NCBI GenBank assembly: GCA_964497135.1
Contig: CAZCDO010000001.1
Span: 239-64,238 of the forward strand
DNA: 64,000 bases
Direction of reading: 5' to 3'
From: an uncultured Verrucomicrobiota bacterium
Lineage (GTDB): Bacteria; Verrucomicrobiota; Kiritimatiellia; CAIKKV01; CAIJXV01
Shown: in pieces, positions 1 through 64,000 of the stretch
Layout of the letters: every line of letters begins with the position of its first letter
Numbering within the stretch: position 1 is the first letter of the stretch
The notes under the pieces: model-generated
The model's input: only the letters and a program-made list of their open reading frames with translations
Database searches by the model: none
Told to the model about the DNA's origin: nothing
Translations under genes and position numbers: made by a program

Positions 1-251
1 CCGGCATCGGCATCCGCACCACGTTCAGTGAACGACAGGCGGACGGGACGTTGCGACCCTGGAAAATCCGCTATGCGGGAATCGTGGTGGAAAACAACCT
101 GTGTACCGACAGCGTCGTCGGCATTGCCGTGGAAGACGGCGCCGATGTCGCTTTGCGGGGCAACGCATGCCGCGATGTGCAGTACCCGTTCAGCCGCGTG
201 AAGATTCCATTCCCGATTCTGGACGCAACCTATACCTCGAAGGAGAAATAG
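1..251 (+). CDS. partial CDS (3' end only; 5' end lies outside window): right-handed beta-helix protein, paralog of the gene at 2034..4514
   Basis: Open frame runs to the window edge with stop TAG at 249-251. The last ~60 aa (IVVENNLCTDSVVGIAVEDGADVALRGNACRDVQYP) align with the C-terminus of the 826-aa protein at 2034..4514 (LVVERNHLRDCHIGIAVEEGARAIVRRNTFKNVVYP). Confidence 0.55.
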   Translation, partial: GIGIRTTFSERQADGTLRPWKIRYAGIVVENNLCTDSVVGIAVEDGADVALRGNACRDVQYPFSRVKIPFPILDATYTSKEK

Positions 252-257
252 AACATC

Positions 258-1964
258 ATGCCCTTGAATGTCAAGATTGGTTCCGTATGCCAGGATGCCA
301 CGGAAGCTGCCCGAATTGTCGAGTCCCGTCTGGGTGAGATGGACGGCCCCTGGGAGACGCCCCTCCAGATTGATTTTGCGGACGATGCCATTCACGGCTT
401 CAATCTGGAGATGAAAAACGGGACGGCCCGCATCACGGCCCGGGAACCGCGGGAGTTCATCGCCGGCGCCGGCAGACTGCTGGCGGTCTTGCGCGCCTCC
501 GGCGGATCGCGCGACTGGCCGCAAGGCCAGTGGCGGGAGGACCCGCCGCAATCGCTGCGGACCCATTATCTGCCGGGACATTTCGGCAACTCCTTTGAAG
601 TGGCCTGGCCGAATGAGATGCAATGGTATCTGGAGGACCTGGCGCTCTGGGGCTCCAGCGGCTATAATGACTGGTTCGATCCCAACGACATGCCCGATCC
701 CTTCCATCCTCATGTTTACTGCAGTGGTTCCATGAGTTTGTGGCACCGCAAAAAGGAATTCATGCGGCGGGCGAAAAAACTGGGGCTGGATATCGGTCTC
801 GGCATCACCCACAACGTGGGCTTCCTGGATCAGATGCGCCCGGAATGGACCGGGGTGCGCAGCCTGAAACATCGCGTGCAGGGCCAGGTGCTCTGCCCCT
901 CCATTCCGGAGGCCCGTGCCGTCTGCCTGCGCAATCACGAGAATCTGTTCGCCGATCTGGCGGAAACCGGCGTGCAGATCGATAGCTTCACCTATGCGCC
1001 CTACGACGATGGCGGGTGTGCGTGCGAAAAATGCCAGCCGTATTTCCCGACTTTTCTCAAGATGGCCGCGGAAATTCAGGAGATTGCCCGCCGCTATTTT
1101 CCAAAGGCCAAGGGCAACCTGTGCGGCTGGTGGATGACCGCCGAGGAACTGCGCCAGGTGGCCGATTTTGTGAACGGGCCGGCCCGGAACTGGTTCGGTG
1201 TCTTCCAGATCAGCGTGGCCTATGATGCCTTTGGCGGCCCGGATGCGGGAAGGGAAGCCATCCTGAACGATCTTTCGCTCGGGATTTTCTTCCATATCGC
1301 CTACTCGGGCGACAAGCGCGATGTGTACCTGACGACGGGTGCCCATTCGGCGCCGCGCCGCATCCAAAGCGTCTTGCGCGGCGTCAAAGACCAGGGACTG
1401 CTTGGATTTGTCACCTACAATGAAAGTTTCGGGGATCACTTTAACCAGTTTCTTTGCACCCGGCTGGCCCGGGTGCCCGACGCCGAGCTGACGGAATTGA
1501 TCCGCGACTACTGTCGCCAGATGTATCGGTTGGGCGGGGAGGATCTGGACACGATGGCGACCGTGCTCGGGGAGCTCGAGTCCCTGTCGCCGGAAAAGGC
1601 GGCCGGCTGGGCGGATACCCTGTCGAGGCTCCGCCCCCGCGTCGTCGTTCCGGAACGCCAGCCCTGGGCCTTCGAGCACTTCGCGATCAAGGCCGAACTG
1701 CTCGCGCTGGATCATCGGATCGGGACCGGGGAGGACTGGAAAAGCGCCCACGAGGTGGAACCCATTCTCCCGCTGATCCGGAAGCGGCTGGATCTTTCCG
1801 AACGGTTGTGGCGGGGCGTTTACGGGTTGGGGGTTCTGAGGCATATTTTCACGCCCCTGTTTATGCTGCCCGCCTGGCACCGGCGCTATGCGGATCTGTG
1901 CCTGCCGGGGGAGGTGGAGCGTCGGCTCCGTCCCGATTTCGTGCGTGTTAGTGAGCAGGCCTGA
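258..1964 (+). CDS. hypothetical protein (568 aa), family not recognised; possibly carbohydrate-active given context
   Basis: Long ORF with AGGAG 11 nt upstream of ATG 258. Cys motif CACEKCQPYF. No signal peptide. Coding-like composition. Confidence 0.6.
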   Translation: MPLNVKIGSVCQDATEAARIVESRLGEMDGPWETPLQIDFADDAIHGFNLEMKNGTARITAREPREFIAGAGRLLAVLRASGGSRDWPQGQWREDPPQSLRTHYLPGHFGNSFEVAWPNEMQWYLEDLALWGSSGYNDWFDPNDMPDPFHPHVYCSGSMSLWHRKKEFMRRAKKLGLDIGLGITHNVGFLDQMRPEWTGVRSLKHRVQGQVLCPSIPEARAVCLRNHENLFADLAETGVQIDSFTYAPYDDGGCACEKCQPYFPTFLKMAAEIQEIARRYFPKAKGNLCGWWMTAEELRQVADFVNGPARNWFGVFQISVAYDAFGGPDAGREAILNDLSLGIFFHIAYSGDKRDVYLTTGAHSAPRRIQSVLRGVKDQGLLGFVTYNESFGDHFNQFLCTRLARVPDAELTELIRDYCRQMYRLGGEDLDTMATVLGELESLSPEKAAGWADTLSRLRPRVVVPERQPWAFEHFAIKAELLALDHRIGTGEDWKSAHEVEPILPLIRKRLDLSERLWRGVYGLGVLRHIFTPLFMLPAWHRRYADLCLPGEVERRLRPDFVRVSEQA

Positions 1965-2033
1965 TGGTATGCTTGACCTCACAACCCCAGGCCCGGTCTC
2001 GCCGCCGGAACCCTGCCGAAAGAGAAACTGACG

Positions 2034-4514
2034 ATGACAGCATCCACCCGTATCACTCAGGTTATGGAACCGGTTCTACCGGACACCTGCGCGGTTTTGA
2101 CCGTTGCCGGCGCGGATGAGCGGACCCGGCTCTATGCCTTTCCGCTCGCCGATCAGCGCCCCGGGCTTCCCGGAGATGCGCTGGCACCGGACGTAAACCC
2201 TTTTGCGGTGCGGATCCTCCAACGCAGTGGCGAATGCCTGACCGTGGCCATGCCCCGGCGCCCGGAACACGCCTGGGCCTTTCAGACCGCTCCCGACTAT
2301 CTTCCGGATGAAGCTTGGATCGTTAACCGTCCGCGGTTGGACTGGCATTGGGGATATCGCTGCAATCCCGGCGGGGACCTGGTACTGCTCGGTCGCAATT
2401 TGGTTGCAGCGCACCATTATCCGCGCCCGGATCGGGAGCATCCGGTGAGTTTCGGCGGTTTGCTGACGGGAAAGACCAAAGTCGTTGCGCGTCGGAAAGG
2501 GACCCAGCGCTTCATTCCGCTTAAGGCCACGATCTCCAGCGCTTATGAAGCGCATATCGTCCTGCCGGCGGACCTGTTGCCGGGATCGTACGAGGTCTAC
2601 GCCCACAGTGGGATTGGAGGCGCCCTGGGTTGGTCGGATCCCCTGGAGATTGACATCAAGCCGGCGGAGGTGTGGCCGGATACCGTTTTCGAGGCGGACC
2701 GCTACATTAAAAAATGCCGCGGGGATATAGACGCGGGCATTGCCCTGGCGCTGACAGCCATGATCCGGAACAAGGGCGGAATCCTGCGATTTTCGGCCCG
2801 GGTTTACGGCATAGGGAAAACCATTGTCATGCCGCCGCGATCCGTCCTGCGCGGCGCCGGGAAAGATCGGACCCTGCTTCGCCTTCCCGCGGGGGAAGGC
2901 CCGAAACCGCCGTTTGTGGCGGTCACCGGAGACCGGGATTTCGCGGTGGAGGATTTGCGGATCATCGGCGTGCATGCGCCCACGTTGATCTGTGCGCCGC
3001 GTTTCGTCGCCGATACCTTTGACGAAGCCTTCCTCATGAAGCGGGTCTGGCATGAAGGCCGCGCCTCCGGCATCCGCATCAGCCGCTGTCATCTGGAGCA
3101 GATTCCCTTCATGCACGAAATGCGCCGGAAGGACAAGGCACATCTGGCCCGCCTGGCGAAAAGCCTGTACATGGGGCCCCAGGGGCTGGGCGTGGAGATG
3201 TATCAGGCCGTGATGATTCACGGCGACGACTGTCTGATCGAAGACAACACCATTATGGGCGGCGGACACGCGGTCTGCCTGGACCGGTCGCAGGGCGTTC
3301 GGGTCAGCGGCAATGTGCTCAAAGCCGGGCCGGCCGGCACGGCGCTCTTCTTTGCGAGCAAACTGACCTGGCCGGACGATCCCGCCCAAGGCGGCGCACC
3401 CATTCGCGGCAATTACTGCAACCGGGCCCTGGTGGATGGCAATGAGATCACCACCTATTCCGAGCGCGCCCGCAACCTCCTGAGTTTTATATTCGGGGGC
3501 GAACGCCTGCATGTCGCCCGCAACCACATTCACGGGATTCAGCCGACCAACGACGCGGAGGCGCTCCTGACGCACCTCTGGAGCGCGCGCTGGAGCTCCG
3601 CGTCATTGCGAATGACCGGCCCGGTTACCGGTGACATCGTGGATCCGAAAGGCGAACTCGCAAACGAGTGCCTCGAAGACGGCGCGGTGGACCTGGTCGG
3701 CGGGCGGGGGGTCGGGCAGATCCGGCGCATCCTGTCCCGCCAGGGGAACCGGATTGAAATTGAGCGCCCCTGGAAAGCGGACCCTGACGATACCAGCCAG
3801 GTGGTGTTTACCGCGCCCCTGCCGTTCTGCATGATCAACCTGGTGGACAACCGGATTGTTTCGCAGGCGGTGAATATCATCGTCTGGGGCGTTTCCAACG
3901 ATGTCATGATCGATGGTAATTATACGGCGGACGGTCCGGGGATTTCCGTCTGGTCCATCCGCCTGGCACCGGACCAGAAGGTCTGGGGTGGTGCCGGGTT
4001 CACGCAGATCATCAACAATACCGTGGATCGCGGCTGGTCCTTCTGTGAACCGGGCGACAGCCTGAAACTGGCCCGGGTCAACGGCATCTTTATGGTCGCC
4101 AGCAAATGGAAGTCCTCCGCCCCGGATCTCGGGTATGATTTCCTGGGGCTGGTGATCCGCGACAATCTATTGCTGAACCATGCCGGCATTTCCCTGCCGA
4201 TGACGTACGATTGCGAGGCGGCGGACGGACACCGCCAGCGCTGGCGCATTAATGAATCCGGACTGGTGGTGGAACGTAATCATCTTCGTGACTGCCACAT
4301 CGGGATTGCCGTGGAAGAGGGTGCCCGGGCCATTGTGCGCCGCAACACGTTCAAGAACGTCGTCTATCCGCTACTCCGGCCGGGCGGAAGGGGTTCCCTA
4401 CCTGGGGATGACCTGCACGGTCCTGACCCTGATGCTGGACGGTCTCTGCGCAAAATATTCGTTAAGTCTCCTTTCGGGCGACCAGTGAGAGTTCCGATTA
4501 TTGGGAGCGACTAA
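2034..4514 (+). CDS. pectate-lyase-fold (right-handed parallel beta-helix, Pectate_lyase_3-like) protein, putative polysaccharide-active enzyme
   Basis: 826-aa ORF. N-terminal region resembles the Pectate_lyase_3 entry motif (GDIDAGIALALTAMI...GGILRFSARVYGIGKTIVMPPRSVLRGAGKDRTLL) followed by repeated beta-helix turns (GNVLKAG, NHIHGIQ, VDNRIV). Tandem paralog fragment at 1..251. Confidence 0.6.
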   Translation: MTASTRITQVMEPVLPDTCAVLTVAGADERTRLYAFPLADQRPGLPGDALAPDVNPFAVRILQRSGECLTVAMPRRPEHAWAFQTAPDYLPDEAWIVNRPRLDWHWGYRCNPGGDLVLLGRNLVAAHHYPRPDREHPVSFGGLLTGKTKVVARRKGTQRFIPLKATISSAYEAHIVLPADLLPGSYEVYAHSGIGGALGWSDPLEIDIKPAEVWPDTVFEADRYIKKCRGDIDAGIALALTAMIRNKGGILRFSARVYGIGKTIVMPPRSVLRGAGKDRTLLRLPAGEGPKPPFVAVTGDRDFAVEDLRIIGVHAPTLICAPRFVADTFDEAFLMKRVWHEGRASGIRISRCHLEQIPFMHEMRRKDKAHLARLAKSLYMGPQGLGVEMYQAVMIHGDDCLIEDNTIMGGGHAVCLDRSQGVRVSGNVLKAGPAGTALFFASKLTWPDDPAQGGAPIRGNYCNRALVDGNEITTYSERARNLLSFIFGGERLHVARNHIHGIQPTNDAEALLTHLWSARWSSASLRMTGPVTGDIVDPKGELANECLEDGAVDLVGGRGVGQIRRILSRQGNRIEIERPWKADPDDTSQVVFTAPLPFCMINLVDNRIVSQAVNIIVWGVSNDVMIDGNYTADGPGISVWSIRLAPDQKVWGGAGFTQIINNTVDRGWSFCEPGDSLKLARVNGIFMVASKWKSSAPDLGYDFLGLVIRDNLLLNHAGISLPMTYDCEAADGHRQRWRINESGLVVERNHLRDCHIGIAVEEGARAIVRRNTFKNVVYPLLRPGGRGSLPGDDLHGPDPDAGRSLRKIFVKSPFGRPVRVPIIGSD

Positions 4515-4931
4515 GCAGGTCGACGAAGTGTAACCGCGTAAGTGTGGGACGAAGTGTTGGGAGAATGAGACACCAACAGCCAACATCCAATGGCCAACAG
4601 CCAACCCCCAACTTTTGGCCCTTCCTGATGTGGTCATTGAACGCTCAATGATTGACAGCGGAAGGGGAGCGACTAATGAGGCTTTGTAGAGGATTCGCGA
4701 TGTCGTAGGGCCTTCGCTCGTCGAAGGCCGGCTTGGAACAGGCGCGCCGACGAGCGGCGGCCCTACGGTTTGTGCGGGCATGCAACATCCGGGCTGGCAA
4801 CATCCCACTTGTGTTTTGGGTGCGGTTCGGGCACACTTTTTTTCGAAACCGATGATTTAACGGCATGGGGTGGGCCAGGGTTCCTGCCGCTGCAACCGCG
4901 ATTTTGGTGCTTTAAAATACAAGGAAAATCC

Positions 4932-6971
4932 ATGAATTCCACCCTACTTCATGTTGAGATGGTCGCCTCTATTCGAGCGGCGGCCGAACGCCTGCAAGCG
5001 ATTTACCCCCCGCCTGACACTCTGAGTGACAGTGTGCGGATCTCGGCCGATGCCGCGGTGGAGGGGGAAGTGATTGCCCATTACCAGGGCGAACAGCGGA
5101 TTCGGTTGGGCCGCCATCGGATCGACTGGGGGGAGGGATCTTCCACTCCCCAACAGTTAACCTATCGGATGGGGTTTATCCACGACCTCGCCACCGCCTA
5201 TCGGGTGCTCAAAGACGAACGCTATGCCGAGGCGGCGCGGGATTATCTGGCCGAATACATCGCCTCCTTTTCGGCGGTCCCCATCGGGACCCATCATAAT
5301 GTCGATAATACCCTGACCCTGTGCGGGCGAAATGCCAACTGGAGCCGAAGCCTGCATCTGTTGGTCGACAGTCCCGCGTTCGATCCCGAATTCGTTGCGC
5401 GGGTGGTGGCCTTTATCGCCGCGCAGTTCGATTACCTTCGGAACAACCTGTCCACCACCATCAACTGGCGGGTCTTCAATGCGCGTAATCTGTTGGCGGG
5501 TGGTCAGTACCTGGCGTTTCTGGAGCAGGCCGCCGACTGGCGGCAATATGCCGTCCGGGTCCTGAACGATGCCTGGTTCCGGCAATTCCTGCCGGATGGC
5601 GTCCACTCTGAGCGGAACCCGATCTATCATACGGGCATGGCCGGCACCTTTTGCGATTTGCTGAAACTCAGCCGGGCGATGCCGGAACTGGGCTTGATCA
5701 TGACCCTGGAGTCCCTGATTCCGGCCTATGACTTTATCCTGGCCTGTGTCAAGCCGAACGGATATCTCTGCGGGATTCACGATTCGCAGTCTGAGTTCAC
5801 CGGGCATCGGCGCGATGACGTGCATACGACCTCGCACAAGGGCGTCGATAATACCCGGACGTGGGAGGAATTTCGCAAGGACTTTGATTTGTCGCTGGAC
5901 CGTCCGACGACCCGCCAGATATTCCCGGATGCGGGGCTGGCGTTTTTACGCACCGGATGGGATGAGGATGCCGGGTGGATGAGTTATGATGCCACCCAGT
6001 GGGGGGGAGGGCATTGCCACCTCAGCCGGAATGCCATCCAGTTGCACGCCTTCCGGCAGAGCATGATCATCGATCCCGGCTGGCTCAGTTATGAATCGAA
6101 TGAGTGGGGGGTGTATGGGCGGTCAACCCGGGCGCACAGCACCTGCAACCTGAACGGACGGAATCAGTTGTCCACCAATCCCAGTCGCCTGGCGACCCAT
6201 GGGGCGCCGGGTTACGAGGCGGTGTTCAGCGTGTATGAGGGGGGTTATTGGGATACCGATTTAAAGTGGACCTTTACGCATGCGGCGGAGGGACTCTGGG
6301 CCCAACACGCCCGGATTCTGTTCTGGGTCCAGGACCGGTTTGCGTTGGTCGTCGATAGTCTATTCCGTTTGCCGCATCGACCGGATGATCCGGAAGCGGA
6401 ACGCCCGAGTTATGAATGCGTGTGGCAATTGGCGCCGGGCGCCGAGATCGATCTGCAACCGGATCAAAACCGCGCCGTGGCTCAATGGAAGGCGGCCGGT
6501 CTTTTACTATTAAACCCCATCCGGCCGGCCGGGTCGCGCTATGAGATCCATACCGGCGAGACCGCCCCCCTGCGCGGCTGGGCGCCGGGCGAGGGACAGC
6601 ATCATCCCGCCCCGCAACTCGTGTTGAATACGCCCCGGATGGATCGCCCGCACGACTACTACGTGTCCGTATTGATGCCGTTTAAAGGGCGACAGGCGCC
6701 GGAGGTCGTGGTGGAGGCGAAGTCGCCGATGGGCCAGACGGGTTATGTTCGCCTGCGCGGGGCCGATGGCACGACGGATGAAGTTCATTGGGGATGCAAC
6801 TTCAACCTGATGCTGGGAAAACAAGCGGATTTTGAGACGGATTCCTCCCTGGTTCATCTGCGGAAGGATGCCGCCGGTCAGGTCGTGGGGGGGTGTTGTG
6901 TGAATGGAACTTATCTCAAGCCGTTCGATTCGACCCGGCGCGCGAAGCCGGAAACCTTCCGGTTTGAATGA
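4932..6971 (+). CDS. heparinase II/III-like polysaccharide lyase
   Basis: N-terminal alginate-lyase-like alpha/alpha domain. C-terminal Hepar_II_III signature WGGGHCHLSRNAIQLHAFRQSMIIDPGWLSY (GHxH...D...F...vDpG..Y pattern). Start chosen at MNSTLL (ATG 4932) downstream of an AAGGAAAA RBS; the ORF track begins upstream at 4770. Confidence 0.65.
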   Translation: MNSTLLHVEMVASIRAAAERLQAIYPPPDTLSDSVRISADAAVEGEVIAHYQGEQRIRLGRHRIDWGEGSSTPQQLTYRMGFIHDLATAYRVLKDERYAEAARDYLAEYIASFSAVPIGTHHNVDNTLTLCGRNANWSRSLHLLVDSPAFDPEFVARVVAFIAAQFDYLRNNLSTTINWRVFNARNLLAGGQYLAFLEQAADWRQYAVRVLNDAWFRQFLPDGVHSERNPIYHTGMAGTFCDLLKLSRAMPELGLIMTLESLIPAYDFILACVKPNGYLCGIHDSQSEFTGHRRDDVHTTSHKGVDNTRTWEEFRKDFDLSLDRPTTRQIFPDAGLAFLRTGWDEDAGWMSYDATQWGGGHCHLSRNAIQLHAFRQSMIIDPGWLSYESNEWGVYGRSTRAHSTCNLNGRNQLSTNPSRLATHGAPGYEAVFSVYEGGYWDTDLKWTFTHAAEGLWAQHARILFWVQDRFALVVDSLFRLPHRPDDPEAERPSYECVWQLAPGAEIDLQPDQNRAVAQWKAAGLLLLNPIRPAGSRYEIHTGETAPLRGWAPGEGQHHPAPQLVLNTPRMDRPHDYYVSVLMPFKGRQAPEVVVEAKSPMGQTGYVRLRGADGTTDEVHWGCNFNLMLGKQADFETDSSLVHLRKDAAGQVVGGCCVNGTYLKPFDSTRRAKPETFRFE

Positions 6972-6993
6972 GCCGGGGAATGAGGGACGTTCC

Positions 6994-7833
6994 ATGAAAT
7001 CATTTCGCGTCGGGGCCATAGCCCTTAACCCGGTTCCCGCCAACACGAGGGTCAATCTGGCCAATATCCTGCGTTGGACGGAACGTGCGGCGGGCGAAGG
7101 GGTTGAATTATGCCTGTTTCCTGAGGGGATTTTGTCCGGGTATGGTCTGACGGAAATCGATTCTTGTTCCCGGTCGATTGACGCCGTCGAAATTCGTGAA
7201 ATACGTGCTGCGGCGGAGCGCCTGAAAGTGATCGTTTCTTTTGGGCTTCTCGAGAAAGCCGCGGAAGGCTTCTATGTCTCACAGATCTTTACCGGTCCGG
7301 GGATTTTTGAAGTCTATCGGAAATGTCATCTGACCGAGGACGAAAAACTAAAGTGTCGGGCGGGAGACCGTTTATCGGTTCAGGATTTGGGTTTTGTCAA
7401 AGTGGGGACCCAAATCTGCTATGACAGCGCTTTCCTTCGAGCCTCCGAAACGCTGGTTCGGCGCGGTGCGGAGTTGCTGTTTACCCCGACGGGACATGCG
7501 TTTTACACTCGCGCCGATGAGCCCCGGGATTATCCCCGGGCCATTGAACAACGCCGGCGGCATGTCAATCAATACTGGCGGACCCGGGCCTATGATTTCT
7601 CCAGTTATGCCATTTATGTCGACAATGTTGGGGAGACGTCCACGGGGGAATGGTATCCCGGTTATGTCGGTGTTTTTGGACCCGACGGGAGTGTGTTGGC
7701 GGAAAGCACCACCGGGGCTGACGCGCTGGTCATGGCGGATCTCGACGGATCCTTTCTGGAAAAAGCACGTGCGGAGTGGATCGGCCATTATCGGGCCCTG
7801 GCGGATGGGCGTCCGGAACTTTACGATGCCTGA
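6994..7833 (+). CDS. carbon-nitrogen hydrolase (nitrilase-superfamily amidohydrolase)
   Basis: Glu-Lys-Cys catalytic triad contexts are present (CLFPEG, YRKCHL, ICYDSAF). Size ~280 aa. GAGGGA RBS 6 nt before ATG 6994. Confidence 0.7.
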   Translation: MKSFRVGAIALNPVPANTRVNLANILRWTERAAGEGVELCLFPEGILSGYGLTEIDSCSRSIDAVEIREIRAAAERLKVIVSFGLLEKAAEGFYVSQIFTGPGIFEVYRKCHLTEDEKLKCRAGDRLSVQDLGFVKVGTQICYDSAFLRASETLVRRGAELLFTPTGHAFYTRADEPRDYPRAIEQRRRHVNQYWRTRAYDFSSYAIYVDNVGETSTGEWYPGYVGVFGPDGSVLAESTTGADALVMADLDGSFLEKARAEWIGHYRALADGRPELYDA

Positions 7834-7935
7834 TTCTCTCGCGGATAGGGCTTGATGTGAGAGGAGAGAGGCGTATAGTTCCCCGCGATTGCCGAAAAGA
7901 CGGGTTTATGAATTGGATTTTTGAGGGTCACCCAC

Positions 7936-9198
7936 ATGCAAAACGATACGGTCAAACTGGGAATTATCGGTCTGGGCAGGCGGACGGAAACATTGCTTGT
8001 TTCGCTTTTTGCCACACCGGGGATCGAAGTGGTGGCGATGTGCGACCTGTCCGACGCGGCGCTCGCCAAAATCCAGGGTATTTTCACCCGGAACGGACGT
8101 TTGCTGCCGACTCCCTTCAAAAACTACCGGGATCTGTTGGCGCGCGAGGACATTGCGGCGGTCCTGATTCCCACCTCCTGGAACTCGCACCTGCCGATCG
8201 CGGCCGACGCGCTGAAGGCCGGCAAATATGCCGCGATCGAAGTGGGGGGCGCCTCTTCCACCGAGGAGCTCTGGCAGTTGGTGCATGCCTCTGAGCAGAC
8301 CGGCACCCCCTGCATGATGCTCGAAAATTGCTGTTACGGCCGGAATGAACTCATGGTTCTCAACATGGTCCGCCAGGGGCTGTTCGGGGAACTGATCCAT
8401 TGCGAAGGCGGCTATGAGCACGAAATGCGCGAGGGCCTGGCGCTGAATGTGGAGCACGGTTTTGAACGGGCCATCCACAATCGGCATCGGAATGGCGACC
8501 TCTATCCGACTCATCAACTGGGACCCATCGCCAAAATCCTGGGCATCAACCGGGGCAACCGCTTTGTGAGTCTGACCTCCACCGCCTCGAAATCGCGGAG
8601 TCTGGGGCTCGCGGCCCAGGCCCATTACGGGCGCGGGACGCCCTATGGGGATCTCACCTTCAACAAGGGCGACGTGGTCACGACGGTCATCAAATGCGCT
8701 GGTGGCGAAACCATCACCTTGACGCACAGCGTATCGCTGCCCCGGCCCTATTCGCGCAATGGCCGGGTACAGGGCACCCGGGGCATCTGGCTGGAGGACG
8801 CCAAGGGCATCTTCATCGATGGCCTCAGCCCCACCATCGAGGAGATCGATCCCGCCGGCAACCCGTACACCATGCACCGCTGGGACCCCGTTGAAAGTTT
8901 TTACGCAAAATACGACCATCCCATCTGGCGGGACTACCACCATGCCATGATCGGTGGGCATGGCGGCATGGACTGGCTGGCGATCCAGGCCTTTCTTGAC
9001 GCGGTCCGCCATAAAATCGCCACGCCGATCGATGTGTATGACTGCGCGGCCTGGATGAGTGTGACCTGCCTGTCGGAACAGTCGATCGCGCTCGGGAGTA
9101 TGCCGGTGGCGTTTCCTGATTTCACCAACGGCAAATGGATGAACCGGGCGCCGGCACCGTCCAATAAATGGGCGCTCGACACCGTGCATGAGGGGTGA
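7936..9198 (+). CDS. Gfo/Idh/MocA-family NAD(P)-binding oxidoreductase (GH109-like fold possible)
   Basis: N-terminal Rossmann motif VKLGIIGLGRRTE. Size ~420 aa. Characteristic C-terminal alpha/beta domain. GAGGG RBS 8 nt upstream of ATG 7936. Confidence 0.7.
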   Translation: MQNDTVKLGIIGLGRRTETLLVSLFATPGIEVVAMCDLSDAALAKIQGIFTRNGRLLPTPFKNYRDLLAREDIAAVLIPTSWNSHLPIAADALKAGKYAAIEVGGASSTEELWQLVHASEQTGTPCMMLENCCYGRNELMVLNMVRQGLFGELIHCEGGYEHEMREGLALNVEHGFERAIHNRHRNGDLYPTHQLGPIAKILGINRGNRFVSLTSTASKSRSLGLAAQAHYGRGTPYGDLTFNKGDVVTTVIKCAGGETITLTHSVSLPRPYSRNGRVQGTRGIWLEDAKGIFIDGLSPTIEEIDPAGNPYTMHRWDPVESFYAKYDHPIWRDYHHAMIGGHGGMDWLAIQAFLDAVRHKIATPIDVYDCAAWMSVTCLSEQSIALGSMPVAFPDFTNGKWMNRAPAPSNKWALDTVHEG

Positions 9199-9220
9199 AC
9201 CTTGATTCTGCGGAGAAAAC

Positions 9221-9502
9221 ATGACCCCTATCACGACCGGTCAGCGACTGAATGCTTGGGTGAAGCGCCATATCCGCAAGATTGAGATGACCGGGGTTCT
9301 GATGCGAATCTTTAGCTTCTCCCTGGTCAGTTGGCTAGGGCCCTCAAGTCCCTTCTTCTTCGTCTGGGCATTCAATACCACAGATGCGGTGATGCTCTCG
9401 TGGTGTTCATGCATCAAGAGAGATCCTGCTTACATTGTGTTGAATGTATTTTGGGTCGGAGTTGGAATCGTTGGGATGTCCCGTGCAGCGGGATGGTTCT
9501 GA
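9221..9502 (+). CDS. small hydrophobic (membrane) protein, weak resemblance to YgjV-family inner-membrane proteins; uncertain
   Basis: 93-aa ORF with GGAG RBS (ggagaaaacATG). Two to three hydrophobic segments. SWCSC motif. Lies in a low-GC island. Similarity to YgjV is recalled from memory only. Confidence 0.3.
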   Translation: MTPITTGQRLNAWVKRHIRKIEMTGVLMRIFSFSLVSWLGPSSPFFFVWAFNTTDAVMLSWCSCIKRDPAYIVLNVFWVGVGIVGMSRAAGWF

Positions 9503-9571
9503 GTAGTTCAACCGGCCAGCCGAACCACGAGCGGCCCCGTCCGTCGCACCGTGCCTCATCCGTGATATCTA

Positions 9572-9840
9572 CCCCTCACTCCGCAATCTCCGGGAGTCGG
9601 GCGGGGTGAGGGCACCCCCATACGTGTTAATCTAAGATCAAAAAACAACTCAAAGATTAAGCGATGCCGATTTTTCCCTCCCCCCGGCGAGGGGGAGGGT
9701 AGGGTGAGGGGGCTTGTATGTTTTCCAACCCCATTCGAATTTGTTGCACAACACCTTACAAATTATTCCGCGGATGATGCCCCCCCCTGATTATTAGGAT
9801 CCCCCTCACCCCTCCCTCCCCCGCGCCGGGGGGAGGGCGG
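9572..9840. repeat. three G/C-rich palindromic hairpin units (CCCTC(A)CCCC...GGGG(T)GAGGG-type) spaced ~110 bp apart
   Basis: Hairpin 1 is 9572-9612 (cccctcactccgc...gcggggtgaggg). Hairpin 2 is 9676-9699 (ccctccccccggcgagggggaggg). Hairpin 3 is ~9810-9840 (ccctccctcccccgcgccggggggagggcgg). Confidence 0.5.
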
Positions 9841-9921
9841 AACCCAACGCCGCCGCCAAAGTAAAGAGCGACAAACGGGAGCGTTTTCATAGTCTTAGCT
9901 TAATACGTATGAGGGCACCCC
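9608..9921. mobile_element. MITE-like non-autonomous element (~291 bp) with 17-bp imperfect terminal inverted repeats flanked by a perfect 11-bp direct repeat
   Basis: Left TIR ATACGTGTTAATCTAAG (9620-9636). Right TIR CTTAGCTTAATACGTAT (9894-9910), whose reverse complement ATACGTATTAAGCTAAG matches 15/17. Direct repeats GAGGGCACCCC at 9608-9618 and 9911-9921 (perfect). No ORF inside. The interior carries G/C hairpins 2 and 3. Confidence 0.5.
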
Positions 9922-9983
9922 GGCTCCAAGTTCATGAGGGGATTATTCATTGTTCCAAACACCTGCACGATTACATCTGGCAT

Positions 9984-10116
9984 CGACTAAGCGGTTGGAC
10001 TAAGCGTAACCGACAAAGTGTGGCGATGAAGTGTTGCTTCGCGCTATTCCAGGCCCATCCTCCAAACTCTTAGTCCCACACTTTGTCGGTTACGCTTAGT
10101 CGCCGCGCCTTAGTCA
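9984..10116. repeat. palindromic element built from GACTAAG heptamers with a perfect 26-bp inverted repeat core
   Basis: Left arm gactaagcggttggactaagcgtaaccgacaaagtgtgg (9984-10022). Right arm cttagtcccacactttgtcggttacgcttagtcgccgcgccttagtcag (10068-10116). Core GACTAAGCGTAACCGACAAAGTGTGG is perfectly inverted. GACTAAG occurs 5 times, at 9984+, 9997+, 10068-, 10094-, 10108-. A related half-copy lies at 4509-4560. Confidence 0.55.
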
Positions 10117-10348
10117 GATTGTCCATGCGGACCGGCTTGGCGCGCCGCGCGCGAAGACGGGCCGCATCTGCGGTTTTCCTCAGTGCCCCCGTGGCTCCGT
10201 GGTAAACCTGCCCCTGAGGATCCGGAGAACGAAGAGAATACCCCTCTGCAGGGATCCGTCTTCGTCCAAGCACTACGGCGGGACACGCGCGTCGGGCCAC
10301 CTCGGAAATCTACATCACCTGAATCGTTCCGGTTTACCGGCCTTCCAC

Positions 10349-10431
10349 CATGTCATAAAATGCATAGAAATATCAAAAAATGGACATGGCCAATAGCCGG
10401 CAAAAGAGGTATGATGATAATGGTATGGAAT
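10349..10431 (+). promoter_or_regulatory. conserved AT-rich upstream motif (copy A), candidate promoter/5' leader element of the giant gene
   Basis: catgtcataaaatgcatagaaatatcaaaaaatggacatggc (10349-10392) is ~88% identical to 50713-50755. Weaker similarity continues to ~10431. It lies ~90 nt upstream of ATG 10478. AAGGAG RBS at 10462-10467. Confidence 0.35.
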
Positions 10432-10477
10432 TATTGTTGCAGACTAAACGAATCATTTTTCATCAAGGAGATCCAAG

Positions 10478-13400
10478 ATGAGACAGATCCGAGCCCTTTT
10501 CTTTGTCGTTCTCTTGTTTTGCGGCGGCCTGTCGGCCGGGGCCACGGACTTCAATTTGTGGGATAAGGCCATGCCGATCACCTTCAGCGGCTACAATCCG
10601 CCCGGCGGCGGAACGCTGACGAACTTCCCCGTCCTGGTGACGCTCAGAACGAACCTCGCAGGGTTCAGCTACACGGACTTCGCTTCGCCCACGAATGGCG
10701 CCGACCTTCGGTTTTCCGCCAGCAATCAGACGGACGAGCTGAACTTCGAAATCGAAAAGTGGGACACCAACGGCGCCTCTTATGTCTGGGTTCAAGTGCC
10801 CACCCTCTCCGGCACGAACACGAAGATCTGGGCCTACTGGGGCAATCCGCTCGCCCCTGTGGCGCCGAGTCAAACCAACGGGATGACCTGGTCCACCGAC
10901 TTCCGCGGTGTGTGGCACATGCAGGAGACCAATGTGGTGGACGCCACGACGAACGGGAATATCGGCGTCGGGAAAAATGGGATCATCACCACCAATACCG
11001 GTTTGGCCGGGAATGCGCTTTCACTCGTCGCGAATAGTTCCTCTACCAGCAGTAATTACGTAGACTTCGGCACCGGATTGGCGATGGGGACCGGCCATGC
11101 CACGTTGAGTATCTGGTTCAAGACGGCCACCAACGCGTTGCAAGCGGGAATCATCGGCAAGTCGGTATATGCCAGTGCCGAACGGTATTCCCTGAGTGGC
11201 GCCAAATCACCGAACATCATCAATGCGGTTTTTCAGTCCACGAACCCCCCCGCATTAACGGCGATGACGAACACGGCTTGGGCGAGTGGGTACTACGATA
11301 ACCAATGGCATCAGTTGACCGCCACGTTCAACCGGTCGGGGAATATGACCCTCTACGTGGATGGCGCGCAGAAGAGCGCCACCAACATCAGTCCGGCTTC
11401 CAGCGCCAATCTGAACAACCCGACTCGGTTTCTGATTGGTGCCTACGGGAACGCGACGGGGACCGGGCCGCAGACTGACTACTATTTTCCGGGTTCACTC
11501 GACGAAGGCCGCCTGATGCGGGTCCCGGCGTCCTCGAACTGGGTCTGGGCCGCCTGGATGAACGCCGCGTCGAATGGGGCGTTCAACGCTTACGGCGCCG
11601 CCGAGTCCCAAGGCCTGACGGTTCGGGTGTCGGGCGCGACAGGAGTGGGCGCGACCACCGCCACGCTGAACGGAACAGTGGCCAACAACGCCGGCGACCC
11701 GGCAACGGAGGCCTTCTTCTGCTGGGATTACACGAACAAGGGCACGGCGACGACGGCGGACTGGGCCCACGTGGAATACGCGGGGAACTCTTTTACCAAC
11801 GGCCAGACCTTCCTCACGGCGATCAACGGCCTGCTTTCGGGCAGTACCTATGTCTATCGCTGTTACGCGACCAACTCGACCGGGTCGGCCTGGTCGGGAG
11901 ACGCGACGAATTTTCGCACGCTGTATGTGCCGTCGGTGACCCTTAACAGTGCGGAGATTCTTAACCTGACAACGGTTTTGTTTCAGGGTGCGGTCACGGA
12001 AACCGGCGGCGAAACTCCGAATGTGTGGTTCTTGTACTGGCTGGACGGAGACACTTTGACCAACGCGGTCGACGTCGGAGCGGTGACGGGGGCCTGCAGT
12101 GCGCAGGTCACCGGCTTGATGACGGCTTCGAACTATGGGTGCCGGGTCATGGCGTCCAACTCGGCCGGCATCGCGTATTCCGGAACGACTGGCTTTCAGA
12201 TGGCCTGGCCCAAGGACTTCGGGTCGATCCCCATCACCTTGAGCGGGTATAACAGATCGGAAGTCCTGACGAATTTCCCGGTTCTGATTGCCCTCAGCAC
12301 GAATCTCGAAGGATTCAGTTATTCGGCCTTCTCTTCGCCTGCGAATGGCGCGGATCTGCGGTTCACGGCCAGCAATCAGCTTGACGCGATTAACTTCGAG
12401 ATCGAAAAATGGGACACCAACGGCACCTCCTATGTGTGGGTCCAAGTGCCTTTGCTCGCCGGCACGAACACGCGAGTCTGGGCGCTCTGGGGCAACCCGA
12501 GCGCCGGCGTACCGGCGTGTCAGACCAATGGGGCGACCTGGTCCAACGGTTATGTGGCGGTCTGGCATCTGGGCGAGTCAACCCCCACGAATCGCGACTC
12601 GACGATAAACCGTAATGACGGCACCAATTTCGGCAACACCACCGTCACTTCATTCGGACGAATCGGGTCAGCCAAGTCCTTCGACGGCGCGGGCGATGGC
12701 GTGGACTGCGGTACGCCCGCGAGTCTGGATGTCGCGCTACCGCGCACCATCTCAGCCTGGATCAAACCGGCGGTACTGAATGCCAAGGCCGGCGTGGTGG
12801 GGAAGGACTCGCAAAGGGATGGGACCGGTTACTCATACCTCATGTGTATCACCAACGGCGCTCTGATGGCTTACGATAACGTCACCTGGCGGGTGTCCTC
12901 GAACGCAAGCATTGCTATCGGGAACTGGTATCATGTGGTGTACGAAACACGCGGCGACGGCAGGATACAATACTATGTCAATGGGCAGAGCGCCGGAACC
13001 TCCATCTGGAATCATACGGATACCGCTGCCCATAACATCTACATCGGCAGTTGGTACAAGATGGCGACGACCTTTGATTTCAACGGTGTGATCGATGAGG
13101 TGAACCTGTCGAGTGTGGCGCGCGGATCCAACTGGGTCTGGGCAAGTTGGGCCAACCAAGTGACGAACTCCACGTTTACCGCCTACGGTTCGGCGCAAAA
13201 CGTGCTGGGCCTTCAATCCCTGCCCGCGACCGCCATCGGGGTTACGAATGCCACGTTAAACGGCATCCTGCTGAACGACCCTGTATCGCTCAACACCGAG
13301 ATCGCCTTCTGCTGGGGACCTGCCGACGCCGGTCAAGGCGCTACGAGCGATTGGCCGAATGTCGTCTCCCTGGGATCGGGATGGAGCCAGGGGGATTCAT

Positions 13401-16400
13401 TCAGCAACACACTCGCCAGCCTGCTCTCCGGCAGTACCTACGTCTATCGCTGTTACGCGACGAATGCGGGTGTGGTGGTGGGGCCGGTCTGGTCGGCCGC
13501 GCAGAGTTTCACCACCGTCTATCGTCCGTCCGTGACGAACCTGGGACCGGTGAACGGTTACGCCACCACCTGGTTGCGGGGGCAGGTGACGGATACCGGC
13601 CTCGAAACACCCTCTGTCTGGTTCTATTGGTGGGCGAATGGCAGTGCGACGACCAACATCGTTCCGATGGGACAGCCGGTGGGCGCCTTCTCGAACGCCG
13701 TCACCGGGCTCGCTCCCTATACGAATTATCAATACAGCATCCTGGCGTCCAATCTTGCGGGCGGAACGTGGTCGTCCGTCTCCAACTTCCAGACGCTCAT
13801 CACCTTTGCCGTCGTCACGAACGGAGGGGCTCAGCCGCTGACCCCGTCGATTGAATTCCTGCAGGGCGGGGTGACCAACACCGGCGGGGACACGCCGCAA
13901 GTCTGGTTCCTCTACTGGATCGCCGGTGGTGCCACGACCAATGCGTATGGGGTGGGCGCCCAGACCGGCGCGTGCAGCGCCACGGTCTCGGGTTTACTGC
14001 CCGGCTCCAACTACGTTTTCATGCTGATGGCGTCTAATCTGGCTGGCGCCGCCTACTCCGGAACCGCCGCATTCCAGACCACGTCGGAAACCATCTATTT
14101 CGTCGCCACCAACGGCAATAACAGTTGGGATGGTCTCACTTGGGGCACCGCCGTGAGCAACGTCGAAGTCGGCGTCCAACGCGCCAGTTTGTGTACCGGT
14201 ACCGTTGTCGTCGGTGACGGCTCCTTCGCCATCACCTCGTTCTGGGTTCAGATTGCCAGCGCCATCACCGTCCGCAGTCTCAATGGGCCGAACTCCACCA
14301 CTCTCAGGGCGGTCGGGACAAGCAGCACCTATCGGCGGGTCATGCTGGTGAGCAACGCGAATGCCTTCGTCTCCGGCTTTACGATGACGGACGGAAACCT
14401 GGGGAACAATAACGGGGAAGGGGGGGGCCCGGGGGGGCTGCGGCTCGTCGCGGGCACCGTGTCTAACTGCGTCATCCACGGCAATTTTGGGTCGGACAAT
14501 TCCGGCGGGATCGACATGAAAGGCGGGCTTCTCACCCACTGTACGGTATCGAGCAACCAGGCCATTCGGGCCAATAACCCGGGCTATGGCACCGGTGGAG
14601 GCATCACGCTGTCCGGTGGAACGGTTCAGTTCTGCGTCATCAGCAACAATTACGCCCGAAAGACGGGAAGCGGGATCCGGCAGACGGGCGGAACGGTGCG
14701 AGACAGCCTGATTGTCCGCAACTACCATGTTTACTCGGACATTTCCACAGGGGTCGGGGTGCATCAGAGTGGCGGCACGCTGGAGCGCTGCGAGATCCGT
14801 TCCAACGCCGGCGCGTGGTTTGCCGGAGGACTTTACCTCGATGGAAACGGCTTGGCGCGGAACTGTCTCTTCGCGAACAACACCGCCCTGTATGACGGCG
14901 GCGGTGTTTATATGACGACCGGCCGGTTGATCAACGCCACGCTTGCCGGGAACCGGGCGGATATCAATGGCCCTGGGCTTTACATGACGGCGGGCTGGGT
15001 GAGCAACTCGGTCGTTTACGGGAACGGCTCCACGCGCTACGTGAACCTCGCGAGCAATGTTTTCAAGAGCGGCGGCACGTTTGCCTACGGCTGCGCCACG
15101 CCCCTGGTCGCCGGCACGGACAACGTGGCGGTCGACCCGCTCTTCGTGAATGCCGCGGCAGGCGACTACCGGCTCTCCGTGGGATCGCCCTGCATCGATA
15201 CCGGCGCCAACCTGGCTGATGTCACGAACGATCTCCTGCGCGCCGCCCGGCCTCAGGACGGCAATGGGGATGGTTCCTCGGTGACCGATCGGGGCGCCTA
15301 TGAAGCCGGACCGTTGAGCGGCGGGCCTTTCACCTGTAGTTTCGATGTCGCGCCGGAGGAAGGCTATCTCTCGGTGAACGCGACCTTCACCGCCTTTGTC
15401 GGAGGTCCGAACACCAACATCACCTGGTACGGCTGGGACTTTGAGAACGACGGGATCATTGATGACGCGGGGGCGGACAAGCGCGTGACGACCCACACGT
15501 TCGGGGTGGGGTACTACGACGTGTCCCTCACGGTCAGCAACTCGGACAGCGCGGCCACCAGCGTTGTGCGCCTGGCCTGCGTTCGCGTGGCGCCGTCGAC
15601 CAATTATGTGTGGAAGTCCGGCTCGCACACGGCGCCGTTCGATACTTGGGCCAAGGCCGCCCGGGATATCCAGAGTGCGGTGGATGTGGCCTGGTCCTCG
15701 GATTCCACGCCGGCGACGGTGCTGGTCACGAATGGCGTTTACACCAACACCAGCCAAATCGCCATCACGCGGCCCCTGATCGTCCGCAGTGTGAATGGTC
15801 CGACGGTTACCACCGTAAATCTCGGTAACGTGGACGGTCGGCGCGCCTTCCAAGTTGCGAACTCGAATGCCTGGCTGGAGGGATTCACCGCTACGGGCGG
15901 CAAGATCGGAAACAATTCAGATGGCGGCGCGGGCATTCTGCTGGACCGCGGGACGGTGACGAATTGCATCGCCACCGGGTGTTCCTCCATCAGGTGCGGG
16001 GCCGGGATATGGGTCAAGAGTGGGCTGCTGGTCAAGTGCCGGATCTTCGGGAACACGACGTTGGCGCAAAACAGCGAGGCTCCGGGCTTGTACCTTACGG
16101 GTGGCACGGCGCGGGACTGCGATAGCGTCAGCAACAATGTTCCCGGCAATAATGTTATCGGGGGTGGGGTTTACATGACCGGTGGCACGTTGGAACGCTG
16201 CCGCGTCAGCTGGAATACCGCTGGAAACGTCAGCCGCGCGGGCGGGACCGGCGGCGGCATCTTCATGACCGGCGGCACGGCGGTTGACAGCTACATCATC
16301 GGCAACACGCAGTATGGCAACGGGGGCGGGGTCTACATGACCGGTGGCACGCTCCGCAACTGCCTGGTGGTGAGCAATACCTCGCCCGCGAACAATGGAG

Positions 16401-18265
16401 GCGGCATTTATATGGCCGGCTCCGCCGCGCAGGTGGAGAACTGCACCGTGGCCGATAACAGCGCCCTCCTCAATGGCAATGGTCTTTACCAGGCATCTGG
16501 CGGGGTGACCAACACCGTCATTTTCTTTAACACCGCCGTGCCCAACGTTTACCAGACCGGCGGCAGTATTGGGTTCTCGAGCATGGATCCGGTGGTGACG
16601 GGTGCGGGCAATACGAATAATTTGAGTGCGGATCCGTTCTTTGTCGATGGTTATCGCCTCGGGCCGGGTTCGCTTTGTATTGACGGCGGAACCAACCTTC
16701 CCTGGTCGGAGACGGGCAAGGACCTGGCGGGCAGTAACCGGGTGGTGAACGATATTGTGGATATGGGCGCCTTCGAGAAGCCCGCCGCGGGCGCGGGTGA
16801 CCCGCTCGGATGCAATTTCGATGCGGTTCCGGTCTCGGGATCCCTCACGCTGACGCCCACCTTCACCGCGCTCTTGTCGGGCGGGAACACGAACACCGAG
16901 TGGTTTCGGTGGGACTACGGCGATGGCGTGACCGAACAGAGCGCCACTCTTGGCACGACGTCGCACACCTATGGTCCCGGCTGGTACACCGTGACCCTCA
17001 CCGTTCGGAATACCGACAGCGCCGAGACGTCAGCCGTCCGCACCGCCTACATCAAGGTGGCTCCGGCGACGAACTATGTGGCCAAGGGCGCCTCGAATGT
17101 TCCGCCCTACCTGACGTGGGCGACGGCTGCCTCCAACGTGGAAGACGCGGTTGACGCCGCGCCCCTGACCGTCTTGGTTTCCAACGGAACATTCAACAGT
17201 ACGAGAACCGTTATGGTGGAACGGGATATGACGATTCGGAGCCTGAATGGGCCGGCCGCTACGGTCATCAATGCCGGCAATGTGTCCTTCCGGCGCGTAT
17301 TCCAGGTCTCTGCCACGAATGCCTGGATCGAGGGCTTCACCCTCTATGGGGGGTCGTACGGAAGCTACTCCGATGGCGGGGCGGGGGTTCTGCTGGAGAA
17401 TGGGACGGTGACGAACTGCTGGATCACCTCCTGTGTGAACTACCAAAACGGCGCGGGAGCCTGGGTCAAGAACGGACTGCTCGTCGGGTGCCGGGTGTAT
17501 GGCAACAACTCCGGTGCGAATCAGGGGGAATCGGTCGGCGTCTATCTGACGGGGGGAACGGTGCGTGACTGTGTGATCGTCAGCAACGGCTTCACGAGTA
17601 GCGGGCACATGCTCGGGGCCGGGGTGTACCAGACCAGCGGTTATTTGGAGCGTTGCCGGGTGGAGGGCAATATGGGTGGAAATGTCGGCAATACCAACAG
17701 CGCCGGCGGCGGCATCTATCTGGAGGGCGGACTCGCGACGGACTGCATTATCGCCAAAAACACGACCTACGGTAACGGGGGGGGCGTCTATCTCGTCGGC
17801 GGTGTGTTACGCAATTCCCTGGTGCTGACCAATCGGGCGGCCCTGCACAACGCCGGTGGCCTTTATGTGGGGGCGGGGCGCGCCGAGAACTGCACGGTGG
17901 TGAGCAATACGGCCCTAGGCGTCGGGAATGGACTCTATCTGGCGGGGGGCGGAGTGACCAATACCATCGTGTACTTCAACGGGGCGATCAATGTTCACCG
18001 GATCGGCGGCAGTATCGCCTACTCGTGTATGACACCGCTGGTGACCGGCGCCGAAAACACGGATGCCGATCCCCAGTTCAAGGCCGCCGCGTTGGGCGAC
18101 TACCATTTGGCCGGCGACTCCCCTTGCATCAACGCCGGAACCAATCTGTCATGGTCAGCTTCCGGAACCGATTTGGACGGTCTGAAGCGGATGTATAGCG
18201 GGCGGGTGGATATGGGGGTTTTTGAATCGCTCCCCACCGCCGGTACGATTTTTACCATTCGATAA
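10478..18265 (+). CDS. giant secreted modular surface protein (2595 aa): [DUF2341 - LamG/concanavalin-like - FN3-like x2] x2, then [right-handed beta-helix - PKD] x2
   Basis: Signal peptide MRQIRALFFVVLLFCGGLSAGA. DUF2341-type motif (GADLRF.ASNQ.D..NFEIEKWDTNG.SYVWVQVP) occurs twice, at aa ~55-130 and ~600-680. LamG-like modules (GSLDEGRL / IDEVNLS). YVYRCYATN FN3-like repeats. Gly-rich beta-helix turns (GGGVYMTGGTL). Two PKD domains (WYGWDFENDG...VSLTVSN / WFRWDYGDG...VTLTVRN). Confidence 0.75.
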   Translation: MRQIRALFFVVLLFCGGLSAGATDFNLWDKAMPITFSGYNPPGGGTLTNFPVLVTLRTNLAGFSYTDFASPTNGADLRFSASNQTDELNFEIEKWDTNGASYVWVQVPTLSGTNTKIWAYWGNPLAPVAPSQTNGMTWSTDFRGVWHMQETNVVDATTNGNIGVGKNGIITTNTGLAGNALSLVANSSSTSSNYVDFGTGLAMGTGHATLSIWFKTATNALQAGIIGKSVYASAERYSLSGAKSPNIINAVFQSTNPPALTAMTNTAWASGYYDNQWHQLTATFNRSGNMTLYVDGAQKSATNISPASSANLNNPTRFLIGAYGNATGTGPQTDYYFPGSLDEGRLMRVPASSNWVWAAWMNAASNGAFNAYGAAESQGLTVRVSGATGVGATTATLNGTVANNAGDPATEAFFCWDYTNKGTATTADWAHVEYAGNSFTNGQTFLTAINGLLSGSTYVYRCYATNSTGSAWSGDATNFRTLYVPSVTLNSAEILNLTTVLFQGAVTETGGETPNVWFLYWLDGDTLTNAVDVGAVTGACSAQVTGLMTASNYGCRVMASNSAGIAYSGTTGFQMAWPKDFGSIPITLSGYNRSEVLTNFPVLIALSTNLEGFSYSAFSSPANGADLRFTASNQLDAINFEIEKWDTNGTSYVWVQVPLLAGTNTRVWALWGNPSAGVPACQTNGATWSNGYVAVWHLGESTPTNRDSTINRNDGTNFGNTTVTSFGRIGSAKSFDGAGDGVDCGTPASLDVALPRTISAWIKPAVLNAKAGVVGKDSQRDGTGYSYLMCITNGALMAYDNVTWRVSSNASIAIGNWYHVVYETRGDGRIQYYVNGQSAGTSIWNHTDTAAHNIYIGSWYKMATTFDFNGVIDEVNLSSVARGSNWVWASWANQVTNSTFTAYGSAQNVLGLQSLPATAIGVTNATLNGILLNDPVSLNTEIAFCWGPADAGQGATSDWPNVVSLGSGWSQGDSFSNTLASLLSGSTYVYRCYATNAGVVVGPVWSAAQSFTTVYRPSVTNLGPVNGYATTWLRGQVTDTGLETPSVWFYWWANGSATTNIVPMGQPVGAFSNAVTGLAPYTNYQYSILASNLAGGTWSSVSNFQTLITFAVVTNGGAQPLTPSIEFLQGGVTNTGGDTPQVWFLYWIAGGATTNAYGVGAQTGACSATVSGLLPGSNYVFMLMASNLAGAAYSGTAAFQTTSETIYFVATNGNNSWDGLTWGTAVSNVEVGVQRASLCTGTVVVGDGSFAITSFWVQIASAITVRSLNGPNSTTLRAVGTSSTYRRVMLVSNANAFVSGFTMTDGNLGNNNGEGGGPGGLRLVAGTVSNCVIHGNFGSDNSGGIDMKGGLLTHCTVSSNQAIRANNPGYGTGGGITLSGGTVQFCVISNNYARKTGSGIRQTGGTVRDSLIVRNYHVYSDISTGVGVHQSGGTLERCEIRSNAGAWFAGGLYLDGNGLARNCLFANNTALYDGGGVYMTTGRLINATLAGNRADINGPGLYMTAGWVSNSVVYGNGSTRYVNLASNVFKSGGTFAYGCATPLVAGTDNVAVDPLFVNAAAGDYRLSVGSPCIDTGANLADVTNDLLRAARPQDGNGDGSSVTDRGAYEAGPLSGGPFTCSFDVAPEEGYLSVNATFTAFVGGPNTNITWYGWDFENDGIIDDAGADKRVTTHTFGVGYYDVSLTVSNSDSAATSVVRLACVRVAPSTNYVWKSGSHTAPFDTWAKAARDIQSAVDVAWSSDSTPATVLVTNGVYTNTSQIAITRPLIVRSVNGPTVTTVNLGNVDGRRAFQVANSNAWLEGFTATGGKIGNNSDGGAGILLDRGTVTNCIATGCSSIRCGAGIWVKSGLLVKCRIFGNTTLAQNSEAPGLYLTGGTARDCDSVSNNVPGNNVIGGGVYMTGGTLERCRVSWNTAGNVSRAGGTGGGIFMTGGTAVDSYIIGNTQYGNGGGVYMTGGTLRNCLVVSNTSPANNGGGIYMAGSAAQVENCTVADNSALLNGNGLYQASGGVTNTVIFFNTAVPNVYQTGGSIGFSSMDPVVTGAGNTNNLSADPFFVDGYRLGPGSLCIDGGTNLPWSETGKDLAGSNRVVNDIVDMGAFEKPAAGAGDPLGCNFDAVPVSGSLTLTPTFTALLSGGNTNTEWFRWDYGDGVTEQSATLGTTSHTYGPGWYTVTLTVRNTDSAETSAVRTAYIKVAPATNYVAKGASNVPPYLTWATAASNVEDAVDAAPLTVLVSNGTFNSTRTVMVERDMTIRSLNGPAATVINAGNVSFRRVFQVSATNAWIEGFTLYGGSYGSYSDGGAGVLLENGTVTNCWITSCVNYQNGAGAWVKNGLLVGCRVYGNNSGANQGESVGVYLTGGTVRDCVIVSNGFTSSGHMLGAGVYQTSGYLERCRVEGNMGGNVGNTNSAGGGIYLEGGLATDCIIAKNTTYGNGGGVYLVGGVLRNSLVLTNRAALHNAGGLYVGAGRAENCTVVSNTALGVGNGLYLAGGGVTNTIVYFNGAINVHRIGGSIAYSCMTPLVTGAENTDADPQFKAAALGDYHLAGDSPCINAGTNLSWSASGTDLDGLKRMYSGRVDMGVFESLPTAGTIFTIR

Positions 18266-20893
18266 ATGAACCCAAACCAGATAACGCCCCGGGGCGATTC
18301 TATTTTTACCCGCGTTTTCGATGTCGGCGTGTTCGGCGCCGGGTATGCCGGCTTTGCCGCGGCCATGGACCTGGCGAAGGCGGGAAAGAGCGTCTTTCTC
18401 GCCGACTTGCGCGGCGATCTGCTATGGGAAAGCGGACGCGCCTTCCAGACGACAACCGGGCCCTGGACCCCCGGCTTCCGCCTCCTTTCGGACTGCCTGG
18501 CGCGGATCACCGGGGTCACCTCCGAGTGGTTTGACGGCGGCACAACCGAAGTCGTCGCCACCGAACTGTTGCGCGATGCCCGGTTGCCGGCCCTCTATTA
18601 TGTCGCGCCGCTCGGGGTCGTGCGCGACGGCGACGAATTGCGCGCGGTGATCGTGGCGACCAAGGGGGGCCTGCGCCGTTTGGCCGCCCGGCAATGGATC
18701 GACGCGACGGAACACGGTACGATCGTGCGGTTGCTAGATCCCGCGTTGCGGCCGCGGAGCCCGGCGCGCCTCCGGATGCACGTCATGCTCCAGCGCATGC
18801 GCTGGCCGGTGACGCCCGCCGGTGCGCTGGACGCTCCCGCAGGACTCGCGAAAGGCCGGCTCGAATGGGCCCCCACGCCTTATGCCAGCGAGCGCGACCT
18901 GACCATTGACCTGCCCGGGAACGAGACCCGATGTCTGCGAACGGTGGCGCCGGCGCTCCGCGCCTTGCGCGCCCAGCTCGGGGGCGAACTCTCCGATGCG
19001 TTTGTAAGTCATGTCAGTTTCATGCCCTATCCGTTGTACGATTCCGCGCACGGGGTGGAGTCGCCGGCGGCCAACCTGTCGCTGGCGGTCCCGGGTCTGG
19101 TCGGGCAACCGGTGCGGACGCTGGTCGAGCGATTTGAAATGGGACTCGCCGCCGCACGGCAATTGCAGGATCGGCGGGTGGGCAAGGCCGATGTGAACGT
19201 GACGGCAAAAGACCTGCCGGTCCCGCCGGTTTGCCGTGTGGAGACGGCGGCGGTCGCGGTTGCGGGCCTGGGAACGGGAGGGGTGCTTGCGGCCGTTGCT
19301 GCAGCGCGCGCCGGGGCCGATGTGATGGCTTTCGATATGGCCGCGTTCGCCGGTGGCATCGGCGTCGGCGGAGGCATACCGGACTACTACTACGGCTGTT
19401 CCGGCGGGCTTCAGGACGAGGTGGACAGCCGCGTGCGGGAGTTGATGCCGCTGTTCGCGTCTCGCGCGGTCTGGGTGCATGGCTTTCACCCCGACGTCAA
19501 ACGGATCGTGGTCGATGACCTGCTGCATGCCGCCGGGGTTCGCACTCTGCTGGGCGCGATGACCGGCACGGTGGAGCGGTCCGGCCGGCGGGTCCAGGCT
19601 GTGGTGGCGGCCACCCCGGACGGACCGGTCCGTATCCGTGCCCGCGCCTGGATCGATGCCAGCGGTGACGGGGATCTTTGCGCGATGGCCGGCGCCCGGT
19701 TCCATCTCGGGCGGAGCGGCGACGGCAAACTTCAACCGTACACCCAGTCCTGCGGCAGTTTTTGTCATGTCGGCAATCGCCTCGTCAATAATACCACCAA
19801 TCCCGATTCGGGGGTGACGGACCCGACCGATGCCGAGGATCTGACGCGCGCGCGGATCCAGGGCATTCATGCGTTGAATATGACGGTGGTCAATGCCATG
19901 AACCGGCTCACCTATGTCGCGCCCCTGATCGGCCTTCGGCAAGGTCGGCGCATCGAGACTGACTACCGGTTGACGCTGGATGATCTCGTGGCGCGTCGGC
20001 GTTTCAAGGATGCCGTGGGATATACCGGCAGTCACTATGACAACCATGCGCCGGACTACGAGTGCGAGAGCGACGAAGCTTTTTTTTACGTCGCTTGCGC
20101 GGGCCTGTGGTCTCTGCGCACAGCATGCGAGATTCCTTACCGCATGCTCCTGCCGAAGGGATTGGACAACGTCTGGATCGGCTGCCGGGCGGCGGGTGTG
20201 TCCGAGGAGGCCATGCACAGTTTCCGCATGCAGCGGGATATCCAGCGGATCGGTGAAGTCTGCGGGCTGGCCGCGGCGCTATCGATCAAGGGTCGCGCGG
20301 CCAGTCGCTCAATATCGCAGGGGCTCCTGCGGAAGCATCTCGAAACCAGCGGCGCCCTGCCGATGGGCGAACCGAAAAGCAGGGATTTCGGCAAAGCGGT
20401 CGGTCCCCAGGACTTCACCGTGCCGGGCGACCCGGTGCCGGCGAAGACCCGGCTCGAGATGGATCGGGATGCCCTGCAAACGCCGGATTTCGGTTTGGCA
20501 CTCTGGCGACTCTACCGGGCCGGACAAAAAAAAGCCGGGCCCGGTCTGCGGCCCTGGCTGGGCGGGCGGGATGATCAACGGAGCTGGCAGGCGGCGGAAC
20601 TTTTTGCCATGTGGGGCGACCCCGCCGCGGAGCCGCGACTCCGGCGCGCGATCACAACCCGCGAACAGGGGCCGGAGCATGATCCTTCAGCATTTGATCC
20701 CCGCAAGGGGTCCCGGCGGATTCTTCCGCGCTGGTGGGCGGCCGTGACTTTGCTGCGCTGCTGCGGAACCCCGAAATCCCTTCCGGTCCTGGACCGTCTG
20801 GCCGCTGAGCCGGATTTGCCTTTTCATGTGAAGGCGGCCGCCGGGCTCACCGTGACGCGGATCGGCGAGCGATGTCGGAAGAACCGCTCATGA
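18266..20893 (+). CDS. FAD-dependent oxidoreductase (PF12831-like) with two FAD-binding modules and a C-terminal HEAT/ARM-like tail
   Basis: Two GxGxxG dinucleotide-binding motifs (VFGAGYAGFAAA at the N-terminus; VAGLGTGGVLAAVAAARAG mid-protein). ATG 18266 directly abuts stop TAA of the giant gene (TAAATG). Paralog at 55972..58992. Confidence 0.65.
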   Translation: MNPNQITPRGDSIFTRVFDVGVFGAGYAGFAAAMDLAKAGKSVFLADLRGDLLWESGRAFQTTTGPWTPGFRLLSDCLARITGVTSEWFDGGTTEVVATELLRDARLPALYYVAPLGVVRDGDELRAVIVATKGGLRRLAARQWIDATEHGTIVRLLDPALRPRSPARLRMHVMLQRMRWPVTPAGALDAPAGLAKGRLEWAPTPYASERDLTIDLPGNETRCLRTVAPALRALRAQLGGELSDAFVSHVSFMPYPLYDSAHGVESPAANLSLAVPGLVGQPVRTLVERFEMGLAAARQLQDRRVGKADVNVTAKDLPVPPVCRVETAAVAVAGLGTGGVLAAVAAARAGADVMAFDMAAFAGGIGVGGGIPDYYYGCSGGLQDEVDSRVRELMPLFASRAVWVHGFHPDVKRIVVDDLLHAAGVRTLLGAMTGTVERSGRRVQAVVAATPDGPVRIRARAWIDASGDGDLCAMAGARFHLGRSGDGKLQPYTQSCGSFCHVGNRLVNNTTNPDSGVTDPTDAEDLTRARIQGIHALNMTVVNAMNRLTYVAPLIGLRQGRRIETDYRLTLDDLVARRRFKDAVGYTGSHYDNHAPDYECESDEAFFYVACAGLWSLRTACEIPYRMLLPKGLDNVWIGCRAAGVSEEAMHSFRMQRDIQRIGEVCGLAAALSIKGRAASRSISQGLLRKHLETSGALPMGEPKSRDFGKAVGPQDFTVPGDPVPAKTRLEMDRDALQTPDFGLALWRLYRAGQKKAGPGLRPWLGGRDDQRSWQAAELFAMWGDPAAEPRLRRAITTREQGPEHDPSAFDPRKGSRRILPRWWAAVTLLRCCGTPKSLPVLDRLAAEPDLPFHVKAAAGLTVTRIGERCRKNRS

Positions 20894-20907
20894 TTGAAAC
20901 AGAACGA

Positions 20908-21300
20908 TTATCCCCGCCAGAGCAGGAGGCCGGCCACGTTGGTGAAATGAGAGTCACCGGTCACCAGAAAGGATCCACTTTCGGTCGCGTGGGCGGCGAG
21001 CCAGACATCGTTGATGGGGATCGGAGTGCCGGCTTTTCTAAGCCGGTGTTTGATGGTGCCGAAGATATCCGAGGTCTCCTGGGTGGCGGTCAGAATGCGG
21101 ACGGTGGGGCGCCGCAGAAAGTCCTCCAACTGCTCTCGGTTTTTCCGCTCTCTATCCCCGCCTTTAAAGCCGGCATACAGTTCGCCCAAAACAAAGACGG
21201 ACATAAAAACGGTATCGGCGCGGCCCAGCACGTCCAGCACCTCCCTGTCACCGCGGAGCAGGCTCATATAGGCATTGGTATCCAGAAGAACCTTTTTCAT
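20908..21300 (-). CDS. vapC: type II toxin-antitoxin system toxin, PIN-domain ribonuclease VapC
   Basis: MKKVLLDTNAYMSLL... with conserved acidic PIN residues (D at position 7, E ~40, D ~95 with LVTGDSHF). 130 aa. ATG (21300-21298) overlaps the TGA of the upstream antitoxin (ATGA). The ORF track extends to a TTG at 21306. Confidence 0.8.
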   Translation of the reverse strand: MKKVLLDTNAYMSLLRGDREVLDVLGRADTVFMSVFVLGELYAGFKGGDRERKNREQLEDFLRRPTVRILTATQETSDIFGTIKHRLRKAGTPIPINDVWLAAHATESGSFLVTGDSHFTNVAGLLLWRG

Positions 21301-21599
21301 TTCCAATCCTCCGGGTCGATGCGTTGGGTGTCAGCCACCCGGGCCTCAAACTCCCGTGCATCTTTCTCTTTCCAGGTTCCACAGAAACCGGCAAAATCAT
21401 CTCGATGCGGTGGAACAGCCGGCACCTTGATCCCCAATCCCTCCGCCAGGATCTGTTTTATGAGTTCATTCATGCTCAGGGATTGTTCCCGGGCGCGACG
21501 CTTGATCTGTGCCGCCAACTGCTCATCCAGGGCGTGGATCGTAAGTGATTTCACAATGACCTCTTTATGAACCGTTAATTGATTCATGTTGCGAACCAT
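21297..21599 (-). CDS. ribbon-helix-helix antitoxin (VapB/FitA-like)
   Basis: ~100 aa. RHH pattern: beta-strand SLTIHAL, helix DEQLAAQIKRRAREQ, helix SMNELIKQILAEGL. Stop TGA overlaps the vapC start. It appears as the C-terminal tail of a spurious 956-aa antisense ORF. Alternative start at 21587 (MNQLTV). Confidence 0.65.
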   Translation of the reverse strand: MVRNMNQLTVHKEVIVKSLTIHALDEQLAAQIKRRAREQSLSMNELIKQILAEGLGIKVPAVPPHRDDFAGFCGTWKEKDAREFEARVADTQRIDPEDWK

Positions 21600-21611
21600 A
21601 AAATAGAAAAT

Positions 21612-24188
21612 ATGAACCAAACGGTCAAACAAAATACGGCGGCTGACAGGGGGCGTTTTTTGCCCGGCCTCACGCCGCGCTCGCTGTTTGCCAGTCTGTT
21701 TTGCATGCTGTTGGCCGGGATCTATACGCAATACTCGATGGTGATCATTGCGGAAGGGAACCAGAGTCCTGAACAGGTTTTGCCGGTGCCGGCCATGGCC
21801 GTTTTGCTGTTGCTGGTGGGGGTCGTCGGCGCGCTCTATGCGCTGTTCAAGGTGCGCCTGTTGACGCGGGCGGAACTGCTCTGCGTGACGTTTACCCTGT
21901 TCTTTTCCGTTCCGCTGATGACCCAGGGCATGTGGCACCGGTTTGTCGGTCTGATCGCGGCGCCTCTGCGGACCTCCAGTTTCGACTACATCGATGCCTA
22001 CAACGAGAACCTGTGGCCGCACGGCCCCAACCTGCTGCAGGGAAGGCTGATCGAGGGGCGTGTCGAGACCTCCGGAAACGCGCCCGTCTGGGCCGAGCTG
22101 GAGTACGAGGAGGGGCGCCAGGCGCGGCTTCCCCGGCTGAAGAACACAACTCCGGACGAAGTGAGTTCGGTCTCGATCGTCGTGCCGGCGGCGGAGCAGG
22201 GGGATATCCGCGGGGTCGCCAATCCGCACCTGGTCAGCATCCTCGCGCGGGCCCAGGGCATGGAAGCCGAGAGCCTGATCTTCTGCCGGGTCTATGCGGA
22301 TGGAGCGGACTCGGGCAATGAACTGTTCTCCGAACGGAAGGCCGAGAAAAAAACCTATCTGCATAAGCGGGGCTTCGTGCGATTGGGCGCCTACGGCATG
22401 CCGCTGGCCGACCAGTGCCGGTCGACGCTGCGGGTGGAATTCGGTCTGCGGGGCCGGGGCGAAGTGATTCTGGCCGATCCGAAGGGAATGAGCGTCGCTG
22501 CCATCGAAGGGGCGTTCCGGGGACGCCCGATCATGGTGCAATCCGAATACGAGCGCTTGCCGCCCGCGGAGCGACCGCCGGGGATGATCGTCAAGCCGGA
22601 CCGGATGTGGAGTCTGGCCGGTCTGAAGTTTCTCGTCGGCGGCTACATCCCGTTGCGCGAATGGCTGAGACCGGCCCTGGTCTGGTCGGCTTTTGTGTTG
22701 CTGCTGGCGGCGGCGTGTTTCGCCGTGAACGTGATCATGCGCAAGAAATGGGCTGAGAGCGAGCGTTACCCCCTGCCGAACGTGCGCATTCCGCTGGCGT
22801 TGATCGGCGCCGAGGAACCCGGGGAGAGCGCGTTGGGCCGGGTGTGGAGCAATCCCTATATGTGGGCCGGCTTTGGGGTCGCGGTGTTCTGGGGCGGCCT
22901 GAAAGGCTGGCATGCGTTCAACCCGGCGGTTCCTGACCTGTCGATCGACATTGCGCTGGGGCCCTACGTTCAGAATCCCGTGTGGGGTGGCATGTTCAAT
23001 ACCTCGTTTTCGGTCAGTCTGTTCATTGTCAGCATCGCGGTGTTTTTCGAATTGAACGTGCTGATCAGCATGGTGCTGGGCTATTGGATCTGCCGGTCGG
23101 TATTCTGGATCGGACAGGTCACCAACCTTAAGGTAAACATTGGATTTCCCTGGCGCGATCAGCAGGCGGTCGGCGCTTACCTGGGATACTTTTTCATCGT
23201 GCTGGCCTTGTCGCGCAAGTACCTGGTGTCGGTATTCAAGGCGGCCGTGCGGGGCGATTCCCGCGAGGAGGGCGATACGCTGTCGAGCCGTGCGGCGGTC
23301 GGGCTCCTGTTGGGTTGTTGTCTCGGGGCTCTGATCTGGGGGCGGATGGTGGGGGCATCGCTGCTGAGCATGGGCGTGTATTTCGGTTTCCTGGTCATGC
23401 TGGGGTTCGTTACGTCGAAATTTCGCGCTGAATGCGGGTTGCCGTTCGGCTACTTCACCCCGTATAACGCGATGCTGATCGTCTCCCTGTGCGGCGGCCT
23501 GCCGGTGTTCGGTGCGGAGGGGATGCTGGTGGCGCTGTTGCTCTCCGGATTCCTTTCGGTGACGGTGTTTTTCCTGGTGCCGGGGGCGCAGTTCGAACTG
23601 ATCCAACTGGGCAAGCGGATGCGGATCCAGCCGCGGCACATCATCTATACGGCGCTCATCGGTATCCTGGGAGGTCTGTTCATCGGCGGGTGGGTGTTCC
23701 TCTCCAATGCCTATGCCTTTGGAGGTGACAACATCCGGTTTCAGTGGGCGTTCAACGGATTGAACTGGTTCATGCAGACCTTCCGCAGTGAATTGGGGAC
23801 CACGACCGCCGCCTGGCTGCGCGAATCCAGCCCCGCGGCGGTGGGCGGTACGGACTGGGGGGCGCGCATGATGGTCGCCTGGGGCGCGATCGCCATGATC
23901 CTGACGGTGCTCCGGCAACTTTTTTCGGGTTTTTGGTTTCATCCGATCGGGTTCATTCTGGGCAGTTCCAATATGATGGAAGGCGCCGTCTGGGGGAGCC
24001 TGCTGGTCGCGTGGGCCGTGCGGGGGCTGGTGCTCAAGGTGGGCGGGGCCACCAGCGTGAAGAATAAACTCCAGCCCTTTTTTGTCGGGGTGTTTGTCGG
24101 CTCGTTGGTCGTCCTCATGTTGTTCTCGGTGGTGAACAGTCTGAGCGTAACGCACGGGGCTACCCAACTTTACCAGGAGATTCCGTGA
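21612..24188 (+). CDS. polytopic integral membrane protein (~858 aa) with a ~300-aa extracytoplasmic loop; first gene of the ABC/M28-like operon; family not recognised
   Basis: >=10 strongly hydrophobic predicted TM segments, with Gly-rich helices in the C-terminal half. Start MNQTVKQ at 21612. Stop TGA (24186-24188) overlaps ATG of the next gene. Confidence 0.55.
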   Translation: MNQTVKQNTAADRGRFLPGLTPRSLFASLFCMLLAGIYTQYSMVIIAEGNQSPEQVLPVPAMAVLLLLVGVVGALYALFKVRLLTRAELLCVTFTLFFSVPLMTQGMWHRFVGLIAAPLRTSSFDYIDAYNENLWPHGPNLLQGRLIEGRVETSGNAPVWAELEYEEGRQARLPRLKNTTPDEVSSVSIVVPAAEQGDIRGVANPHLVSILARAQGMEAESLIFCRVYADGADSGNELFSERKAEKKTYLHKRGFVRLGAYGMPLADQCRSTLRVEFGLRGRGEVILADPKGMSVAAIEGAFRGRPIMVQSEYERLPPAERPPGMIVKPDRMWSLAGLKFLVGGYIPLREWLRPALVWSAFVLLLAAACFAVNVIMRKKWAESERYPLPNVRIPLALIGAEEPGESALGRVWSNPYMWAGFGVAVFWGGLKGWHAFNPAVPDLSIDIALGPYVQNPVWGGMFNTSFSVSLFIVSIAVFFELNVLISMVLGYWICRSVFWIGQVTNLKVNIGFPWRDQQAVGAYLGYFFIVLALSRKYLVSVFKAAVRGDSREEGDTLSSRAAVGLLLGCCLGALIWGRMVGASLLSMGVYFGFLVMLGFVTSKFRAECGLPFGYFTPYNAMLIVSLCGGLPVFGAEGMLVALLLSGFLSVTVFFLVPGAQFELIQLGKRMRIQPRHIIYTALIGILGGLFIGGWVFLSNAYAFGGDNIRFQWAFNGLNWFMQTFRSELGTTTAAWLRESSPAAVGGTDWGARMMVAWGAIAMILTVLRQLFSGFWFHPIGFILGSSNMMEGAVWGSLLVAWAVRGLVLKVGGATSVKNKLQPFFVGVFVGSLVVLMLFSVVNSLSVTHGATQLYQEIP

Positions 24189-27100
24189 TGACGGGGGACG
24201 GCTCCAACGGACGCGTTGCCCAGGCGATCGGGGCGGCGATATTTGCGGTGCTGACCGTGGTGACGGCCGCCGTCTTCCTCCGCGTTTTTGCGCCGCGATC
24301 GTACGTGCCGCCGACTGCCGGAGCCCCGTCCTACGATCGCACCGCGATGCAGCAGGCGCTGACTCGAGAGGCGGTCCGGGACCAATTGGCGGCCATCGAA
24401 CAGTGCGGTTCGCGCTCGCCGGGCCAGCCGGGCCACGCCGCCTGCGGCCGGCTGATCGCCGAACGCTACGCGCAGGCGGGACTGGAGGTGTTCGAGCAGG
24501 AACTCGACGCGGCCTATCCCGTCTGCTCCGAGGCGCGCCTGACCGGCGACGGCGCGCCGCTGGAGGTGGCGCTCTGGCCGGCCCCGCCTAATCACGTTCA
24601 GCCGATGACGACACCGGAGTCGGGTTTGCAGGGCGAACTGATGTTGATCACCGAGGAGAGCGTGCGCGCCGCCGGCCGTTTCGACGACCAGATCGCGCTG
24701 GTCGACCTGGCCCGGCCGCTATTCAAGGAACTGGGAATCAACCCGGCTCGCTTCGCCGACCTGGGATTCAAGGCGCTGATCGTCGGACATTCCGGAGGGT
24801 TCGAACAGATTCCCTGGCGCAATCTGAAGAGCCTGCGGCTGGGTCTGCCGCTCAACTATGTGCGGCTGATCGCGGACGAGCGCATCTTCGCCTATGCCGG
24901 ACGTCGCGTCCGGCTGGATGTCCGCACCGCCTATACGAATGTTCCCGTTCGCAACATCGTGGGCGTTCTGCATGGACCCCGCGCGGCGCGCGGCGCGGTG
25001 ATCATCAGCGCCGCTTACGACGGGTTTACAGCGTTGCCGGATCTGGCCTCGGGATCGGTGCAGGCTTTGCAACTGGCCCTGCAACTGCGGTTGCTCGACG
25101 GCCTGGCGCCCCATCGTGAAACCCTCCAGCGCGATGTCATCTGGGTGTCGTGCGGCAGCGACTACATGGCCCAGAACAGCCTGAATCAACTCCTGTCCGC
25201 CATCGGTCGTCCCGGAGAAGCGGCCGTTGCCAAGGCCCGCCTGGACGCCGATCTGCGCGAGCAGACGGAGAAAGCCGGCGCCCTGACGTCCGTGGTGGCG
25301 CTTTTCTCCGATGAACGGTTCGGGCGAGAGGCGGGTCCGAGCGGGACCGCCCTGGACGGGATCGATGCCGAAGCCCGGCTGATTTTCGACGAAGAGTTCC
25401 GGACCGTTCTCAGGCAGCGGGTCTTCGATGCCGGTGAACGCCTGCTCCAGGCGCAGATCGCGTTCGAGCATAACCCGAAGGATCTGACCGGTCCCGCCTA
25501 TCGCGCCTTTCGGGCCGCCAAACAGGATTTTGACCGGCTGAATACGGCATCGGCGTTGCCGGTCCGGCGTTTCCTGGAGCGCCCTTCGGATGGCTATGAT
25601 CTTCGGGCGGCTCTGCTGGCACGGTTCCAGGTGTTGAGGGGCTACCACGACACCCGGGTCCGGCGGTTGCGACAGGAACTGGCGCTGAATGCCCTGATGG
25701 CGGGTTACGATGAAGTGCTGGTCCTGGCGCCCAGCCTGAACCCGGCGGCCGTTCAGCCGAAACGCGAAATTCTCAGTTTCTCCGGGGGATCGGGAATCCC
25801 GCATGCCGAAGCTGCGGATGCCTTCCGCCGCCTGCTTCAGGAGGCGGTATTCACACTCGGCCTGCAGGATCGGGTGAGCATCGATTTCCGCGGCGCCCGG
25901 CACGGCGACGCCATGGCCGCGTTTCTGTCCGACCTGCCGCTCCAATCCCAGCCCTGGTCGGTCATGTCCTATCCGGCGTTCGCACTGATCAGTCCGCGGA
26001 ACGACTATGCGCATTTCATTTCGCCGGTTCCCTCGCCCCTGATTACGAACCTCACCAGCCTGGCCGGGTCCCTGCAGGTGCTGGGCGAGGCGACGCTGTC
26101 GGCGGCCCATGGCGCCGGACGGTTTCCCGCGCTCCAGCGGAATTCAACGTATGCAACGCGGGGGACGGTTTATGCCGCCGGGATCGGTAATGCCGTGGTC
26201 CCGAATTTTTCCGTGGCCGGGGCGCTGGTGTTCGCCAAAGCGGAGGCCGGTCCGGCCCCTCTCGGGTTCCAGCGACGTCCGATCTTCTTCGCGGATCCGT
26301 ATGGCCATTTTGATCACCCGGTGATGACGATGCCGTTTCCGAACTGGGCGGACACTTTTATCCCGGAGGCGGCCCACTATGGCCCGGGCGGCACGATTGA
26401 CTATTACAAGGACAGCGGACTGACGGCGCAGAATATTTATAAATCGGATATCCTGCCCGGCGACGGGTCACCCGTCAATCTGATCCTTTACCGCGGCACA
26501 GCGGTGTCGATCCTCAATCGAGTCAATCCGCAGACCATGCGCAGTTTTACGGGGGCGGCTTTTCTGCGTCCCTCCGGCTTGACGCCGTTTGCCAGCACCG
26601 CCAAAATCGTCAACGACGATGGTATTTGCGATTTCATCGATCCCAAGGCCCGGTTCTTCGTCACCCTGAAGGCGGGCTCGCCGGATAACGAGCAGGTGGC
26701 CGAGACGCGCGCGTTCTGCCTGAACACCCGCGCCCCCGGTTTCGTTCCGGACCCCGCGATCGAGATCGATGGCCCCGGCTATCTGGCGCAGGATACCCCC
26801 GTGGTGCGGGAGATCGCCGCGGAATCCGCCTCCTCGATGGCCCTCCTGGCCGCCAAACGCATCCGGTTGCAGGAACCCTACGGGATGGTGGACGAGATGA
26901 CGACCGCGTTCCAGGAGCGGAGTCTGCAACTGGCGGCGGAGGCCGGGCGTGCCGACCGGCCGGCGTTGACGCGATTAGGCGAGTTTCGGCAGGCCATGAC
27001 CTACCTGATCCTGAATCACCCGGTCATCCGGGGGTCGATCGCCGAAGCCATCTGGGGCATCCTCTGGTATATGGGGTTGCTCGTGCCGTTTGTCTTCTTC

Positions 27101-29191
27101 TTCGAGAAGCTCATGTTCGGATTCACCGATATCCGTAAACAGTTGTTGGCGGAGGGCGTCATCTTCCTGGTGGTGTTCGGGTTGCTCTGGTTTTTGCATC
27201 CGGCCTTCAAGATGATCCGGTCCTCGGTCATGATTCTTTTGGGGTTCGTCATCATTCTGATCTCGGGCGGCATCACCCTGTTGCTGTCGTCCAAATTCCG
27301 CGAAAACCTCGATGCCTTGAAACGGCTTCAGGGCTCGGACAAGGGCGCTGAGGTGAACAAGGCGGGAATCCTGATGACGGCGTTCATGCTCGGGTTGAAT
27401 AACATGCACCGTCGCAAGGTGCGCACGGGACTGACCTGTGCCACGCTGGTGCTGATGACTTTCGTCATGATCTGTTTTACCTCCGTGCGCAGCAACATCG
27501 TCGACCAGGAAAAGGCCCTGTCCAAGGCCGCCTACCAGGGATTGCTGGTCAAGGAGGCGCGATTCAAGCCAATCGCCGCCAGCGAGATTTCAGCCCTCGA
27601 CAGCCGGTTTGGCGAGATGTTCACGGTCAACGAGCGGGTGGCCCTGGTGGGACGGCGCGACTGGAATCTGGCGCAACTGGTGCCGCCGGAGGTGGAGGTG
27701 GCCGTCGGCGAGGCGCCGGAGATCAGCCGCCAGACCGCGAAGTCGGTCCTGTTGCTGCGGCAAACCGAGCCCCTGCGCGCCAGCCTGCGCCTGCTCACCA
27801 CGAACGGCTGGTTTTCGGCGGCGCAGGCTGCGCAAACCCAGGGACCCTATCCCGTGCTGTTGCCGGACACGATGGCCGAAAATCTCGGGCTGACCGTCGC
27901 GGCGGTGGATACGGGTTCTGTGAAAGTGCGCATCAATGGGGTGGTTTTTGCGGTGCACGGGGTGTTCGAATCATCCTCTCTATCGCAGGCGGGCGATCTC
28001 GATGGTGACAACCTGTTACCGTTCGATACGGAGGGACTGGTCAACCCGGAGATCAGCGACAGCCAGGTGCTGGCCGAACGCGAGGACCCGCGCGTTGCGG
28101 CGGGGCAAACCGTGATAGCGCTGGTGGACGCGTTTCCCGTTCAGGTTAACGGGGCCTGGCGGACGTTGTCCGTGGCGGTTGACATGGGCCAGACCGGGTT
28201 TGCGTCCGCCAAGCGTGAAATCGCCACGTATCTGGAGCAGACCGGGCGGGAAACGTGCTACGGCCTCGACGGTACCGCCTATATCGGGCGCCGCGCCCGC
28301 GCCAAAGCGGTGGGCGGTCTGGCCGATCTGTTGATACCGTTGATCATTGCCGCGCTGACCGTCCTCAATACCATGAAAGGTTCGGTTTACGAACGGCGCG
28401 ATGAAATCTTCGTCTATAACGCCGTCGGCATTGCGCCGCGCTATGTTTTTTTCATGTTCATCGCCGAGGCCCTGGTGTATGCGGTGGTCGGCGCGGTACT
28501 CGGCTACCTGCTCAGTCAGGGGACGGGGCGGGTTCTGACCGCGATGGGGTGGACCGGCGGATTAAATATGAATTTCACCTCGCTATCCACGGTCTATGCC
28601 TCGCTGGCCATCGCGGCGGCCACGCTGTTATCCACCTACTTCCCGGCGAAATCGGCCATGGAAATCGCCAAGCCGGCGGAGAAGGCCGGCTGGGAACTAC
28701 CCCCGGCCGAAGCGGATGAGATGACGTTCGCCCTGCCGTTCACGTTTACGCATTTCGATCGCATTGCCGTGATGGGCTTTTTCCACCAGTATTTCGTCAA
28801 CCACGGGGAGGGCAGTGCCGGGCCGTTTTTTGCCTCCGAGCCGCGGCTGACGTTGTGCGATCGGCGCGACCCCCTGGCGGACGACGGCTACATTCCGAGC
28901 ATCGAGGTGCCCGTCTGGCTCAAACCGTTCGATCTGGGCGTGTCCCAACGCATCGTGATCGAACTGGCCACGGATGCCGACACCGGCGAATACATCGCCA
29001 CGATGCGCCTCCTGCGCCTCACCGGGACGAAGGAGGCCTGGTTGCGTCTGAACGCACCCCTGGTGAGCCGCATTCGTCGCCATTTTCTGCATTGGCGGGC
29101 CGTGTCCGACGATTTGAAACAGGAATTCCATGGCCGGGCCCGGGAACTTTTGGAAGCGCACGTGGCCGAGGGGGGGCGTCTGCATGGCTAA
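24188..29191 (+). CDS. fusion protein: N-terminal signal-anchored M28-peptidase-like (probably non-catalytic) domain + multi-TM linker + MacB/FtsX-type ABC permease (TM1, periplasmic domain, FtsX 3-TM domain) + C-terminal tail
   Basis: M28-like block NIVGVLHGPRAARGAVIISAAYDGFTALPDLASGS, where canonical AHYDS has become AAYDG. Probable EE region reads CGSDY. MacB-like TM1 GLNNMHRRKVRTGLTCATLVLMTFVMI. FtsX domain LIPLIIAALTVLNTMKGSVYERRDEIFVYNAVGIAPRYVFFMFIAEALVYAVVGAVLGYLLS. Confidence 0.65.
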   Translation: MTGDGSNGRVAQAIGAAIFAVLTVVTAAVFLRVFAPRSYVPPTAGAPSYDRTAMQQALTREAVRDQLAAIEQCGSRSPGQPGHAACGRLIAERYAQAGLEVFEQELDAAYPVCSEARLTGDGAPLEVALWPAPPNHVQPMTTPESGLQGELMLITEESVRAAGRFDDQIALVDLARPLFKELGINPARFADLGFKALIVGHSGGFEQIPWRNLKSLRLGLPLNYVRLIADERIFAYAGRRVRLDVRTAYTNVPVRNIVGVLHGPRAARGAVIISAAYDGFTALPDLASGSVQALQLALQLRLLDGLAPHRETLQRDVIWVSCGSDYMAQNSLNQLLSAIGRPGEAAVAKARLDADLREQTEKAGALTSVVALFSDERFGREAGPSGTALDGIDAEARLIFDEEFRTVLRQRVFDAGERLLQAQIAFEHNPKDLTGPAYRAFRAAKQDFDRLNTASALPVRRFLERPSDGYDLRAALLARFQVLRGYHDTRVRRLRQELALNALMAGYDEVLVLAPSLNPAAVQPKREILSFSGGSGIPHAEAADAFRRLLQEAVFTLGLQDRVSIDFRGARHGDAMAAFLSDLPLQSQPWSVMSYPAFALISPRNDYAHFISPVPSPLITNLTSLAGSLQVLGEATLSAAHGAGRFPALQRNSTYATRGTVYAAGIGNAVVPNFSVAGALVFAKAEAGPAPLGFQRRPIFFADPYGHFDHPVMTMPFPNWADTFIPEAAHYGPGGTIDYYKDSGLTAQNIYKSDILPGDGSPVNLILYRGTAVSILNRVNPQTMRSFTGAAFLRPSGLTPFASTAKIVNDDGICDFIDPKARFFVTLKAGSPDNEQVAETRAFCLNTRAPGFVPDPAIEIDGPGYLAQDTPVVREIAAESASSMALLAAKRIRLQEPYGMVDEMTTAFQERSLQLAAEAGRADRPALTRLGEFRQAMTYLILNHPVIRGSIAEAIWGILWYMGLLVPFVFFFEKLMFGFTDIRKQLLAEGVIFLVVFGLLWFLHPAFKMIRSSVMILLGFVIILISGGITLLLSSKFRENLDALKRLQGSDKGAEVNKAGILMTAFMLGLNNMHRRKVRTGLTCATLVLMTFVMICFTSVRSNIVDQEKALSKAAYQGLLVKEARFKPIAASEISALDSRFGEMFTVNERVALVGRRDWNLAQLVPPEVEVAVGEAPEISRQTAKSVLLLRQTEPLRASLRLLTTNGWFSAAQAAQTQGPYPVLLPDTMAENLGLTVAAVDTGSVKVRINGVVFAVHGVFESSSLSQAGDLDGDNLLPFDTEGLVNPEISDSQVLAEREDPRVAAGQTVIALVDAFPVQVNGAWRTLSVAVDMGQTGFASAKREIATYLEQTGRETCYGLDGTAYIGRRARAKAVGGLADLLIPLIIAALTVLNTMKGSVYERRDEIFVYNAVGIAPRYVFFMFIAEALVYAVVGAVLGYLLSQGTGRVLTAMGWTGGLNMNFTSLSTVYASLAIAAATLLSTYFPAKSAMEIAKPAEKAGWELPPAEADEMTFALPFTFTHFDRIAVMGFFHQYFVNHGEGSAGPFFASEPRLTLCDRRDPLADDGYIPSIEVPVWLKPFDLGVSQRIVIELATDADTGEYIATMRLLRLTGTKEAWLRLNAPLVSRIRRHFLHWRAVSDDLKQEFHGRARELLEAHVAEGGRLHG

Positions 29192-31280
29192 AATCGACCA
29201 GGAATTGGAACAGTACCGCAACCTGCTGGCGACCCCGGACACCTATGAGGAGGGGTTCGGCTGGATGACGGTCGCCGGCATCCTGTTCTGCGGGTTCATC
29301 ATGATGCCCGGCGCCATCTACCTCGGGTTGATGACCGGCGGCAGTATGGGCAGTGCAGCCACCTGGGTGACGGTGATTTTGTTCAGCGAGGTCACCCGGC
29401 GCGCGATGAAGACCCTCAGCAAGGGACACCTGGTCGTCCTCCTGCATGCCGCGGGCGTCATGATGGCCGGCAGTGCCCTGTTTCCCGGCGGACCCTTCGG
29501 CGGGCTGGTTTACCGGGCCTTCCTGGTGACCTCCGATGCCGCCCGCGATATGGGGATGCGCGATGCCTTCCCGGCCTGGTGGTGTCCCAAGCCCGACAGT
29601 CCGGCCATCGCCGAACGGTTGTTGCTGCACAGCGACTGGCTCCAGCCGATCGCCCTGCTGGCGTTCATCGCCGTCATCGGGTTGGTCAAAAAATACACGC
29701 TCGGCTATTTCTTTTTCCGCCTTTGCAGCGATGTCGAGCGGTTGCCCTTTCCGCTGGCGCCCATCAGCGCGCAGGGCGCTCTGGCGCTGTCGGATTCCAC
29801 CCGGAAGGAGGAGGACCTGGAGGCCGCTGAGAAGCAGGTTGACGAGACGGGCCGCAAGGTCTTTTCCAAGTGGCGGATTTTTTCGCTGGGTTCGTTGATC
29901 GGCATCGCCTTCGGGATCGTGCAGGTCGGTGTGCCGGCGATTACCGGCCTGATGCTGGACAAGCCGGTGTTTCTGATTCCGCAACCCTTTGTCGATTTGA
30001 CCACGCTGACCGAGAGCCTGTTGCCGGCGACGCCCACCGGCCTGGTGATCGATCCCGGCATCATCCTGATCGGCATGGTTTTGCCGTTTTGGGCGGTCAT
30101 CGGCACGTTCAGTGCCATTGTCGTGACGTTGGTGGCCAATCCCGTCCTGCAGATGGGCAATGTCCTGGCCCAGTGGCAGCCGGGGATGAACACGATCAAC
30201 ACCCAGTTTGTGAACTCGGTTGATTTCTGGATGAGTTTCGGGTTCGGCACCTCGGCGGCGATCGCGCTGATCAGTATTTATTCGACCGTGCGGGACGTGG
30301 TGCGGCGCGCCCGCCAGGCGCGCCGCGCGCGGGACTCCGGGCAGCTCGCCATCGGGCGCCAGGCCGAGATCGGCAGTCTCTGGAAAACGCCCGATATCGG
30401 CCGCGGCGACTACCCGATGTGGCTGGCGCTGACCGGCTATGTCCTGGCGGCCGGAGCCATGGTGATCGTGTGTGACCGGTTGGTTCCGGGCATCACCGGA
30501 TTCCTGCTGGTATTCGCCTTCCTCTACAATCCCTTTGTATCCTATGTCAACGCGCGCCTGCTGGGGTTGGTCGGGCAACAGGTCGATATCCCCTTTGTGC
30601 GGGAAGGGGCCTTTATTCTCTCCGGTTGCAAGACGCTGGACATCTGGCTGGCGCCGGTGCCGATCGAAAACTACGGCAGCATGGCGCAGTCCTTCCGCGT
30701 CAATGAACTCACCGGGGTGCGGTTCCGCTCGCTGATGAAGGCCGACCTGGTCGCCTTGCCCGCCCTGTTCCTGATGTCGCTGTTGTTCTGGGCCTTCATT
30801 TGGAAATCCAATGCGGTGCCCTCCGACATCTACCCGGCCGCGCGCCTCAACTGGGAACTGGCGGCCAAGCAGAACACCCTCCTGTATTCGGCCACTTTTT
30901 CTCCGGACACCGCCGGCGGCGTCCGCGATATCACCCATTTTGCCGACACCGAATTCGCCAAGGCGTTGCATCCGAAGTTCATCGCGGCCGGCAGCGTGCT
31001 GACGTTGCTGTTGTTCGGAATCTTCAGCGCGTTCAGTCTGCCCACGCTCTTTATCTACGGGATGATCCGCGGGTTCGGCCAGCTTCCGCATGTGATGCTG
31101 CTCGAAATTGCCGGGGCGCTCCTGGGGCGGTATGTGCTCCAGAAGAAGTTCGGATCGGGCCCGTTTTTGCGAATGGCCCCGGCCCTGCTGGCGGGGTATT
31201 ACACCGGCGTCGGCCTGATCGGTATGGCCACGATCGCCATGAACCTCATAAAAAATGCCGTTTCCAGCGCACCCTTTTAG
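29184..31280 (+). CDS. polytopic integral membrane protein (~698 aa), transporter-like (OPT-like topology possible); family not recognised
   Basis: ~14-16 hydrophobic predicted TM segments. Start MAKIDQELEQ at ATG 29184 overlaps the upstream stop (29189-29191). Confidence 0.55.
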   Translation: MAKIDQELEQYRNLLATPDTYEEGFGWMTVAGILFCGFIMMPGAIYLGLMTGGSMGSAATWVTVILFSEVTRRAMKTLSKGHLVVLLHAAGVMMAGSALFPGGPFGGLVYRAFLVTSDAARDMGMRDAFPAWWCPKPDSPAIAERLLLHSDWLQPIALLAFIAVIGLVKKYTLGYFFFRLCSDVERLPFPLAPISAQGALALSDSTRKEEDLEAAEKQVDETGRKVFSKWRIFSLGSLIGIAFGIVQVGVPAITGLMLDKPVFLIPQPFVDLTTLTESLLPATPTGLVIDPGIILIGMVLPFWAVIGTFSAIVVTLVANPVLQMGNVLAQWQPGMNTINTQFVNSVDFWMSFGFGTSAAIALISIYSTVRDVVRRARQARRARDSGQLAIGRQAEIGSLWKTPDIGRGDYPMWLALTGYVLAAGAMVIVCDRLVPGITGFLLVFAFLYNPFVSYVNARLLGLVGQQVDIPFVREGAFILSGCKTLDIWLAPVPIENYGSMAQSFRVNELTGVRFRSLMKADLVALPALFLMSLLFWAFIWKSNAVPSDIYPAARLNWELAAKQNTLLYSATFSPDTAGGVRDITHFADTEFAKALHPKFIAAGSVLTLLLFGIFSAFSLPTLFIYGMIRGFGQLPHVMLLEIAGALLGRYVLQKKFGSGPFLRMAPALLAGYYTGVGLIGMATIAMNLIKNAVSSAPF

Positions 31281-31289
31281 GTGCCGCCC

Positions 31290-32330
31290 ATGAGCCAACC
31301 CATGCCAGACCAGATTAGCCTGCCGTTGCGAATCGCCTTTGAGGTGGTGGTGCAGGGGTTGCGCATCCGCTTGGGCCGCTCCCTCGTCACCCTGACCGGG
31401 GTGACCTGCGGCATCGCTTTCCTGATGTCGATTCTGACCGGCCAGCTCGTCAAAAAGGGCGTGGCGGCCGAGGATGCCTGCCGGGAGGAGGTCGCCCGCA
31501 TGGGGAGTTTCATCCGGTCCGACCTGCCGAACTTGCGCGGCAAGGCGATCGGCCTGATCGGGAGCGGGCGCCTCGACGAGGTCGAGACGCGGGTGCTCGA
31601 ACGTCTGCGAGCTGACGGTGACAGTATCCTGCTGATGGCCGACGGTCTGGCCCCCGAACCGCGGCGGCCGATGGCGGGGTGTGAAGTCGTGGAGGGCGGG
31701 CAACTGACCGAGCGGGCCGCCGTGATCTTCGTGATGGGCGACGGTCCGGTGCCGGCGTTCGACTGGCGGCGGTTTTTCGATCGGTCGCGGAATGCCATGG
31801 CGGCGTACACCCGGACCGGGGGCGCGAGGTTGGCCACGGACCGGGAGGAGCGGTGGGTCCGCTTGTCGAGGGACTGGCCGCCGGACGAAATTGCGCGCAA
31901 GGCGCTACAGGCGCGGCAGGCGCGTTTTCGCGGAATCTGGGTCGGTGTGATTTCGCTGCTGGTGACGGTCATCGGCATTTCCAACGCCATGCTGATGTCG
32001 GTCACGGAACGCTTCCGCGAGATCGGCACGATGAAATGTTTGGGGGCTTTGTCGGGTTTTGTCACGCGCCTCTTCGTGCTGGAGGCGTCCCTGCTGGGGT
32101 TCGTGGGCGGACTGGCGGGCGCGGTGGCGGGTGCGGTCTTCGCCGTGAGCGTATACACCTTGACCTACGGGGCCGGCCTCGTTTTTGCGTCGCTGCCGGT
32201 GGCGTCGATCCTGTCGTTCGGCGCAGTCAGCCTGGTCGCGGGGATTCTGTTGTCGATTGTGGCGGCGCTCTATCCGGCCCGCGTGGCGGCATCCATGGTG
32301 CCGGCGACGGCCCTGAGGTCAACGTTATGA
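31290..32330 (+). CDS. FtsX-family (MacB/LolC-type) ABC transporter permease
   Basis: TM1 (LVTLTGVTCGIAFLMSILTG), ~180-aa periplasmic domain, and a C-terminal FtsX 3-TM module (GISNAMLMSVTERFREIGTMKCLGA...LYPARVAASMVPATALR). ATG 10 nt after upstream stop. Confidence 0.7.
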   Translation: MSQPMPDQISLPLRIAFEVVVQGLRIRLGRSLVTLTGVTCGIAFLMSILTGQLVKKGVAAEDACREEVARMGSFIRSDLPNLRGKAIGLIGSGRLDEVETRVLERLRADGDSILLMADGLAPEPRRPMAGCEVVEGGQLTERAAVIFVMGDGPVPAFDWRRFFDRSRNAMAAYTRTGGARLATDREERWVRLSRDWPPDEIARKALQARQARFRGIWVGVISLLVTVIGISNAMLMSVTERFREIGTMKCLGALSGFVTRLFVLEASLLGFVGGLAGAVAGAVFAVSVYTLTYGAGLVFASLPVASILSFGAVSLVAGILLSIVAALYPARVAASMVPATALRSTL

Positions 32331-33124
32331 AGAAGGACCCGATGGAACCCATTGACCCCCGCCGTTTTCAAGCGCTCTTCAATCCGCCCGCCGGTCAGGG
32401 AGCCCCCGTTGTGATCCGCGGTGTCGACATCCGCAAGGTGTATCGCCGGGGCACCCAGGAGACACACGCCTTGCGCGGCGCTACGCTGGACGTCTACCGC
32501 GGCGAATACCTGTCGATCATGGGCCCCTCCGGATCGGGAAAAACGACGTTGTTCAACGCGATTGGCGCCCTGGTCAAGCCGACCTCGGGCAAGGTCTATA
32601 TCGATCAGGTCGATATTGCGCAACTCGACACCGAGGAATTGGCGTGGCTTCGATGCCGGAAGATCGGCTACGTGTTCCAGACCTACAATCTGATCCAGGT
32701 GATGACCTGTTTGGAAAATGTGACCCTGCCGATGAGTTTTGCCGGCCTGAGCGGCGAGGAGGCGCGCGAAAAAGGCGTCCGGATTTTGAAAATGGTGGGG
32801 CTCAGCCATCGCGCCCTGCACAAGCCGGCGGAACTGTCGGGCGGTCAGCAGCAGCGCGTCGCGATCGCGCGGGCGCTGGCCAATTCGCCGGCCATCATTC
32901 TCGCCGATGAACCCACGGCGAATCTGGACCAGACGACTGGGCAGGAGATCATCGACCTGTTCACCCGTTTGCAGCGGGACCTGGGCGTGACCATTATTTC
33001 CGCCACGCACGATCTCAAGATGCTTCAGGCTTCAAACCGCATCCTGTGGATCGAGGACGGCTGCATTGTGAAATCGGCCCGCCCCGAGGAGATCAATTTC
33101 GCCACCGATGAATTCGGGCATTGA
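32327..33124 (+). CDS. ABC transporter ATP-binding protein (MacB/LolD-type ATPase), copy 1
   Basis: Walker A GPSGSGKTT. Signature LSGGQQQRVAIARAL. Walker B ILADEPT. ATG overlaps upstream TGA (ATGA). Confidence 0.85.
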   Translation: MKKDPMEPIDPRRFQALFNPPAGQGAPVVIRGVDIRKVYRRGTQETHALRGATLDVYRGEYLSIMGPSGSGKTTLFNAIGALVKPTSGKVYIDQVDIAQLDTEELAWLRCRKIGYVFQTYNLIQVMTCLENVTLPMSFAGLSGEEAREKGVRILKMVGLSHRALHKPAELSGGQQQRVAIARALANSPAIILADEPTANLDQTTGQEIIDLFTRLQRDLGVTIISATHDLKMLQASNRILWIEDGCIVKSARPEEINFATDEFGH

Positions 33125-33134
33125 GAGATCAATC

Positions 33135-33869
33135 ATGGATACGATCATTCGAACCGAGAACGTGAAAAAACGTTATGTGACCGGCGACCAGGAATTGTGG
33201 GCGTTGAAGGGGATCGATCTCGATATCGGCCGCGGCGAATTTCTCTCCATCATGGGACCTTCCGGATCGGGCAAGTCGACGCTGTTCAACCAGATCGGCG
33301 CGCTCGACGTGCCCACCGAGGGGCGCGTGCTGTTCGAGGGGCAGTCCGTGTTCGACATGACCGAAAAACAGCAGGCGTGGTTCCGGTGCAACCGCATCGG
33401 GTACATCTTCCAGACGTTCAACCTGATCCAGGTGATGACCGCGTTGCAGAACGTGACCCTGCCCATGGTCTTCCAGGGGACCCCCCGGGAGGATGCCGTC
33501 CGGCGCGGCACGGCCATTCTGGAACGCGTGGGACTCGGCCATCGCCTGCATAACAAACCGTTCGAGCTCTCCGGCGGCCAGCAACAGCGCGTGGCTGTGG
33601 CCCGCGCGCTGGCCAATACGCCCAGTGTGGTCCTCGCCGATGAACCCACGGGTAACTTGGACACGAAGACCGGCGCCGAGATCATCGAACTGCTCAAGGA
33701 GCTGAACCGCGCGGAAGGGGTGACCGTGATTTGTTCCACCCACGATCCGAAGATGCTGCGCAGTTCCGATCGGATTTGCTGGATGCTCGACGGGCGGCTC
33801 GACAAAATCATCCAGCAGGCCGATTTTTCGTTGGCGGCCATGAAGCAGGACACCCAGGGCCGTGAGTGA
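33135..33869 (+). CDS. ABC transporter ATP-binding protein (MacB/LolD-type ATPase), copy 2 (paralog)
   Basis: Walker A GPSGSGKST. Signature LSGGQQQRVAVARAL. Walker B VLADEPT. ~50-60% identical to copy 1 by eye. Confidence 0.85.
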   Translation: MDTIIRTENVKKRYVTGDQELWALKGIDLDIGRGEFLSIMGPSGSGKSTLFNQIGALDVPTEGRVLFEGQSVFDMTEKQQAWFRCNRIGYIFQTFNLIQVMTALQNVTLPMVFQGTPREDAVRRGTAILERVGLGHRLHNKPFELSGGQQQRVAVARALANTPSVVLADEPTGNLDTKTGAEIIELLKELNRAEGVTVICSTHDPKMLRSSDRICWMLDGRLDKIIQQADFSLAAMKQDTQGRE

Positions 33870-34281
33870 TCCCGTCTCCAGACCGGTGGCGGATGGGACG
33901 GCGGGGCCGGTCGCGGCCGACCTGGCCCAGTTGTTAAACGGGGTGCCCTATCTGAATCCGGCCGTTGAAACCCTCCACGATCCCCAGCGGGGATGTGCGC
34001 TCTCGTGGAAGAGTGAGTCGGGGAACCGGCGCGGCTGGCGGGCGCTCCTGATGGGGCCGGTGCGGCGCCGGCGACTGGAACTCGACGACCTGGGTCGCCG
34101 TACGGTTGAACTGTGCGACGGCCGCCGCAGGGTGGGGGAAATTGCCGCCCAGCTCGCCGCCGAACACCAGGTTGAACTCGGGGTCATGCAACGCGCCACC
34201 CTGGCCTTTCTCGCGGAACTCGTCCGTCGCAACGCCGCCCAGATTGTGGATGATTCGAAGGAGATTCGGACCGGGTCATAA
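33862..34281 (+). CDS. PqqD-family (RiPP-recognition-element-like) peptide-binding/chaperone protein
   Basis: 139-aa ORF, GTG start overlapping the ATPase stop. PqqD-like core RRRLELDDLGRRTVELCDGRRRVGEIAAQLAAEHQV...ATLAFLAELVRRN (winged-helix wHTH with a 3-strand sheet pattern). Assignment by eye. Confidence 0.5.
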   Translation: MSDPVSRPVADGTAGPVAADLAQLLNGVPYLNPAVETLHDPQRGCALSWKSESGNRRGWRALLMGPVRRRRLELDDLGRRTVELCDGRRRVGEIAAQLAAEHQVELGVMQRATLAFLAELVRRNAAQIVDDSKEIRTGS

Positions 34282-34414
34282 AGTGACAATAGATATCAGA
34301 ATTTGGTCATTGAGTGTTCGAATGCTTTGCGGGATTATTATGAATTTCCGCTTTTGAGTGGGCGCTGCGAATGGCCGCCGGCGATCCATCACCGCAAACA
34401 AAGAACGGAATGCC

Positions 34415-37400
34415 ATGAAGAATTCGATTCGGACCCTGATAGCGCTGGTCGTCTCAACCAGTTGTTTCGGTGCCGGTGAAAGCAGGGTTTTATTCAAGGA
34501 CGCCTTTGACGGCACCGGGGACAAGCCCGCCGGCTTTACCGAGGCCTGTTCCATCAGCGAATATCCGCCCAGCCTCAAATCGCTCGCCTTTCGGCCTGTG
34601 AACGGCAAGCCGACCGAAGTCCATCAGGGGCTTTTTACCTTGCCGAAGGGGACCGCGGAGTGCAAGGACTACGAATTGAGCTTCAAGTTCTTGTTCCCGC
34701 GTGCGAGCAAAAAAGAATTCACATTGAACATCGTCTCCGGGAATCCCGGCGAGAAGCGGGGACCGGTTTCGGAACTCATCACGATTTCGGAGAAGACGAT
34801 CGCCATTCGCCCGGACGCCTCGGGAAAGATCGTCTTCCCGACCAAGGGCGTCCCGGCGCCGGACATCCTGTTGATGCCGGACGGTGTATGGCACCAGGCG
34901 TTTGTCAAGGTCAGGGGAAAATCTCTCGAACTATTCATCGAGAACGATGGATGCGTGCGCAAGTTCGCGGAGGTGCAGCGTCGCAACGCGCCGTTGATCG
35001 GTTTCAACTTCGCCGGCTCCACGGCGGTGGATTTCGATGACCTTGAGGTTCGCCGGATCGATCTGGCCTCGGCGCGGGATTTCCGGGGCGAGGAGGGCGT
35101 CCGAACTCGCCAAGCCGCGGAAGCCATGGCCGGGATTCCAGCGGGTGCTTGGGTGGCGCATACCAACGGCGAAGCTCTCCTGATGGCGATTCCGGATGGA
35201 ACCGTGCTGGCGGCGGCGAGTTTCCGCATCGGTACGTACCCCGGGGCGATGACGATCAAGATCGGGTATGCCGACGGCTCGGTGAAAGACATTGCCGTGA
35301 AGACCTTTGCGTCGGAATACGCGAAGAAGGTTCTCCGGCAAGACAAGGTGGTCGAGGAGAAAGTGGTCCTCCCCGATGCGGGGATGAAGTTCACTGAGCA
35401 GCAGGCCAAAGACCCGAAGTCCGCTTGGAGCCTGAGCTACAATACGCGGCCGAACCTTCAATACCGCTACACACCAGAGGGCGAACTGCGGATCGTTTCC
35501 AACTGGGAGAGCTTCCGGGCGGCCTCGCGGAAGTTCATCCGGTTCGAACTGCGTCCGGACGAGAAGGGCGCACAGATCTGGATCGATGGCCGCTATGCCG
35601 GCCGCTTTGACCATGCGGTGAAGCTCAAAACGCTGACCTTTGTCCTGCCGGCGAACGGCGCGGTGATGGGCCAGGAAATTTCATCGAAACCGTTCAGCAG
35701 CAGATATCTGGCGCTCGATGTGAGCCAGATCGCCAACCCCGGCTTACTGACCGATGCCACGCTCTCGTTTCCCAAAGGCGCGAACACCATCTCTGGAATT
35801 CCGTTTCTGGTCACCGACGGACCCGGCAATGCGGATACCGGGGTCTGCCGCGAGAATCTCGGCAGTTTCGCCCTGGAATGCGATGGATACCTGTCGCGCA
35901 CACCGTTCGAAGGCATGCCGGAAAGTCTGCTCTTGAGTGTTCCCCTGGCTCAATACAACCGGGCCTGGGCGCTTTGTGCCGTTGAGGACGATCCCGACAA
36001 GGTGTCCGTGATCACTGCGCGCCTGACGAAATTCCTGCCGGGCTCTGCGGTCGGGCGGGGTCCGGCCATCGCCGACACCGCGATCACCCTGCCCCGCTCC
36101 GGCGAACCCCTGCCGGAGGGCGTGCAGAAGGTGGGCGAGGTGAAGACCGGCGGCAAGACCCTGTCCCTTTATCTTGTGGAGTTCAAGATGGACACCGGCA
36201 ACCTCCAGGAGATCATTTTTCAGGAGCGCCCCGTCTGGCTGGATTTCGAACTGCTCGGGAAGCGCAACGACAAGGACAACTTTTATTTCGACCGCTCGCG
36301 CAAACCCTCGGACGATATCAGCGGCGTTCATGTTTTCGCCGCCACCCTCGAGCGGTCGCCGGTGGAGATGTGGATCATGCCGGCCGTGTTCGGCAATATC
36401 TACCAGCCCGGCGAGAAGCCCGCGATGACCGCCACCTTATCCTCGGTCGAAAAAAGCTCGTGCCGGTTGGAGTGGGCCGTCCGCGATATCCACGGAAAAA
36501 TTATCGAGCAGGGCAGTCGGAACGTCTCCTTCGCGCGGGCCGGTGAGGAAACGAAGATCGAAACCCCGTTCGCACAGAAGGATCTGGGCTGGTACGGCGT
36601 GGACTACCGGCTCACCGGCAAGGACGGGCGCGAACTCCTCCAGCATACGGCGTCTTTTGCGCGGATCGCCGCCGACACGCGCAATGCCGGCTATGAGTCG
36701 CCGTACTTCGCGTGGAACTTCGGCGGCGCGCACGGGACGATCGGGGACATCGCCGTTTCCGGCCCCTTGCTCCTGAAAGCCGGCATTCGCAGCACGCACG
36801 TCAAAAGCGAGACGGACGGCGCGCCGTGGAAGCTGACGATGAGTCAACTTCCCCGCCTGGCGCCCAAAAGCAAAGATCCCCAGAAAGCGGAAAAAGAACT
36901 CGAGGTGCTGATCAAGAAAGCCATCTCAAATTATCCGCACGCCTCCATGGCTTTGATTTTCCACGAAAGCGGCGGCGGCCCGTTCCCCCTCGAACTGCTG
37001 GGCGGCAAAACCGAGGTGGATGACCGGCAGGCGGCGGATGACCGGAACCGGGCAGAGCATGTGGCGATGATCGCCAAGGCCTACCGCAAATATGCCCCGC
37101 AGATCAAGCTGGTCGTGGGCAATTCCGGCACGGCCACGCCGGGTTTGCTGGCCCAACTCTTTCGCGCCAAGGTTCCGCGTGAATATATCGACTATATCGG
37201 CGAAGAGACCGTCGGCATGACGATGCCTCCTGAACTCAGTGTAGCAAAGGAAAACTGGATACTCCGGGAAACCGCCCGCGTTTTCGGTTACGGTGAAATT
37301 CCGGTCAGCGCCTGTTACGAGTGGAAGTGCCGCCGTTCGCGGAATCTCGGCCTGGAGCGGCTCGCGGAATGGAATGTGCGCGATATTCTGATTGCTCATG

Positions 37401-38524
37401 CGTGGAACTTTCCCCTCATCTCGACGGTCGGCCTGCCGGATGTGTCCTACAGCTATTACAACAGCGTCTGGGGCGACTCGGCGTTTACCCACAACCCGCA
37501 GGTCTATCCGAAGCCCGGCTATCCGGCGGTGTCGACGGCAACGCTCGTGCTGGACTGCGCGAAATTCAAACGCCAGATATCAACCGGTTCATTGACTGTT
37601 TATGCGCTGGAGTTCAAGCGCGGGACCGAGTTCATCTACGCGTTCTGGACTGCGCGGGGAGAACTGGATGCCACGCTGACGCTTGAGAAAGCGGCTTCTG
37701 TCCGGCTCACCGAACTTCTGGGCCGCTCGTCGGAATTGAAGAGTTCCGGCGGCACGCTCACGATTCGCGTGGGCGAAGGTGCCGTGTATTTGACAAGTCC
37801 CGTGGCCTTGAAGGCGGTGTCTTCCCTGGGAGAGCGGAGCTTCCCGCGCGAACAGCCCCCGGTCGAAGCGAAAATTATCGTGGCCAACCGGATGGATCAA
37901 GCCGGAGAGTGGAAAATCGAGGGGACCGTCGATGCTCGCATCGACATCCCCGCGACGCACCCGGCCGCCCTCTACCGGCCCTTTCGCCGGCCCGGCGTCT
38001 ATGACCTGCGCTCGGTCAAAGACGAACAAAAAGGCGATTGTCTGGAGCTCGAACTCATCCAGACGAACGACTGCCCGGTACTTCTGCAGGAATACGCATT
38101 CCTCAGGTTGACAAATGCCATCGCGCAACCCGGAACGCCTCACACCATCGGGTTGTGGGTCAAAGGCAACTCCTCCTGGGGCAAGGTGTTTTGGGAAATC
38201 GAGGACGCCGAAGGCGAGAAATGGCTCTCCGCCGGCAGCGGCGGGTATGGCTGCGACGTCTATGACTGGCCCGAACTGGCTGGAATCAATTTTGACGGCT
38301 GGCACTTCCTGCAGTTCCCGATCACAGGCAAATCACCCATTTCCGTGCAGAGTCCGGGGCAGGATGGCTATCAGTGGCAACACGACGGGACCGGGAACCG
38401 GCGGATCGACTATCCCATCAAGGTCACCGGGGTCGCGGTCTCCATGCCGCGCAAGGCCCTTAATCTGCTGGAGATGATGCCGGTCAGGACCCTATTGCGT
38501 TTGAAGGATATCTCAACCTACTGA
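34415..38524 (+). CDS. large secreted protein (1369 aa) with N-terminal DUF1080-like (3-keto-disaccharide-hydrolase/LamG-type jelly-roll) domain
   Basis: Signal peptide MKNSIRTLIALVVSTSCFGAG. DUF1080-type motifs LFKDAFDG...HQGLFTLPKG...DYELSFKFLFP...FTLNIV. AT-rich leader. Confidence 0.55.
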   Translation: MKNSIRTLIALVVSTSCFGAGESRVLFKDAFDGTGDKPAGFTEACSISEYPPSLKSLAFRPVNGKPTEVHQGLFTLPKGTAECKDYELSFKFLFPRASKKEFTLNIVSGNPGEKRGPVSELITISEKTIAIRPDASGKIVFPTKGVPAPDILLMPDGVWHQAFVKVRGKSLELFIENDGCVRKFAEVQRRNAPLIGFNFAGSTAVDFDDLEVRRIDLASARDFRGEEGVRTRQAAEAMAGIPAGAWVAHTNGEALLMAIPDGTVLAAASFRIGTYPGAMTIKIGYADGSVKDIAVKTFASEYAKKVLRQDKVVEEKVVLPDAGMKFTEQQAKDPKSAWSLSYNTRPNLQYRYTPEGELRIVSNWESFRAASRKFIRFELRPDEKGAQIWIDGRYAGRFDHAVKLKTLTFVLPANGAVMGQEISSKPFSSRYLALDVSQIANPGLLTDATLSFPKGANTISGIPFLVTDGPGNADTGVCRENLGSFALECDGYLSRTPFEGMPESLLLSVPLAQYNRAWALCAVEDDPDKVSVITARLTKFLPGSAVGRGPAIADTAITLPRSGEPLPEGVQKVGEVKTGGKTLSLYLVEFKMDTGNLQEIIFQERPVWLDFELLGKRNDKDNFYFDRSRKPSDDISGVHVFAATLERSPVEMWIMPAVFGNIYQPGEKPAMTATLSSVEKSSCRLEWAVRDIHGKIIEQGSRNVSFARAGEETKIETPFAQKDLGWYGVDYRLTGKDGRELLQHTASFARIAADTRNAGYESPYFAWNFGGAHGTIGDIAVSGPLLLKAGIRSTHVKSETDGAPWKLTMSQLPRLAPKSKDPQKAEKELEVLIKKAISNYPHASMALIFHESGGGPFPLELLGGKTEVDDRQAADDRNRAEHVAMIAKAYRKYAPQIKLVVGNSGTATPGLLAQLFRAKVPREYIDYIGEETVGMTMPPELSVAKENWILRETARVFGYGEIPVSACYEWKCRRSRNLGLERLAEWNVRDILIAHAWNFPLISTVGLPDVSYSYYNSVWGDSAFTHNPQVYPKPGYPAVSTATLVLDCAKFKRQISTGSLTVYALEFKRGTEFIYAFWTARGELDATLTLEKAASVRLTELLGRSSELKSSGGTLTIRVGEGAVYLTSPVALKAVSSLGERSFPREQPPVEAKIIVANRMDQAGEWKIEGTVDARIDIPATHPAALYRPFRRPGVYDLRSVKDEQKGDCLELELIQTNDCPVLLQEYAFLRLTNAIAQPGTPHTIGLWVKGNSSWGKVFWEIEDAEGEKWLSAGSGGYGCDVYDWPELAGINFDGWHFLQFPITGKSPISVQSPGQDGYQWQHDGTGNRRIDYPIKVTGVAVSMPRKALNLLEMMPVRTLLRLKDISTY

Positions 38525-38530
38525 GGAACG

Positions 38531-40360
38531 ATGAAAATTACAAAACCCGGGATTGCTCGCGGAACATCACACAGTCGGGATGACCTGCAAGGATTGATCG
38601 GCTTATTGGCGAAAGATCGCACCACGGGGTTGCACCGGATCCGGTTCGAGCAGGTGACCGAACCCGGGCTCTGCGAGGTTGAGCGGCAGGGATTGGAAAT
38701 GGTGGTCCGGTATGCCACCCCGGCCCAAGTCGGCCGGGCGTTGGGGGCCTTGAAGGCGGGGCTGGTCCCGGCCAAAGGCGTGTATCGCGAAACCACCCCG
38801 TTCAAGACCCTGGGGGTCATGCTGGACTGCTCGCGCAACGCCGTCATGACGGTGGAACACCTGACCGGGGTCTGGCTCCCGCGGCTGGCGTTGCTCGGGT
38901 ACAACCAGGTGATGTTGTACACGGAAGACACCTATGAACTGCCCGGAGAACCCTACTTCGGCTACCAACGGGGTGCCTATACCGCCCGGGAGCTTTCCAC
39001 CATCGTGGCGGCGGCGGCAGTTTTGAATGTCGAGGTTGTCCCGTGCATTCAGACGCTCGGCCATTTGGCGCAGATTTTAAAACATGGCGCCTACGGGCCG
39101 GTGCGCGACACGGGTTCCGTCCTCATGGTTGGCGAACCGAAGACCTATGAGCTGATCGAGAAAATGATTGCGCACTGGGCCGGGATCATGCGGACCCGCC
39201 GCATCCATATCGGAATGGACGAAACCCACGATCTGGGCCGCGGTCGATACATGGACCGCCACGGCTACCGGAACGGGTTCGATCTCTTCAACGAGCACTT
39301 GAAAAAAGTGGCGGCGATTTGCCGGAAATACGGGCTGAAGCCCATGATCTGGTCCGACATGTATTTCCGGCTGGGCAGCAAAACGAATGACTACTACGAT
39401 CGTAAGGCGACGATCCCCCCGCGTGTGGCCAAACGTATTCCGCGCGACGTCGATCTGGTTTACTGGGACTACTACCACGACGATCCGGCTTTCTATCTCG
39501 ACTGGATTGAGCGGCACCGCAAGCTCGGGAAGGAACCGATCATGGGGTCCGGCATCTGGACCTGGAACATGCACTGGCACCATCGCCGGCTGACGGAGGC
39601 CAACGCGGGCGCCTGCGTGCGCGCCTGCTACCAGGCCAAGCTCAAGGAGGTGCTGTTCACGATGTGGGGCGATAACGGAGCTTTCTGCGATCACGATTCC
39701 GCGTTCGCCGGCATGGCGTACTGCGCCGATCTGGCCTACGGCAGTGCCAAGCCCTCCGCGGCCCGGCTCGAGAAACGGTTTGCGGCCGTCTGCGGCGGGA
39801 GTTACGCCGCGCACCAACTGGCCGGCGACTTGTATTTAGCCACTAATTACAGCAACAATGGTCCCGGGCCGTGGCCCTCGTTGTGGGACGATCCGTTCGG
39901 CGAGACGGGGTTTCGCACCTGGGCGAAGGATGACCCGCGCCGGATGGCCCAATCGGCCCGTCACTATGCGAAACTGGCGGATAAACTGCGGCCGTTATCC
40001 GGCGATCGCGCCTGCGGCGACCTGGGGTATGCCCATAGCGTGGCGTGGTTGCTCGCGGAACGCTACCGCCTGTGCACCGACCTGATGACGGTGTATCGGC
40101 GCGGGGACCGGCCGGGACTGCGGGCCGTTCGGCGGCGCATCCCGCGGGTGTTGACCGCCCTGAAAGATCTCGAAAAAACGTTCCGGCGGATGTGGCTGAG
40201 CCACAACAAGCCGGAAGGCATGGAGGCGATCCAGGGGCGGTTCGGATGGATCGAGGTCCGGTATCGGGAACTCGATCAACGTCTCGGTGAATACCTGGCC
40301 GGGAAATGCGCCACCCTGGCGGAATTCGAGTACCGGTGTCCACCCGGAGCGGCTCAATGA
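38531..40360 (+). CDS. glycoside hydrolase family 20-like (beta-N-acetylhexosaminidase-like) TIM-barrel enzyme
   Basis: GVMLDCSRN (GH20 barrel entry motif, RGxMLDxSR). IHIGMDETHD (variant of the GH20 catalytic H-x-G-G-D-E). Confidence 0.5.
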   Translation: MKITKPGIARGTSHSRDDLQGLIGLLAKDRTTGLHRIRFEQVTEPGLCEVERQGLEMVVRYATPAQVGRALGALKAGLVPAKGVYRETTPFKTLGVMLDCSRNAVMTVEHLTGVWLPRLALLGYNQVMLYTEDTYELPGEPYFGYQRGAYTARELSTIVAAAAVLNVEVVPCIQTLGHLAQILKHGAYGPVRDTGSVLMVGEPKTYELIEKMIAHWAGIMRTRRIHIGMDETHDLGRGRYMDRHGYRNGFDLFNEHLKKVAAICRKYGLKPMIWSDMYFRLGSKTNDYYDRKATIPPRVAKRIPRDVDLVYWDYYHDDPAFYLDWIERHRKLGKEPIMGSGIWTWNMHWHHRRLTEANAGACVRACYQAKLKEVLFTMWGDNGAFCDHDSAFAGMAYCADLAYGSAKPSAARLEKRFAAVCGGSYAAHQLAGDLYLATNYSNNGPGPWPSLWDDPFGETGFRTWAKDDPRRMAQSARHYAKLADKLRPLSGDRACGDLGYAHSVAWLLAERYRLCTDLMTVYRRGDRPGLRAVRRRIPRVLTALKDLEKTFRRMWLSHNKPEGMEAIQGRFGWIEVRYRELDQRLGEYLAGKCATLAEFEYRCPPGAAQ

Positions 40361-41904
40361 GTCAACATCGCTACCAGGGGATTCGGCCGACGGATCGTTT
40401 CGGCCGGTGTGGCCTCCTCAATCCGGAACGCGGATTGCGCCTCGAGGTGCAGGTGGGTCGATTGACGACGGACCGGTATCCGGAGATTTACCAGCAGGAC
40501 TTCATGCGGGCGCAAGGCGGGTACTACTCGGATTACTACTGGGTTTGGCAGGCGGAACAGTATCGGACCGACGGAGTGACGGTCGTTCAGGCGTACTGCT
40601 ATCTCGATCGGTATATGGATTGCGAGATTCCGAGCGAGGCCCTGGATGCGATCCAGCGCAGTTTTGACCGGGCCCGTGAAGCCGGCATCAAATTTCTCCT
40701 GCGCTTTGCGTACGGGCATGACGACAATCAGTTCGCCTGTCCGGACCTCCTGCGCATCCTGGCTCACATGGACCAACTGGCGCCGCTCATCCAGCGCAAC
40801 GCCGATGTCATCTATGTGCTGCAATGCGGCTTCCTGGGCGCCTGGGGCGAGTTCCACAGCTCGGCGAATGGTATTGACCGGAAGATCGAGTGTACCTGTG
40901 AGGTGGTCCGTAAGACGCTTGAGATCCTGCCCGACGATCTGTTTACCCAGATGCGGCGGGGGGAATATAAGATGCGGAATCTGAAGGCCTTAAACGCCTT
41001 CGAGGTGCTGAGCGATCGGATCGCCTTTACGCAGCACCCCGCCGCGCGGATCGGATTTTTCAACGACGCGACGCTGGCGAACATCGGGGACGCCGGAACG
41101 TGGACCGAAGCGCCCTATGGTCAGCCCGGTTCCGCGCAATTCGATTACGTCACGACAGAGGCGCCCTTCATGCCGGTGGATGGCGAACTCTTCTGGACCG
41201 GGTCGATCGCCCAGCGCAACAGCGATGGCGGGTTGTGCTCCGAGCGGTTGCGCCTGCACCATTACACAACCTTCAGTTATGTTCACAGCTATTCGCAACT
41301 CGATAAAATGCATGGTGTGCCTCACACGATTGACGATTGGAAGGCGTGGCCGGTTTCGGAAGCCGACCTGCGCGCCCGGCGTCTGCCGGTGTCGGACGGC
41401 TATTTCGCGGGGTCCGGGGAAACGCCGGTCGTCGTGCGCACGGCCTTCGAGTATATCCGCGACCATCTCGGCTATCGGCTGGAAATGCAACACGCGGAGT
41501 GGCCCGATGAAACGGCGGCCGGCCGCGATTTCACCGTGTCCTGCGCGTTGATCAATCGCGGGTTTTCGACCCCGATCAAGCGTCGCGCCGCGCGCGTTCT
41601 GCTTTTACATGCATCCGGTGAATGCGTTGACATTCCATCCGATGGCCAGGCGCAGGCTTGGCAGCCGTATACGCCCGGCGATGCCGGGTTCGCGCCGTTG
41701 ACGCACTCGATCACGGCTCGGATCCGGTTGCCCGAGACGATGAAGGCGGGCGAGTGGGAGGTTGCGCTCTGGCTGCCGGATGCAGCGGAAACGCTGAGTC
41801 TGCGGCCGGAATATGCGATCCGGCTGGCGAATCGCGACACGCCCTGGCGGGAGGTCGGCGGACGAGGCTGTAATATTTTGGGTCGGGTTCTGGTAACACG
41901 GTGA
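40357..41904 (+). CDS. DUF4874/DUF4832-like putative glycoside hydrolase
   Basis: NPERGLRLE... N-terminal motif characteristic of DUF4874 followed by a TIM-barrel-like region. ATG overlaps the upstream stop (ATGA). Family assignment from memory. Confidence 0.45.
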   Translation: MSQHRYQGIRPTDRFGRCGLLNPERGLRLEVQVGRLTTDRYPEIYQQDFMRAQGGYYSDYYWVWQAEQYRTDGVTVVQAYCYLDRYMDCEIPSEALDAIQRSFDRAREAGIKFLLRFAYGHDDNQFACPDLLRILAHMDQLAPLIQRNADVIYVLQCGFLGAWGEFHSSANGIDRKIECTCEVVRKTLEILPDDLFTQMRRGEYKMRNLKALNAFEVLSDRIAFTQHPAARIGFFNDATLANIGDAGTWTEAPYGQPGSAQFDYVTTEAPFMPVDGELFWTGSIAQRNSDGGLCSERLRLHHYTTFSYVHSYSQLDKMHGVPHTIDDWKAWPVSEADLRARRLPVSDGYFAGSGETPVVVRTAFEYIRDHLGYRLEMQHAEWPDETAAGRDFTVSCALINRGFSTPIKRRAARVLLLHASGECVDIPSDGQAQAWQPYTPGDAGFAPLTHSITARIRLPETMKAGEWEVALWLPDAAETLSLRPEYAIRLANRDTPWREVGGRGCNILGRVLVTR

Positions 41905-41922
41905 GGTTGAAAAGGACAAATC

Positions 41923-43785
41923 ATGAAGAAACGTAAATTGTTTTTTGCGGGGGTCGGGCTCGTGCTCCTGGGAGGCGCTGCGCTGGCCGCGGACGGTATC
42001 GCCAATCCGATCTACCAGGCCCAGTCCGCACGGGCCGTGAAGAACAGGGCCGCCAACCAGCTTAAGGTGAGCGAGGCGCTGAAAGCGGCGTCGTTGCCGG
42101 GCGGACTGATCGCCTATTTTGTCGTCCCCGCCATGAGCGATGTGATGCGGCTGGCCGACACCTATCCCGACGACGGGCGCCTCAACGGCGAGTTGCGGAT
42201 CGTGGCCGCTCAGGACGAATTCGAGCCGGCATCGTTCCAGCTCTACTCGTTCACCGGGCGGAAGGATGTGAAACTGGCGGTTTCGGCGTTGAAAGGACCG
42301 GGAGACGCATTCATCCCGGCCGGCGAACTTGACCTGAAAGTCGTCAAGGTTTGGTTCCAAAACGGTAACGCCTGGATCAGCTACTTTGCCGATGTCGGGT
42401 TGAAACTGGTGCCCGAGTTGTTGCTCCACGATGAGAACATGGTGAAGGTCGACAGCCAGGAGGTGGCGAACTACGCCCGGCTCAAGGACCCGAGCGGCGA
42501 GCGGTGGGTCTGGATCTCGGCGCCCCGCAAATTGGAGACCTCGACCTTCAGTCCCACGCTGGAGCCGTTCGAGGACGCCCCGTCGTTGTTGCCGGTGGCG
42601 CTCCCGGCCGGGGAATTCAAACAGTTCTTTCTGACCGCCCACGTTCCGAAGAACCAGACCCCGGGCGTGTACCAAGGGGCCGTCACGGTGACCGACGGCA
42701 GCAAGTCCCTGATTGAAATTCCGGTTTCCGTGCGGGTCCTGCCGTTCGAATTGCCGAGGCCGCGCCCATATTTCGATTTGAAGCGGGACTTCCTCGTCTC
42801 GGTCATGGGGGGGACGACCTTGTCCGGGATGAAAAGGCTTTTCGGGGGCGACGAGAAACTCGCCACAGAGAAGTACCGTCAGTACCTGGTGAACCAGCGC
42901 AATCACGGCATTTTCAATCCCGTCGTGGACCAGGATGAGGAGAACTTCGCCTTGCTCAAAGAGTTGGGGTTGCCGACCAAGCCGGTCATGGAAGGTGGCG
43001 GCAGGCGGTTCATGCCCTGGCCAGGCTTGAATTTCGGGGGTCGTCTTTCGTTCGACCAGTACATGGCGTACAAGGAGGGGGCTCAGAAATGCGCTGAATA
43101 CTACATGAAGCTGGTGGGCCACACGGATCTGCTGGCCAGCTACGGGGATGAGCAGGGGCCCGCTTTCGTGGCCACGCACCGGAACGCCTTCAAGTACTAC
43201 GAGGACTATGGCATCAAGATCGGGTGCGCTGGGCACGCGGCGCTCATGAACAAGGGCGGGTACACGTACGGCGTTCACCCGATGGGAGGCGAACCGGATT
43301 CTGTCGAGCGCATCCGGCCCTGGAACGAGATCGGAGATAAGTACGTGGGCTTCTACGCGTCGCAGCATACGGGGTCGGAAAATCCTCAGTTCGTGCGCCG
43401 TCAGCATGGCCTGCTCGGATACCTCAGCAACTTGAGCATGGTGTATAACTACGAGTTTGCCCTGGGGCCGTGGAACGATCTCACGTGGGATTTATACAAG
43501 CCCATGGTTCTGGCCTACCTCAACCGGGGTGGATTGGTCGATACCCTGCAATGGGAAGGATTCCGTGAAGGTATCGACGATATGCGCTATGCCACCCAGC
43601 TCAAACTGCTGGTGCAGAAGGCCGTGGAGTCGGGTAATACGGAACGTATGCTGGAGGGCAAGAAGGCGCTCCAGTACCTCGCGTTGCTGAAGGGCGCCGA
43701 GATGGATCTGAATGCGGTCCGAGCCGAAATGATCAATTACATCCTGAAACTGATGAGCCTGCAAGGGCCGGGGGAGAGCCGATAA
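41923..43785 (+). CDS. secreted hypothetical protein (620 aa), likely carbohydrate-active
   Basis: Signal peptide MKKRKLFFAGVGLVLLGGAALA. Operon context. No recognised catalytic motif. Confidence 0.55.
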   Translation: MKKRKLFFAGVGLVLLGGAALAADGIANPIYQAQSARAVKNRAANQLKVSEALKAASLPGGLIAYFVVPAMSDVMRLADTYPDDGRLNGELRIVAAQDEFEPASFQLYSFTGRKDVKLAVSALKGPGDAFIPAGELDLKVVKVWFQNGNAWISYFADVGLKLVPELLLHDENMVKVDSQEVANYARLKDPSGERWVWISAPRKLETSTFSPTLEPFEDAPSLLPVALPAGEFKQFFLTAHVPKNQTPGVYQGAVTVTDGSKSLIEIPVSVRVLPFELPRPRPYFDLKRDFLVSVMGGTTLSGMKRLFGGDEKLATEKYRQYLVNQRNHGIFNPVVDQDEENFALLKELGLPTKPVMEGGGRRFMPWPGLNFGGRLSFDQYMAYKEGAQKCAEYYMKLVGHTDLLASYGDEQGPAFVATHRNAFKYYEDYGIKIGCAGHAALMNKGGYTYGVHPMGGEPDSVERIRPWNEIGDKYVGFYASQHTGSENPQFVRRQHGLLGYLSNLSMVYNYEFALGPWNDLTWDLYKPMVLAYLNRGGLVDTLQWEGFREGIDDMRYATQLKLLVQKAVESGNTERMLEGKKALQYLALLKGAEMDLNAVRAEMINYILKLMSLQGPGESR

Positions 43786-46232
43786 TGAAAACAAAATATA
43801 TTTTTGCTGTTATTTCCCTGGTGATCGCCTGTGGCGCGGGATGGGCCGCGGAACCGGTGGGGGGGCCGCCGGTCGTCAGCGAAACCACGCTGACCCTGTT
43901 AAAGGAAGCCCAGACCGTGGCCCGGCAGAATAAGCCCGATGAATCTATCGCGGCCTATGCCAAGGTGTTCGCGGCTGCCGATCTTACGACGGACCAGCGG
44001 ATTGCCGCCCACCTCGATCTCGGCCGGGTCCTATCGGCCAAGGGACCTATTGACGCGGCGGCCGCCGAGTATGACCAGGCACTGGCGGTACCCGGGCTGG
44101 ATGCGGTTCAGAAGATCAAGATCCTGAACACGTTGGCCCAGCTCTGGTTCAACAGTAATTTCAAGGGAGCCTGGGCTTCCTACACGACCGCCGGGATCGA
44201 CAAGGCGGCGGACCTCTATCGGCAGATTGGGGCGATGCCGGAGGCCTCCCCGGCCGACAAGGTCGCCGCCTACAACTCGCTGGCGAACTGCCAGCTTGAA
44301 CGCATGGAGATCGCCGCCGCCAATGCCACGCTCGACGAAGCGCTCAAGTTGCCCGGCCTGAAAGAGGCGGATCTCTTTGCGGCCCGGAAGAATAAGGCCG
44401 ACGCGTTGTACCGCCAACTTGAGTTCGCGCGGGCCCTGCCGATTTACGAAGGACTCTGGAGCACCAACCTGACGGGCGTCCTGCGCAGCAGTATCGAGAA
44501 TCGAATTGTCGAGATTGTCAGTCGCGAAAAAGGCGGGGACGAGGCGTTTCGCTTGTTGAAAGAAAAGTTCCAGCGCGGCCCGCTGGGCCTCGCGGAATTC
44601 TGCAGCAATAGCGGAAAACAGGCGGAGGCCATCCGGCTTTACGATGGGGTGTTGGCGGATGGGCAGGCCGACTACCGCACGCGGATCGATACGCTCGAAA
44701 AACTGATGTTCATTTTTGGCGCCGATTCGAACTTCGACGCGTTTTTGGCGAACGCCGAACGCCGCATAGCCTCGCTGATCGCCGCCGAACCGAAAGCGTC
44801 GGAAATTTACGGCCGACTGGGTAGCCGGAGCTTTTCGAGGCTTCCGATCGCGGGCACTCCCCGCTTCAAGCGGTGGCTCGACGAGAAGTTGCTCGCCACG
44901 ACCCCCCGTTCGCCCAAGGACCGGGCAGCGGCCGCCCGGGCGCAGTTCGAGGAACTCCTCAAACAGCGCGACTTTGCCCCGGCAATGGACGTGGCCCGGA
45001 CCCTGCTCGCGGACACGAACACGCCCCCCGCATTCCGCCTGACCTGCAACCTGAGCCTGGTCGTATTCGATACGAAGGGCAATGCCTCCGGGGTTATCAA
45101 AAAAGTCCAGTCCGCACTCGACCAGGACGCCACCCTCCGGACAAACCCGGTGGCGCGCGCCGAGGGGTTGCTGAATACGGCGCGCATCGCCATGGATATG
45201 CGGTATGAGAAGGTCGCGCGGGTCCTCTACGCGGAGCGGGACAAGATGCTGGTGCAGGCCGAACGTCGTTCGCTCCCCTGCACCTTCCTCGAGAAGGCGC
45301 CGAAAGACATCACGGCATTCATGAATTCCGCCTACTTCAAAGACCCGAAAAACCGGGGCGTGCTGGATCGCAAGTATGGCGACAATGTCCAGTTCCTTCT
45401 GGACACGGATGCGGCGCTCACCGGACGGAAGGTCACGGAGAAAAAGGACGACTTTGTGCCCACGGAATTTGTCGCGGTCTGCGACGCGGACGGCATCAAG
45501 CTCTTCTTTTTCGCGACAACGACCAAGGCGAAGGATGTCGCGGATGGCCTGGTTGCCATGGGCGGGTATGAAACGTACCTGGCGGCCGGTCCGGATGCTC
45601 CGTATCATTGTTTCCTGATCGACCTGCCGCCCGGCGAAATGTCCGACGATTTCGTCACGCAGTACAAAAACAAGACCTTCCGACGTGCCCGTCAGAAGGA
45701 GAACACGGCAACCATCGAGCACCAGGTACTCGAGAATGGAGTGGCCACGCTGTTGACCGTGTCGTGGGCGGCGTTCTTCAATGCCATTCCGCAGAATGGC
45801 GACGCCTGGGACTTTGAGCCGATACACTGGGAACAGGGCGGGTATTCGTGGGGCGGAAGTCAATCGGTGCACAACCGGTCCAGTTTCGGGTCCCTGATAT
45901 TCGCCAATATGACCCCGGCGAATGTCAACGCCATTAAGCGCCGGCTCATCCCCGTGGCGGTTGCCGCCTATCGGAAAGAGCTGAGCTCCGAAAACGGATA
46001 TGTCGAGATCTGGCAGGATCCCGAACTGGGCGACCGGACGTTCTATTTTGAAAAGGTCAAGCCGCTAACGGACAAACTCAGCCAGTACCTGGGAAAAGTC
46101 AAACCCGGCATGACGGCCGAAGAGGTTGATTGGTTGTATGCCGAAGCGGTGCCGTCGTGGATGAACATCAAATACATTGTGGCGGACCTGCGGCGCGATT
46201 ACCTGGATGCGCGGCGCGTCGCCGGTCAATAA
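43785..46232 (+). CDS. secreted TPR-like repeat protein (815 aa)
   Basis: Signal peptide MKTKYIFAVISLVIACGAGWA. N-terminal helical repeat region (AAYAKVF...AAAEYDQAL...). TAATG overlap with the upstream gene. Confidence 0.55.
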   Translation: MKTKYIFAVISLVIACGAGWAAEPVGGPPVVSETTLTLLKEAQTVARQNKPDESIAAYAKVFAAADLTTDQRIAAHLDLGRVLSAKGPIDAAAAEYDQALAVPGLDAVQKIKILNTLAQLWFNSNFKGAWASYTTAGIDKAADLYRQIGAMPEASPADKVAAYNSLANCQLERMEIAAANATLDEALKLPGLKEADLFAARKNKADALYRQLEFARALPIYEGLWSTNLTGVLRSSIENRIVEIVSREKGGDEAFRLLKEKFQRGPLGLAEFCSNSGKQAEAIRLYDGVLADGQADYRTRIDTLEKLMFIFGADSNFDAFLANAERRIASLIAAEPKASEIYGRLGSRSFSRLPIAGTPRFKRWLDEKLLATTPRSPKDRAAAARAQFEELLKQRDFAPAMDVARTLLADTNTPPAFRLTCNLSLVVFDTKGNASGVIKKVQSALDQDATLRTNPVARAEGLLNTARIAMDMRYEKVARVLYAERDKMLVQAERRSLPCTFLEKAPKDITAFMNSAYFKDPKNRGVLDRKYGDNVQFLLDTDAALTGRKVTEKKDDFVPTEFVAVCDADGIKLFFFATTTKAKDVADGLVAMGGYETYLAAGPDAPYHCFLIDLPPGEMSDDFVTQYKNKTFRRARQKENTATIEHQVLENGVATLLTVSWAAFFNAIPQNGDAWDFEPIHWEQGGYSWGGSQSVHNRSSFGSLIFANMTPANVNAIKRRLIPVAVAAYRKELSSENGYVEIWQDPELGDRTFYFEKVKPLTDKLSQYLGKVKPGMTAEEVDWLYAEAVPSWMNIKYIVADLRRDYLDARRVAGQ

Positions 46233-46259
46233 GGCTGGGTCATCCACGGTTTGAACAAA

Positions 46260-46284
46260 TTCACCGGCCGTGTTGGCCGGTGAA
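46260..46284 (+). terminator. perfect 10-bp stem / 5-nt loop hairpin between the 815-aa gene and the SGNH gene (terminator-like, no U-tract)
   Basis: ttcaccggcc-gtgtt-ggccggtgaa. 28 nt after stop 46232. Confidence 0.3.
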
Positions 46285-46320
46285 CCCACCTGAAAGGGAT
46301 TGGTTGTGAAAAATAATCGT

Positions 46321-47550
46321 ATGGCAATCTGGGGTCTCACCGTGCTGGTCCCCCTTCTGTTGACGGAGGCCGCGTTTGCCACCGCGCAGGAACCGGTGTC
46401 CCGGGGCTCCCTGATCAACCTCTGGAACGACAAGGCCTGGAAGCGTTTTCGCAATCCATCTGCCGAGCTCGGGCAGACAAATCGATATGTGGTCGCCTCG
46501 CTGAGCGGACGCCGGATGACGGTCCCGGGTAATCGCCCGAACGACACTCACAAGATCTACTTCATCAATGAATACACTTTCGAGCGGGATCTCGACGGCG
46601 CTGTTTTCCTGACTCACCTCTCCGCGTTCTACCGCGAGCCGCACATGGAAGTTGCCGTTCTCCTGAATGGCAAAGTGCTGGCCACCTTCACTCCCTTCGA
46701 ACTGCCCCTGAATCTCAAGATTGCCGACACCATCCATGCGTCCGACCAGGTGACGGTCGCCGTTCGAAGCACCAGCGGGAAGGAGGTCTCAAACGTCCTC
46801 TCGTTTGCCTTGGAGTCGTTCAAAGACGGACACCCTGGCCCGGCGATTGAGACGCTGCATCCACCCGCCGGAGTCGCCGCTCCGAAGAGGACCTACACGG
46901 GCACGATTGAACCCGCTTACCAAGCGCGCCACGACAGCCAGCAGGCTCAGATTACAAAGCAGAAGCCGCGAGTGATCTTCGCCGGCGACTCCATTACCGA
47001 CGGTTTTAGTGGCCCGGGTCGGGAGTCGTGGGCTACGCTGCAGAACTTCCATCCGGCCAACATGGGCATTGGCGGCGACTGGACCCATAACCTGCTGTGG
47101 CGCCTGGAAAACAGCGTGATCGATCAGATCGCGCCGGAACTCATCATCGTGATGATCGGCACTAACGACGGCGCCTATTCCGAGGATGAAGTTGTCCGGG
47201 GCATCAAGGCCATCCTCGACTGCATCCGGAAAAAGAGCCAGACCACCCGGATCCTGCTGCACGGCATTTTGCCCCGCGATGGCGATTTTCCCGTTGGCAA
47301 CCGCTATGAAAAGATCAACCGTCGGGTGGCCGAATGGGCCGATGGCCGGACGGTGATCTACCTGGATCTCACGCCCCTCTTTCTAACCCCCGACCGCAAG
47401 GTCCGAAAGGACTTGCTCCCTGACGGCTTGCACCCCAATGCGAAGGGATATGAGGTGTGGGTCGAGGCCCTCCTGCCAAAGCTTAACGAACTACTGCCTG
47501 CGGCCAGCGCCCCGACGGGGACCGCCACGAACGCGGCTTCCCTTCAATAG
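46321..47550 (+). CDS. SGNH/GDSL-family hydrolase (carbohydrate esterase-like) with N-terminal extra domain
   Basis: Signal peptide. GDSITDG block I. GIGGDW block II. GTND block III. DGLHP catalytic His block. Alternative GTG start at 46300. Confidence 0.7.
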   Translation: MAIWGLTVLVPLLLTEAAFATAQEPVSRGSLINLWNDKAWKRFRNPSAELGQTNRYVVASLSGRRMTVPGNRPNDTHKIYFINEYTFERDLDGAVFLTHLSAFYREPHMEVAVLLNGKVLATFTPFELPLNLKIADTIHASDQVTVAVRSTSGKEVSNVLSFALESFKDGHPGPAIETLHPPAGVAAPKRTYTGTIEPAYQARHDSQQAQITKQKPRVIFAGDSITDGFSGPGRESWATLQNFHPANMGIGGDWTHNLLWRLENSVIDQIAPELIIVMIGTNDGAYSEDEVVRGIKAILDCIRKKSQTTRILLHGILPRDGDFPVGNRYEKINRRVAEWADGRTVIYLDLTPLFLTPDRKVRKDLLPDGLHPNAKGYEVWVEALLPKLNELLPAASAPTGTATNAASLQ

Positions 47551-47582
47551 GAGCACGAGGGCAGAGCCTCTCCAAACGCGCG

Positions 47583-48524
47583 TTATCGCTTTGGGGGCTT
47601 GGGTTTTCCAAGCGGCGAGGGGGGGGCTGGTTTTTTGGGCGTTTCCGAGGGGCCGAATGTCAGCGGCATGATCCCGTTTCGCCGGAACTGGGTCGGCGTA
47701 CAGTGAAGGACGCGCTGGAACGTACGCATGAAGCTGGCGGACGTTTCGTAGCCTAGTCGGCTGGCGATTTCCTTGACAAACAGGGATTCGGTTTTCAGTA
47801 AACTGCAGGCGGCCAGCATCCGGGTGTTCTGGATGTGATCGTGGGGTGAAACCCCGGTCTGCTGTTTCACAATCCGCGAAAGATGCTCAGCGGAAACGGA
47901 GAGGCGGGCGGCGATTTCGCCGACCGAAATGCGTTTCCCGGTCGCCAGTTTGATGATGTCATGGAAACGCCGGATCAGGGTATGATCGGCCTGTTTTTCC
48001 GGGATGGGGGTCTTGCTGTCGACCAAGGCATCCAGCAGGTCCGTGGTCAGGCGGGTGCTCTCGCGCAAGGAGAGGATGCAGCCGACTTCATGATAGACGT
48101 GAAAGGATAGCAGTTTCTGGATGATGACGTGGTCGAGGGGCAGGTCGTAGATGGCGCCGAAGCGGCGGATGAGGTCGCGTGCCATCGCATGGGCGGCGGA
48201 TCCGAGGATATCGATGAAGATAAAGTGCCAGGGATCGCGGGTCTGATGGGGGTAGTAGTAGGTGATCGTGGGATCATGGGCTTCGCATAAAAAACCCCGG
48301 CCGGCCCGCAATTGATGCAGGCCCCGATCGTCCTTGAATAGGCCGCTGCCGGCCAGCGTGTATTGAAAAATCACGCGCGGGCGATCGCGCCGCCACCGTC
48401 CCTCGACGCGATAGGCCCGGGTATTTCTCGTTTCCTTGCCGATACAGTCGGGGCGGGGAAAGTGAGGTAATCCATCGAAGGTGTGGATATAGAGAAAGAA
48501 ATCGCGCATATCAGATTCCGTCAC
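47583..48524 (-). CDS. AraC-family transcriptional regulator
   Basis: C-terminal AraC HTH (SVGEIAARLSVSAEHLSRIVKQQTGVSPHDHIQNTRMLAACSLLKTESLFVKEIASRLGYETSASFMRTFQRVLHCTPTQFRR). Convergent with the upstream operon and divergent from the gene at 48633. Confidence 0.8.
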   Translation of the reverse strand: MTESDMRDFFLYIHTFDGLPHFPRPDCIGKETRNTRAYRVEGRWRRDRPRVIFQYTLAGSGLFKDDRGLHQLRAGRGFLCEAHDPTITYYYPHQTRDPWHFIFIDILGSAAHAMARDLIRRFGAIYDLPLDHVIIQKLLSFHVYHEVGCILSLRESTRLTTDLLDALVDSKTPIPEKQADHTLIRRFHDIIKLATGKRISVGEIAARLSVSAEHLSRIVKQQTGVSPHDHIQNTRMLAACSLLKTESLFVKEIASRLGYETSASFMRTFQRVLHCTPTQFRRNGIMPLTFGPSETPKKPAPPSPLGKPKPPKR

Positions 48525-48632
48525 TTAATGTCACGTAGTGCCATTCCTTGAAGGTTGCGTTTTCGACGGGTAAAAACTACTCTATTTGCTTACGGATCGC
48601 AACTGTGTAAACAACGGGACGGAGAACCCCTC

Positions 48633-50687
48633 ATGTCGAAACACGATAAAATGTCACTTCCCGCGTGTGGCCTGTTTCTGGGCTCCGGTATTTACGACCA
48701 TTCCGGCAAACTGGTCTGCTCCGGGAAAGCCTTTACGTACTGGGCACCGGACTTTCCCTCGGCCCGGGAAACCGTTGATCTGATCGTCCAGGACAACCAG
48801 GGCAATACGGCCCAATTCTGGCAGAGTGGCGAGGCTTTGCTGGCGCTGGCCAAAGCCGCAACCGCCCAGGGACTGTACGTGACCTTCCTGTATTCCAGTG
48901 CGCCGGCTGAGATTTCCGCCCAGTTCAAGTCGTTGGGAAAGCAGTATCTCGGCTATGATTTTGGCGAGCGGTATACGTTCGGCATTTACGATCAGGATCT
49001 GCCACCGGGCAAAACACTGGCTGAGGTCACGCTCGAGGATCTGGCCCACGGACTGATGGGCAAAGTCGCGGCGCATGTCAAGGAACGGCACGAGACCGGA
49101 TGGGGCCCGGTCATGGCGACCAGCAGTAATTTCTATATCGACTATGAGATCGCCGCCGGTGCTGACATTCCCGTGCCCGAAGATTTTGCCTTCCGCCATC
49201 TATCGATGGCATCGGCTATTTCGCGCGGCCTTTACCGGCAGTACGACCTGCCGCTGTGGGGGTCTCATCTGGCCCATGAATGGTATTCCTGGCTGCCTCA
49301 GGCCAATCCGCTGAAGTTCCCCTTGTTCCGGGCCAGCCTGTACCTGAAGTACCTGACCGGCGCAAAATTGATCATCAACGAAAGCGGGAATTGGGCGCTC
49401 CAGTCCTCGCTCTGCCCGGACTCGCCCATGCACACCCTGCCCCGCGTGGAGGGGCCGACGCCGGGATTGCGCCACACGGGCAAGGAGTTTGTCGACCGCC
49501 ATATCGACGAGGCGCGCAAGCTGTTCTGTAACATCGACTACCGCTCTCCCACCGCGTCAAAATACCGCCAGGAGATTTCCGACTTCTACGATTTCGTCAA
49601 GGCCCATCCCGCCCCGGTCGGTCAGCCGGAATCGACCCTGGCCATCGCCAAGGGCAACTACGATATTTGTTGCGGGGAATTCTCTCCCAACTCGGCGATT
49701 GCCGGTGCCTTCCAGGTGGCCCAGACCAATCCGGATTGGTACGAGGGCGCTCCCGAGCGCGGGTGGGACATTGTCAAGTCCGTCTTCTATCCCCGGCCGC
49801 CGGTGCTGGCGCCGCACAAGAACTTCCACCTGTCGGGATCGCCCTACGGCATGGTGGACATCGTCAGTTTTGCGGCCGATCAGATCTCCGCGGCATTTCT
49901 GAAAGCGAACTACAAGGCGCTGATCCTGTCCGGTTGGAACACCTGTTCGGCGAAACAATATGCCGTTTTGGTCGACTATGTGAAGGCCGGCGGCACGTTG
50001 TGCCTGGCGATCCCGCACCTGTCCATGAACAAATCGCGCAATTACCACCACTACGGTGTGGACGATTTGGTCAACCGCGGCGATTTCTCCGAGTTATGCG
50101 GGGTGAAGGTGCTGGGGCAGGGGGATCGGTTCTATTGGGCAACGGGACCGGAGCGTACGCCCAACGCACTGGGACTGGCCGTGCCCCGCCGGTATGGCAT
50201 CATGGCGGCGGCGCTCGGCAACCTTGAGATCGTTGATCCCAGTGCCGTTGAAGTGCTGGCCGCCGATGATGAGCAGTTCCGCCCTTTCATTCTGCGATGC
50301 AAATCCGGTCAGGGAACGGTGTTTTTCATCAACTCCTGGGCGTATCCCGGCGCGCTCAACACCGACGACGGTCCCGGTTGCACGGTGGACTCCAAGGGGT
50401 TGATGGGATTGCTGTACGGATATATCGGACAAATTTCGCGCGGGCATGTCTGGATCACGGGCCCGGATGCCGTTCATCCCGATGGGGACTGCGAATACAT
50501 TGCCTACTCCTATTTCCCCGATGCCGGGAAAATCTGCCTGCAGAATGTCGACTTCAAGAATCCGCGCCGCTGTATCCTGCACCAGTTTGGGGATGTGGAC
50601 CCGATCGAATTGGCACCGGCGGAGTTCAGAATCCTGAACTCGGTGGTTTTGAAGCCCGGCGAAAAGTGCAATCCCGAACCGGGATGA
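48633..50687 (+). CDS. hypothetical protein (684 aa), no signal peptide; family not recognised
   Basis: Long ORF. GGAGAA RBS 6 nt before ATG 48633. Divergent from AraC. Confidence 0.5.
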   Translation: MSKHDKMSLPACGLFLGSGIYDHSGKLVCSGKAFTYWAPDFPSARETVDLIVQDNQGNTAQFWQSGEALLALAKAATAQGLYVTFLYSSAPAEISAQFKSLGKQYLGYDFGERYTFGIYDQDLPPGKTLAEVTLEDLAHGLMGKVAAHVKERHETGWGPVMATSSNFYIDYEIAAGADIPVPEDFAFRHLSMASAISRGLYRQYDLPLWGSHLAHEWYSWLPQANPLKFPLFRASLYLKYLTGAKLIINESGNWALQSSLCPDSPMHTLPRVEGPTPGLRHTGKEFVDRHIDEARKLFCNIDYRSPTASKYRQEISDFYDFVKAHPAPVGQPESTLAIAKGNYDICCGEFSPNSAIAGAFQVAQTNPDWYEGAPERGWDIVKSVFYPRPPVLAPHKNFHLSGSPYGMVDIVSFAADQISAAFLKANYKALILSGWNTCSAKQYAVLVDYVKAGGTLCLAIPHLSMNKSRNYHHYGVDDLVNRGDFSELCGVKVLGQGDRFYWATGPERTPNALGLAVPRRYGIMAAALGNLEIVDPSAVEVLAADDEQFRPFILRCKSGQGTVFFINSWAYPGALNTDDGPGCTVDSKGLMGLLYGYIGQISRGHVWITGPDAVHPDGDCEYIAYSYFPDAGKICLQNVDFKNPRRCILHQFGDVDPIELAPAEFRILNSVVLKPGEKCNPEPG

Positions 50688-50712
50688 TGAGCCGATCATG
50701 CGGTATGCCTGC

Positions 50713-50783
50713 CATGTCAAAAAATGCACTGAAATATCAAAAAAGGGACATAGCGAGAGGTTTGTAATGAGTGTATCATAGAC
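50713..50783 (+). promoter_or_regulatory. conserved AT-rich motif (copy B) paralogous to 10349-10431
   Basis: catgtcaaaaaatgcactgaaatatcaaaaaagggacatagc, ~88% identical to copy A over ~44 nt. Lies upstream of a decayed ORF fragment. Confidence 0.3.
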
Positions 50784-50807
50784 ACCGGTACGTGGTTGTT
50801 CAATTAG

Positions 50808-51020
50808 GGAGGTGGCCTTTACCTGATCAGCTCGGCCTATTCTGCGAACGGGACCACGTGGGTGACGAATTTTACCAGTACGAACGTTTCGGCTGAAAAA
50901 ACGGTTTATGTCGGATTGTCCCTGGGCGTGCCCGAGACGCAATTGATGTACTGCTATTTCGACAACCTCGAACTGACCGCGTTGCCCCAGCCGGCCGGGT
51001 CCCTATTTACGGTGTGGTAA
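50808..51020 (+). pseudogene. start-less ORF fragment encoding a jelly-roll/LamG-like C-terminal segment (gene remnant)
   Basis: Frame reads ...LISSAYSANGTTWVTNFTSTNVSAEKTVYVGLSLGVPETQLMYCYFDNLELTALPQPAGSLFTVW* with no plausible start (in-frame stop at 50805). Protein-like composition. Confidence 0.35.
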
Positions 51021-51098
51021 CGGGGCGGCAGGGGTGGCCAAGGGTCCTGAACACCGAACGCTGAACCCGGGGCGCTTGAACCGCCGCCTGGAGACAAT

Positions 51099-51773
51099 AT
51101 GTTCACAACACTGGCGATGAAAGAGGTCTTGTTCCCGGACTCGTTTCTGTGGGGTGCCGGCGGAGCCGGGCACCAGAACGAATTTTTTATTCATGCCATC
51201 AAGACGGGTGAATTGGTGCTTCCGTACACCGACGCCGAGTCGTCGGATGAGGTCAAGGGCAGCCTCGACTATTGGGGTGTAAATTATTACACGCGACACA
51301 TGGCCAGCGCGCGGACGCTGAATTTCAGCGCACCGCGTTTCCCGTTCGACCGCGTCAGCATGATTGACGAGAGCATGTACCTCGAGGAGTTCTATCCCGA
51401 TGGCTTCGTTCAGCATTTGCCGCGATTCACGGACCATCCGATTTACATTTGCGAAAACGGTTGTGCTTGCGATGACGACCGCTTGCGGATAGTGTACCTC
51501 GCGCGTCACCTCAGCGCCTTGCGCGAAGCCATGAAGATGGGGGCGGATGTGCGCGGCTACATTCATTGGTCGCTGATGGATAATTACGAATGGGGGTCGT
51601 TTAAGCCGCGGTTCGGCTTGATTCACGTCGATTTTGAGACCTTCCGGCGGACCCTCAAACCGAGCGCTCATTTTTATCGTGAGATCATTGAGAACCACGG
51701 TATAACAGGTTCTGTACTCGACCGGTATGTCCGACCCCTGTCGGATATCAAAGGCTATCCTCCAAAGGGTTGA
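51099..51773 (+). pseudogene. glycoside hydrolase family 1 (beta-glucosidase-type) remnant with ~200-aa internal deletion
   Basis: 224 aa versus ~450 expected. Retains GH1 N-terminus (FPDSFLWGAGGAGHQNE), the YICENG nucleophile region and the C-terminal HWSLMDNYEW...FGLIHVDF motif. It lacks the central region, including the acid/base (T-L-N-E-P) segment. Confidence 0.5.
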
Positions 51774-54145
51774 TGGAAATCATGGATCAGACCTTGTGCC
51801 GATATCTTTCCGGCCTGACTTTGAAGCGGAGCGGCGACTCGGAACAGGCGGGGCTGTGCCTTGCATCCGTTCCGGTGCCGCGCGGGGCGCCCCGTACTCT
51901 CGCGCTGGGCGGGCGCGAGACCTGGTGCCAGAGTCTTGGACGCTGGCCGGATGGGGGCGGCGGACCCTCCCCCCGACGCCTTCTCATGATCGCTGACGGG
52001 GGCCAAGTGCCGGCTTCATTGAGTGTGACCGAGGCTGGCAGGACACCCGCCGGGCAGCCGCCCGTGGCAGAGACCCGCCTGGTGGCGGAAGCGCCGGACT
52101 TCTTTTTTCCTTGGGAATCGCATGCCGTACGCATCTCCTGGGGCGGGCGGGCCGTGGACCTCATCATGGGCCTGCGGACGGCGGGGACGATCCACTGGTG
52201 GCAGGCAGCACGGCTCATGGTTCTCGAGGAAAGCGCCGCCTGCCGGGTGATCGAGATGGGGGGGGCGATCCCGCTGAAGCAGATGAGGCTCAATGATTTG
52301 CAGGATTGCCCCAGCCATGCCAACCCCTTCCTGCACAAGCACAACTGGCTGAACGGGCACCTGTCTGCGCGACTGCATGCCAACGGGGTCTGTGAGGTCT
52401 TTGCCCATTTTATCAACAGCAAATTTTTTGACGATGGTTTACCGCTGAGGGATGCCGTGCCGGTGATCGGTATTCGGAGCGATACCCAGGACGACTCAGG
52501 CGATCTGTGCGGACCGCTGGATGGAAGCCGGACTTCATTGCGTCTGGGTGAGGTGGAGTTTGACCTGACCGATGCGGCCCATCTGGCCACGCCGCAACAG
52601 CCGGGCTGTCTGACGAAGGAAGGGGACTTCCTGATCTGGCAGCCCTTCCGCGGGATGGAACTCTATGCCGGGGAGCCGACCCGGGAGATCACCGGTGACG
52701 AATACGTTTGTCGGGCGGAAGACCAGGTCATCCCCCGTGGCCTGGCGCGTACCCTTCGTTTTAATTTCAGTCTGAACCCTGACCGTTCCCCGCGGGTCGC
52801 GCGGTATCTGCCGCCGGACTGGTGGTATGGCTTGTGCGAGGAATTTCTGCCGCAGGCGGTGTTGCCCGTCTCCAATGAATTCGATGGCTCGCTCCAGGCG
52901 GCCATGGACTGGCGGAACACCTGGAGTTCGCAGGCGGGATTCGACGATGGTTCCGTGGCGCGGCACGCAAAGCGCGGGAACAGCGGGCGTTTCGAGCCGG
53001 GGTGGGAGGGCGAGACTCCGTATGCGCATATGCTTCAGTCCTGGCGTACCGGCGATGCGCAGGAGTACGATCAGGCGCTCCGCTCCTGCTATTTTTTTAC
53101 CGATGTCTGTGTGGATCATGCGGCGAAGATGGTTCGCATGCACGCCTACCCGCCCAACGCCTTCTCGGTGCCGATGGCGCGGGTGCAGTCCTGCGTCGCC
53201 GCCTGGCTGGAAACGGGAGACGCCTATGCGCTCGACACCGCCCGGGCGGTGATCGACACGGCCTACTGGGTCCACAAGAATTCCTGGCCGCGTCTGGCAG
53301 TGGGGCGCGATGCCTGTTTCATCCGCGGGGCGATTTTTCTGTACCGGTACCTGGATAGTGAGCATTATCGGGCGATGGCGCGCGACGCTTTGCGCGATAC
53401 CCTGGCGTCCCAGAATCCCGACGGAAGCTTTGGCGATCAGGGTGGCGGGAGCGGCGTTCATCAATGGTCCGCCTATATCGTCAAGCCCTGGATGGGCCTG
53501 ATGGCGACCAACCCGATGCTGGACTATCTCGAACTGTTCCCGGATGAACCGGACCTGCTCGACAGTATCCGGCGGTTCGGGGAGTGGCTGCTCCGGGAAC
53601 GTCATGACCACGCCGGCATCCAGGGTTGGAGTTACCAGCATTATTTCCGCGGCGGGTTGGACTTCATTGACGGCCAGGGGTGGACGAAGCTTAAGGGAGG
53701 CCGCCTCTGGCACAACGAGTATCTCGCCCGTTTCCTGGGCTACTGCGCCTTGAGGTTCAATCGGGCCGAGTATCTCGAGGCGTGGGAAGAAAGCTATCGC
53801 GGAAATCAGGGGAAGGTGGGGGGCGACTACGAGGTGGCACCGGTGCTCCAGTTCATCCCCTGGCTTCAGGCTAAACTCTGGCAGGTGACGGTCGACGAGA
53901 AGGGGCTGGTCGCGCATCCGGTCTGGTTCGGGTCGAAAACACCGGAATCCGGCATCGTGTCCACCCCCTTCGGCCGGGTCGAACTTCGGTGGTCCACCGA
54001 GGCGGAGCCACACCCCGTCCTAACGAATCCCGACAGATCGCTGTCCCTGCTGATCCGGGAGTGTCGGCTGCGGGAGTGCCCCTCCCCGCTGAAGTCGCTT
54101 GCCGGGGAACAAACGGGGCCATCTTCAGGCGTGCAATGTCCGTAA
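51773..54145 (+). CDS. hypothetical protein (790 aa), family not recognised (possibly alpha/alpha-toroid glycosidase-like)
   Basis: Long ORF whose ATG overlaps the stop of the GH1 remnant. Trp/Tyr-rich C-terminal half. Confidence 0.5.
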   Translation: MEIMDQTLCRYLSGLTLKRSGDSEQAGLCLASVPVPRGAPRTLALGGRETWCQSLGRWPDGGGGPSPRRLLMIADGGQVPASLSVTEAGRTPAGQPPVAETRLVAEAPDFFFPWESHAVRISWGGRAVDLIMGLRTAGTIHWWQAARLMVLEESAACRVIEMGGAIPLKQMRLNDLQDCPSHANPFLHKHNWLNGHLSARLHANGVCEVFAHFINSKFFDDGLPLRDAVPVIGIRSDTQDDSGDLCGPLDGSRTSLRLGEVEFDLTDAAHLATPQQPGCLTKEGDFLIWQPFRGMELYAGEPTREITGDEYVCRAEDQVIPRGLARTLRFNFSLNPDRSPRVARYLPPDWWYGLCEEFLPQAVLPVSNEFDGSLQAAMDWRNTWSSQAGFDDGSVARHAKRGNSGRFEPGWEGETPYAHMLQSWRTGDAQEYDQALRSCYFFTDVCVDHAAKMVRMHAYPPNAFSVPMARVQSCVAAWLETGDAYALDTARAVIDTAYWVHKNSWPRLAVGRDACFIRGAIFLYRYLDSEHYRAMARDALRDTLASQNPDGSFGDQGGGSGVHQWSAYIVKPWMGLMATNPMLDYLELFPDEPDLLDSIRRFGEWLLRERHDHAGIQGWSYQHYFRGGLDFIDGQGWTKLKGGRLWHNEYLARFLGYCALRFNRAEYLEAWEESYRGNQGKVGGDYEVAPVLQFIPWLQAKLWQVTVDEKGLVAHPVWFGSKTPESGIVSTPFGRVELRWSTEAEPHPVLTNPDRSLSLLIRECRLRECPSPLKSLAGEQTGPSSGVQCP

Positions 54146-54165
54146 ACACAGATAAGGTAATTCCC

Positions 54166-55935
54166 ATGACGATTCAAACGACTCCTTTTCCAACCCAAAC
54201 CCACCGGGTCGATTTTTGTGTGGTCGGCGGTGGAATGGCCGGCCTGTGTGCGGCGGTCGCGGCCGCGCGCCGGGGCGCCCAAGTGGTCCTGATGCACGAG
54301 CGCCCGGTTCTCGGCGGGAACGCCTCTTCGGAGATTCGCATGTGGGTTTGCGGCGCCCATGGCGCGAACAACCGCGAAACGGGAATTTTGGAAGAGATTA
54401 TGCTCGATAATTTGCACCGGAATCCGACGCAGAATTTCTCCCTCTGGGACAGCATTCTATACGAGAAGGCGCGCTTCGAGCCGAACCTCACGCTCCTGCT
54501 GAACTGCTCATGCACCGATGCCGTGACCGTCGAGGGACGTCTCCGGTCGGTCACCGGCTGGCAGTTGACGACGCAGACGTGGCACACCGTCGAGGCTGCG
54601 TTGTTTGCCGATTGCTCGGGAGACAGCATCCTGGCGCCTTTGACCGGCGCGGAATACCGGGTCGGACGCGAAGCCCGGCGAGAGTTTGGCGAGGACATCG
54701 AGCCCGAAGAGTCCGACCGGAAGACCATGGGGATGAGCTGTCTGATCCAGGCCCGGGAGACCGACCGGCCGCAGACCTTCATTCCGCCCTCCTGGGCCAA
54801 TGTGTACCGGACGGATGACGACCTGCCGAATCGCGACCATGCCCTGGGGCTGAACGGCAATTTCTGGTGGCTTGAATTGGGCGGCGAGCAGGATTCCATC
54901 CACGATACGGAGACCATCCGGGACAATCTGCTCAAGGCGGCGTTCGGGGTGTGGGATCACATCAAGAACCATGGCGATCACGGGGCGGAGTGCTGGACTC
55001 TGGAATGGCTGGGCTTCCTGCCGGGCAAACGCGAGAGCCGGCGCTATCTCGGCGACCACATCCTGACGCAGAACGATGTGCGGGCCGGCGGGCGGTTCGA
55101 CGACCTGGTGGCCTATGGAGGCTGGCCCATGGATGACCACCACCCGGCAGGGCTGGAGTGGCCGGGGATTCCGACCGTCTTCCATGGCGCGCCCTCGCCC
55201 TATGGCATCCCATATCGCTCCCTCTATTCGCGCACGATCGACAACCTGTTTTTTGCCGGGCGAAATATCAGCGTGACGCATGCCGGCCTCAGTTCCACGC
55301 GGGTCATCGCGACTTGTGCGATCATCGGCCAGGCCGTGGGCACCGCCGCCGCCCTGGCGGTGCGCCACACCTGCGCGCCTCGCGACATCTACCGGGAGGA
55401 CCACCTCGCCGAGTTGCAGCAGGCCTTGATGGACGATGATTGTTACCTGCCCTGGCAATCGCGGGCCGTGCCATCCCTGACGCGGCGCGCAGGCTTGACC
55501 GCCTCCGAAGGCAATCCGGAACCCCTGCGCAACGGGCTGGATCGCCCGGATGAAACATCCGACAACGGTTGGACCGGGGCGGCGGGGGGTGGGTGGGTGA
55601 CCTATACCTTCGAGGCGCCGACGCGCATTCACCGCCTGCGCTTCATTTTTGACAGCGATCTCAATCGCGATGGTCCGCACCCCTGCCATCGGAATATCCG
55701 CTGCAGTTATCCGCTGCAGTCCCTTCCGCGCGCGCTCCCCTCATCGCTGGCGAAGGCCTTTCGGATTGAGGCACAGGGCTCGGATGGCGTCTGGAAAACG
55801 ATCCTACACGTCAAGGACAACCATCAGCGACTGGCGTGTTTCGCAGTGGATGCGGAAGTCAGCGCCATCCGGTTTGTTTCCGAGACGACCTGGGGTTCCG
55901 AGCGGATCCGTCTCTTTGCGTGGGATGTGCGCTAG
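54166..55935 (+). CDS. FAD-dependent oxidoreductase (PF12831-like, single module)
   Basis: DFCVVGGGMAGLCAAVAAARRGAQVVLMHERPVLGGN (GxGxxG + downstream G-G). Same family as 18266..20893 and 55972..58992. Confidence 0.65.
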   Translation: MTIQTTPFPTQTHRVDFCVVGGGMAGLCAAVAAARRGAQVVLMHERPVLGGNASSEIRMWVCGAHGANNRETGILEEIMLDNLHRNPTQNFSLWDSILYEKARFEPNLTLLLNCSCTDAVTVEGRLRSVTGWQLTTQTWHTVEAALFADCSGDSILAPLTGAEYRVGREARREFGEDIEPEESDRKTMGMSCLIQARETDRPQTFIPPSWANVYRTDDDLPNRDHALGLNGNFWWLELGGEQDSIHDTETIRDNLLKAAFGVWDHIKNHGDHGAECWTLEWLGFLPGKRESRRYLGDHILTQNDVRAGGRFDDLVAYGGWPMDDHHPAGLEWPGIPTVFHGAPSPYGIPYRSLYSRTIDNLFFAGRNISVTHAGLSSTRVIATCAIIGQAVGTAAALAVRHTCAPRDIYREDHLAELQQALMDDDCYLPWQSRAVPSLTRRAGLTASEGNPEPLRNGLDRPDETSDNGWTGAAGGGWVTYTFEAPTRIHRLRFIFDSDLNRDGPHPCHRNIRCSYPLQSLPRALPSSLAKAFRIEAQGSDGVWKTILHVKDNHQRLACFAVDAEVSAIRFVSETTWGSERIRLFAWDVR

Positions 55936-55971
55936 AAGGCCTGAGCCGGAGTTTATTTCAGCTCCCGGTCG

Positions 55972-58900
55972 TCAGCGGGCCGGTGAATGCTCTTCCAATA
56001 CCAGGGAGGCATGGGTTGCATAGGCGGACCGGGGATCGGCGGCATAGGCTTCGAGTGCGGTCTTTCCTCTCTGGGCGGAGTCATCCCCCAATCGGTACAA
56101 TGCCCGGACCAGCGCCAGTTCCCGCAAACACTGGTTTCGCTCCATAGTGCCGGCTTCTCCTGAATAAGAAGCGTTGCCTTTGGCGTCGGCGTAAACGGGG
56201 AAGGATTGTTTCCAGGCCAGCGCATGTCCGCTGATTTGTGGCTTTTGGAGTACGGCCGACAATACCGGCACAGCGGAAGCGTCGCCGATTCCCTCACAGG
56301 CCAGTGCGACAGCCCGGAAATGGGAATAGGCGACAGTTTGGTCCAACAGCGCCGCCAAGCGGAGAATATCCGGGAGCGCCGGAGTGTATCCGATGCGTCC
56401 CAACGCCATCAAATAGGTGTCAAAGTGGCTGAGTTTCCGTCCGAAGCCCGGTCTCCAATCCCACCCGCCGTAATCCCAATTCGCCGCCATCGAAAGAGGC
56501 GCGAGAATCCCGGGGGCGCCATACGCGTCGCCGAACAGGGCCAGTACCGTGCCATACCGGGCCTTCGCGGTTGGGTTCGTTGTCGCGTCATACGCGCGGC
56601 GCAGTCCCGGAATGGCGCGGTTGGTGTCGGTCATCAGAACCCAGACGCCGGCATATTCGTCGGGAACCTGGACGATCGCATTGCTAAACGCGCGGTCGGA
56701 AAGCGGGTAATTATCGGTGTAGTTCAACACCCGCGGGGTCAAAATCCCCTTTTCCATGAGATGTTGCTGAAGCGCCTTAACATCGATCGCGCGCAGCATC
56801 ACGGCCTCCTTCACCGCCAGGGCCGCCGCGTATCCGGCCGCATAGCCCTGGTTTTGAACGTCCCGCTGCATCCGCAACACCGCCATGGTGTCGCGATGCG
56901 CGCTGATTCCCAGACCGGTGACCAGCAGGCCGTCGAGCTGCTTTGGTAACAAGGCGCGATACGGAAGATTGGCCTCGTACTCCGCCTCCGGATGGGAGAT
57001 TCGGCTCATCATGAGCAGATCGTGGGTCGCCTGCCCGTGGGTATCGTGCGTGGATTTGCATTGCACAATCGTGTCGGGGAAAGTCCGCTGGTTCATGAAG
57101 TCCGTTGGGACCAGATACACCTCGCCGATCAGTCGACGGCGCTCGCGGCTGTCCACCAGTTGGCTTTGATCCCAGTACTGGCCGAGCCCCCAGGTCTGAC
57201 GGGCGCGCAGGGGCAAGAAGCACATATCATAGCCGTCGGTATCATTGACGAAGCTGATGCCGATATTGACCGAGCTCTTGCCCAGCGGCCGGTAGTTCAT
57301 CGTGGCGCTTTGGAGTGAGCATTCCCTGGAATCCAGGAACTCAGTCGGTTCACCCGCCGCCGCCGCGAGATCGGCATTACCCGTGGCATCGATCACCGCG
57401 CCCGCCCGGATCACCCCGCGCCGGCCATCCGGTCCGGCCACCACTGCGCCCACCACCCGATGGCCGCTCATCACCACGCCGCAACCCATGGTTCCGAAAA
57501 GAATCTTGCCCCCGGAAGCCCGGATCTGGCGGCGGTACCACTCGGCCTTGGACTGCACTCCCACCGCTCCAGTGGCCCGGGTTCCGGCGTCAATCTCAAG
57601 CGTAAATCCGCAGGGATTGCCATGGTAATAACTGCCGAGCAAGCCCACCGTCTGCACTCCGCCCAGCGCATACTGGTATTCGCAGATGATGACGGAACGC
57701 CCGGCGCGGGCGGCCGCAATGGCCGCCGGCGAGCCGGCGGTGCCGCCTCCGACCACCAGCACATCGCAGGTCCCCAGCACCGGCAGGTCGCACACCGCAG
57801 TCGGAATCGTTCCTGTGGCACTGCGGGCCGCCGACAGCCAGGGTCCGAAATATTCCCGGACGATTTCCGGGTCGGAACGGGACTTTGGTTCTGATGCGAC
57901 GTGGACCGGGCCGACATTGCCCCGCCCGGCGGCCACCCCGGCGACCGCCGTTCCGAGGCGGTGACCCAGCGTCATACCGTTGATCGGACTGGCATACACA
58001 CTGGCCGCGGCGTCGCGGGAAACATCGGCCAGCGGTCCCAGCACCCAGATATAGGAGAGTCCTTTCGGACGCATGACGTCCAGTGACAGCGACTCGGGCG
58101 ACGGAGCGGGTTCCCGGGAAGACACCGTTCCAATGATCGAATCCGGCGGAGTAAAGATGACTTTCTCGGCGCTATCCAACTGCGAGGACACAAACACCGC
58201 ATCCCGCAGCGTCTGCTGGGCTTCGGCCTGTGCCGACACCGACCCGTCGGTCAGCGGTAGATTCATCGTGCAGATAAAAAGCGATCCGGTAATGACCGAC
58301 GGCATGCCGGTCGGCGTTGCGACTTTCCAGCCGTAATCCACCGCCGTAACCCAGCGCTGGGTGAACTGCAGCGTACTCAGGCCCTCGGCAACCGGGGCTT
58401 CTCCGGCGATCACCACCTGTGTCATCGGATAGGTTCCGGCTTTAAAAGACCGGAACTTCGCGCCTGCCTGACGGGTCAGCCAGGCCCGATCGGTGGCATC
58501 GATGACGCACTTCGCCCGGACCACGAAACGGCCGCTGCGATTGAGCAGGACTGCGCCCGCCGGCTTTCCGGCGGCATCCAAAAGGGTTTCGGTGGCATAG
58601 GTTCCGGTTATGAATCGCACCTGATTATCGATTAGCGCCCGATCGAGTATCTGTTTGACTTTTAAGGGCGTGGTGCGCACCGCCGGTTGGTTCTCCCCGG
58701 GCTTGGGATCGCCGTAGATCCGCTTCGAAAGAGGCGACACCCGTACCTCGCCCTCATCCGCCCATAACCGGAGGGTCCCGGCCATGTCATCGCCCAAATA
58801 CGGCCGCGGCGCTGCCAGGAAGACGGAGGCGCCTGCCTGTGCCGCCGCGACTGCGGCGTCAACCGCGGCCCCCGAGCCTCCGACCACTAGTACATCCACA

Positions 58901-58992
58901 TCGTGAACCCGCGGCAACGTCCCCGCCGGCTGACGCGCGGCCTCGCACAGGCAGGCCACCGCGCAAAAAAGTAAACAACACCATCTTTTCAT
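55972..58992 (-). CDS. secreted FAD-dependent oxidoreductase with two FAD-binding modules + C-terminal HEAT-like tail (paralog of 18266..20893)
   Basis: Signal peptide MKRWCCLLFCAVACLCEA. Motifs VLVVGGSGAAVDAAVAAAQAGASV and VLVVGGGTAGSPAAIAAARAGRSV. Start at 58992. Confidence 0.65.
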   Translation of the reverse strand: MKRWCCLLFCAVACLCEAARQPAGTLPRVHDVDVLVVGGSGAAVDAAVAAAQAGASVFLAAPRPYLGDDMAGTLRLWADEGEVRVSPLSKRIYGDPKPGENQPAVRTTPLKVKQILDRALIDNQVRFITGTYATETLLDAAGKPAGAVLLNRSGRFVVRAKCVIDATDRAWLTRQAGAKFRSFKAGTYPMTQVVIAGEAPVAEGLSTLQFTQRWVTAVDYGWKVATPTGMPSVITGSLFICTMNLPLTDGSVSAQAEAQQTLRDAVFVSSQLDSAEKVIFTPPDSIIGTVSSREPAPSPESLSLDVMRPKGLSYIWVLGPLADVSRDAAASVYASPINGMTLGHRLGTAVAGVAAGRGNVGPVHVASEPKSRSDPEIVREYFGPWLSAARSATGTIPTAVCDLPVLGTCDVLVVGGGTAGSPAAIAAARAGRSVIICEYQYALGGVQTVGLLGSYYHGNPCGFTLEIDAGTRATGAVGVQSKAEWYRRQIRASGGKILFGTMGCGVVMSGHRVVGAVVAGPDGRRGVIRAGAVIDATGNADLAAAAGEPTEFLDSRECSLQSATMNYRPLGKSSVNIGISFVNDTDGYDMCFLPLRARQTWGLGQYWDQSQLVDSRERRRLIGEVYLVPTDFMNQRTFPDTIVQCKSTHDTHGQATHDLLMMSRISHPEAEYEANLPYRALLPKQLDGLLVTGLGISAHRDTMAVLRMQRDVQNQGYAAGYAAALAVKEAVMLRAIDVKALQQHLMEKGILTPRVLNYTDNYPLSDRAFSNAIVQVPDEYAGVWVLMTDTNRAIPGLRRAYDATTNPTAKARYGTVLALFGDAYGAPGILAPLSMAANWDYGGWDWRPGFGRKLSHFDTYLMALGRIGYTPALPDILRLAALLDQTVAYSHFRAVALACEGIGDASAVPVLSAVLQKPQISGHALAWKQSFPVYADAKGNASYSGEAGTMERNQCLRELALVRALYRLGDDSAQRGKTALEAYAADPRSAYATHASLVLEEHSPAR

Positions 58993-59005
58993 TTTTTCCG
59001 GACTT

Positions 59006-61624
59006 TCAAGGCACGACGGAAGAGCGGACGAACGTATTATCCGTCAAGATATCGTTCCGTGCGCCAGGGTTGCTCACCTTGGTGTCGCTGAACCGGTTCC
59101 CCAGCCACAGTCCCGAATACATGCCCTTGTCCCCATGCTGTTTGGACAGGGAAACCGGGCCGCCCAGGAACGTGTTGCCGCAGATGTAAGTCTCCGTCAG
59201 CGTCCCGAACGATGCCTTCACGGTCTTTCCGGTTTCGCCGAACGTGTTGTCCGCGAATTTCATGTACTGGCTTCGGCCATACACGGTCAGGTTGTGCTTG
59301 ATCGTGTTCCCGCTGAAGACGTGATTGAGCCCGGCGCAGACGATCAAGCCGCTGTGGGATTCAAAGGAGTTGTTGCGGATGAGATCGTCCTGCGAGAATT
59401 CCCAGCCGTCTTCCCAGTCGATGTCACAACCGGGCATCCGGCCGCCGTTCCGGCGGAAGATATTGCCTTCGATCCGCCAGTTGATCCCCCCGCAGGCGGC
59501 AAAGCCGCAGGAGTAATTGTCTTCGATGATGCAGTTGCGAATATAATTCCGGATCGGCGGATGGTAGTTCGTGAAGAAGCCGATCGCATTGTTAAAGTCG
59601 GGGTGTCCCTGGGTGATTGGCGCATCCCAATGCAGAACGACGTGTGCATAGCGGGCCGCCGCGGGTTTGGAGTATTTCCGATAGCTCAACCGCCCCCATC
59701 GGCGCTCCAGCAACGTCTTGTTCGAATCGTAGAAGAGGATGTCGTACACCCGCACCCGGAGGGTGTTGTAGCCCATGTAGCCCAGCGGAAGTCCCAGTTC
59801 GAAGGAGTCATGAAGGGGGGCGAGATCGAGGAACTCCTTGGTTCTCTGGACCAGCGGGGAGTCGATTTTGCCGCCTTGGGCGTCGAAATCGCCGAACTCA
59901 AGGTTCGTAAACTTCAGGGGAATGGGGCCCACGCCGACGGCTCCGGCGGATTGTTGTCCGAGCCGCGATGCCATGTTGAACCCGATCCCTTTTTTGACGG
60001 TGAGGGATTCGATCCCGTTGTTCGGCCCTTCTTCAAACGAGATGGCCAAGGCGCCTTCTGTTTTAGGGTCGTTTTTCCATTTCGGAAAAATAGCTTCTTT
60101 GAAATCCCGCTCGCCCAGAATCGTCCCGTTGCGCAGGCGGCAGTTCTCGAGCACCGTGGTAATCTTCCCGCAAATCACCGGTTGATCGAAGAAGAGTTCC
60201 GCGCCGCCATTATCCATCCAAATCAACAGTTCCGAGCCGACCGAGTCGTAATCCGTTTGGGAACGCAAACGATGTTCGAATTCGGTCGTGTTAAACCGTT
60301 GTCCCGTTATGTCGGAAATCCACAGGTTGCCAAAGTCATTGGACGCCACAATGGTCTTTCCCTGGTAGTAATTTAATTTAAACCGGACCGCAATCTTGAG
60401 ACGAACGGCCGGGTTGGTCGCATGATTGACCACGGCGACCGGGCAGGAGAGAAGGATCGGCGCCCCGCGTTCGAGGACCCGAATCGTTTGATCCCGGGCG
60501 TCCTTCGCCGGAAGATCGCCGACGGGAATCGGTTTTGAGCGCAGGGAGGTGCTGCCCGCGGCGAAGTCGTATTTGTTCAGGGAGCGAGGCGACAGGGAGG
60601 GCCGCATGGCTGGTTGACCGGCCGGACTGAATGAGTCGAAAAGATTCGGCTGGTTGAGTTCCCGGAACCGGATCAGCGCATATCGGGCGTATCCATTCGG
60701 CCGGATTTGCCAGGTCGAACCATTCAGATCGATGATCAAGTTGCTTCGCATGGAAATGGACTGGAGGGGGTCCAGCACATAGAGCCCGGCGGGGAAAACG
60801 ACTTTTCGATAGCCGTGCCGTTGTGCGTAGAGCAGAGCCGTGTTGATGCCGATCGAATTTTGAATCGATTGTTTCTCATCCGCGCGATCCCGGACGATGC
60901 CGAACTTGCCCAGCTCGACTTGATACGTTTCCGCGGGAGAGGGGTCGGCATCCGGTTTCGCAGCTTTCACGGAAACAGTGATGCTGTCCTTGCAGCCATT
61001 GGGGGTTCGGACGGTCAGGGTAACCCGGCCTTCGCCGACGGCTTTTGCGATGTTTGCGGAGTGTGCCTGAACCACTTGCGGATCGCTGGTCTCCAACGTA
61101 TAGGGATTATCGTCGAAAACGCTGTAGGGCAGGCAGACGCCGACAATGCCAATCTCGTCGCCGACCGTCATTTCATCGATTTCATTCGCGATCCGAATGC
61201 CCTTGATGGTTCGCGGAGTCGCGTTTGTTGCCGCCGGCGGGCGGTCCCCGGCCACCTCGACGAGACAGTCCGCCGTCACCTCGGTATTGTCAGCCAGTGT
61301 CGCCGAAACCGTGAGGGCTCCCTCATGGATGGCTGTCACGAGCCCGTTTGAATTGACGGTTGCGAGTCCCGGATTGAACGAGGACCACTGGACACTCCGG
61401 TCGGAGTTCCTGACCTTTGCCTGCAGTTGGAAGGTACCCCCGACTTTCAGGGTCAGCCGGTTGCTGTTCAATACGATATCCGGCTTCGAGGCCTGCGGGG
61501 CCTCGGGACCGGCCGTGGGCTGAACGGGGGAAGGAGTCGTTTCCTTCACGATCGTACAGCCGATCAGGGAAGCCCACAGGATGGCGGACAACAGGGTCAG
61601 ACCCGGCAAACGGAAATGGCGCAT
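59006..61624 (-). CDS. lipoprotein with two Big_2 (bacterial Ig-like) domains and a right-handed beta-helix (pectate-lyase-fold) catalytic-like domain
   Basis: Lipobox LIGC. Big_2-like segments (LTLKVGGTFQLQAKV...VTAIHEGALTVSATL). C-terminal beta-helix turns (CIIEDNYS...IEGNIFRRNGG...IRNNSFESHSG...FSGNTIKHN). Confidence 0.65.
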   Translation of the reverse strand: MRHFRLPGLTLLSAILWASLIGCTIVKETTPSPVQPTAGPEAPQASKPDIVLNSNRLTLKVGGTFQLQAKVRNSDRSVQWSSFNPGLATVNSNGLVTAIHEGALTVSATLADNTEVTADCLVEVAGDRPPAATNATPRTIKGIRIANEIDEMTVGDEIGIVGVCLPYSVFDDNPYTLETSDPQVVQAHSANIAKAVGEGRVTLTVRTPNGCKDSITVSVKAAKPDADPSPAETYQVELGKFGIVRDRADEKQSIQNSIGINTALLYAQRHGYRKVVFPAGLYVLDPLQSISMRSNLIIDLNGSTWQIRPNGYARYALIRFRELNQPNLFDSFSPAGQPAMRPSLSPRSLNKYDFAAGSTSLRSKPIPVGDLPAKDARDQTIRVLERGAPILLSCPVAVVNHATNPAVRLKIAVRFKLNYYQGKTIVASNDFGNLWISDITGQRFNTTEFEHRLRSQTDYDSVGSELLIWMDNGGAELFFDQPVICGKITTVLENCRLRNGTILGERDFKEAIFPKWKNDPKTEGALAISFEEGPNNGIESLTVKKGIGFNMASRLGQQSAGAVGVGPIPLKFTNLEFGDFDAQGGKIDSPLVQRTKEFLDLAPLHDSFELGLPLGYMGYNTLRVRVYDILFYDSNKTLLERRWGRLSYRKYSKPAAARYAHVVLHWDAPITQGHPDFNNAIGFFTNYHPPIRNYIRNCIIEDNYSCGFAACGGINWRIEGNIFRRNGGRMPGCDIDWEDGWEFSQDDLIRNNSFESHSGLIVCAGLNHVFSGNTIKHNLTVYGRSQYMKFADNTFGETGKTVKASFGTLTETYICGNTFLGGPVSLSKQHGDKGMYSGLWLGNRFSDTKVSNPGARNDILTDNTFVRSSVVP

Positions 61625-61651
61625 TATTTTTCTCCTCCTTCTAACTCGATT

Positions 61652-63580
61652 TTATCCTTTGAATTCAACCAACAGACTCGCATGGGGCCCCAGTTCAGCC
61701 TCGATCCTGCCGGATCGTGCAACAACGGGTTCGTCCGTCCAGAAATTTCGGCCGGTGCGGGACGACAGGCCCAACGCCTTGAGATCCAGGGATACCGGCT
61801 TCTTTCGATCGCTCCAGTTCACGAGAAGGATCCGGACCCCGTGCCCGACCCGCTGATGCCACTGGGCGGGATATTGTGCCGAGAATAAATCCAGCGCCAC
61901 CCCCGCGGTGCCCCGCTCCGCGGCAACAGTCCGCCGCACGAGGTCCAATCCGGCGCTATTGAGCCGGGTCAGATCGTCGGACAGATTCACCGCGCCGCCG
62001 GAGATAATGACCAGGCTGAGCAGGGTTCGTGCTTCGGCTAATCCCATGGTGGCCAGTTTGAGATCTTGCCAAGGGGCCCACGGCGCCTCCGGTTTGACGA
62101 AGACCGCGCACGGGTTGAGGCGCGCGAGGTCCGGGTCGTCGGAAGTCTCGGGACCGCGGGCGAGGGCGAAGTCCGGGTCATTTCCCCACCACCGTCCCTG
62201 TGCCCACCAGCGGGTGGCGATGGAGGCGACGTTCTCACACACGGAATCCCAGCGCGCATGGATGTCGCTGGAGGTGCGCGCTTCGTCCACCAGTGCGGCG
62301 CCGGCGTGAAAATCATAGCCGCACCCCATCAGCTTCGCCCGGCCCTTCATGCCGGCTCGGGCGGCCTCCACCAGCATCCGGACAATGTGCCCGCGCGGCA
62401 CCACCGGATCGGCGAAAATGGGGGCCTTGAGCGTTTGGATCAGGAAATCCAGCTTGAAGTACTGGTATCCCATGGACGCATATCGGTCGAACAAGTCATG
62501 GATCCATTGCCTGGCCTTGGGTACGGTCGGGTCGAGCACGAACCCGTGCCGCTGCATGCAGGTGAAGGCCATGCAGGGCAGGCCGGAATTGCCGCGGGCC
62601 AGCATGTCCGGGTCCCATTGCGCAATGCGGGCATGCGGTTCCACGATGGATGGCGCGAACCAAAGCCCTGGCTCGAAGCCCAGGGCCGACAGCCGTTTGG
62701 CCATCCAGCCCATGCCGTGCGGGAAAAGCGGATTGGCATCCCATTCCCCATACGCATATTCCCAGCCATCGTCGATGATGATGCGCTTCACATGCCGGCG
62801 CAATACCGGGTCGGCGGCGATGAATTCCGCGTTTTTCAGCACGGCCTCTTCGCTGATGGTCCAGCGGTAATAGTCCCAGGAGTTCCAACCCGCAACCGGA
62901 TCGACCGGTTTTTTAGGCGGGGGAGATTGCGCTTCGGCCCAGGCCTCCATGAGGCCATGGCCATCGCCATCGGCAAAGAGCGACACCGGTTCCGAGCGCG
63001 GGGCCTTTACGGCGCGCCCCGACAGCGGGGTCGTGACGGACAAGTCCTTGATCCCGTCGCGGATGCGGGCGGAGAGTCGCGTGGGGTTATCTTGCAGAAG
63101 GGGCAAACAGATTTGGAGCGTGATAGGACCCCGGGTGATCATCTGCTGATGATAACTCTCGATCGTTTCTTCCTTCAAAATGGGTAAAGGGATCAACCGG
63201 CAACCGCCGGCCGAGCGTCCCTGGAGGAGGAGATGGTCAGCCTTCAAGCGGGCGACGTTCAGCGGCGCCAGATCCGTCACGTGCGCCCCTTTCGTCAGAC
63301 GGCCCTGCATGTCGATCCGCACACCGGAAACACCCCGGGTATTCCGCACGGCGTTGAATATCAGTTCCCACCGGCCGGATCGCGTTCGACCCGTGAGGTG
63401 TACGATGTCCCCTTTTCGGGACGCACCGGTCCACGTCACCGGCTCGGACGCGCCGCCGTCGGACATGACGCGCGCCTCGCAACCCGCCAGGCGAAACCCC
63501 GGCAGTTCCAGCGCATATTCGGGCCGCCCCGGCGTGACCGTCAGCGCGATTTTGCCCCATCGGTGTTTAAAGGATTTCAT
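61652..63580 (-). CDS. glycoside hydrolase family 36/27-like alpha-galactosidase
   Basis: IIIDDGWE (DDGW motif). YFKLDFL (nucleophile Asp context). WGNDPDF (acid/base DPD). AGGAGA RBS before ATG 63580 (MKSFKH). Confidence 0.65.
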   Translation of the reverse strand: MKSFKHRWGKIALTVTPGRPEYALELPGFRLAGCEARVMSDGGASEPVTWTGASRKGDIVHLTGRTRSGRWELIFNAVRNTRGVSGVRIDMQGRLTKGAHVTDLAPLNVARLKADHLLLQGRSAGGCRLIPLPILKEETIESYHQQMITRGPITLQICLPLLQDNPTRLSARIRDGIKDLSVTTPLSGRAVKAPRSEPVSLFADGDGHGLMEAWAEAQSPPPKKPVDPVAGWNSWDYYRWTISEEAVLKNAEFIAADPVLRRHVKRIIIDDGWEYAYGEWDANPLFPHGMGWMAKRLSALGFEPGLWFAPSIVEPHARIAQWDPDMLARGNSGLPCMAFTCMQRHGFVLDPTVPKARQWIHDLFDRYASMGYQYFKLDFLIQTLKAPIFADPVVPRGHIVRMLVEAARAGMKGRAKLMGCGYDFHAGAALVDEARTSSDIHARWDSVCENVASIATRWWAQGRWWGNDPDFALARGPETSDDPDLARLNPCAVFVKPEAPWAPWQDLKLATMGLAEARTLLSLVIISGGAVNLSDDLTRLNSAGLDLVRRTVAAERGTAGVALDLFSAQYPAQWHQRVGHGVRILLVNWSDRKKPVSLDLKALGLSSRTGRNFWTDEPVVARSGRIEAELGPHASLLVEFKG

Positions 63581-63695
63581 CGATAGACGTCTCTCCTGAA
63601 ACGAATATTGTGGAACTTGCCGTCCCAATCATCAAGGCGCGATTTATGATATTTACATCCAATTCATGATCCAGTTCTACTTTTTGTCGGGGCCG

Positions 63696-64000
63696 TCATA
63701 TCCCACGAGGTCCGACAACAGCGGGGCCAAGGAACGGCGGAGACCGCCGGTATGGAGATGGCCGTCCACGGCCATTATAATGGGGGGGCGGTTGGGGAGT
63801 ATTTTCACGCAGAGCCGCAGAGGTCGCGGAGGATAGAGCCAGAAAAGAAGGACGCGCGACGAGCGCTCCCGAAACGGGATCGTCCGTCACGCGTCCGGTT
63901 CCCGGTCTTAATTCAGTGGTTTTTGCCAGATCTCGTTGGGTCAGACCGGCTTTTTGCCGCATGGCGACCAACCGGGCAAGCACCTGCTGGTACTCCGGAC
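63696..64000 (-). CDS. partial CDS (5' end outside window), possible XRE-type HTH segment; weak
   Basis: Frame open to the window edge. LARLVAMRQKAGLTQRDLAK resembles helix-turn-helix helix 2-3. Pro/Gly-rich low-complexity C-terminus lowers confidence. Confidence 0.25.
   Translation of the reverse strand, partial: PEYQQVLARLVAMRQKAGLTQRDLAKTTELRPGTGRVTDDPVSGALVARPSFLALSSATSAALRENTPQPPPHYNGRGRPSPYRRSPPFLGPAVVGPRGI

Follow-up and report, generated by a model that had tools for sequence, protein, structure and literature searches.

A 293-bp transposase-less element with IS231-like ends, probably a MITE, in a REP-like repeat of an uncultured Verrucomicrobiota bacterium

What is the short segment that stands between a small gene and a giant one in the genome of an uncultured Verrucomicrobiota bacterium, and how did it come to be there? 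The window analysed here, a stretch of 64,000 nucleotides with 61% G+C, carries it in a 975-bp intergenic region, downstream of a gene for a GH109-type oxidoreductase (7936-9198) and of a 93-aa ORF (9221-9502) and upstream of a gene for a 2595-aa protein with DUF2341, LamG and PKD domains (10478-18265). From the letters alone, an earlier note had read it as a transposed non-autonomous element with 17-bp terminal inverted repeats (TIRs) and a perfect 11-bp target-site duplication. The core of this reading was borne out: the TIR is the terminus of a real IS4-family insertion sequence (IS) and of short derivatives, the duplication has a length that fits the family, and the empty site occurs in 33 places. 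We consider it likely, at a probability of about 85%, that 9619-9911 is a miniature element (MITE) that retains nothing of an IS4-family IS but its two ends, and whose ends, duplication and target preference resemble those of the IS231 subgroup. Elements of this kind are ordinary; this one is newly seen in an uncultured bacterium.

The inverted and direct repeats are present where they had been reported. Read directly in the sequence, ATACGTGTTAATCTAAG (9620-9636) can pair with CTTAGCTTAATACGTAT (9894-9910) at 15 of 17 positions, and GAGGGCACCCC occurs at both 9608-9618 and 9911-9921. The exact boundaries, however, had to be moved. In genomes that share the terminus, the base before ATACGT is a C in 48 of 52 non-redundant flanks, which gives the terminus consensus CATACGTGTTAAGCTAAGA (seen in L005-L033). 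Therefore, the termini lie at C9619 and G9911, the TIRs are 19 nt long with 17 of 19 positions matching and with termini CAT...ATG, and the element measures 293 bp instead of about 291 bp (Table 1). The 11-mers had been said to flank the TIRs immediately, but C9619, the first base of the element, lies between the left 11-mer and the 17-mer. The bounds of the direct repeat shift as well: a repeat finder extends it to the 12 nt TGAGGGCACCCC (9607-9618 and 9910-9921), whereas the copy that adjoins both termini exactly is the 10-mer AGGGCACCCC. The 11th and 12th identical bases (G, T) coincide with the terminal TG of the element, and because the identity of the direct repeat overlaps the last bases of the element, the duplication length reads as 10-12 bp.

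Table 1. Features of the window element and its target site, and short elements bounded by the same TIR in other genomes
Feature	Position or locus	Strand	Details
Whole non-autonomous element (MITE, probable)	9619..9911	.	293 bp, CATACGT to ACGTATG
Left TIR CATACGTGTTAATCTAAGA	9619..9637	+	1 mismatch to family consensus CATACGTGTTAAGCTAAGA
Right TIR, reverse complement CATACGTATTAAGCTAAGA	9893..9911	-	1 mismatch to family consensus CATACGTGTTAAGCTAAGA
Left target-site duplication copy AGGGCACCCC	9609..9618	.	identity reaches back to 9607 (TGAGGGCACCCC)
Right target-site duplication copy AGGGCACCCC	9912..9921	.	identity begins at 9910
Internal inverted-repeat arm 1: hairpin CCCTCCCCCC-GGCG-AGGGGGAGGG, then TAGGGTGAGGGGG	9676..9712	+	92% complementary to 9801-9837
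Internal inverted-repeat arm 2: CCCCCTCACCCC and hairpin TCCCTCCCCC-GCGCC-GGGGGGAGGG	9801..9837	+	repeat finder
Left part of interrupted host repeat (REP-like GC-rich palindrome)	9573..9618	+	hairpin GGGGTG-AGGG-CACCCC at 9603-9618
Right part of interrupted host repeat GGCTCCAAG	9922..9930	+	empty-site reconstruction
Short TIR-to-TIR element	L008		100 bp, without transposase
Short TIR-to-TIR element	L026		130 bp, without transposase
Short TIR-to-TIR element	L031		191 bp, without transposase
Short TIR-to-TIR elements	L020, L022, L029		213-215 bp, without transposase; three different sites of one MAG
Short TIR-to-TIR element	L014		316 bp, without transposase
Short TIR-to-TIR element	L017		354 bp, without transposase

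Could such an arrangement arise without any transposition? A mosaic of GC-rich REP-like palindromes might mimic both TIRs and direct repeat, and GGGCACCC is indeed nearly self-complementary, so that the inverted repeat seems to run into the direct repeat; moreover, the flanks are in fact part of a palindromic repeat. Yet the geometry itself speaks against such a mosaic. The window holds 31 inverted repeats of 17 nt (at most two mismatches, span 100-600 nt), and only the pair at 9619-9911, in three adjacent registers, has an exact abutting 10-nt direct repeat, while 10 Markov-1 simulations yielded 0-13 inverted repeats each and none flanked in this way. The 17-mer TIR, with up to three mismatches allowed, occurs twice in the window against an expectation of 0.01. 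The 11-mer GAGGGCACCCC is unremarkable by itself; it is the combination of TIRs and repeat that stands out, and this arrangement is real and far beyond chance. In addition, the A/T-rich 19-nt ends differ by no more than one base from those that bound, in other phyla, MITEs and an IS with a transposase gene, and excision of the element restores a junction that is present 33 times elsewhere. The termini in other genomes, the full-length IS and the rebuilt empty sites, all described below, effectively refute a chance palindrome, to which we assign a next to negligible probability.

Is the terminus found outside this genome? We scanned an 18-mer covering both ends (ATACGTRTTAAKCTAAGA) against one genome per species, a set to which the host genome does not belong, and retrieved 30 loci. 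Isolated single hits in unrelated genomes make up a few of these; most share the identical 18-mer. The terminus, nearly always with a C before it, is present at about 25 loci in at least six phyla, and several genomes have it on many contigs. A Desulfatirhabdium MAG has it on seven contigs, for the most part no more than ~50 nt from the contig end; it is also found on six contigs in two Candidatus Magnetobacterium genomes, on four in Brocadiaceae and Loosdrechtia, on three in one unclassified MAG, and in two Kiritimatiellota and two Chlamydiota. Its frequent position at contig ends is as expected of multi-copy repeats. The sequence that follows the 18-mer is conserved within a genome and not between genomes. 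On the outer side, the 52 family flanks have G or C from -13 to -9 and from -4 to -2, with mixed bases between the two blocks (SSSSS-NNNN-SSS), with both GGG..CCC and CCC..GGG forms represented. Neither the TIR nor the internal G-rich motif occurs in the viral contigs scanned, and a full-text literature search returned no paper with the TIR string. In the Desulfatirhabdium MAG, we also noted a locus (L028, 6013-6609) where the same 19-nt terminus is followed, at most 30 nt on, by an ORF for an IS5-family transposase (DUF4096 and DDE_Tnp_1; NF033580), not of IS4 type; either one insertion nested in another or an element unrelated to the family but with the same end may account for it.

Full-length IS copies with matching TIRs had been anticipated by the earlier note, and one was recovered, though in another genome. 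In Candidatus Loosdrechtia (locus L013), two termini that differ from the window TIR by one base lie 1590 bp apart around a 440-aa ORF. This ORF matches Pfam DDE_Tnp_1, scores 203 bits against the NCBIfam model NF033592 'IS4 family transposase' (cut-off 115) and has the Y-2-R-3-E-6-K signature (YRLRWQIELIFKQLK). The IS is flanked by a duplication of 10-11 bp, GGGATGAAGGG, in the same geometry as in the window; further duplications measure 11 bp in L008, 10-11 bp in L017 and 10 bp in L069, and those of older family copies have decayed. In a large protein database, more than 600 relatives of the L013 transposase were found at E < 1e-20, nearly all on contigs of 1.4-4 kb, the usual fate of repeats in assemblies. 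Relatives with ~52% transposase identity to L013 have the ends CATAGGTGTTAAGCTAAGC, two bases off the consensus. In the full-length relatives L069-L075, the transposase gene is separated from the left end by a conserved DUF6788 ORF of ~110 aa (e.g. L071 157-492, L070 427-759), of which L013 has no called equivalent.

Which branch of the IS4 family does this IS resemble? The L013 transposase shares 29% full-length identity (E = 4e-45) with the Bacillus cereus 'insertion sequence element D', which is IS231D-like, and its full-length matches among PLSDB plasmids are overwhelmingly from Bacillus and annotated as IS231A, IS231C, IS231F, ISBce2 and ISBth5 (27-29% identity). The IS4 of E. coli and Shigella matches only partially (E = 3e-6). 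For the IS231 subgroup, the published end consensus is CAT-------AA--TAA---, and its direct repeats measure 10-12 bp (PMC2266710, Table 1). Both window ends fit this consensus at 8 of 8 defined positions, and the window duplication has the same 10-12 bp; the ends also satisfy the looser ISH8 and IS4Sa consensuses, so that the ends alone are not exclusive to IS231. The right end of the B. cereus IS231D-like element (CATGCCCATCAATCTAAGCT) shares 13 of 20 positions with the left end of the window element, among them AATCTAAG. For IS231A, a duplication of 11 bp and the target GGGNNNNNCCC are listed (PMC2577343, Table 1); the window 11-mer fits 5 of the 6 defined positions of this target, so that its G/C-rich symmetric site may be of a similar kind.

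The L013 transposase aligns end to end with the IS231A/C/D/F types and keeps YREK, but its identity to them is only 27-31%, and the placement in the subgroup, made by sequence comparison, is tentative. Other differences concern the hosts, which are environmental Planctomycetota, Nitrospirota, Desulfobacterota, Kiritimatiellota and Chlamydiota instead of Firmicutes, the TIR core, which is ACGTGTTAAGC in the window family versus GCCCATCAAC/T in IS231, and the extra DUF6788 ORF upstream of the transposase gene in some relatives. What seems to be an IS231-like clade within the IS4 family, MITEs included, is thereby on record from far beyond the Firmicutes, and its 19-nt terminus shows striking conservation over at least six phyla.

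The element has no transposase of its own, as had been supposed. No ORF longer than 44 aa and no Pfam domain was found in 9619-9911, and the L013 transposase has no tblastn match in the element or in the rest of the 64-kb window. The active cognate IS that the earlier note took to be implied in this genome therefore finds no backing in the window. Bacterial MITEs are commonly delimited as elements of less than ~600 bp without a transposase gene, and 293 bp falls well within this size. The nearest described counterpart with two IS231-type ends and no transposase is MIC231, which is non-autonomous and mobilised in trans by the IS231 transposase (PMC6199540). An A-rich stretch beside one window end (GATCAAAAAACAAC) loosely recalls the 'CA region' of MIC231, but MICs are 0.7-3 kb long and carry passenger genes. 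Since the window element has no credible ORF between its ends, it is a MITE and not a MIC; without a passenger gene in its 293 bp, a MIC231-type cassette was ruled out.

Did these 293 bp ever move as a small element? Alternatively, a full-length IS231-like IS may have inserted here, duplicated its target and then lost its transposase by internal deletion in situ. Such a remnant would leave identical ends and an identical duplication, and only a single copy of the element is known: self-BLAST of the intergenic region revealed no second copy in the 64-kb window, ~535 kb of fetched loci contain none beyond the terminal 19-28 nt, and a protein search with the spurious 44-aa ORF gave no match among called proteins. 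The interior, however, is symmetrical, with two 37-nt arms of 92% complementarity, a build characteristic of MITEs that the full-length IS of L013 does not show. In addition, an analogous hairpin module recurs in MITEs that have this TIR and are demonstrably multi-copy in another genome (L020, L022, L029). We therefore regard a remnant formed in place as unlikely, albeit worth keeping in mind, and retain the mobile MITE as our reading.

This hairpin module, which corresponds to window positions 9674-9712, is found in L020, L022, L029 and L026 and reads TT-C-run-loop-G-run-T(T)AGGG-G-run, with its mirror image at the opposite end of the element. It occurs in three unrelated lineages, namely in the window, in MAG BQF270218_bin_21 and in Candidatus Magnetobacterium, and nowhere else in the ~535 kb of fetched loci, as judged by a search pattern written post hoc from these examples. 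One may speculate that the element belongs to a functional, horizontally spread MITE lineage and is no random deletion derivative, with the module mimicking the GGG-N-CCC target of the family or serving as a binding site for transposase or a host factor or as a cruciform site; we hold this to be rather improbable.

The two G/C-rich hairpins inside the element had also been proposed as terminators or structured RNA. Along these lines, the segment could be an RNA gene (an sRNA) or a terminator pair for the 93-aa gene, to which the repeats would be incidental: it is intergenic, lies downstream of a gene and is predicted to fold as a single long hairpin (z = -6.5 versus shuffles). This fold, though, is explained by the build of a MITE as an inverted repeat. 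The hairpins are not canonical terminators because no U-tract follows them: neither has a T-run after it on either strand, and the T5 run at 9671-9675 precedes the first hairpin. Also, no terminator-like or promoter-like site is located inside 9619-9911 on either strand, and the promoter-like sites of the giant gene lie 420-500 nt further downstream. At gathering thresholds no Rfam family matched the element, and permissive thresholds returned only generic miRNA-precursor hairpin models far below the cut-off. Neither proposal for the hairpins was thus upheld, and we consider an RNA gene or terminator pair very improbable.

If the element is a transposed MITE, what did its target look like before the insertion? 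We rebuilt the empty site by deleting 9619-9921, i.e. the element and one repeat copy, which yields an allele carrying CAATCTCCGGGAGTCGGGCGGGGTGAGGGCACCCCGGCTCCAAGTTCATGAGG, and searched the 25-mer across the junction, GGGGTGAGGGCACCCCGGCTCCAAG, in JGI metagenome contigs. The window as it stands lacks this 25-mer, its best match having three mismatches. In the metagenomes, the junction is exact and uninterrupted in 33 loci (L035-L067), on contigs of 49-67% G+C, with ~20 copies from one sample. The model of insertion and duplication predicts exactly this uninterrupted sequence, and the 33 loci are paralogous empty sites. In these loci, the 25-mer is one arm of a palindromic repeat (CTTGGAGCCGGGGTGCCCTCACCCCGG, ~22 nt, CCGGGGTGAGGGCACCCCGGCTCCAAG), usually followed by a small GCCCCGCAGCGGGGC hairpin; each arm is itself a hairpin. 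The unit in the window is partly degenerate, with the element lodged in its right arm. None of the 33 REP-like loci holds a TIR-bearing element. The repeat has no Rfam match, and its string was found in no paper in a full-text literature search.

The empty target sites called for in the earlier note thus exist as paralogues, while the nearest relatives provided no orthologous one. These relatives, identified by the GH109 gene (84%, 82% and 81% amino-acid identity), have different neighbours; synteny with the window is already lost, and the orthologous site is missing for this reason. In the window, the left duplication copy still completes the hairpin GGGGTG-AGGG-CACCCC, and the structure 3' of the 93-aa gene is therefore preserved.

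By analogy with IS231, MIC231 and the IS4 family (PMC6199540, PMC2266710), we propose that a full-length copy elsewhere would provide the DDE transposase, which would act in trans and bind the two CATACGTGTTAAGCTAAGA-type ends. The element would then be excised by cut-and-paste and inserted at staggered cuts ~10-11 bp apart, about one helical turn, in a G/C-rich and roughly palindromic target, where repair of the stagger would create the direct repeat. The target here was the loop and 3' stem of the hairpin mentioned above, within the REP-like repeat between the 93-aa gene and the giant LamG/PKD gene. Both the mobilisation in trans and the cut-and-paste chemistry are presumed from these relatives.

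Is this preference for a palindromic repeat peculiar to the element? REP-targeting ISs such as IS1397 and ISKpn1 are known from the BIMEs of enterobacteria; they are members of the IS3 or IS110 families, with specific REP loops as their recognition sites. The window insertion resembles theirs in that it lies inside a GC-rich extragenic palindromic repeat. In contrast, it appears to follow the broader GGG-N-CCC preference of IS231, a pattern that any GC-rich hairpin offers by nature. The clade thus appears to prefer GC-rich palindromes and, by extension, to land in REP-like hairpins.

A contig from another metagenome (L001) matches the window collinearly with 99.87% identity and carries the element with 100% identity. 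In a third sample, the locus is split, with contigs that end and start mid-element, at window positions 9779 and 9774, which fits a failure of the assembler at a GC-rich palindrome with a C8 run. Two variants of the giant gene (P0268, P0267) added no new upstream sequence except for a contig starting inside the MITE. The insertion is present in all three samples and no polymorphism was seen, which gives no evidence of current mobility; most likely, it is now a neutral, fixed passenger. For the annotation of this MAG, the MITE accounts for a 293-bp intergenic hairpin and for the assembly break within it, and the surrounding intergenic region is to be flagged as built from repeats. Concepts of how such elements work are left as they are.

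Several observations concern the neighbourhood of the element. Exact-protein look-ups of the 93-aa ORF and of a 309-aa ORF retrieved nothing on record, probably due to the choice of start codon. Two independent Logan contigs (L002, L003) both end at window position 9288, inside the 93-aa ORF, and this shared stop suggests strain variation nearby. Nine of the ten differences between the window and L001 fall into two clusters: four in the 3' part of the 93-aa ORF (9382-9446) and five within 18 nt (10034-10051), in the loop of a second palindrome. An inversion was tested as the cause of the five loop differences and rejected.

The second palindrome (9984-10102) lies 70 nt downstream of the MITE and consists of perfect 26-nt arms (9998-10023 and 10076-10101) around a 52-nt loop, with repeated GACTAAGCG motifs. 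A relative of it (CGACTAAGC.GGTCGAC.AAG.GTAACCG...) is located at 4509-4567, upstream of a heparinase-like gene, and another at 2806-2855 of L036; it may be a regulatory site or a further repeat family. Finally, a 40-nt A/T-rich motif, CCATGTCA.AAAATGCA..GAAATATCAAAAAA.GGACAT, occurs at 10348-10387 and at 50712-50751 with 90% identity. The former copy overlaps promoter-like sites ~100 nt upstream of the giant LamG/PKD gene, and the motif may represent a shared promoter or operator.

What the first reader, a model, noticed from the sequence alone, without database searches (positions are those of the whole stretch)
10349..10431. ~45-80 nt AT-rich motif present twice in the window, upstream of genes
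catgtcataaaatgcatagaaatatcaaaaaatggacatggc (10349-10392) and catgtcaaaaaatgcactgaaatatcaaaaaagggacatagc (50713-50755) are ~88% identical. Weaker similarity continues (gaggtatgatg / gaggtttgtaatg). Copy A is ~90 nt upstream of the giant gene, and copy B is upstream of a decayed ORF. Weaker candidates lie at 34289-34315 (atagatatcagaatttggtcat, upstream of the 1388-aa gene) and 21596-21625 (cataaaatagaaaatatgaacc, at the operon start). This may be a lineage-specific promoter/UP element or regulator operator for envelope/CAZyme genes, or a small repeat family.
Basis: seen in the sequence. Interest (0 to 1): 0.55.

Follow-up and report, generated by a model that had tools for sequence, protein, structure and literature searches.

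The report
Conserved regulator site in glycan-gene promoters
The repeated AT-rich motif is a real, conserved control element that sits at a fixed distance upstream of ordinary promoters for giant surface-protein and sugar-degrading genes in an uncultured Kiritimatiellia bacterium. It is most likely the docking site of a transcription activator, so it is a useful but ordinary kind of finding.

Summary
Copies at 10348-10390 and 50712-50754 are 38/43 identical, where none is expected by chance. They belong to a larger family.

- **In the window:** four strong sites (A 10349, C 34272, B 50713, and a missed one at 63673 on the minus strand) plus a weaker one at 48507.
- **Elsewhere:** six more sites in three other Kiritimatiellia metagenome-assembled genomes (MAGs).
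- **Alignment:** ten sites align without a single gap over 85 nt. Invariant bases fall in a two-unit, 20-nt direct repeat (TCA-nAAAn-TG ... TATCA), in a -35 hexamer (T-G) and in a -10 hexamer (A...T) with 17-nt spacing.
- **Position:** all sites are intergenic, point toward the downstream gene, and lie 20-100 nt before its start.
- **Target genes:** DUF2341 giant proteins, a malectin-like protein, and glycosidase or oxidoreductase operons.
- **Copy B:** it now precedes a deletion scar.

The best reading is a sigma-70-type promoter with an abutting tandem-repeat activator operator. The candidate regulator is the AraC-family gene at 47583-48509, because the upstream regions of its orthologues carry the motif in five species. 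No transcription start sites or binding data exist.

Overall this is a new motif of a known kind, of modest interest.

The parts
10349..10386 (+). Copy A: upstream element. Four boxes phased 10 nt apart: TGTCA 10351-55, TGCAT 10361-65, TATCA 10371-75, TGGACA 10381-86. Equivalent to two 20-nt direct-repeat units.
   Evidence: found by model R1, built from non-window sites, with E=0.018
10387..10415 (+). Copy A: inferred sigma-70-type core promoter, TGGCCA (10387-92), 17 nt, TATGAT (10410-15). It lies 62 nt before the ATG at 10478.
   Evidence: promoter scan; in-register invariants T47 G49 A71 T75
10478..18265 (+). Gene driven by A: 2595-aa secreted giant protein (DUF2341, Laminin_G_3, PKD, beta-helix repeats), followed by an 875-aa FAD_oxidored gene.
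34272..34309 (+). Copy C: upstream element (GGTCA 34274-78, TGACA, TATCA 34294-98, TGGTCA 34304-09). It overlaps the stop codon of the PqqD-like gene 33862-34281.
   Evidence: PWM from non-window sites scores 30.5 against a shuffle maximum of 13.6; R1 E=3.2e-6
34310..34338 (+). Copy C: inferred core promoter, TTGAGT, 17 nt, GATTAT. The downstream gene starts at ATG 34415 (1369-aa secreted protein, no Pfam hit) and is followed by GH20, DUF4874/DUF4832 and other genes.
48507..48583 (+). Weaker element (CATATCAgattCCGTCActtaATGTCA, 48507-48538). It overlaps the AraC start codon (CAT 48507-09). The conserved promoter TTGCGT (48555-60), 17 nt, TACTCT (48578-83) lies one helical turn further from the element than in the main family. 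It faces the 684-aa gene (ATG 48633).
   Evidence: (score 15.9, above the shuffle maximum of 13.6)
47583..48509 (-). Candidate cognate regulator: 308-aa AraC-family protein (AraC_binding plus HTH_18). It is the only transcription factor found in the window's Pfam survey.
50713..50750 (+). Copy B: upstream element (TGTCA 50715-19, TGCAC, TATCA 50735-39, GGGACA 50745-50).
   Evidence: identical in strain contigs L002 and L003
50751..50779 (+). Copy B: inferred core promoter, TAGCGA, 17 nt, TATCAT (weak -35).
50814..51773 (+). Deletion scar downstream of B. It holds a remnant of the C-terminus of a malectin-like gene (50814-51020) and an internally deleted GH1 gene (51099-51773, Pfam positions 272-452 only). 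Intact 791-aa and 648-aa genes follow.
63636..63673 (-).
   Evidence: PWM from non-window sites scores 23.8; R1 E=0.24
63607..63635 (-). Copy I10: inferred core promoter, TTGATG (63635-30), 17 nt, CACAAT (63612-07). It lies 26 nt before ATG 63580 of the operon 61652-63580 (melibiase-like), 59006-61624 (Big_2/beta-helix) and 55972-58992 (FAD_oxidored).

Best explanation
Each copy is the upstream half of a promoter. A roughly 38-nt protein-binding element occupies about -74 to -36. It consists of two 20-nt direct-repeat units of the form R-TCA-nAAAn-(T/C)G, so contact boxes recur every 10 nt on one face of the helix.

The element abuts a weak-to-moderate sigma-70-type -35 hexamer (TtGnnn), followed by a 17-nt spacer and a -10 hexamer (tAnnnT). 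The likely mechanism is that a sugar-responsive activator binds the tandem repeat as a dimer and recruits or positions RNA polymerase at the adjacent -35. This would switch on operons for giant DUF2341 surface proteins and glycan-degrading enzymes.

The most likely regulator is an AraC/XylS-family protein, and the best candidate is the one encoded at 47583-48509. Its own divergent control region carries a variant of the element across its start codon. That arrangement would allow autoregulation, as at araC-araBAD.

Copy B is the surviving promoter of a locus whose first gene or genes were deleted.

**Shown:** the motif family, its rigid register with -35/-10-like hexamers, its intergenic and oriented placement, and its recurrence upstream of homologous genes in other MAGs.

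**Inferred:** the transcription start sites, that a protein binds, that it activates, and which protein it is.
For: 1. **Ungapped alignment.** Ten sites from four MAGs align without gaps over 85 nt. The invariant columns are C14 A18 A19 G22 A32 T33 C34 A35 (element), T47 G49 (-35) and A71 T75 (-10) (nine sites). The -35 and -10 invariants are the positions best conserved in sigma-70 promoters (established knowledge).
2. **Independent recoveries.**
   - A PWM of the element alone found L014:11877, upstream of a malectin gene, and L140:5088, upstream of a 598-aa gene. Both carry TTGnnn-17-(T/G)AnnnT in exact register, although the PWM did not include those columns.
   - A sequence model built only from non-window sites retrieves C (E=3e-6), A (E=0.018) and I10 (E=0.24) as the three best hits in the window.
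   - A pattern scan of 596 Gb returned one Kiritimatiellia hit. It lies directly upstream of P0003, the third-best homologue of the giant protein.
3. **Placement.** All strong sites are intergenic, co-oriented with the downstream gene, and 20-100 nt before its start. No coding hit has a comparable score.
4. **Sharp edges of A/B similarity.** Identity is 88% in the core and near random outside it. This suggests constraint rather than recent duplication.
5. **Direct repeat.** TCA-N5-TG recurs with a 20-nt period, and the proximal unit ends at the -35. From memory, this is the geometry of araI1-I2, XylS at Pm and RhaS.
6. **AraC link.**
   - AraC is the only regulator in the window.
   - Its orthologue sits next to the motif-bearing giant gene in L001.
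   - Element-like sequences score 14.5-25.3 in the AraC-divergent region in all five orthologous loci examined. The shuffle maximum, obtained with the PWM built from non-window sites, was 13.6.
   - In three of those loci a conserved promoter lies about one helical turn further away.
Against: - There is no TSS, expression or binding data. The -35/-10 assignment is by consensus only.
- Copies A and B have poor -35 hexamers (TGGCCA, TAGCGA). This fits activator dependence but also weakens the promoter call.
- Each 20-nt unit can also be read as an imperfect palindrome (GTCA-N5-TGAC in C and L014b). Two dimers of another TF family are therefore possible.
- The repeat period is 20 nt, not the 21 nt typical of AraC.
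- Several motif-bearing loci have no AraC gene within 10 kb (L014, L015, L140).
- The AraC-upstream similarity partly overlaps the gene's 5'UTR and start codon. The five loci are also homologous, so they are not independent.
- The whole genome was not available, so the regulon size and the share of promoters carrying the element are unknown.
- The motif was found in few GTDB Kiritimatiellia genomes with the strict pattern (1 hit).
Confidence: 0.6

Rival explanations
1. The architecture is the same, but the protein is a different kind of regulator. It could be an OmpR/PhoB-type response regulator binding 10-nt-phased TGTCA-like boxes (pho-box-like), or a LysR-, CRP- or other dimer-of-dimers family binding two palindromic sub-sites. 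It could act as a repressor or dual regulator rather than an activator.
For: - In A and B there are four boxes at 10-nt phase: TGTCA / TGCAT / TATCA / TGGACA.
- TGTCA resembles the pho-box core CTGTCAT (from memory).
- GTCA-N5-TGAC palindromes occur in C and L014b.
- Motif-bearing loci L014, L015 and L140 have no AraC gene nearby.
Against: - No response-regulator, LysR or CRP gene appears in the window or in the related loci.
- The box 2 and box 4 sequences are poorly conserved, so a 20-nt unit fits better than a 10-nt unit.
- The period is 10/20 nt rather than the 11 nt of pho boxes.
- The weak -35 hexamers argue for activation rather than repression.
Confidence: 0.2
2. The element is contacted by RNA polymerase itself. 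It would be a lineage-specific UP-like element (alpha-CTD) or intrinsically curved phased A-tract DNA that boosts strong promoters, with no dedicated regulator.
For: - It lies at about -40 to -75, is AT-rich in a 61% GC genome, and has A-tracts phased 10 nt apart in A and B.
- It sits in rigid register with the -35.
- It is present at about half of the promoter-bearing intergenic regions in the window and precedes diverse operons.
- Similar architectures turned up in high-GC contigs of other phyla (L050 Victivallales, L021 Capsulimonas).
Against: - The invariant positions include C and G (C14, G22, C34) and a specific TATCA. Only one A-tract (A17-19) is conserved, and the other A-tracts of A and B are replaced by T-rich or mixed sequence elsewhere.
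- This pattern is unlike the degenerate A/T consensus of UP elements (from memory: AAAWWTWTTTTNNNAAA).
- Most other intergenic regions in L015 and L140 lack the element.
- In the AraC-divergent promoters it occurs one helical turn further out, which is more typical of a bound factor.
Confidence: 0.14
3. The copies are relics of sequence duplication, either paralogous 5' regions copied along with giant-gene duplication or a small mobile repeat (MITE). They would have no regulatory role of their own.
For: - A and B are far more alike (88%) than either is to other family members.
- A's gene shares a 65%-identical N-terminal 576 aa with P0015. The neighbours of P0015 (malectin, GH1, 788 aa) match the locus downstream of B.
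- Other repeat elements lie close to A.
Against: - Similarity stops abruptly at the element's edges and is near random in the leader and upstream.
- The same invariant bases and the same register recur upstream of non-homologous genes (malectin, 598-aa, 1369-aa and melibiase operons) and in four MAGs.
- There are no terminal inverted repeats or target duplications shared by the copies. The orientation is always toward the gene, and there is never a copy in coding DNA.
Confidence: 0.04
4. The element acts as RNA, either as a 5'-leader structure or riboswitch, or as a small RNA transcribed from an upstream promoter.
For: - A and B have a 7-bp inverted repeat (CCATGTC...GACATGG).
- The promoter scan also found TTTACC-17-TAAAAT overlapping the start of copy A.
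Against: - There are no Rfam hits in the window.
- Folding z-scores run from -1.1 to +0.15, and the four window copies fold differently.
- The inverted repeat is absent in C, I10 and the copies from other MAGs.
- Conservation is by sequence at fixed columns, with no covariation.
Confidence: 0.02

Closest known systems
AraC/XylS-family activator sites adjoining the -35 (araI1-araI2 at pBAD, XylS sites at Pm, RhaS at rhaBAD). Positions and repeat structure are recalled from the literature and were not checked here.
   Same: - Two tandem direct-repeat half-sites of about 17-20 bp spanning roughly -75 to -35.
- The proximal unit abuts or overlaps a weak -35.
- Two contact boxes per unit, about one helical turn apart and separated by A/T-rich DNA.
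- The target genes are sugar-utilisation operons.
- The regulator gene is divergently transcribed, with a site in its own control region (as in araC-araBAD).
- An AraC-family gene with a cupin sugar-binding domain lies in the locus.
   Different: - The half-site sequence (RTCA-nAAAn-TG) matches none of the known consensus sequences I can recall.
- The period is 20 nt rather than 21 nt.
- Binding by the AraC homologue is untested.
- Several motif-bearing operons are not next to an AraC gene, which implies a dispersed regulon.
- The host is an uncultured Kiritimatiellia.
Pho box / OmpR-PhoB family direct-repeat operators
   Same: - Direct repeats containing TGTCA-like cores followed by A/T-rich spacers, phased about one helical turn apart.
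- They lie immediately upstream of, or replace, a poor -35.
   Different: - The period here is 10/20 nt rather than 11 nt.
- Only alternate boxes are well conserved.
- A recognisable -35 is retained.
- No response-regulator gene is seen nearby.
UP element of strong sigma-70 promoters (rrnB P1 type)
   Same: It is an AT-rich block between about -40 and -60/-75, in fixed register with the -35, and precedes probably highly expressed genes.
   Different: - It has base-specific invariant C and G positions and a TATCA core.
- It extends to about -74.
- It is not present at all promoters.
- It also occurs displaced by one helical turn.

Membership tests
Sigma-70-type promoter | -35 hexamer resembling TTGACA and -10 hexamer resembling TATAAT, separated by 17+/-1 nt | tested here: met
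   In the ungapped alignment of 10 sites, columns 47-52 read T(t/g/a)Gnnn and columns 70-75 read (t/g/c)AnnnT, with exactly 17 nt between them. T47, G49, A71 and T75 are invariant. The scan tool independently called TGGCCA-17-TATGAT at copy A.
Sigma-70-type promoter | Transcription start about 7 nt downstream of the -10 | not testable with these tools
   No transcript data are available. The positions are consistent, because the -10 lies 5-90 nt before the start codon at every site.
AraC/XylS-type activator operator | Two tandem direct-repeat half-sites about two helical turns apart | tested here: met
   TCA(13-15)/TCA(33-35) and (T/C)G(21-22)/(T/C)G(41-42) recur with a 20-nt period. The first unit is invariant. 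The second unit has TCA invariant and YG in 6 of 10 sites. The expected period is 21 nt, but 20 nt is observed.
AraC/XylS-type activator operator | Promoter-proximal half-site abuts or overlaps the -35 | tested here: met
   Unit 2 ends at column 46 and the -35 begins at column 47. This depends on the inferred -35.
AraC/XylS-type activator operator | Cognate AraC-family protein binds the site | not testable with these tools
   Only indirect evidence exists. An AraC gene lies in the window and in L001 next to motif-bearing operons. Element-like sequence is present in the AraC-divergent region of 5 orthologous loci.
AraC/XylS-type activator operator | Regulator gene co-localised with every target | tested here: not met
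   No AraC homologue is found within the loci L014, L015, L140 or L024 (phmmer). This is not a strict requirement for dispersed regulons.
UP element | Degenerate A/T-rich sequence at -40 to -60 without base-specific G/C requirements | tested here: not met
   Invariant C14, G22 and C34 and the TATCA core are present. The A-tracts other than A17-19 are not conserved.
UP element | Bound by the RNAP alpha-CTD | not testable with these tools
   This needs biochemistry.
MITE / REP-type dispersed repeat | Terminal inverted repeats, target-site duplication, and insertion without regard to gene orientation | tested here: not met
   The inverted ends exist only in A and B. All copies are co-oriented with the downstream genes and intergenic, and similarity ends at the element's edges.
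Known RNA families (Rfam 15) | Match to a covariance model, or a conserved stable fold | tested here: not met
   There are no hits at gathering thresholds in the whole window. Folding z-scores run from -1.1 to +0.15.

The most novel reading that the evidence does not exclude
The element may not be the operator of a local regulator. It may instead be a base-specific extended promoter element, or the site of a very broadly conserved global factor, that defines a class of glycan- and surface-protein promoters across PVC bacteria and beyond. The same architecture, (A)TCAnAAAnTG-N8-TATCA-N11-TTGnnn-N17-TAnnnT, appeared in high-GC contigs from Victivallales (upstream of a GH4 gene) and Capsulimonas (upstream of a prepilin-like gene, with its own ATCACAAAT direct repeat 20 nt apart).
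Probability: 0.1. Interest if true: 0.6.

Novelty: new member of a known kind. Interest (0 to 1): 0.3.

Why it matters
Kiritimatiellia are uncultured or barely cultured glycan degraders with no genetics, and I found no paper on their promoters or regulons.

A defined promoter architecture with a 12-position invariant signature gives a practical handle.
- It predicts transcription units and start sites in MAGs.
- It links giant DUF2341 surface proteins to glycosidase and oxidoreductase operons as a probable co-regulated set.
- It nominates one AraC-family regulator for testing.
- It could supply inducible promoter parts.

It also shows that copy B marks a recent gene loss, in which the promoter was retained and the genes were deleted. 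None of this overturns current understanding. It is the expected kind of regulation, newly described for this lineage.

Tried and rejected
- **Strict pattern scans.** A 23-base consensus of A, B and C found nothing in genome contigs or metagenome contigs. The source genome is not in those collections. It is a JGI/NCBI MAG contig of 71.7 kb.
- **Exact look-up of the giant protein.** It failed twice, so the rest of the genome could not be scanned.
- **Looser 18-base pattern including -35/-10.** It gave 38 genome hits and 84 metagenome hits. Nearly all are chance matches in AT-rich genomes, and one is a clear true positive, L024.
- **First alignment of the L001 site.** I initially aligned it to box 3 of copy A. 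The PWM and regex showed it aligns to box 1.
- **Other promoter types.** By eye, sigma-54 (GG/GC spacing is off by 2), ECF and Bacteroidetes-type (-33/-7) promoters do not fit the sequences seen.
- **RNA structure and Rfam.** Both were negative. There are no tRNAs.
- **Conservation of copy C in L014.** This could not be assessed. The 1380-aa protein there is only 34% identical, so it is a paralogue, and no element precedes it.
- **P0126 locus.** It had no DNA on file.
- **AraC genes near out-of-lineage hits.** None were found.
- **Literature.** Searches found nothing on Kiritimatiellia promoters or DUF2341 regulation.

Full report
**Observation**

The two sequences are present as described. 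The repeat finder groups 10348-10390 and 50712-50754 at 88% identity (38/43), with 34271-34313 as a 67% third copy (family D7). The A/B consensus matches nowhere else in the window, and there were no matches in 100 shuffles.

The window has about 61% GC, so these 35%-GC islands stand out. Rfam and tRNA scans of the whole window are empty.

**Context**

Homologue names place the window in Kiritimatiellia. The contig is a 71.7-kb MAG contig that is also seen in JGI metagenome 3300059473.

The genes form a glycan-utilisation landscape:
- heparinase II/III-like, GH109, GH20, DUF4874/DUF4832, GDSL, GH1 and melibiase-like enzymes;
- several PF12831 FAD oxidoreductases;
- beta-helix proteins;
- a 2595-aa DUF2341/LamG/PKD giant protein;
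- one transcription factor, an AraC-family protein on the minus strand at 47583-48509.

Copy A lies 87 nt before the giant gene's ATG. Copy C overlaps the stop codon of a PqqD-like gene and lies about 100 nt before ATG 34415 of a secreted 1369-aa protein. Copy B lies in a 411-nt gap after a 684-aa gene.

**Anatomy**

Read without gaps, A, B and C continue in register to a -10-like hexamer exactly 23 nt after the last box: TATGAT, TATCAT and GATTAT. A -35-like hexamer lies 17 nt upstream of it: TGGCCA, TAGCGA and TTGAGT. The consensus scan independently called TGGCCA-17-TATGAT at copy A.

The element itself is four boxes phased every 10 nt (TGTCA / TGCAT / TATCA / TGGACA in A). Equivalently, it is two 20-nt direct-repeat units, TCA-nAAAn-TG.

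A fourth copy on the minus strand (63636-63673), upstream of the melibiase-like operon, has the same boxes and TTGATG-17-CACAAT in the same register.

**Related sequences**

The giant protein has no close orthologue. The best full-length hit is 45% identical. Even so, the upstream regions of its homologues carry the element in the same register:
- P0002 in L001;
- P0015 in L014, whose N-terminal 576 aa are 65% identical to the giant;
- P0023 in L015.

A PWM of the 32-nt element found two further sites that were not used to build it. One is L014:11877, before a malectin-like gene. The other is L140:5088, before a 598-aa gene. Both show TTGnnn-17-(T/G)AnnnT at the predicted offset, although those columns were not in the PWM.

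A pattern scan of 596 Gb of species-representative genomes gave 38 hits, almost all in AT-rich genomes. The single Kiritimatiellia hit, L024, lies directly upstream of a DUF2341 gene. That gene is P0003, the third-best homologue of the giant protein.

MAFFT aligns all ten sites over 85 columns without a gap. The invariant columns are C14, A18, A19, G22, A32-T33-C34-A35, T47, G49, A71 and T75.

**Statistics**

A PWM built only from the five sites outside the window scores the window sites as follows: C 30.5, I10 23.8, A 21.5, the 48507 site 15.9 and B 12.0. The maximum in 20 locally shuffled windows was 13.6.

A calibrated sequence-only model from the same five sites ranks C (E=3e-6), A (E=0.018) and I10 (E=0.24) as the top three hits in the window. 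B on its own is marginal under these models, but it is secured by its 88% identity to A.

No coding-region hit approaches these scores in about 160 kb of non-redundant Kiritimatiellia DNA.

**What copy B is**

In L014 the gene order is P0015 (giant), malectin-like 981 aa, intact GH1 (430 aa), then a 788-aa gene. In the window, B is followed by three things:
- a 68-codon remnant, 64% identical to residues 915-975 of that malectin-like protein (E=9e-26);
- a GH1 gene that retains only Pfam positions 272-452;
- a 791-aa gene.

So B is a promoter left in place after deletion of the gene or genes it drove. It may still feed the downstream genes. The same scar is present in strain contigs L002 and L003, where the B element is identical.

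The unusually high A/B identity probably reflects paralogy of the two giant-gene 5' regions. However, similarity falls to background immediately outside the element, which argues for constraint.

**Mechanism**

The element has three relevant properties:
- a rigid register with the core promoter;
- base-specific invariant positions, including C and G;
- a two-unit direct repeat that ends where the -35 begins.

Together these fit a transcription activator bound next to RNA polymerase. From memory, this is the geometry of AraC at araI1-I2, XylS at Pm and RhaS. The weak -35 hexamers in A and B fit activator dependence.

The AraC-family gene in the window is the only regulator present. Its orthologue (67% identical) lies immediately after the motif-bearing giant gene in L001.

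The AraC-divergent intergenic region carries an element-like sequence that starts at the AraC start codon in every orthologous locus examined. The PWM scores are 15.9 for the window, 16.3 for L001, 14.5 for L007-L013 and 25.3 for L138. L139 has a 21.3 site facing the 684-aa orthologue.

In the window, L001 and L007, a conserved TTGCGn-17-TAnnnT promoter follows 25-26 nt after box 3 instead of 16 nt. That is one helical turn further away, read from the sequences printed. The arrangement would allow autoregulation together with control of the divergent gene.

I put about 0.8 on 'protein-bound promoter element', about 0.4 on 'AraC/XylS-type activator', and less on this particular AraC.

**Rivals**

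- **A different TF family.** This cannot be excluded from sequence alone. The candidates are a pho-box-like response regulator or two palindromic sub-sites, since GTCA-N5-TGAC is visible in C and L014b.
- **A UP-element or curved-DNA reading.** It is weakened by the invariant G/C positions, by loss of all but one A-tract outside A and B, and by absence of the element from most other intergenic regions of L015 and L140.
- **A passive duplication or MITE reading.** It is contradicted by the sharp edges, the uniform orientation, and recurrence before non-homologous genes.
- **An RNA role.** It is unsupported. Folding z-scores run from -1.1 to +0.15 with inconsistent folds, and there are no Rfam hits.

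**Limits**

- The source genome could not be retrieved, so regulon size is unknown.
- The strict 18-base pattern found the motif in only one GTDB Kiritimatiellia genome.
- Conservation of copy C could not be tested, because the nearest homologue is a 34% paralogue.
- All start sites are inferred.
- A few high-GC hits outside the lineage share the architecture and an ATCACAAAtTG variant: L050 from Victivallales before a GH4 gene, L021 from Capsulimonas before a prepilin-like gene, and also L087 and L099. I could not decide whether these are chance or a wider phenomenon.

**Verdict**

This is a real cis-regulatory motif family that, as far as I could find, has not been described before. It is of a familiar kind: an activator operator fused to a sigma-70-type promoter. 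It is a new member of a known kind, of modest interest.

Noticed in passing
window 9676-9837 (flanks 9618-9640 and 9893-9915): A G/C-rich 37-nt inverted repeat, 92% complementary, with arms at 9676-9712 and 9801-9837. It sits inside a second, outer inverted pair, CATACGTGTTAATCTAAGA and its near-complement at about 9895-9915. It looks like a small foldback or MITE-like insertion in the 1.2-kb gap upstream of copy A.
   Followed up: partly
window 9998-10101, and 4539-4558: A perfect 26-bp palindrome (GACTAAGCGTAACCGACAAAGTGTGG ... complement) with a 52-nt loop. Its loop-proximal motif, AAGTGTGG..GAAGTGTTG, recurs with a 1-nt deletion in the intergenic region at about 4539-4558. This may be a second small repeat family.
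   Followed up: partly
window 50814-51773: A gene-decay scar. It holds a 68-codon remnant of a malectin-like gene and a GH1 gene with an internal deletion of about 230 codons. The N-terminal FPDSFLWG motif and the C-terminal 180 residues are retained. Strain contigs L002 and L003 show the same gene layout (52-aa remnant ORF, 224-aa GH1).
   Followed up: yes
window 10616-10898 vs 12266-12548, and 15907-16618 vs 17359-18064: The giant gene contains large internal duplications. The DUF2341/LamG module is duplicated at 78% DNA identity. The PKD plus beta-helix module is duplicated at 71-80% identity with a spacing of about 1450 nt.
   Followed up: no
window 20908-21586 (minus strand): A PIN-domain toxin (20908-21306) with a short upstream ORF (MNQLTVHKEVIVKSLTIHALDEQLAAQIKRRA...) that looks like its antitoxin.
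   Followed up: partly
window 32486-32963 vs 33219-33696: Two adjacent ABC-ATPase genes are 72-77% identical at the DNA level with a 733-nt offset (repeat finder families D3, D5 and D6). This is a tandem gene duplication in the FtsX/ABC/PqqD-like cluster upstream of copy C.
   Followed up: no
L050:5467-5529(-), L021:897-959(+), L087, L099: High-GC contigs from other phyla (Victivallales, Capsulimonas and unassigned metagenome contigs) match the element plus promoter pattern and share an extra ATCACAAA(T/G)TG signature. In L021 the signature repeats 20 nt apart. The downstream genes are a GH4 glycosidase and a prepilin-like protein. I could not tell whether this is chance or a wider motif.
   Followed up: partly
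window 18235-18265 and 50990-51020: The giant protein ends ...SLPTAGTIFTIR and the malectin remnant ends ...LPQPAGSLFTVW. The shared short C-terminal P-x-x-AG-(S/T)-(I/L)-F-T-(I/V)-x tail may be a sorting signal.
   Followed up: no

Follow-up and report, generated by a model that had tools for sequence, protein, structure and literature searches.

Seven genes in a 64,000-nucleotide stretch of DNA from an uncultured Verrucomicrobiota bacterium (hereafter the window) form one conserved operon, in which an ABC module of the type VII (MacB/LolCDE-like) kind is encoded together with two large polytopic membrane proteins of the OPT/YSL fold. Of the functions considered, we tentatively favour the capture and import of nutrients, probably sugar chains. 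No description of a MacB/Lol-like motor combined with OPT/YSL proteins was found in the literature, and not a single paper for DUF6785 or DUF6784, in agreement with a sequence-only reading of this DNA that had proposed the system as a candidate undescribed one.

Seven overlapping genes form one conserved and modular operon

The genes, here g1 to g7, occupy positions 21612-34281 of the + strand (Table 1), and a check of ORFs and junctions bore out the claim that each overlaps or nearly abuts the next. The g1/g2 junction is a TGATG, in which the TGA of g1 (24186-24188) overlaps the ATG of g2 (24188). Overlaps of 8 nt join g2 (TAA 29189-29191) to g3 (ATG 29184) and g6 (TGA 33867-33869) to g7 (GTG 33862), while g4 and g5 share an ATGA at 32327. 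The two remaining junctions vary with the start codon: g3 ends at 31280, leaving no gap before a GTG at 31281 and 9 nt before an ATG at 31290 for g4, and g6 overlaps g5 by 17 nt from ATG 33108 or lies 10 nt from it with ATG 33135. A + strand ORF at 20872-21570 was rejected as spurious, its space being occupied by an antisense vapBC-type toxin-antitoxin pair.

The gene-neighbourhood search that had been called for recovered the order g1-g2-g3-g4-g5-(PqqD)-g6 in the genomes of dozens of species, which belong to Lentisphaerota, Kiritimatiellia, Verrucomicrobiota, Planctomycetota, Sumerlaeota and Armatimonadota, confirming a real operon that is kept as one unit. Among loci with enough sequence, drawn from several phyla, g2 comes after g1 in 62 of 64, and the next genes follow in 43 of 50 (g3), 38 of 47 (g4) and 37 of 44 (g5), an arrangement far beyond chance. 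Flanks differ among carriers, and the operon is therefore a self-contained module. It is exceedingly improbable that these are unrelated housekeeping transporters, such as an OPT peptide transporter and a MacB-like pump, lying side by side by chance: each family is common alone and able to work independently, but in several phyla the genes stay tightly coupled and in the same order between different flanks, and a core trio of dead-M28::FtsX fusion, OPT-like protein and DUF6785 protein recurs even in a distant variant with identities of 25-43%.

Loci with only g1 and g2 exist, as do sets with only g3-g6, and several paralogous g1+g2 pairs are found per genome. Homologues have a median identity to their window counterparts of 34% in the N-terminal part of g2, 43% for g1, 59% for g3 and 73% for g5, and g2 paralogues within a genome are 35-60% identical in their periplasmic parts and 64-89% in their TM parts. 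g1 and g2 make up a variable half of the system, and g3-g6 a constant half. This modularity was absent from the sequence-only reading, as were the CBM-like domain of g1 and the position of the PqqD gene between the ATPase genes, both described below.

Table 1. Genes of the operon and segments of the g2 protein, with positions in the window
Feature	Position	Strand	Remark
g1: polytopic membrane protein, 858 aa, DUF6785 + DUF6784	21612..24188	+	variable half
g2: M28-like::MacB/FtsX permease fusion, 1667 aa	24188..29191	+	variable half
g2 residues about 50-650: PA-domain-containing M28 aminopeptidase fold	24335..26137	+	helical insert about 345-505
g2 residues about 651-835: beta-rich periplasmic domain	26138..26692	+	AF2 secondary structure, pLDDT
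g2 residues about 875-1100: extra TM helices, FtsX amphipathic helix and TM1	26810..27487	+	hydropathy
g2 residues about 1101-1375: predicted extracytoplasmic domain between FtsX TM1 and TM2, possibly MacB_PCD-like	27488..28312	+	topology
g2 residues about 1376-1500: FtsX C-terminal three-TM domain	28313..28687	+	Pfam FtsX E 7.8e-13
g2 residues 1501-1667: conserved cytoplasmic C-terminal domain	28688..29191	+	alignment motifs
g3: OPT-family polytopic membrane protein, 698 aa	29184..31280	+	constant half
g4: FtsX-type permease, 346 aa	31290..32330	+	alternative GTG start 31281
g5: ABC ATPase, LolD/MacB/FtsE type	32327..33124	+	
g6: second ABC ATPase	33108..33869	+	alternative ATG start 33135
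g7: PqqD/RRE-like protein, 139 aa, cytoplasmic	33862..34281	+	

Two OPT/YSL-fold proteins accompany the ABC genes

Profile searches identified both of the large polytopic proteins noticed earlier. g3 belongs to Pfam OPT (PF03169; E 5e-9, 35.8 bits where the gathering score is 25.8), whereas g1 matches DUF6785 (E 3e-62) and DUF6784 (E 9e-16) instead of OPT; both proteins have the OPT/YSL fold. At sequence level g1 is 13% identical to YS1, and hhalign did not see homology between g1 and g3 (probability 6.6%). g3 is the most conserved membrane subunit, its relatives fall into at least 1027 clusters, identity is 57% or more throughout the top 120, and its homologues are labelled 'peptide transporter' or 'OPT/YSL family transporter' by NCBI.

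The OPT/YSL family (TC 2.A.67) is represented by barley YS1 (PDB 7wsr), a homodimeric proton-coupled elevator importer (PMC9691689). By analogy with this homodimer, the two OPT-fold proteins of the window system would likely form a heterodimer. Known family members are stand-alone proton symporters, unlike g1 and g3, whose genes show translational coupling to those of an ABC engine; we know of no OPT protein that needs an ABC partner. A further difference is a beta-sandwich insert in g1 (residues about 150-295), which resembles a CBM-like jelly-roll and is presumably periplasmic; this fold is generic, being matched by ephrin receptors, MAM domains and Cry toxins too.

A dead M28 domain is fused to an FtsX-type permease

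From N to C terminus, g2 consists of a TM helix, a dead PA/M28 domain with a helical insert, a beta-rich domain, extra TM helices, the MacB/FtsX permease module and a cytoplasmic C-terminal domain, and its family comprises 1318 50%-identity clusters at E≤1e-3, or 248 at E≤1e-30. In the window protein the M28 domain is without a Pfam match; the M28 assignment is confirmed by the homologue P0018 and by 22 of 30 distant family members, the fold being M28 with a PA insert, and the degenerate M28::MacB-permease fusion first noticed from the sequence is real. Compared with 2ek8, all four alignable catalytic or zinc positions are lost (His to Ala, the bridging Asp to Val, Glu-Glu to Asp-Tyr), the last two zinc ligands of the H, D, E, D, H set not being mapped, and the site is degenerate in distant members as well (YYD, GH). 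Loss of these four positions makes processing by this domain unlikely, and the periplasmic peptide or lipoprotein processing that the sequence-only reading had suggested is not supported. Neighbours of the M28-like fold include the non-catalytic proteins TfR, nicastrin and GAA1, which are, respectively, a ligand-binding receptor, a gamma-secretase component and a GPI transamidase component. Like g2, these carry a membrane-anchored M28(/PA)-like ectodomain that has lost its peptidase chemistry; unlike g2, they are eukaryotic and have unrelated membrane parts; the likeness seen is one of fold.

The beta-rich domain gave no match in a Pfam search, nor did the cytoplasmic C-terminal domain, which also lacked a PDB sequence match. 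Within the permease module, the Pfam FtsX match spans residues 1385-1492, and this domain matches MacB (5gko, E 3e-8), YtrF and LolC in the PDB; the predicted topology fits the large extracytoplasmic (Porter/Sabre, MacB_PCD) domain that type VII permeases carry after TM1, and this putative domain matches MacB_PCD weakly in the window protein (E 0.014) and significantly in 7 of 30 distant members (best E 1.3e-9). The segment with the extra TM helices is 66% identical across the family, as against 38-47% in the periplasmic parts, and is a candidate interface with partner subunits. It is included in a match of residues 965-1513 to the PADLOC profile PDLC01991 'CARF_LolE_TM' ('CARF_m8--CARF_LolE_TM', E 6e-37); the same residues match 'CARF_m8--CARF_Beta-galactosidase_LolE_TM' (E 7e-19), and the extended TM module is therefore also present in other giant fusion proteins. 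The surroundings of the operon contain neither CARF nor CRISPR nor other defence genes.

Coupling of a MacB-fold engine to a periplasmic enzyme-fold domain is shared with YbbAP-TesA and FtsEX-EnvC. FtsEX acts through EnvC, a catalytically dead hydrolase-fold partner comparable to the g2 domain, and BceAB has membrane partners (PMC12646458). The operon could accordingly be read as a module for regulation or mechanosensing on the lines of FtsEX-EnvC or BceAB-BceS, where ATP switches the dead-enzyme ectodomain, which would activate a separate periplasmic hydrolase, or where flux is sensed and signalled; the C-terminal cytoplasmic domain of g2 would serve as ligand sensor. Both the dead M28 domain and the PADLOC match fit such a module, as does a sigma54 enhancer-binding protein upstream of g3-g6 in two loci (L089 and L092). 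We nevertheless regard it as very unlikely: the PADLOC match stops short of the g2 C-terminal domain and so gives no evidence there of a CARF (Rossmann-like, ligand-binding) domain, FtsX equivalog scores are far below the NCBIfam cut-offs, there is no conserved hydrolase or kinase partner gene, and two large, highly conserved OPT-fold proteins would be left without a role. The enzyme-fold domain of g2 also differs from those of YbbAP-TesA and FtsEX-EnvC in being M28/PA rather than LytM or SGNH and in being fused to its permease, and for the polytopic OPT-fold partners no precedent was found.

A putative asymmetric type VII engine distinct from LolCDE

Matches to Pfam and NCBIfam substantiated the second FtsX permease and the two distinct LolD/MacB-type ATPases that had been read from the sequence. 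The FtsX C-terminal TM domain is found in both g2 and g4; g4 (Pfam FtsX, E 3.1e-13) has a small extracytoplasmic domain by topology, and would pair with the FtsX module of g2 as a heterodimer. g5 and g6 are 56% identical, match Pfam ABC_tran and, as best NCBIfam models, LolD and MacB, also FtsE and DevA, and keep intact Walker A, signature, Walker B with the catalytic E, and H-loop, as ATPases of the MacB/LolD/FtsE clade. g7, correctly recognised before as PqqD/RRE-like, scores 38.1 bits (E 1.9e-9) against a Pfam PqqD (PF05402) gathering score of 23.4, with neither a TM helix nor a signal peptide in topology prediction. Its homologues usually sit between the two ATPase genes, as in at least 20 loci, which suggests that the PqqD-like protein is a motor subunit or regulator and not a RiPP chaperone.

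In type VII systems, ATP binding and hydrolysis move the extracytoplasmic domains, and substrate is not moved through the FtsX helices. The work is done on the periplasmic side, and partner proteins set the function (PMC12646458). Like LolCDE, the window system has two different FtsX-type permeases and LolD-type ATPases, with no membrane-fusion protein or TolC; the predicted topology of its permeases, with an extracytoplasmic domain between the first two TM helices, would also agree with LolCDE. It is nonetheless not LolCDE: it has two ATPase genes rather than one LolD, the g2 permease is fused to ~1100 extra residues (dead PA/M28, beta-rich domain, TM helices), the operon also brings in two OPT-fold partners along with a PqqD-like protein, and equivalog scores are far from the cut-offs (g4 51 bits against 362 for lolCE; g5 and g6 217-232 bits against 308 for LolD). 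LolA- and LolB-like genes are absent from the window and from nine annotated homologous contexts, at the level of the loci. A MacAB-TolC tripartite pump was likewise rejected: as claimed earlier, no HlyD or TolC (OEP) family member was found among the large ORFs of the window or in the nine contexts, and the ATPases are separate genes.

The asymmetric two-permease build, which recalls LolC/LolE, raises the question of an envelope extraction or export machine, in which the two FtsX permeases, as a heterodimer, would extract a molecule that is hydrophobic or lipid-anchored (lipoprotein, glycolipid or lipid-linked glycan) from the inner membrane, as in LolCDE or YbbAP-TesA, and deliver it to the periplasmic domains fused to the permease. 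The OPT-fold proteins would then be scaffolds or the route for a cytoplasmic precursor, and the function possibly surface display or sorting of degradative enzymes. Characterised type VII systems all act outward or periplasmically, and many extract lipid-like substrates (PMC12646458); moreover, neighbours are often large secreted or lipoprotein-type enzymes, such as a GH43-like protein with a lipoprotein-like signal in L088 and secreted proteins of 2595 aa and 1370 aa in the window. We consider this machine unlikely, given that the OPT/YSL fold is known from importers only (PMC9691689), that exit-duct, glycosyltransferase and flippase genes, like LolA-like chaperones, are absent from every annotated context, that local regulators are catabolic-type sugar sensors, and that several paralogous g1+g2 pairs per genome suit many substrates over one housekeeping cargo.

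Neighbouring genes point to uptake of nutrients, probably glycans

The context is catabolic in several lineages. A GntR/LacI-type regulator (GntR/Peripla_BP_3) lies directly upstream of the operon in six loci (Sumerlaeota/BRC1 and L091), with GH130 between regulator and g1 in three of the six and a GH43-like gene after the operon in two. Further glycoside hydrolases adjoin the operon in L004 (GH38 and GH63), in L093 (GH29, 11 bp downstream) and in the window (GH20, with DUF4832, downstream). GH130, GH29, GH38 and GH20 are without signal peptides and would therefore need an imported substrate, and no other transporter was found in the Sumerlaeota array L088, in L091 or in L093. With sugar-type regulators and catabolic glycoside hydrolases as conserved neighbours, we favour uptake of nutrients, probably glycans, over the peptide or lipoprotein export suggested by the sequence-only reading, which also sits poorly with the importer fold of g1 and g3. 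Flanks are mixed, and among 118 upstream ORFs (~33 loci) the commonest families are not glycoside hydrolases but GFO_IDH_MocA, aminotransferases and M20 peptidases. Carrier genomes are CAZyme-rich, and some adjacency of glycoside hydrolases is expected by chance.

OPT, M28/PA and PqqD/RRE are all peptide-handling families, which leaves some probability to a peptide substrate. The operon might thus encode an importer of oligopeptides or glycopeptides, with OPT as carrier, the dead M28/PA domain recognising free N-termini and PqqD binding peptide in the cytoplasm, or else an exporter or immunity device for a PqqD-chaperoned ribosomal peptide. The NCBI naming of g3 homologues is consistent with this, as are M20 peptidases, aminotransferases and S41 proteases upstream in some loci, an S8 peptidase adjoining L094, and good scores of g5 and g6 against DarD and bacteriocin-exporter ATPase models. 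That likeness is, however, generic for the entire MacB/LolD clade, and the M28 metal site is destroyed. RiPP precursors, radical-SAM enzymes, cyclases and leader peptidases are absent from the nine annotated contexts; unlike PqqD domains that act as RiPP recognition elements, g7 has no precursor peptide or maturase beside it in the window flanks, L004, L088, L090 or L093, and the PqqD gene itself is absent from several otherwise complete operons (L091, L094). As the conserved regulators and enzymes are sugar-related rather than peptide-related, we hold a peptide system to be quite improbable.

A proposed model for ATP-driven nutrient import

In the import model that we tentatively favour, the seven gene products would form one modular inner-membrane machine. 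Its engine would be an asymmetric type VII module in which g4 pairs with the FtsX segment of g2, g5 and g6 supply the power as an ATPase heterodimer, and the small PqqD-like g7 works on the cytoplasmic side. Receptor-like domains, namely the dead PA/M28 and beta-rich domains of g2 and the CBM-like beta-sandwich of g1, would catch an oligomeric nutrient on the periplasmic side; an oligosaccharide or a fragment derived from glycans is the most likely candidate, a peptide or glycopeptide a less likely one. The ATP cycle would move these extracytoplasmic domains, as in other type VII systems, with no substrate passing through the FtsX helices, and the motor would hand the nutrient to the OPT/YSL-fold g1 and g3, which would take it across the membrane. 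Gene content, folds, the dead active site, conservation, modularity and gene contexts are observed; we infer the direction of transport, the nature of the substrate, the coupling of the motor to the OPT-fold proteins and the physical complex. The role of PqqD is left unexplained by this model, and we know of no type VII ABC system that takes part in import.

The g1+g2 pair may represent a fast-evolving specificity half and g3-g6 a conserved engine half, such that further g1+g2 pairs at other sites of a genome may draw on a single g3-g6 engine. A bolder version, which we regard as rather doubtful, is that a type VII mechanotransducer is obligatorily coupled to OPT/YSL elevator translocators, ATP-driven receptor domains feeding or gating subunits of secondary-transporter fold, and that with exchangeable g1+g2 pairs it serves as a major route of oligosaccharide or glycan-fragment uptake in PVC-type bacteria, which to our knowledge lack SusCD-style systems. 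If true, this would constitute a new class of transport machine and an uptake route in Lentisphaerota, Kiritimatiellia, Verrucomicrobiota, Planctomycetota and Sumerlaeota.

Layout and boundaries of the operon

ORF calling identified seven genes on the + strand, encoding in turn a DUF6785/DUF6784 membrane protein (g1), a fusion of a dead M28 domain to a MacB/FtsX permease (g2), an OPT protein (g3), an FtsX permease (g4), two LolD/MacB-type ABC ATPases (g5 and g6) and a PqqD-like protein (g7). All junctions from g1 to g7 had been described in the sequence-only reading as overlapping or no more than 10 nt apart, and this holds at each of the six. Upstream, the opposite strand carries a vapBC-type toxin-antitoxin pair, which divides the operon from co-directional genes for a LamG/PKD protein of 2595 aa and for an FAD_oxidored protein; the cassette ends 24 bp before the g1 ATG, and the operon promoter must overlap it. 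Downstream, a gap of 130 bp is followed by a 1370-aa secreted protein and then by GH20 and DUF4874/DUF4832 genes. A + strand ORF at 20872-21570 was considered as an eighth gene and rejected as an artefact: it has no homologues and no Pfam match, and the minus strand here codes for the PIN toxin and RHH antitoxin. Rfam returned no regulatory RNA in 20700-21700, upstream of g1, and scans for consensus promoters and terminators across the operon gave counts at or below the shuffled-sequence level, and hence were uninformative.

Neither of the giant secreted proteins flanking the operon is conserved beside it in other genomes. Elsewhere in the window there are three paralogous FAD-dependent oxidoreductases of PF12831, of which two, at 875 and 1006 aa, are unusually long. 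Genes for glycan degradation (heparinase II/III, GH20, DUF4874/DUF4832, beta-helix proteins and a melibiase-like gene) are scattered among them. An ORF that matches part of glycoside hydrolase family 1 is probably the remnant of a truncated gene.

Coordinates of the operon, its junctions, the segments of g2 and other features (window positions unless a locus is named)
Feature	Position	Strand	Remarks
Operon, g1 to g7	21612-34281	+	
g1/g2 junction	24186-24190	+	TGATG
g2/g3 junction	ATG 29184, TAA 29189-29191	+	8-nt overlap
g3/g4 junction	GTG 31281 or ATG 31290	+	abutting with GTG, 9-nt gap with ATG
g4/g5 junction	32327	+	ATGA
g5/g6 junction	ATG 33108 or ATG 33135	+	17-nt overlap or 10-nt gap, respectively
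g6/g7 junction	GTG 33862	+	8-nt overlap
PIN (VapC) toxin	20911-21300	-	E 1.7e-15
FitA-like RHH antitoxin	21300-21587	-	coupled to PIN toxin by ATGA
g2, beta-rich domain	residues ~651-835		
g2, extra TM helix cluster	residues 875-1100		strongly conserved, 66% identity across family
g2, MacB_PCD-like ectodomain, then FtsX helices			
g2, cytoplasmic domain	C-terminus		167 residues, conserved
g2, segment matched by PADLOC	27080-28726	+	residues 965-1513
Heparinase II/III	4770-6971		
Giant secreted protein	10478-18265	+	2595 aa; DUF2341, LamG, PKD
Giant secreted protein	34412-38524	+	1370 aa; no Pfam match
PF12831 paralogue	18266-20893	+	
PF12831 paralogue	53989-55935	+	
PF12831 paralogue	55972-58992	-	
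Partial glycoside hydrolase family 1 ORF	51099-51770	+	matches C-terminal ~40% only (profile 272-452 of 453)
Distant variant operon	L001 10001-21642		
23S_rRNA_IVP gene	L094 12151-12504		four-helix bundle
Sigma54 enhancer-binding protein	L089 8521-9900		FHA domain
Sigma54 enhancer-binding protein	L092 8525-9901		FHA domain

Protein families and predicted anatomy

The family calls made from sequence for the operon genes were each recovered by Pfam and NCBIfam, including those for the two large polytopic proteins, of which g1 matched DUF6785 (E 3e-62) and DUF6784, and g3 matched OPT with a score exceeding the gathering score. FtsX was found in g2 (residues 1385-1492) and g4, PqqD in g7, and ABC_tran in g5 and g6, which are paralogues (56% identity) whose best named NCBIfam models are LolD, MacB and FtsE, all well under the equivalog cut-offs. 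Both ATPases retain intact Walker A, Walker B (plus Glu), signature and H-loop motifs. The large ORFs of the window hold no member of the HlyD or TolC families, as had been proposed.

The AlphaFold2 model of g1 is very confident (pLDDT 92, pTM 0.92), and the positive-inside rule would place its insert in the periplasm. From this model and the placement of the insert, DUF6785/DUF6784 is predicted to be an OPT/YSL-fold family bearing a CBM-like ectodomain. The link between g1 and g3 is based on the fold of the former and the Pfam match of the latter: BLASTP detected no homology between them, and hhalign gave 422 colinear columns with an ER(Y/L)P(L/F)P motif in both at a probability of 6.6% (E 0.0055), which is no more than suggestive of sequence homology. 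Sequence searches with g3 and with the g1 profile found no solved relatives.

The model of g2 residues 1-1100 has a pLDDT of 76 and is good across residues 50-830. Pfam did not detect M28 in g2 of the window; it did so in a homologue 30% identical to it (P0018) and, among 30 members of the family that are more distant, in 22. When g2 was aligned by way of P0018 to the active enzyme 2ek8, the first zinc His was replaced by Ala, the bridging Asp by Val and the Glu-Glu pair by Asp-Tyr, and the site is also degenerate in the family consensus and in distant members. The proposed fusion of a degenerate M28-like domain to a permease is thereby upheld, and the loss of zinc and catalytic residues across the family argues that a peptidase role is very unlikely. 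The C-terminal domain of g2 gave no Pfam match and no significant PDB match.

Two PADLOC profiles, 'CARF_m8--CARF_LolE_TM' (E 6e-37) and 'CARF_m8--CARF_Beta-galactosidase_LolE_TM' (E 7e-19), matched the transmembrane module of g2, ending ahead of the C-terminal domain. These matches hint that giant fusion proteins bearing other ectodomains, and possibly a cytoplasmic ligand sensor, form sister families, and we treat a CARF-like sensor in g2 as a lead. Membership of an anti-phage defence system was considered and rejected, as PADLOC returned generic ABC-ATPase matches and the 'CARF_LolE_TM' module match only, and there are no defence neighbours.

Conservation and modularity

A word-indexed search returned 20 close g2 clusters, mostly from Lentisphaerae MAGs, and exhaustive HMMER searching extended the family to 1318 clusters at 50% identity (E<=1e-3; 248 at E<=1e-30), mostly of 1600-1760 aa. 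There are at least 154 clusters of g1-type proteins and at least 1027 90%-identity clusters in the g3 family, the top 120 being at least 57% identical. Scanning one genome per species, we found 132 g1 relatives in Lentisphaerota, Kiritimatiellia, Verrucomicrobiota, Planctomycetota, Sumerlaeota/BRC1, Armatimonadota and Fibrobacterota; all 80 of the 132 records that were listed are titled as MAG or uncultured bacterium, and the homologous loci come from metagenome assemblies in every case.

Gene-neighbourhood comparison, proposed with the sequence-only reading, found gene order kept across several phyla: tblastn with the window proteins recovered g1-g2-g3-g4-g5-g6 throughout, and among loci with room g2 followed g1 in 62 of 64, g3 came next in 43/50, g4 in 38/47 and g5 in 37/44. 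That these genes adjoin by chance is scarcely credible. Since the flanks differ completely from locus to locus, the operon is a self-contained unit. The PqqD gene is conserved as well, lying between the two ATPase genes in at least 20 loci and after g6 in the window's clade and L004; it is missing from L091, L094 and loci holding g3-g6 only. In L094, whose operon is otherwise intact, a 23S_rRNA_IVP gene separates g3 from g4.

Six loci carry g1 and g2 only (L008, L011, L017, L053, L073 and L086), one of which, L008, shares its MAG (CAZQKI01) with a complete operon, L078. Two carry g3-g4-g5-g6 only (L089 and L092), each preceded by a sigma54 enhancer-binding protein. These regulators lie directly upstream of g3 and are 88% identical to each other, which suggests sigma54-dependent control of this part of the system in both genomes. 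Median identity to the window proteins is 73% for g5, 59% for g3, 54% for the C-terminal half of g2, 46% for g4, 43% for g1 and 34% for the N-terminal half of g2, and g2 paralogues within one genome are 35-60% identical in their periplasmic parts and 64-89% in their TM parts. Such a pattern is consistent with a variable half that faces the substrate (g1 and g2) and a constant engine half (g3-g6), and we infer that the two can combine in trans.

A distant variant, L001, comprises a gene for a dead-M28::FtsX protein of 1442 aa, one resembling g3 and a short DUF6785 gene lacking the beta-sandwich insert; no ATPase is adjacent, and TPR and ExbB-ExbD-ExbD-TonB genes come next, making a tie to outer-membrane TonB-dependent uptake possible. 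Another, L005, has a g2-like gene, DUF2200, a g3-like gene and ATPases. The invariant core is thus an OPT fold coupled with an FtsX-type ABC module.

Genomic context and proposed function

The 118 upstream ORFs form a heterogeneous list without a universal neighbour, and conserved neighbours are limited to within-lineage synteny. Downstream flanks were covered for about nine loci, and the CAZyme adjacencies below are given as raw occurrences. In six loci, from Sumerlaeota/BRC1 and L091, a GntR/Peripla_BP_3 regulator of the sugar-sensor type lies directly upstream, with GH130 between it and g1 in three and a GH43-like gene directly downstream in two. A GH29 fucosidase begins 11 bp past g6 in L093, GH38 and GH63 adjoin the operon in L004, and GH20 and DUF4832 lie downstream in the window. 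The GH130, GH29, GH38 and GH20 proteins of these contexts lack signal peptides, and therefore their substrate must reach the cytoplasm; the arrays of L088, L091 and L093 contain no transporter besides the operon.

Type VII ABC engines work on the periplasmic side, with function defined by partner proteins (PMC12646458), and proteins of the OPT/YSL type act as dimers that import by a proton-coupled elevator mechanism (PMC9691689). Combining this behaviour with the catabolic contexts, we tentatively propose a capture-and-feed importer as the most economical model, in which the g2/g4/g5/g6 engine would move receptor-like ectodomains and g1 and g3 would carry the substrate, probably an oligosaccharide, across the membrane. 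A Lol/YbbAP-like device for extraction or export would accord with the outward action of all known type VII systems, but is unlikely given catabolic regulators and the absence, from the annotated contexts, of any gene for a chaperone, an adaptor, an exit duct or biosynthesis. Import of peptides, or export of a RiPP, draws on the peptide-handling character of the OPT, M28 and PqqD families and on peptidases among some neighbours; with neither precursor nor maturase in those contexts, a dead metal site and operons that do without PqqD, we judge it rather improbable. We also doubt, more strongly, that the operon encodes a regulatory module resembling FtsEX or BceAB, and reserve the remaining probability for functions outside these readings.

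Significance

The gene set had been put forward as a machine not recognised as described, and the literature searched (FtsX/OPT/PqqD in Planctomycetes, type VII/MacB/OPT and PVC oligosaccharide uptake) likewise yielded no description of it and no mention of DUF6785 or DUF6784; the sole earlier trace of the system is the name under which PADLOC lists a profile matching the TM module of g2. Judged by defining features, the system is none of LolCDE, MacAB-TolC and FtsEX, and is best filed among type VII ABC systems, where OPT-fold partners are unprecedented. We know of no cooperation between the two transporter superfamilies that this widespread and conserved machine unites. If their coupling is mechanistic, it would constitute a new transporter class, and whatever the substrate, the conserved architecture is defined well enough to be a target of genetics and cryo-EM.

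Bacteria of the PVC superphylum and Sumerlaeota play a major part in breaking down complex glycans, in guts as well as in sediments and oceans, and how the breakdown products pass their inner membrane is poorly understood. If the importer model is true, the type VII ABC systems would gain a fifth functional type, and DUF6785 and DUF6784 their first function; there would also be a bacterial case of a dead M28/PA domain acting as a receptor, in parallel to transferrin receptor, nicastrin and GAA1, and a new marker of substrate-specific utilisation loci in these phyla.
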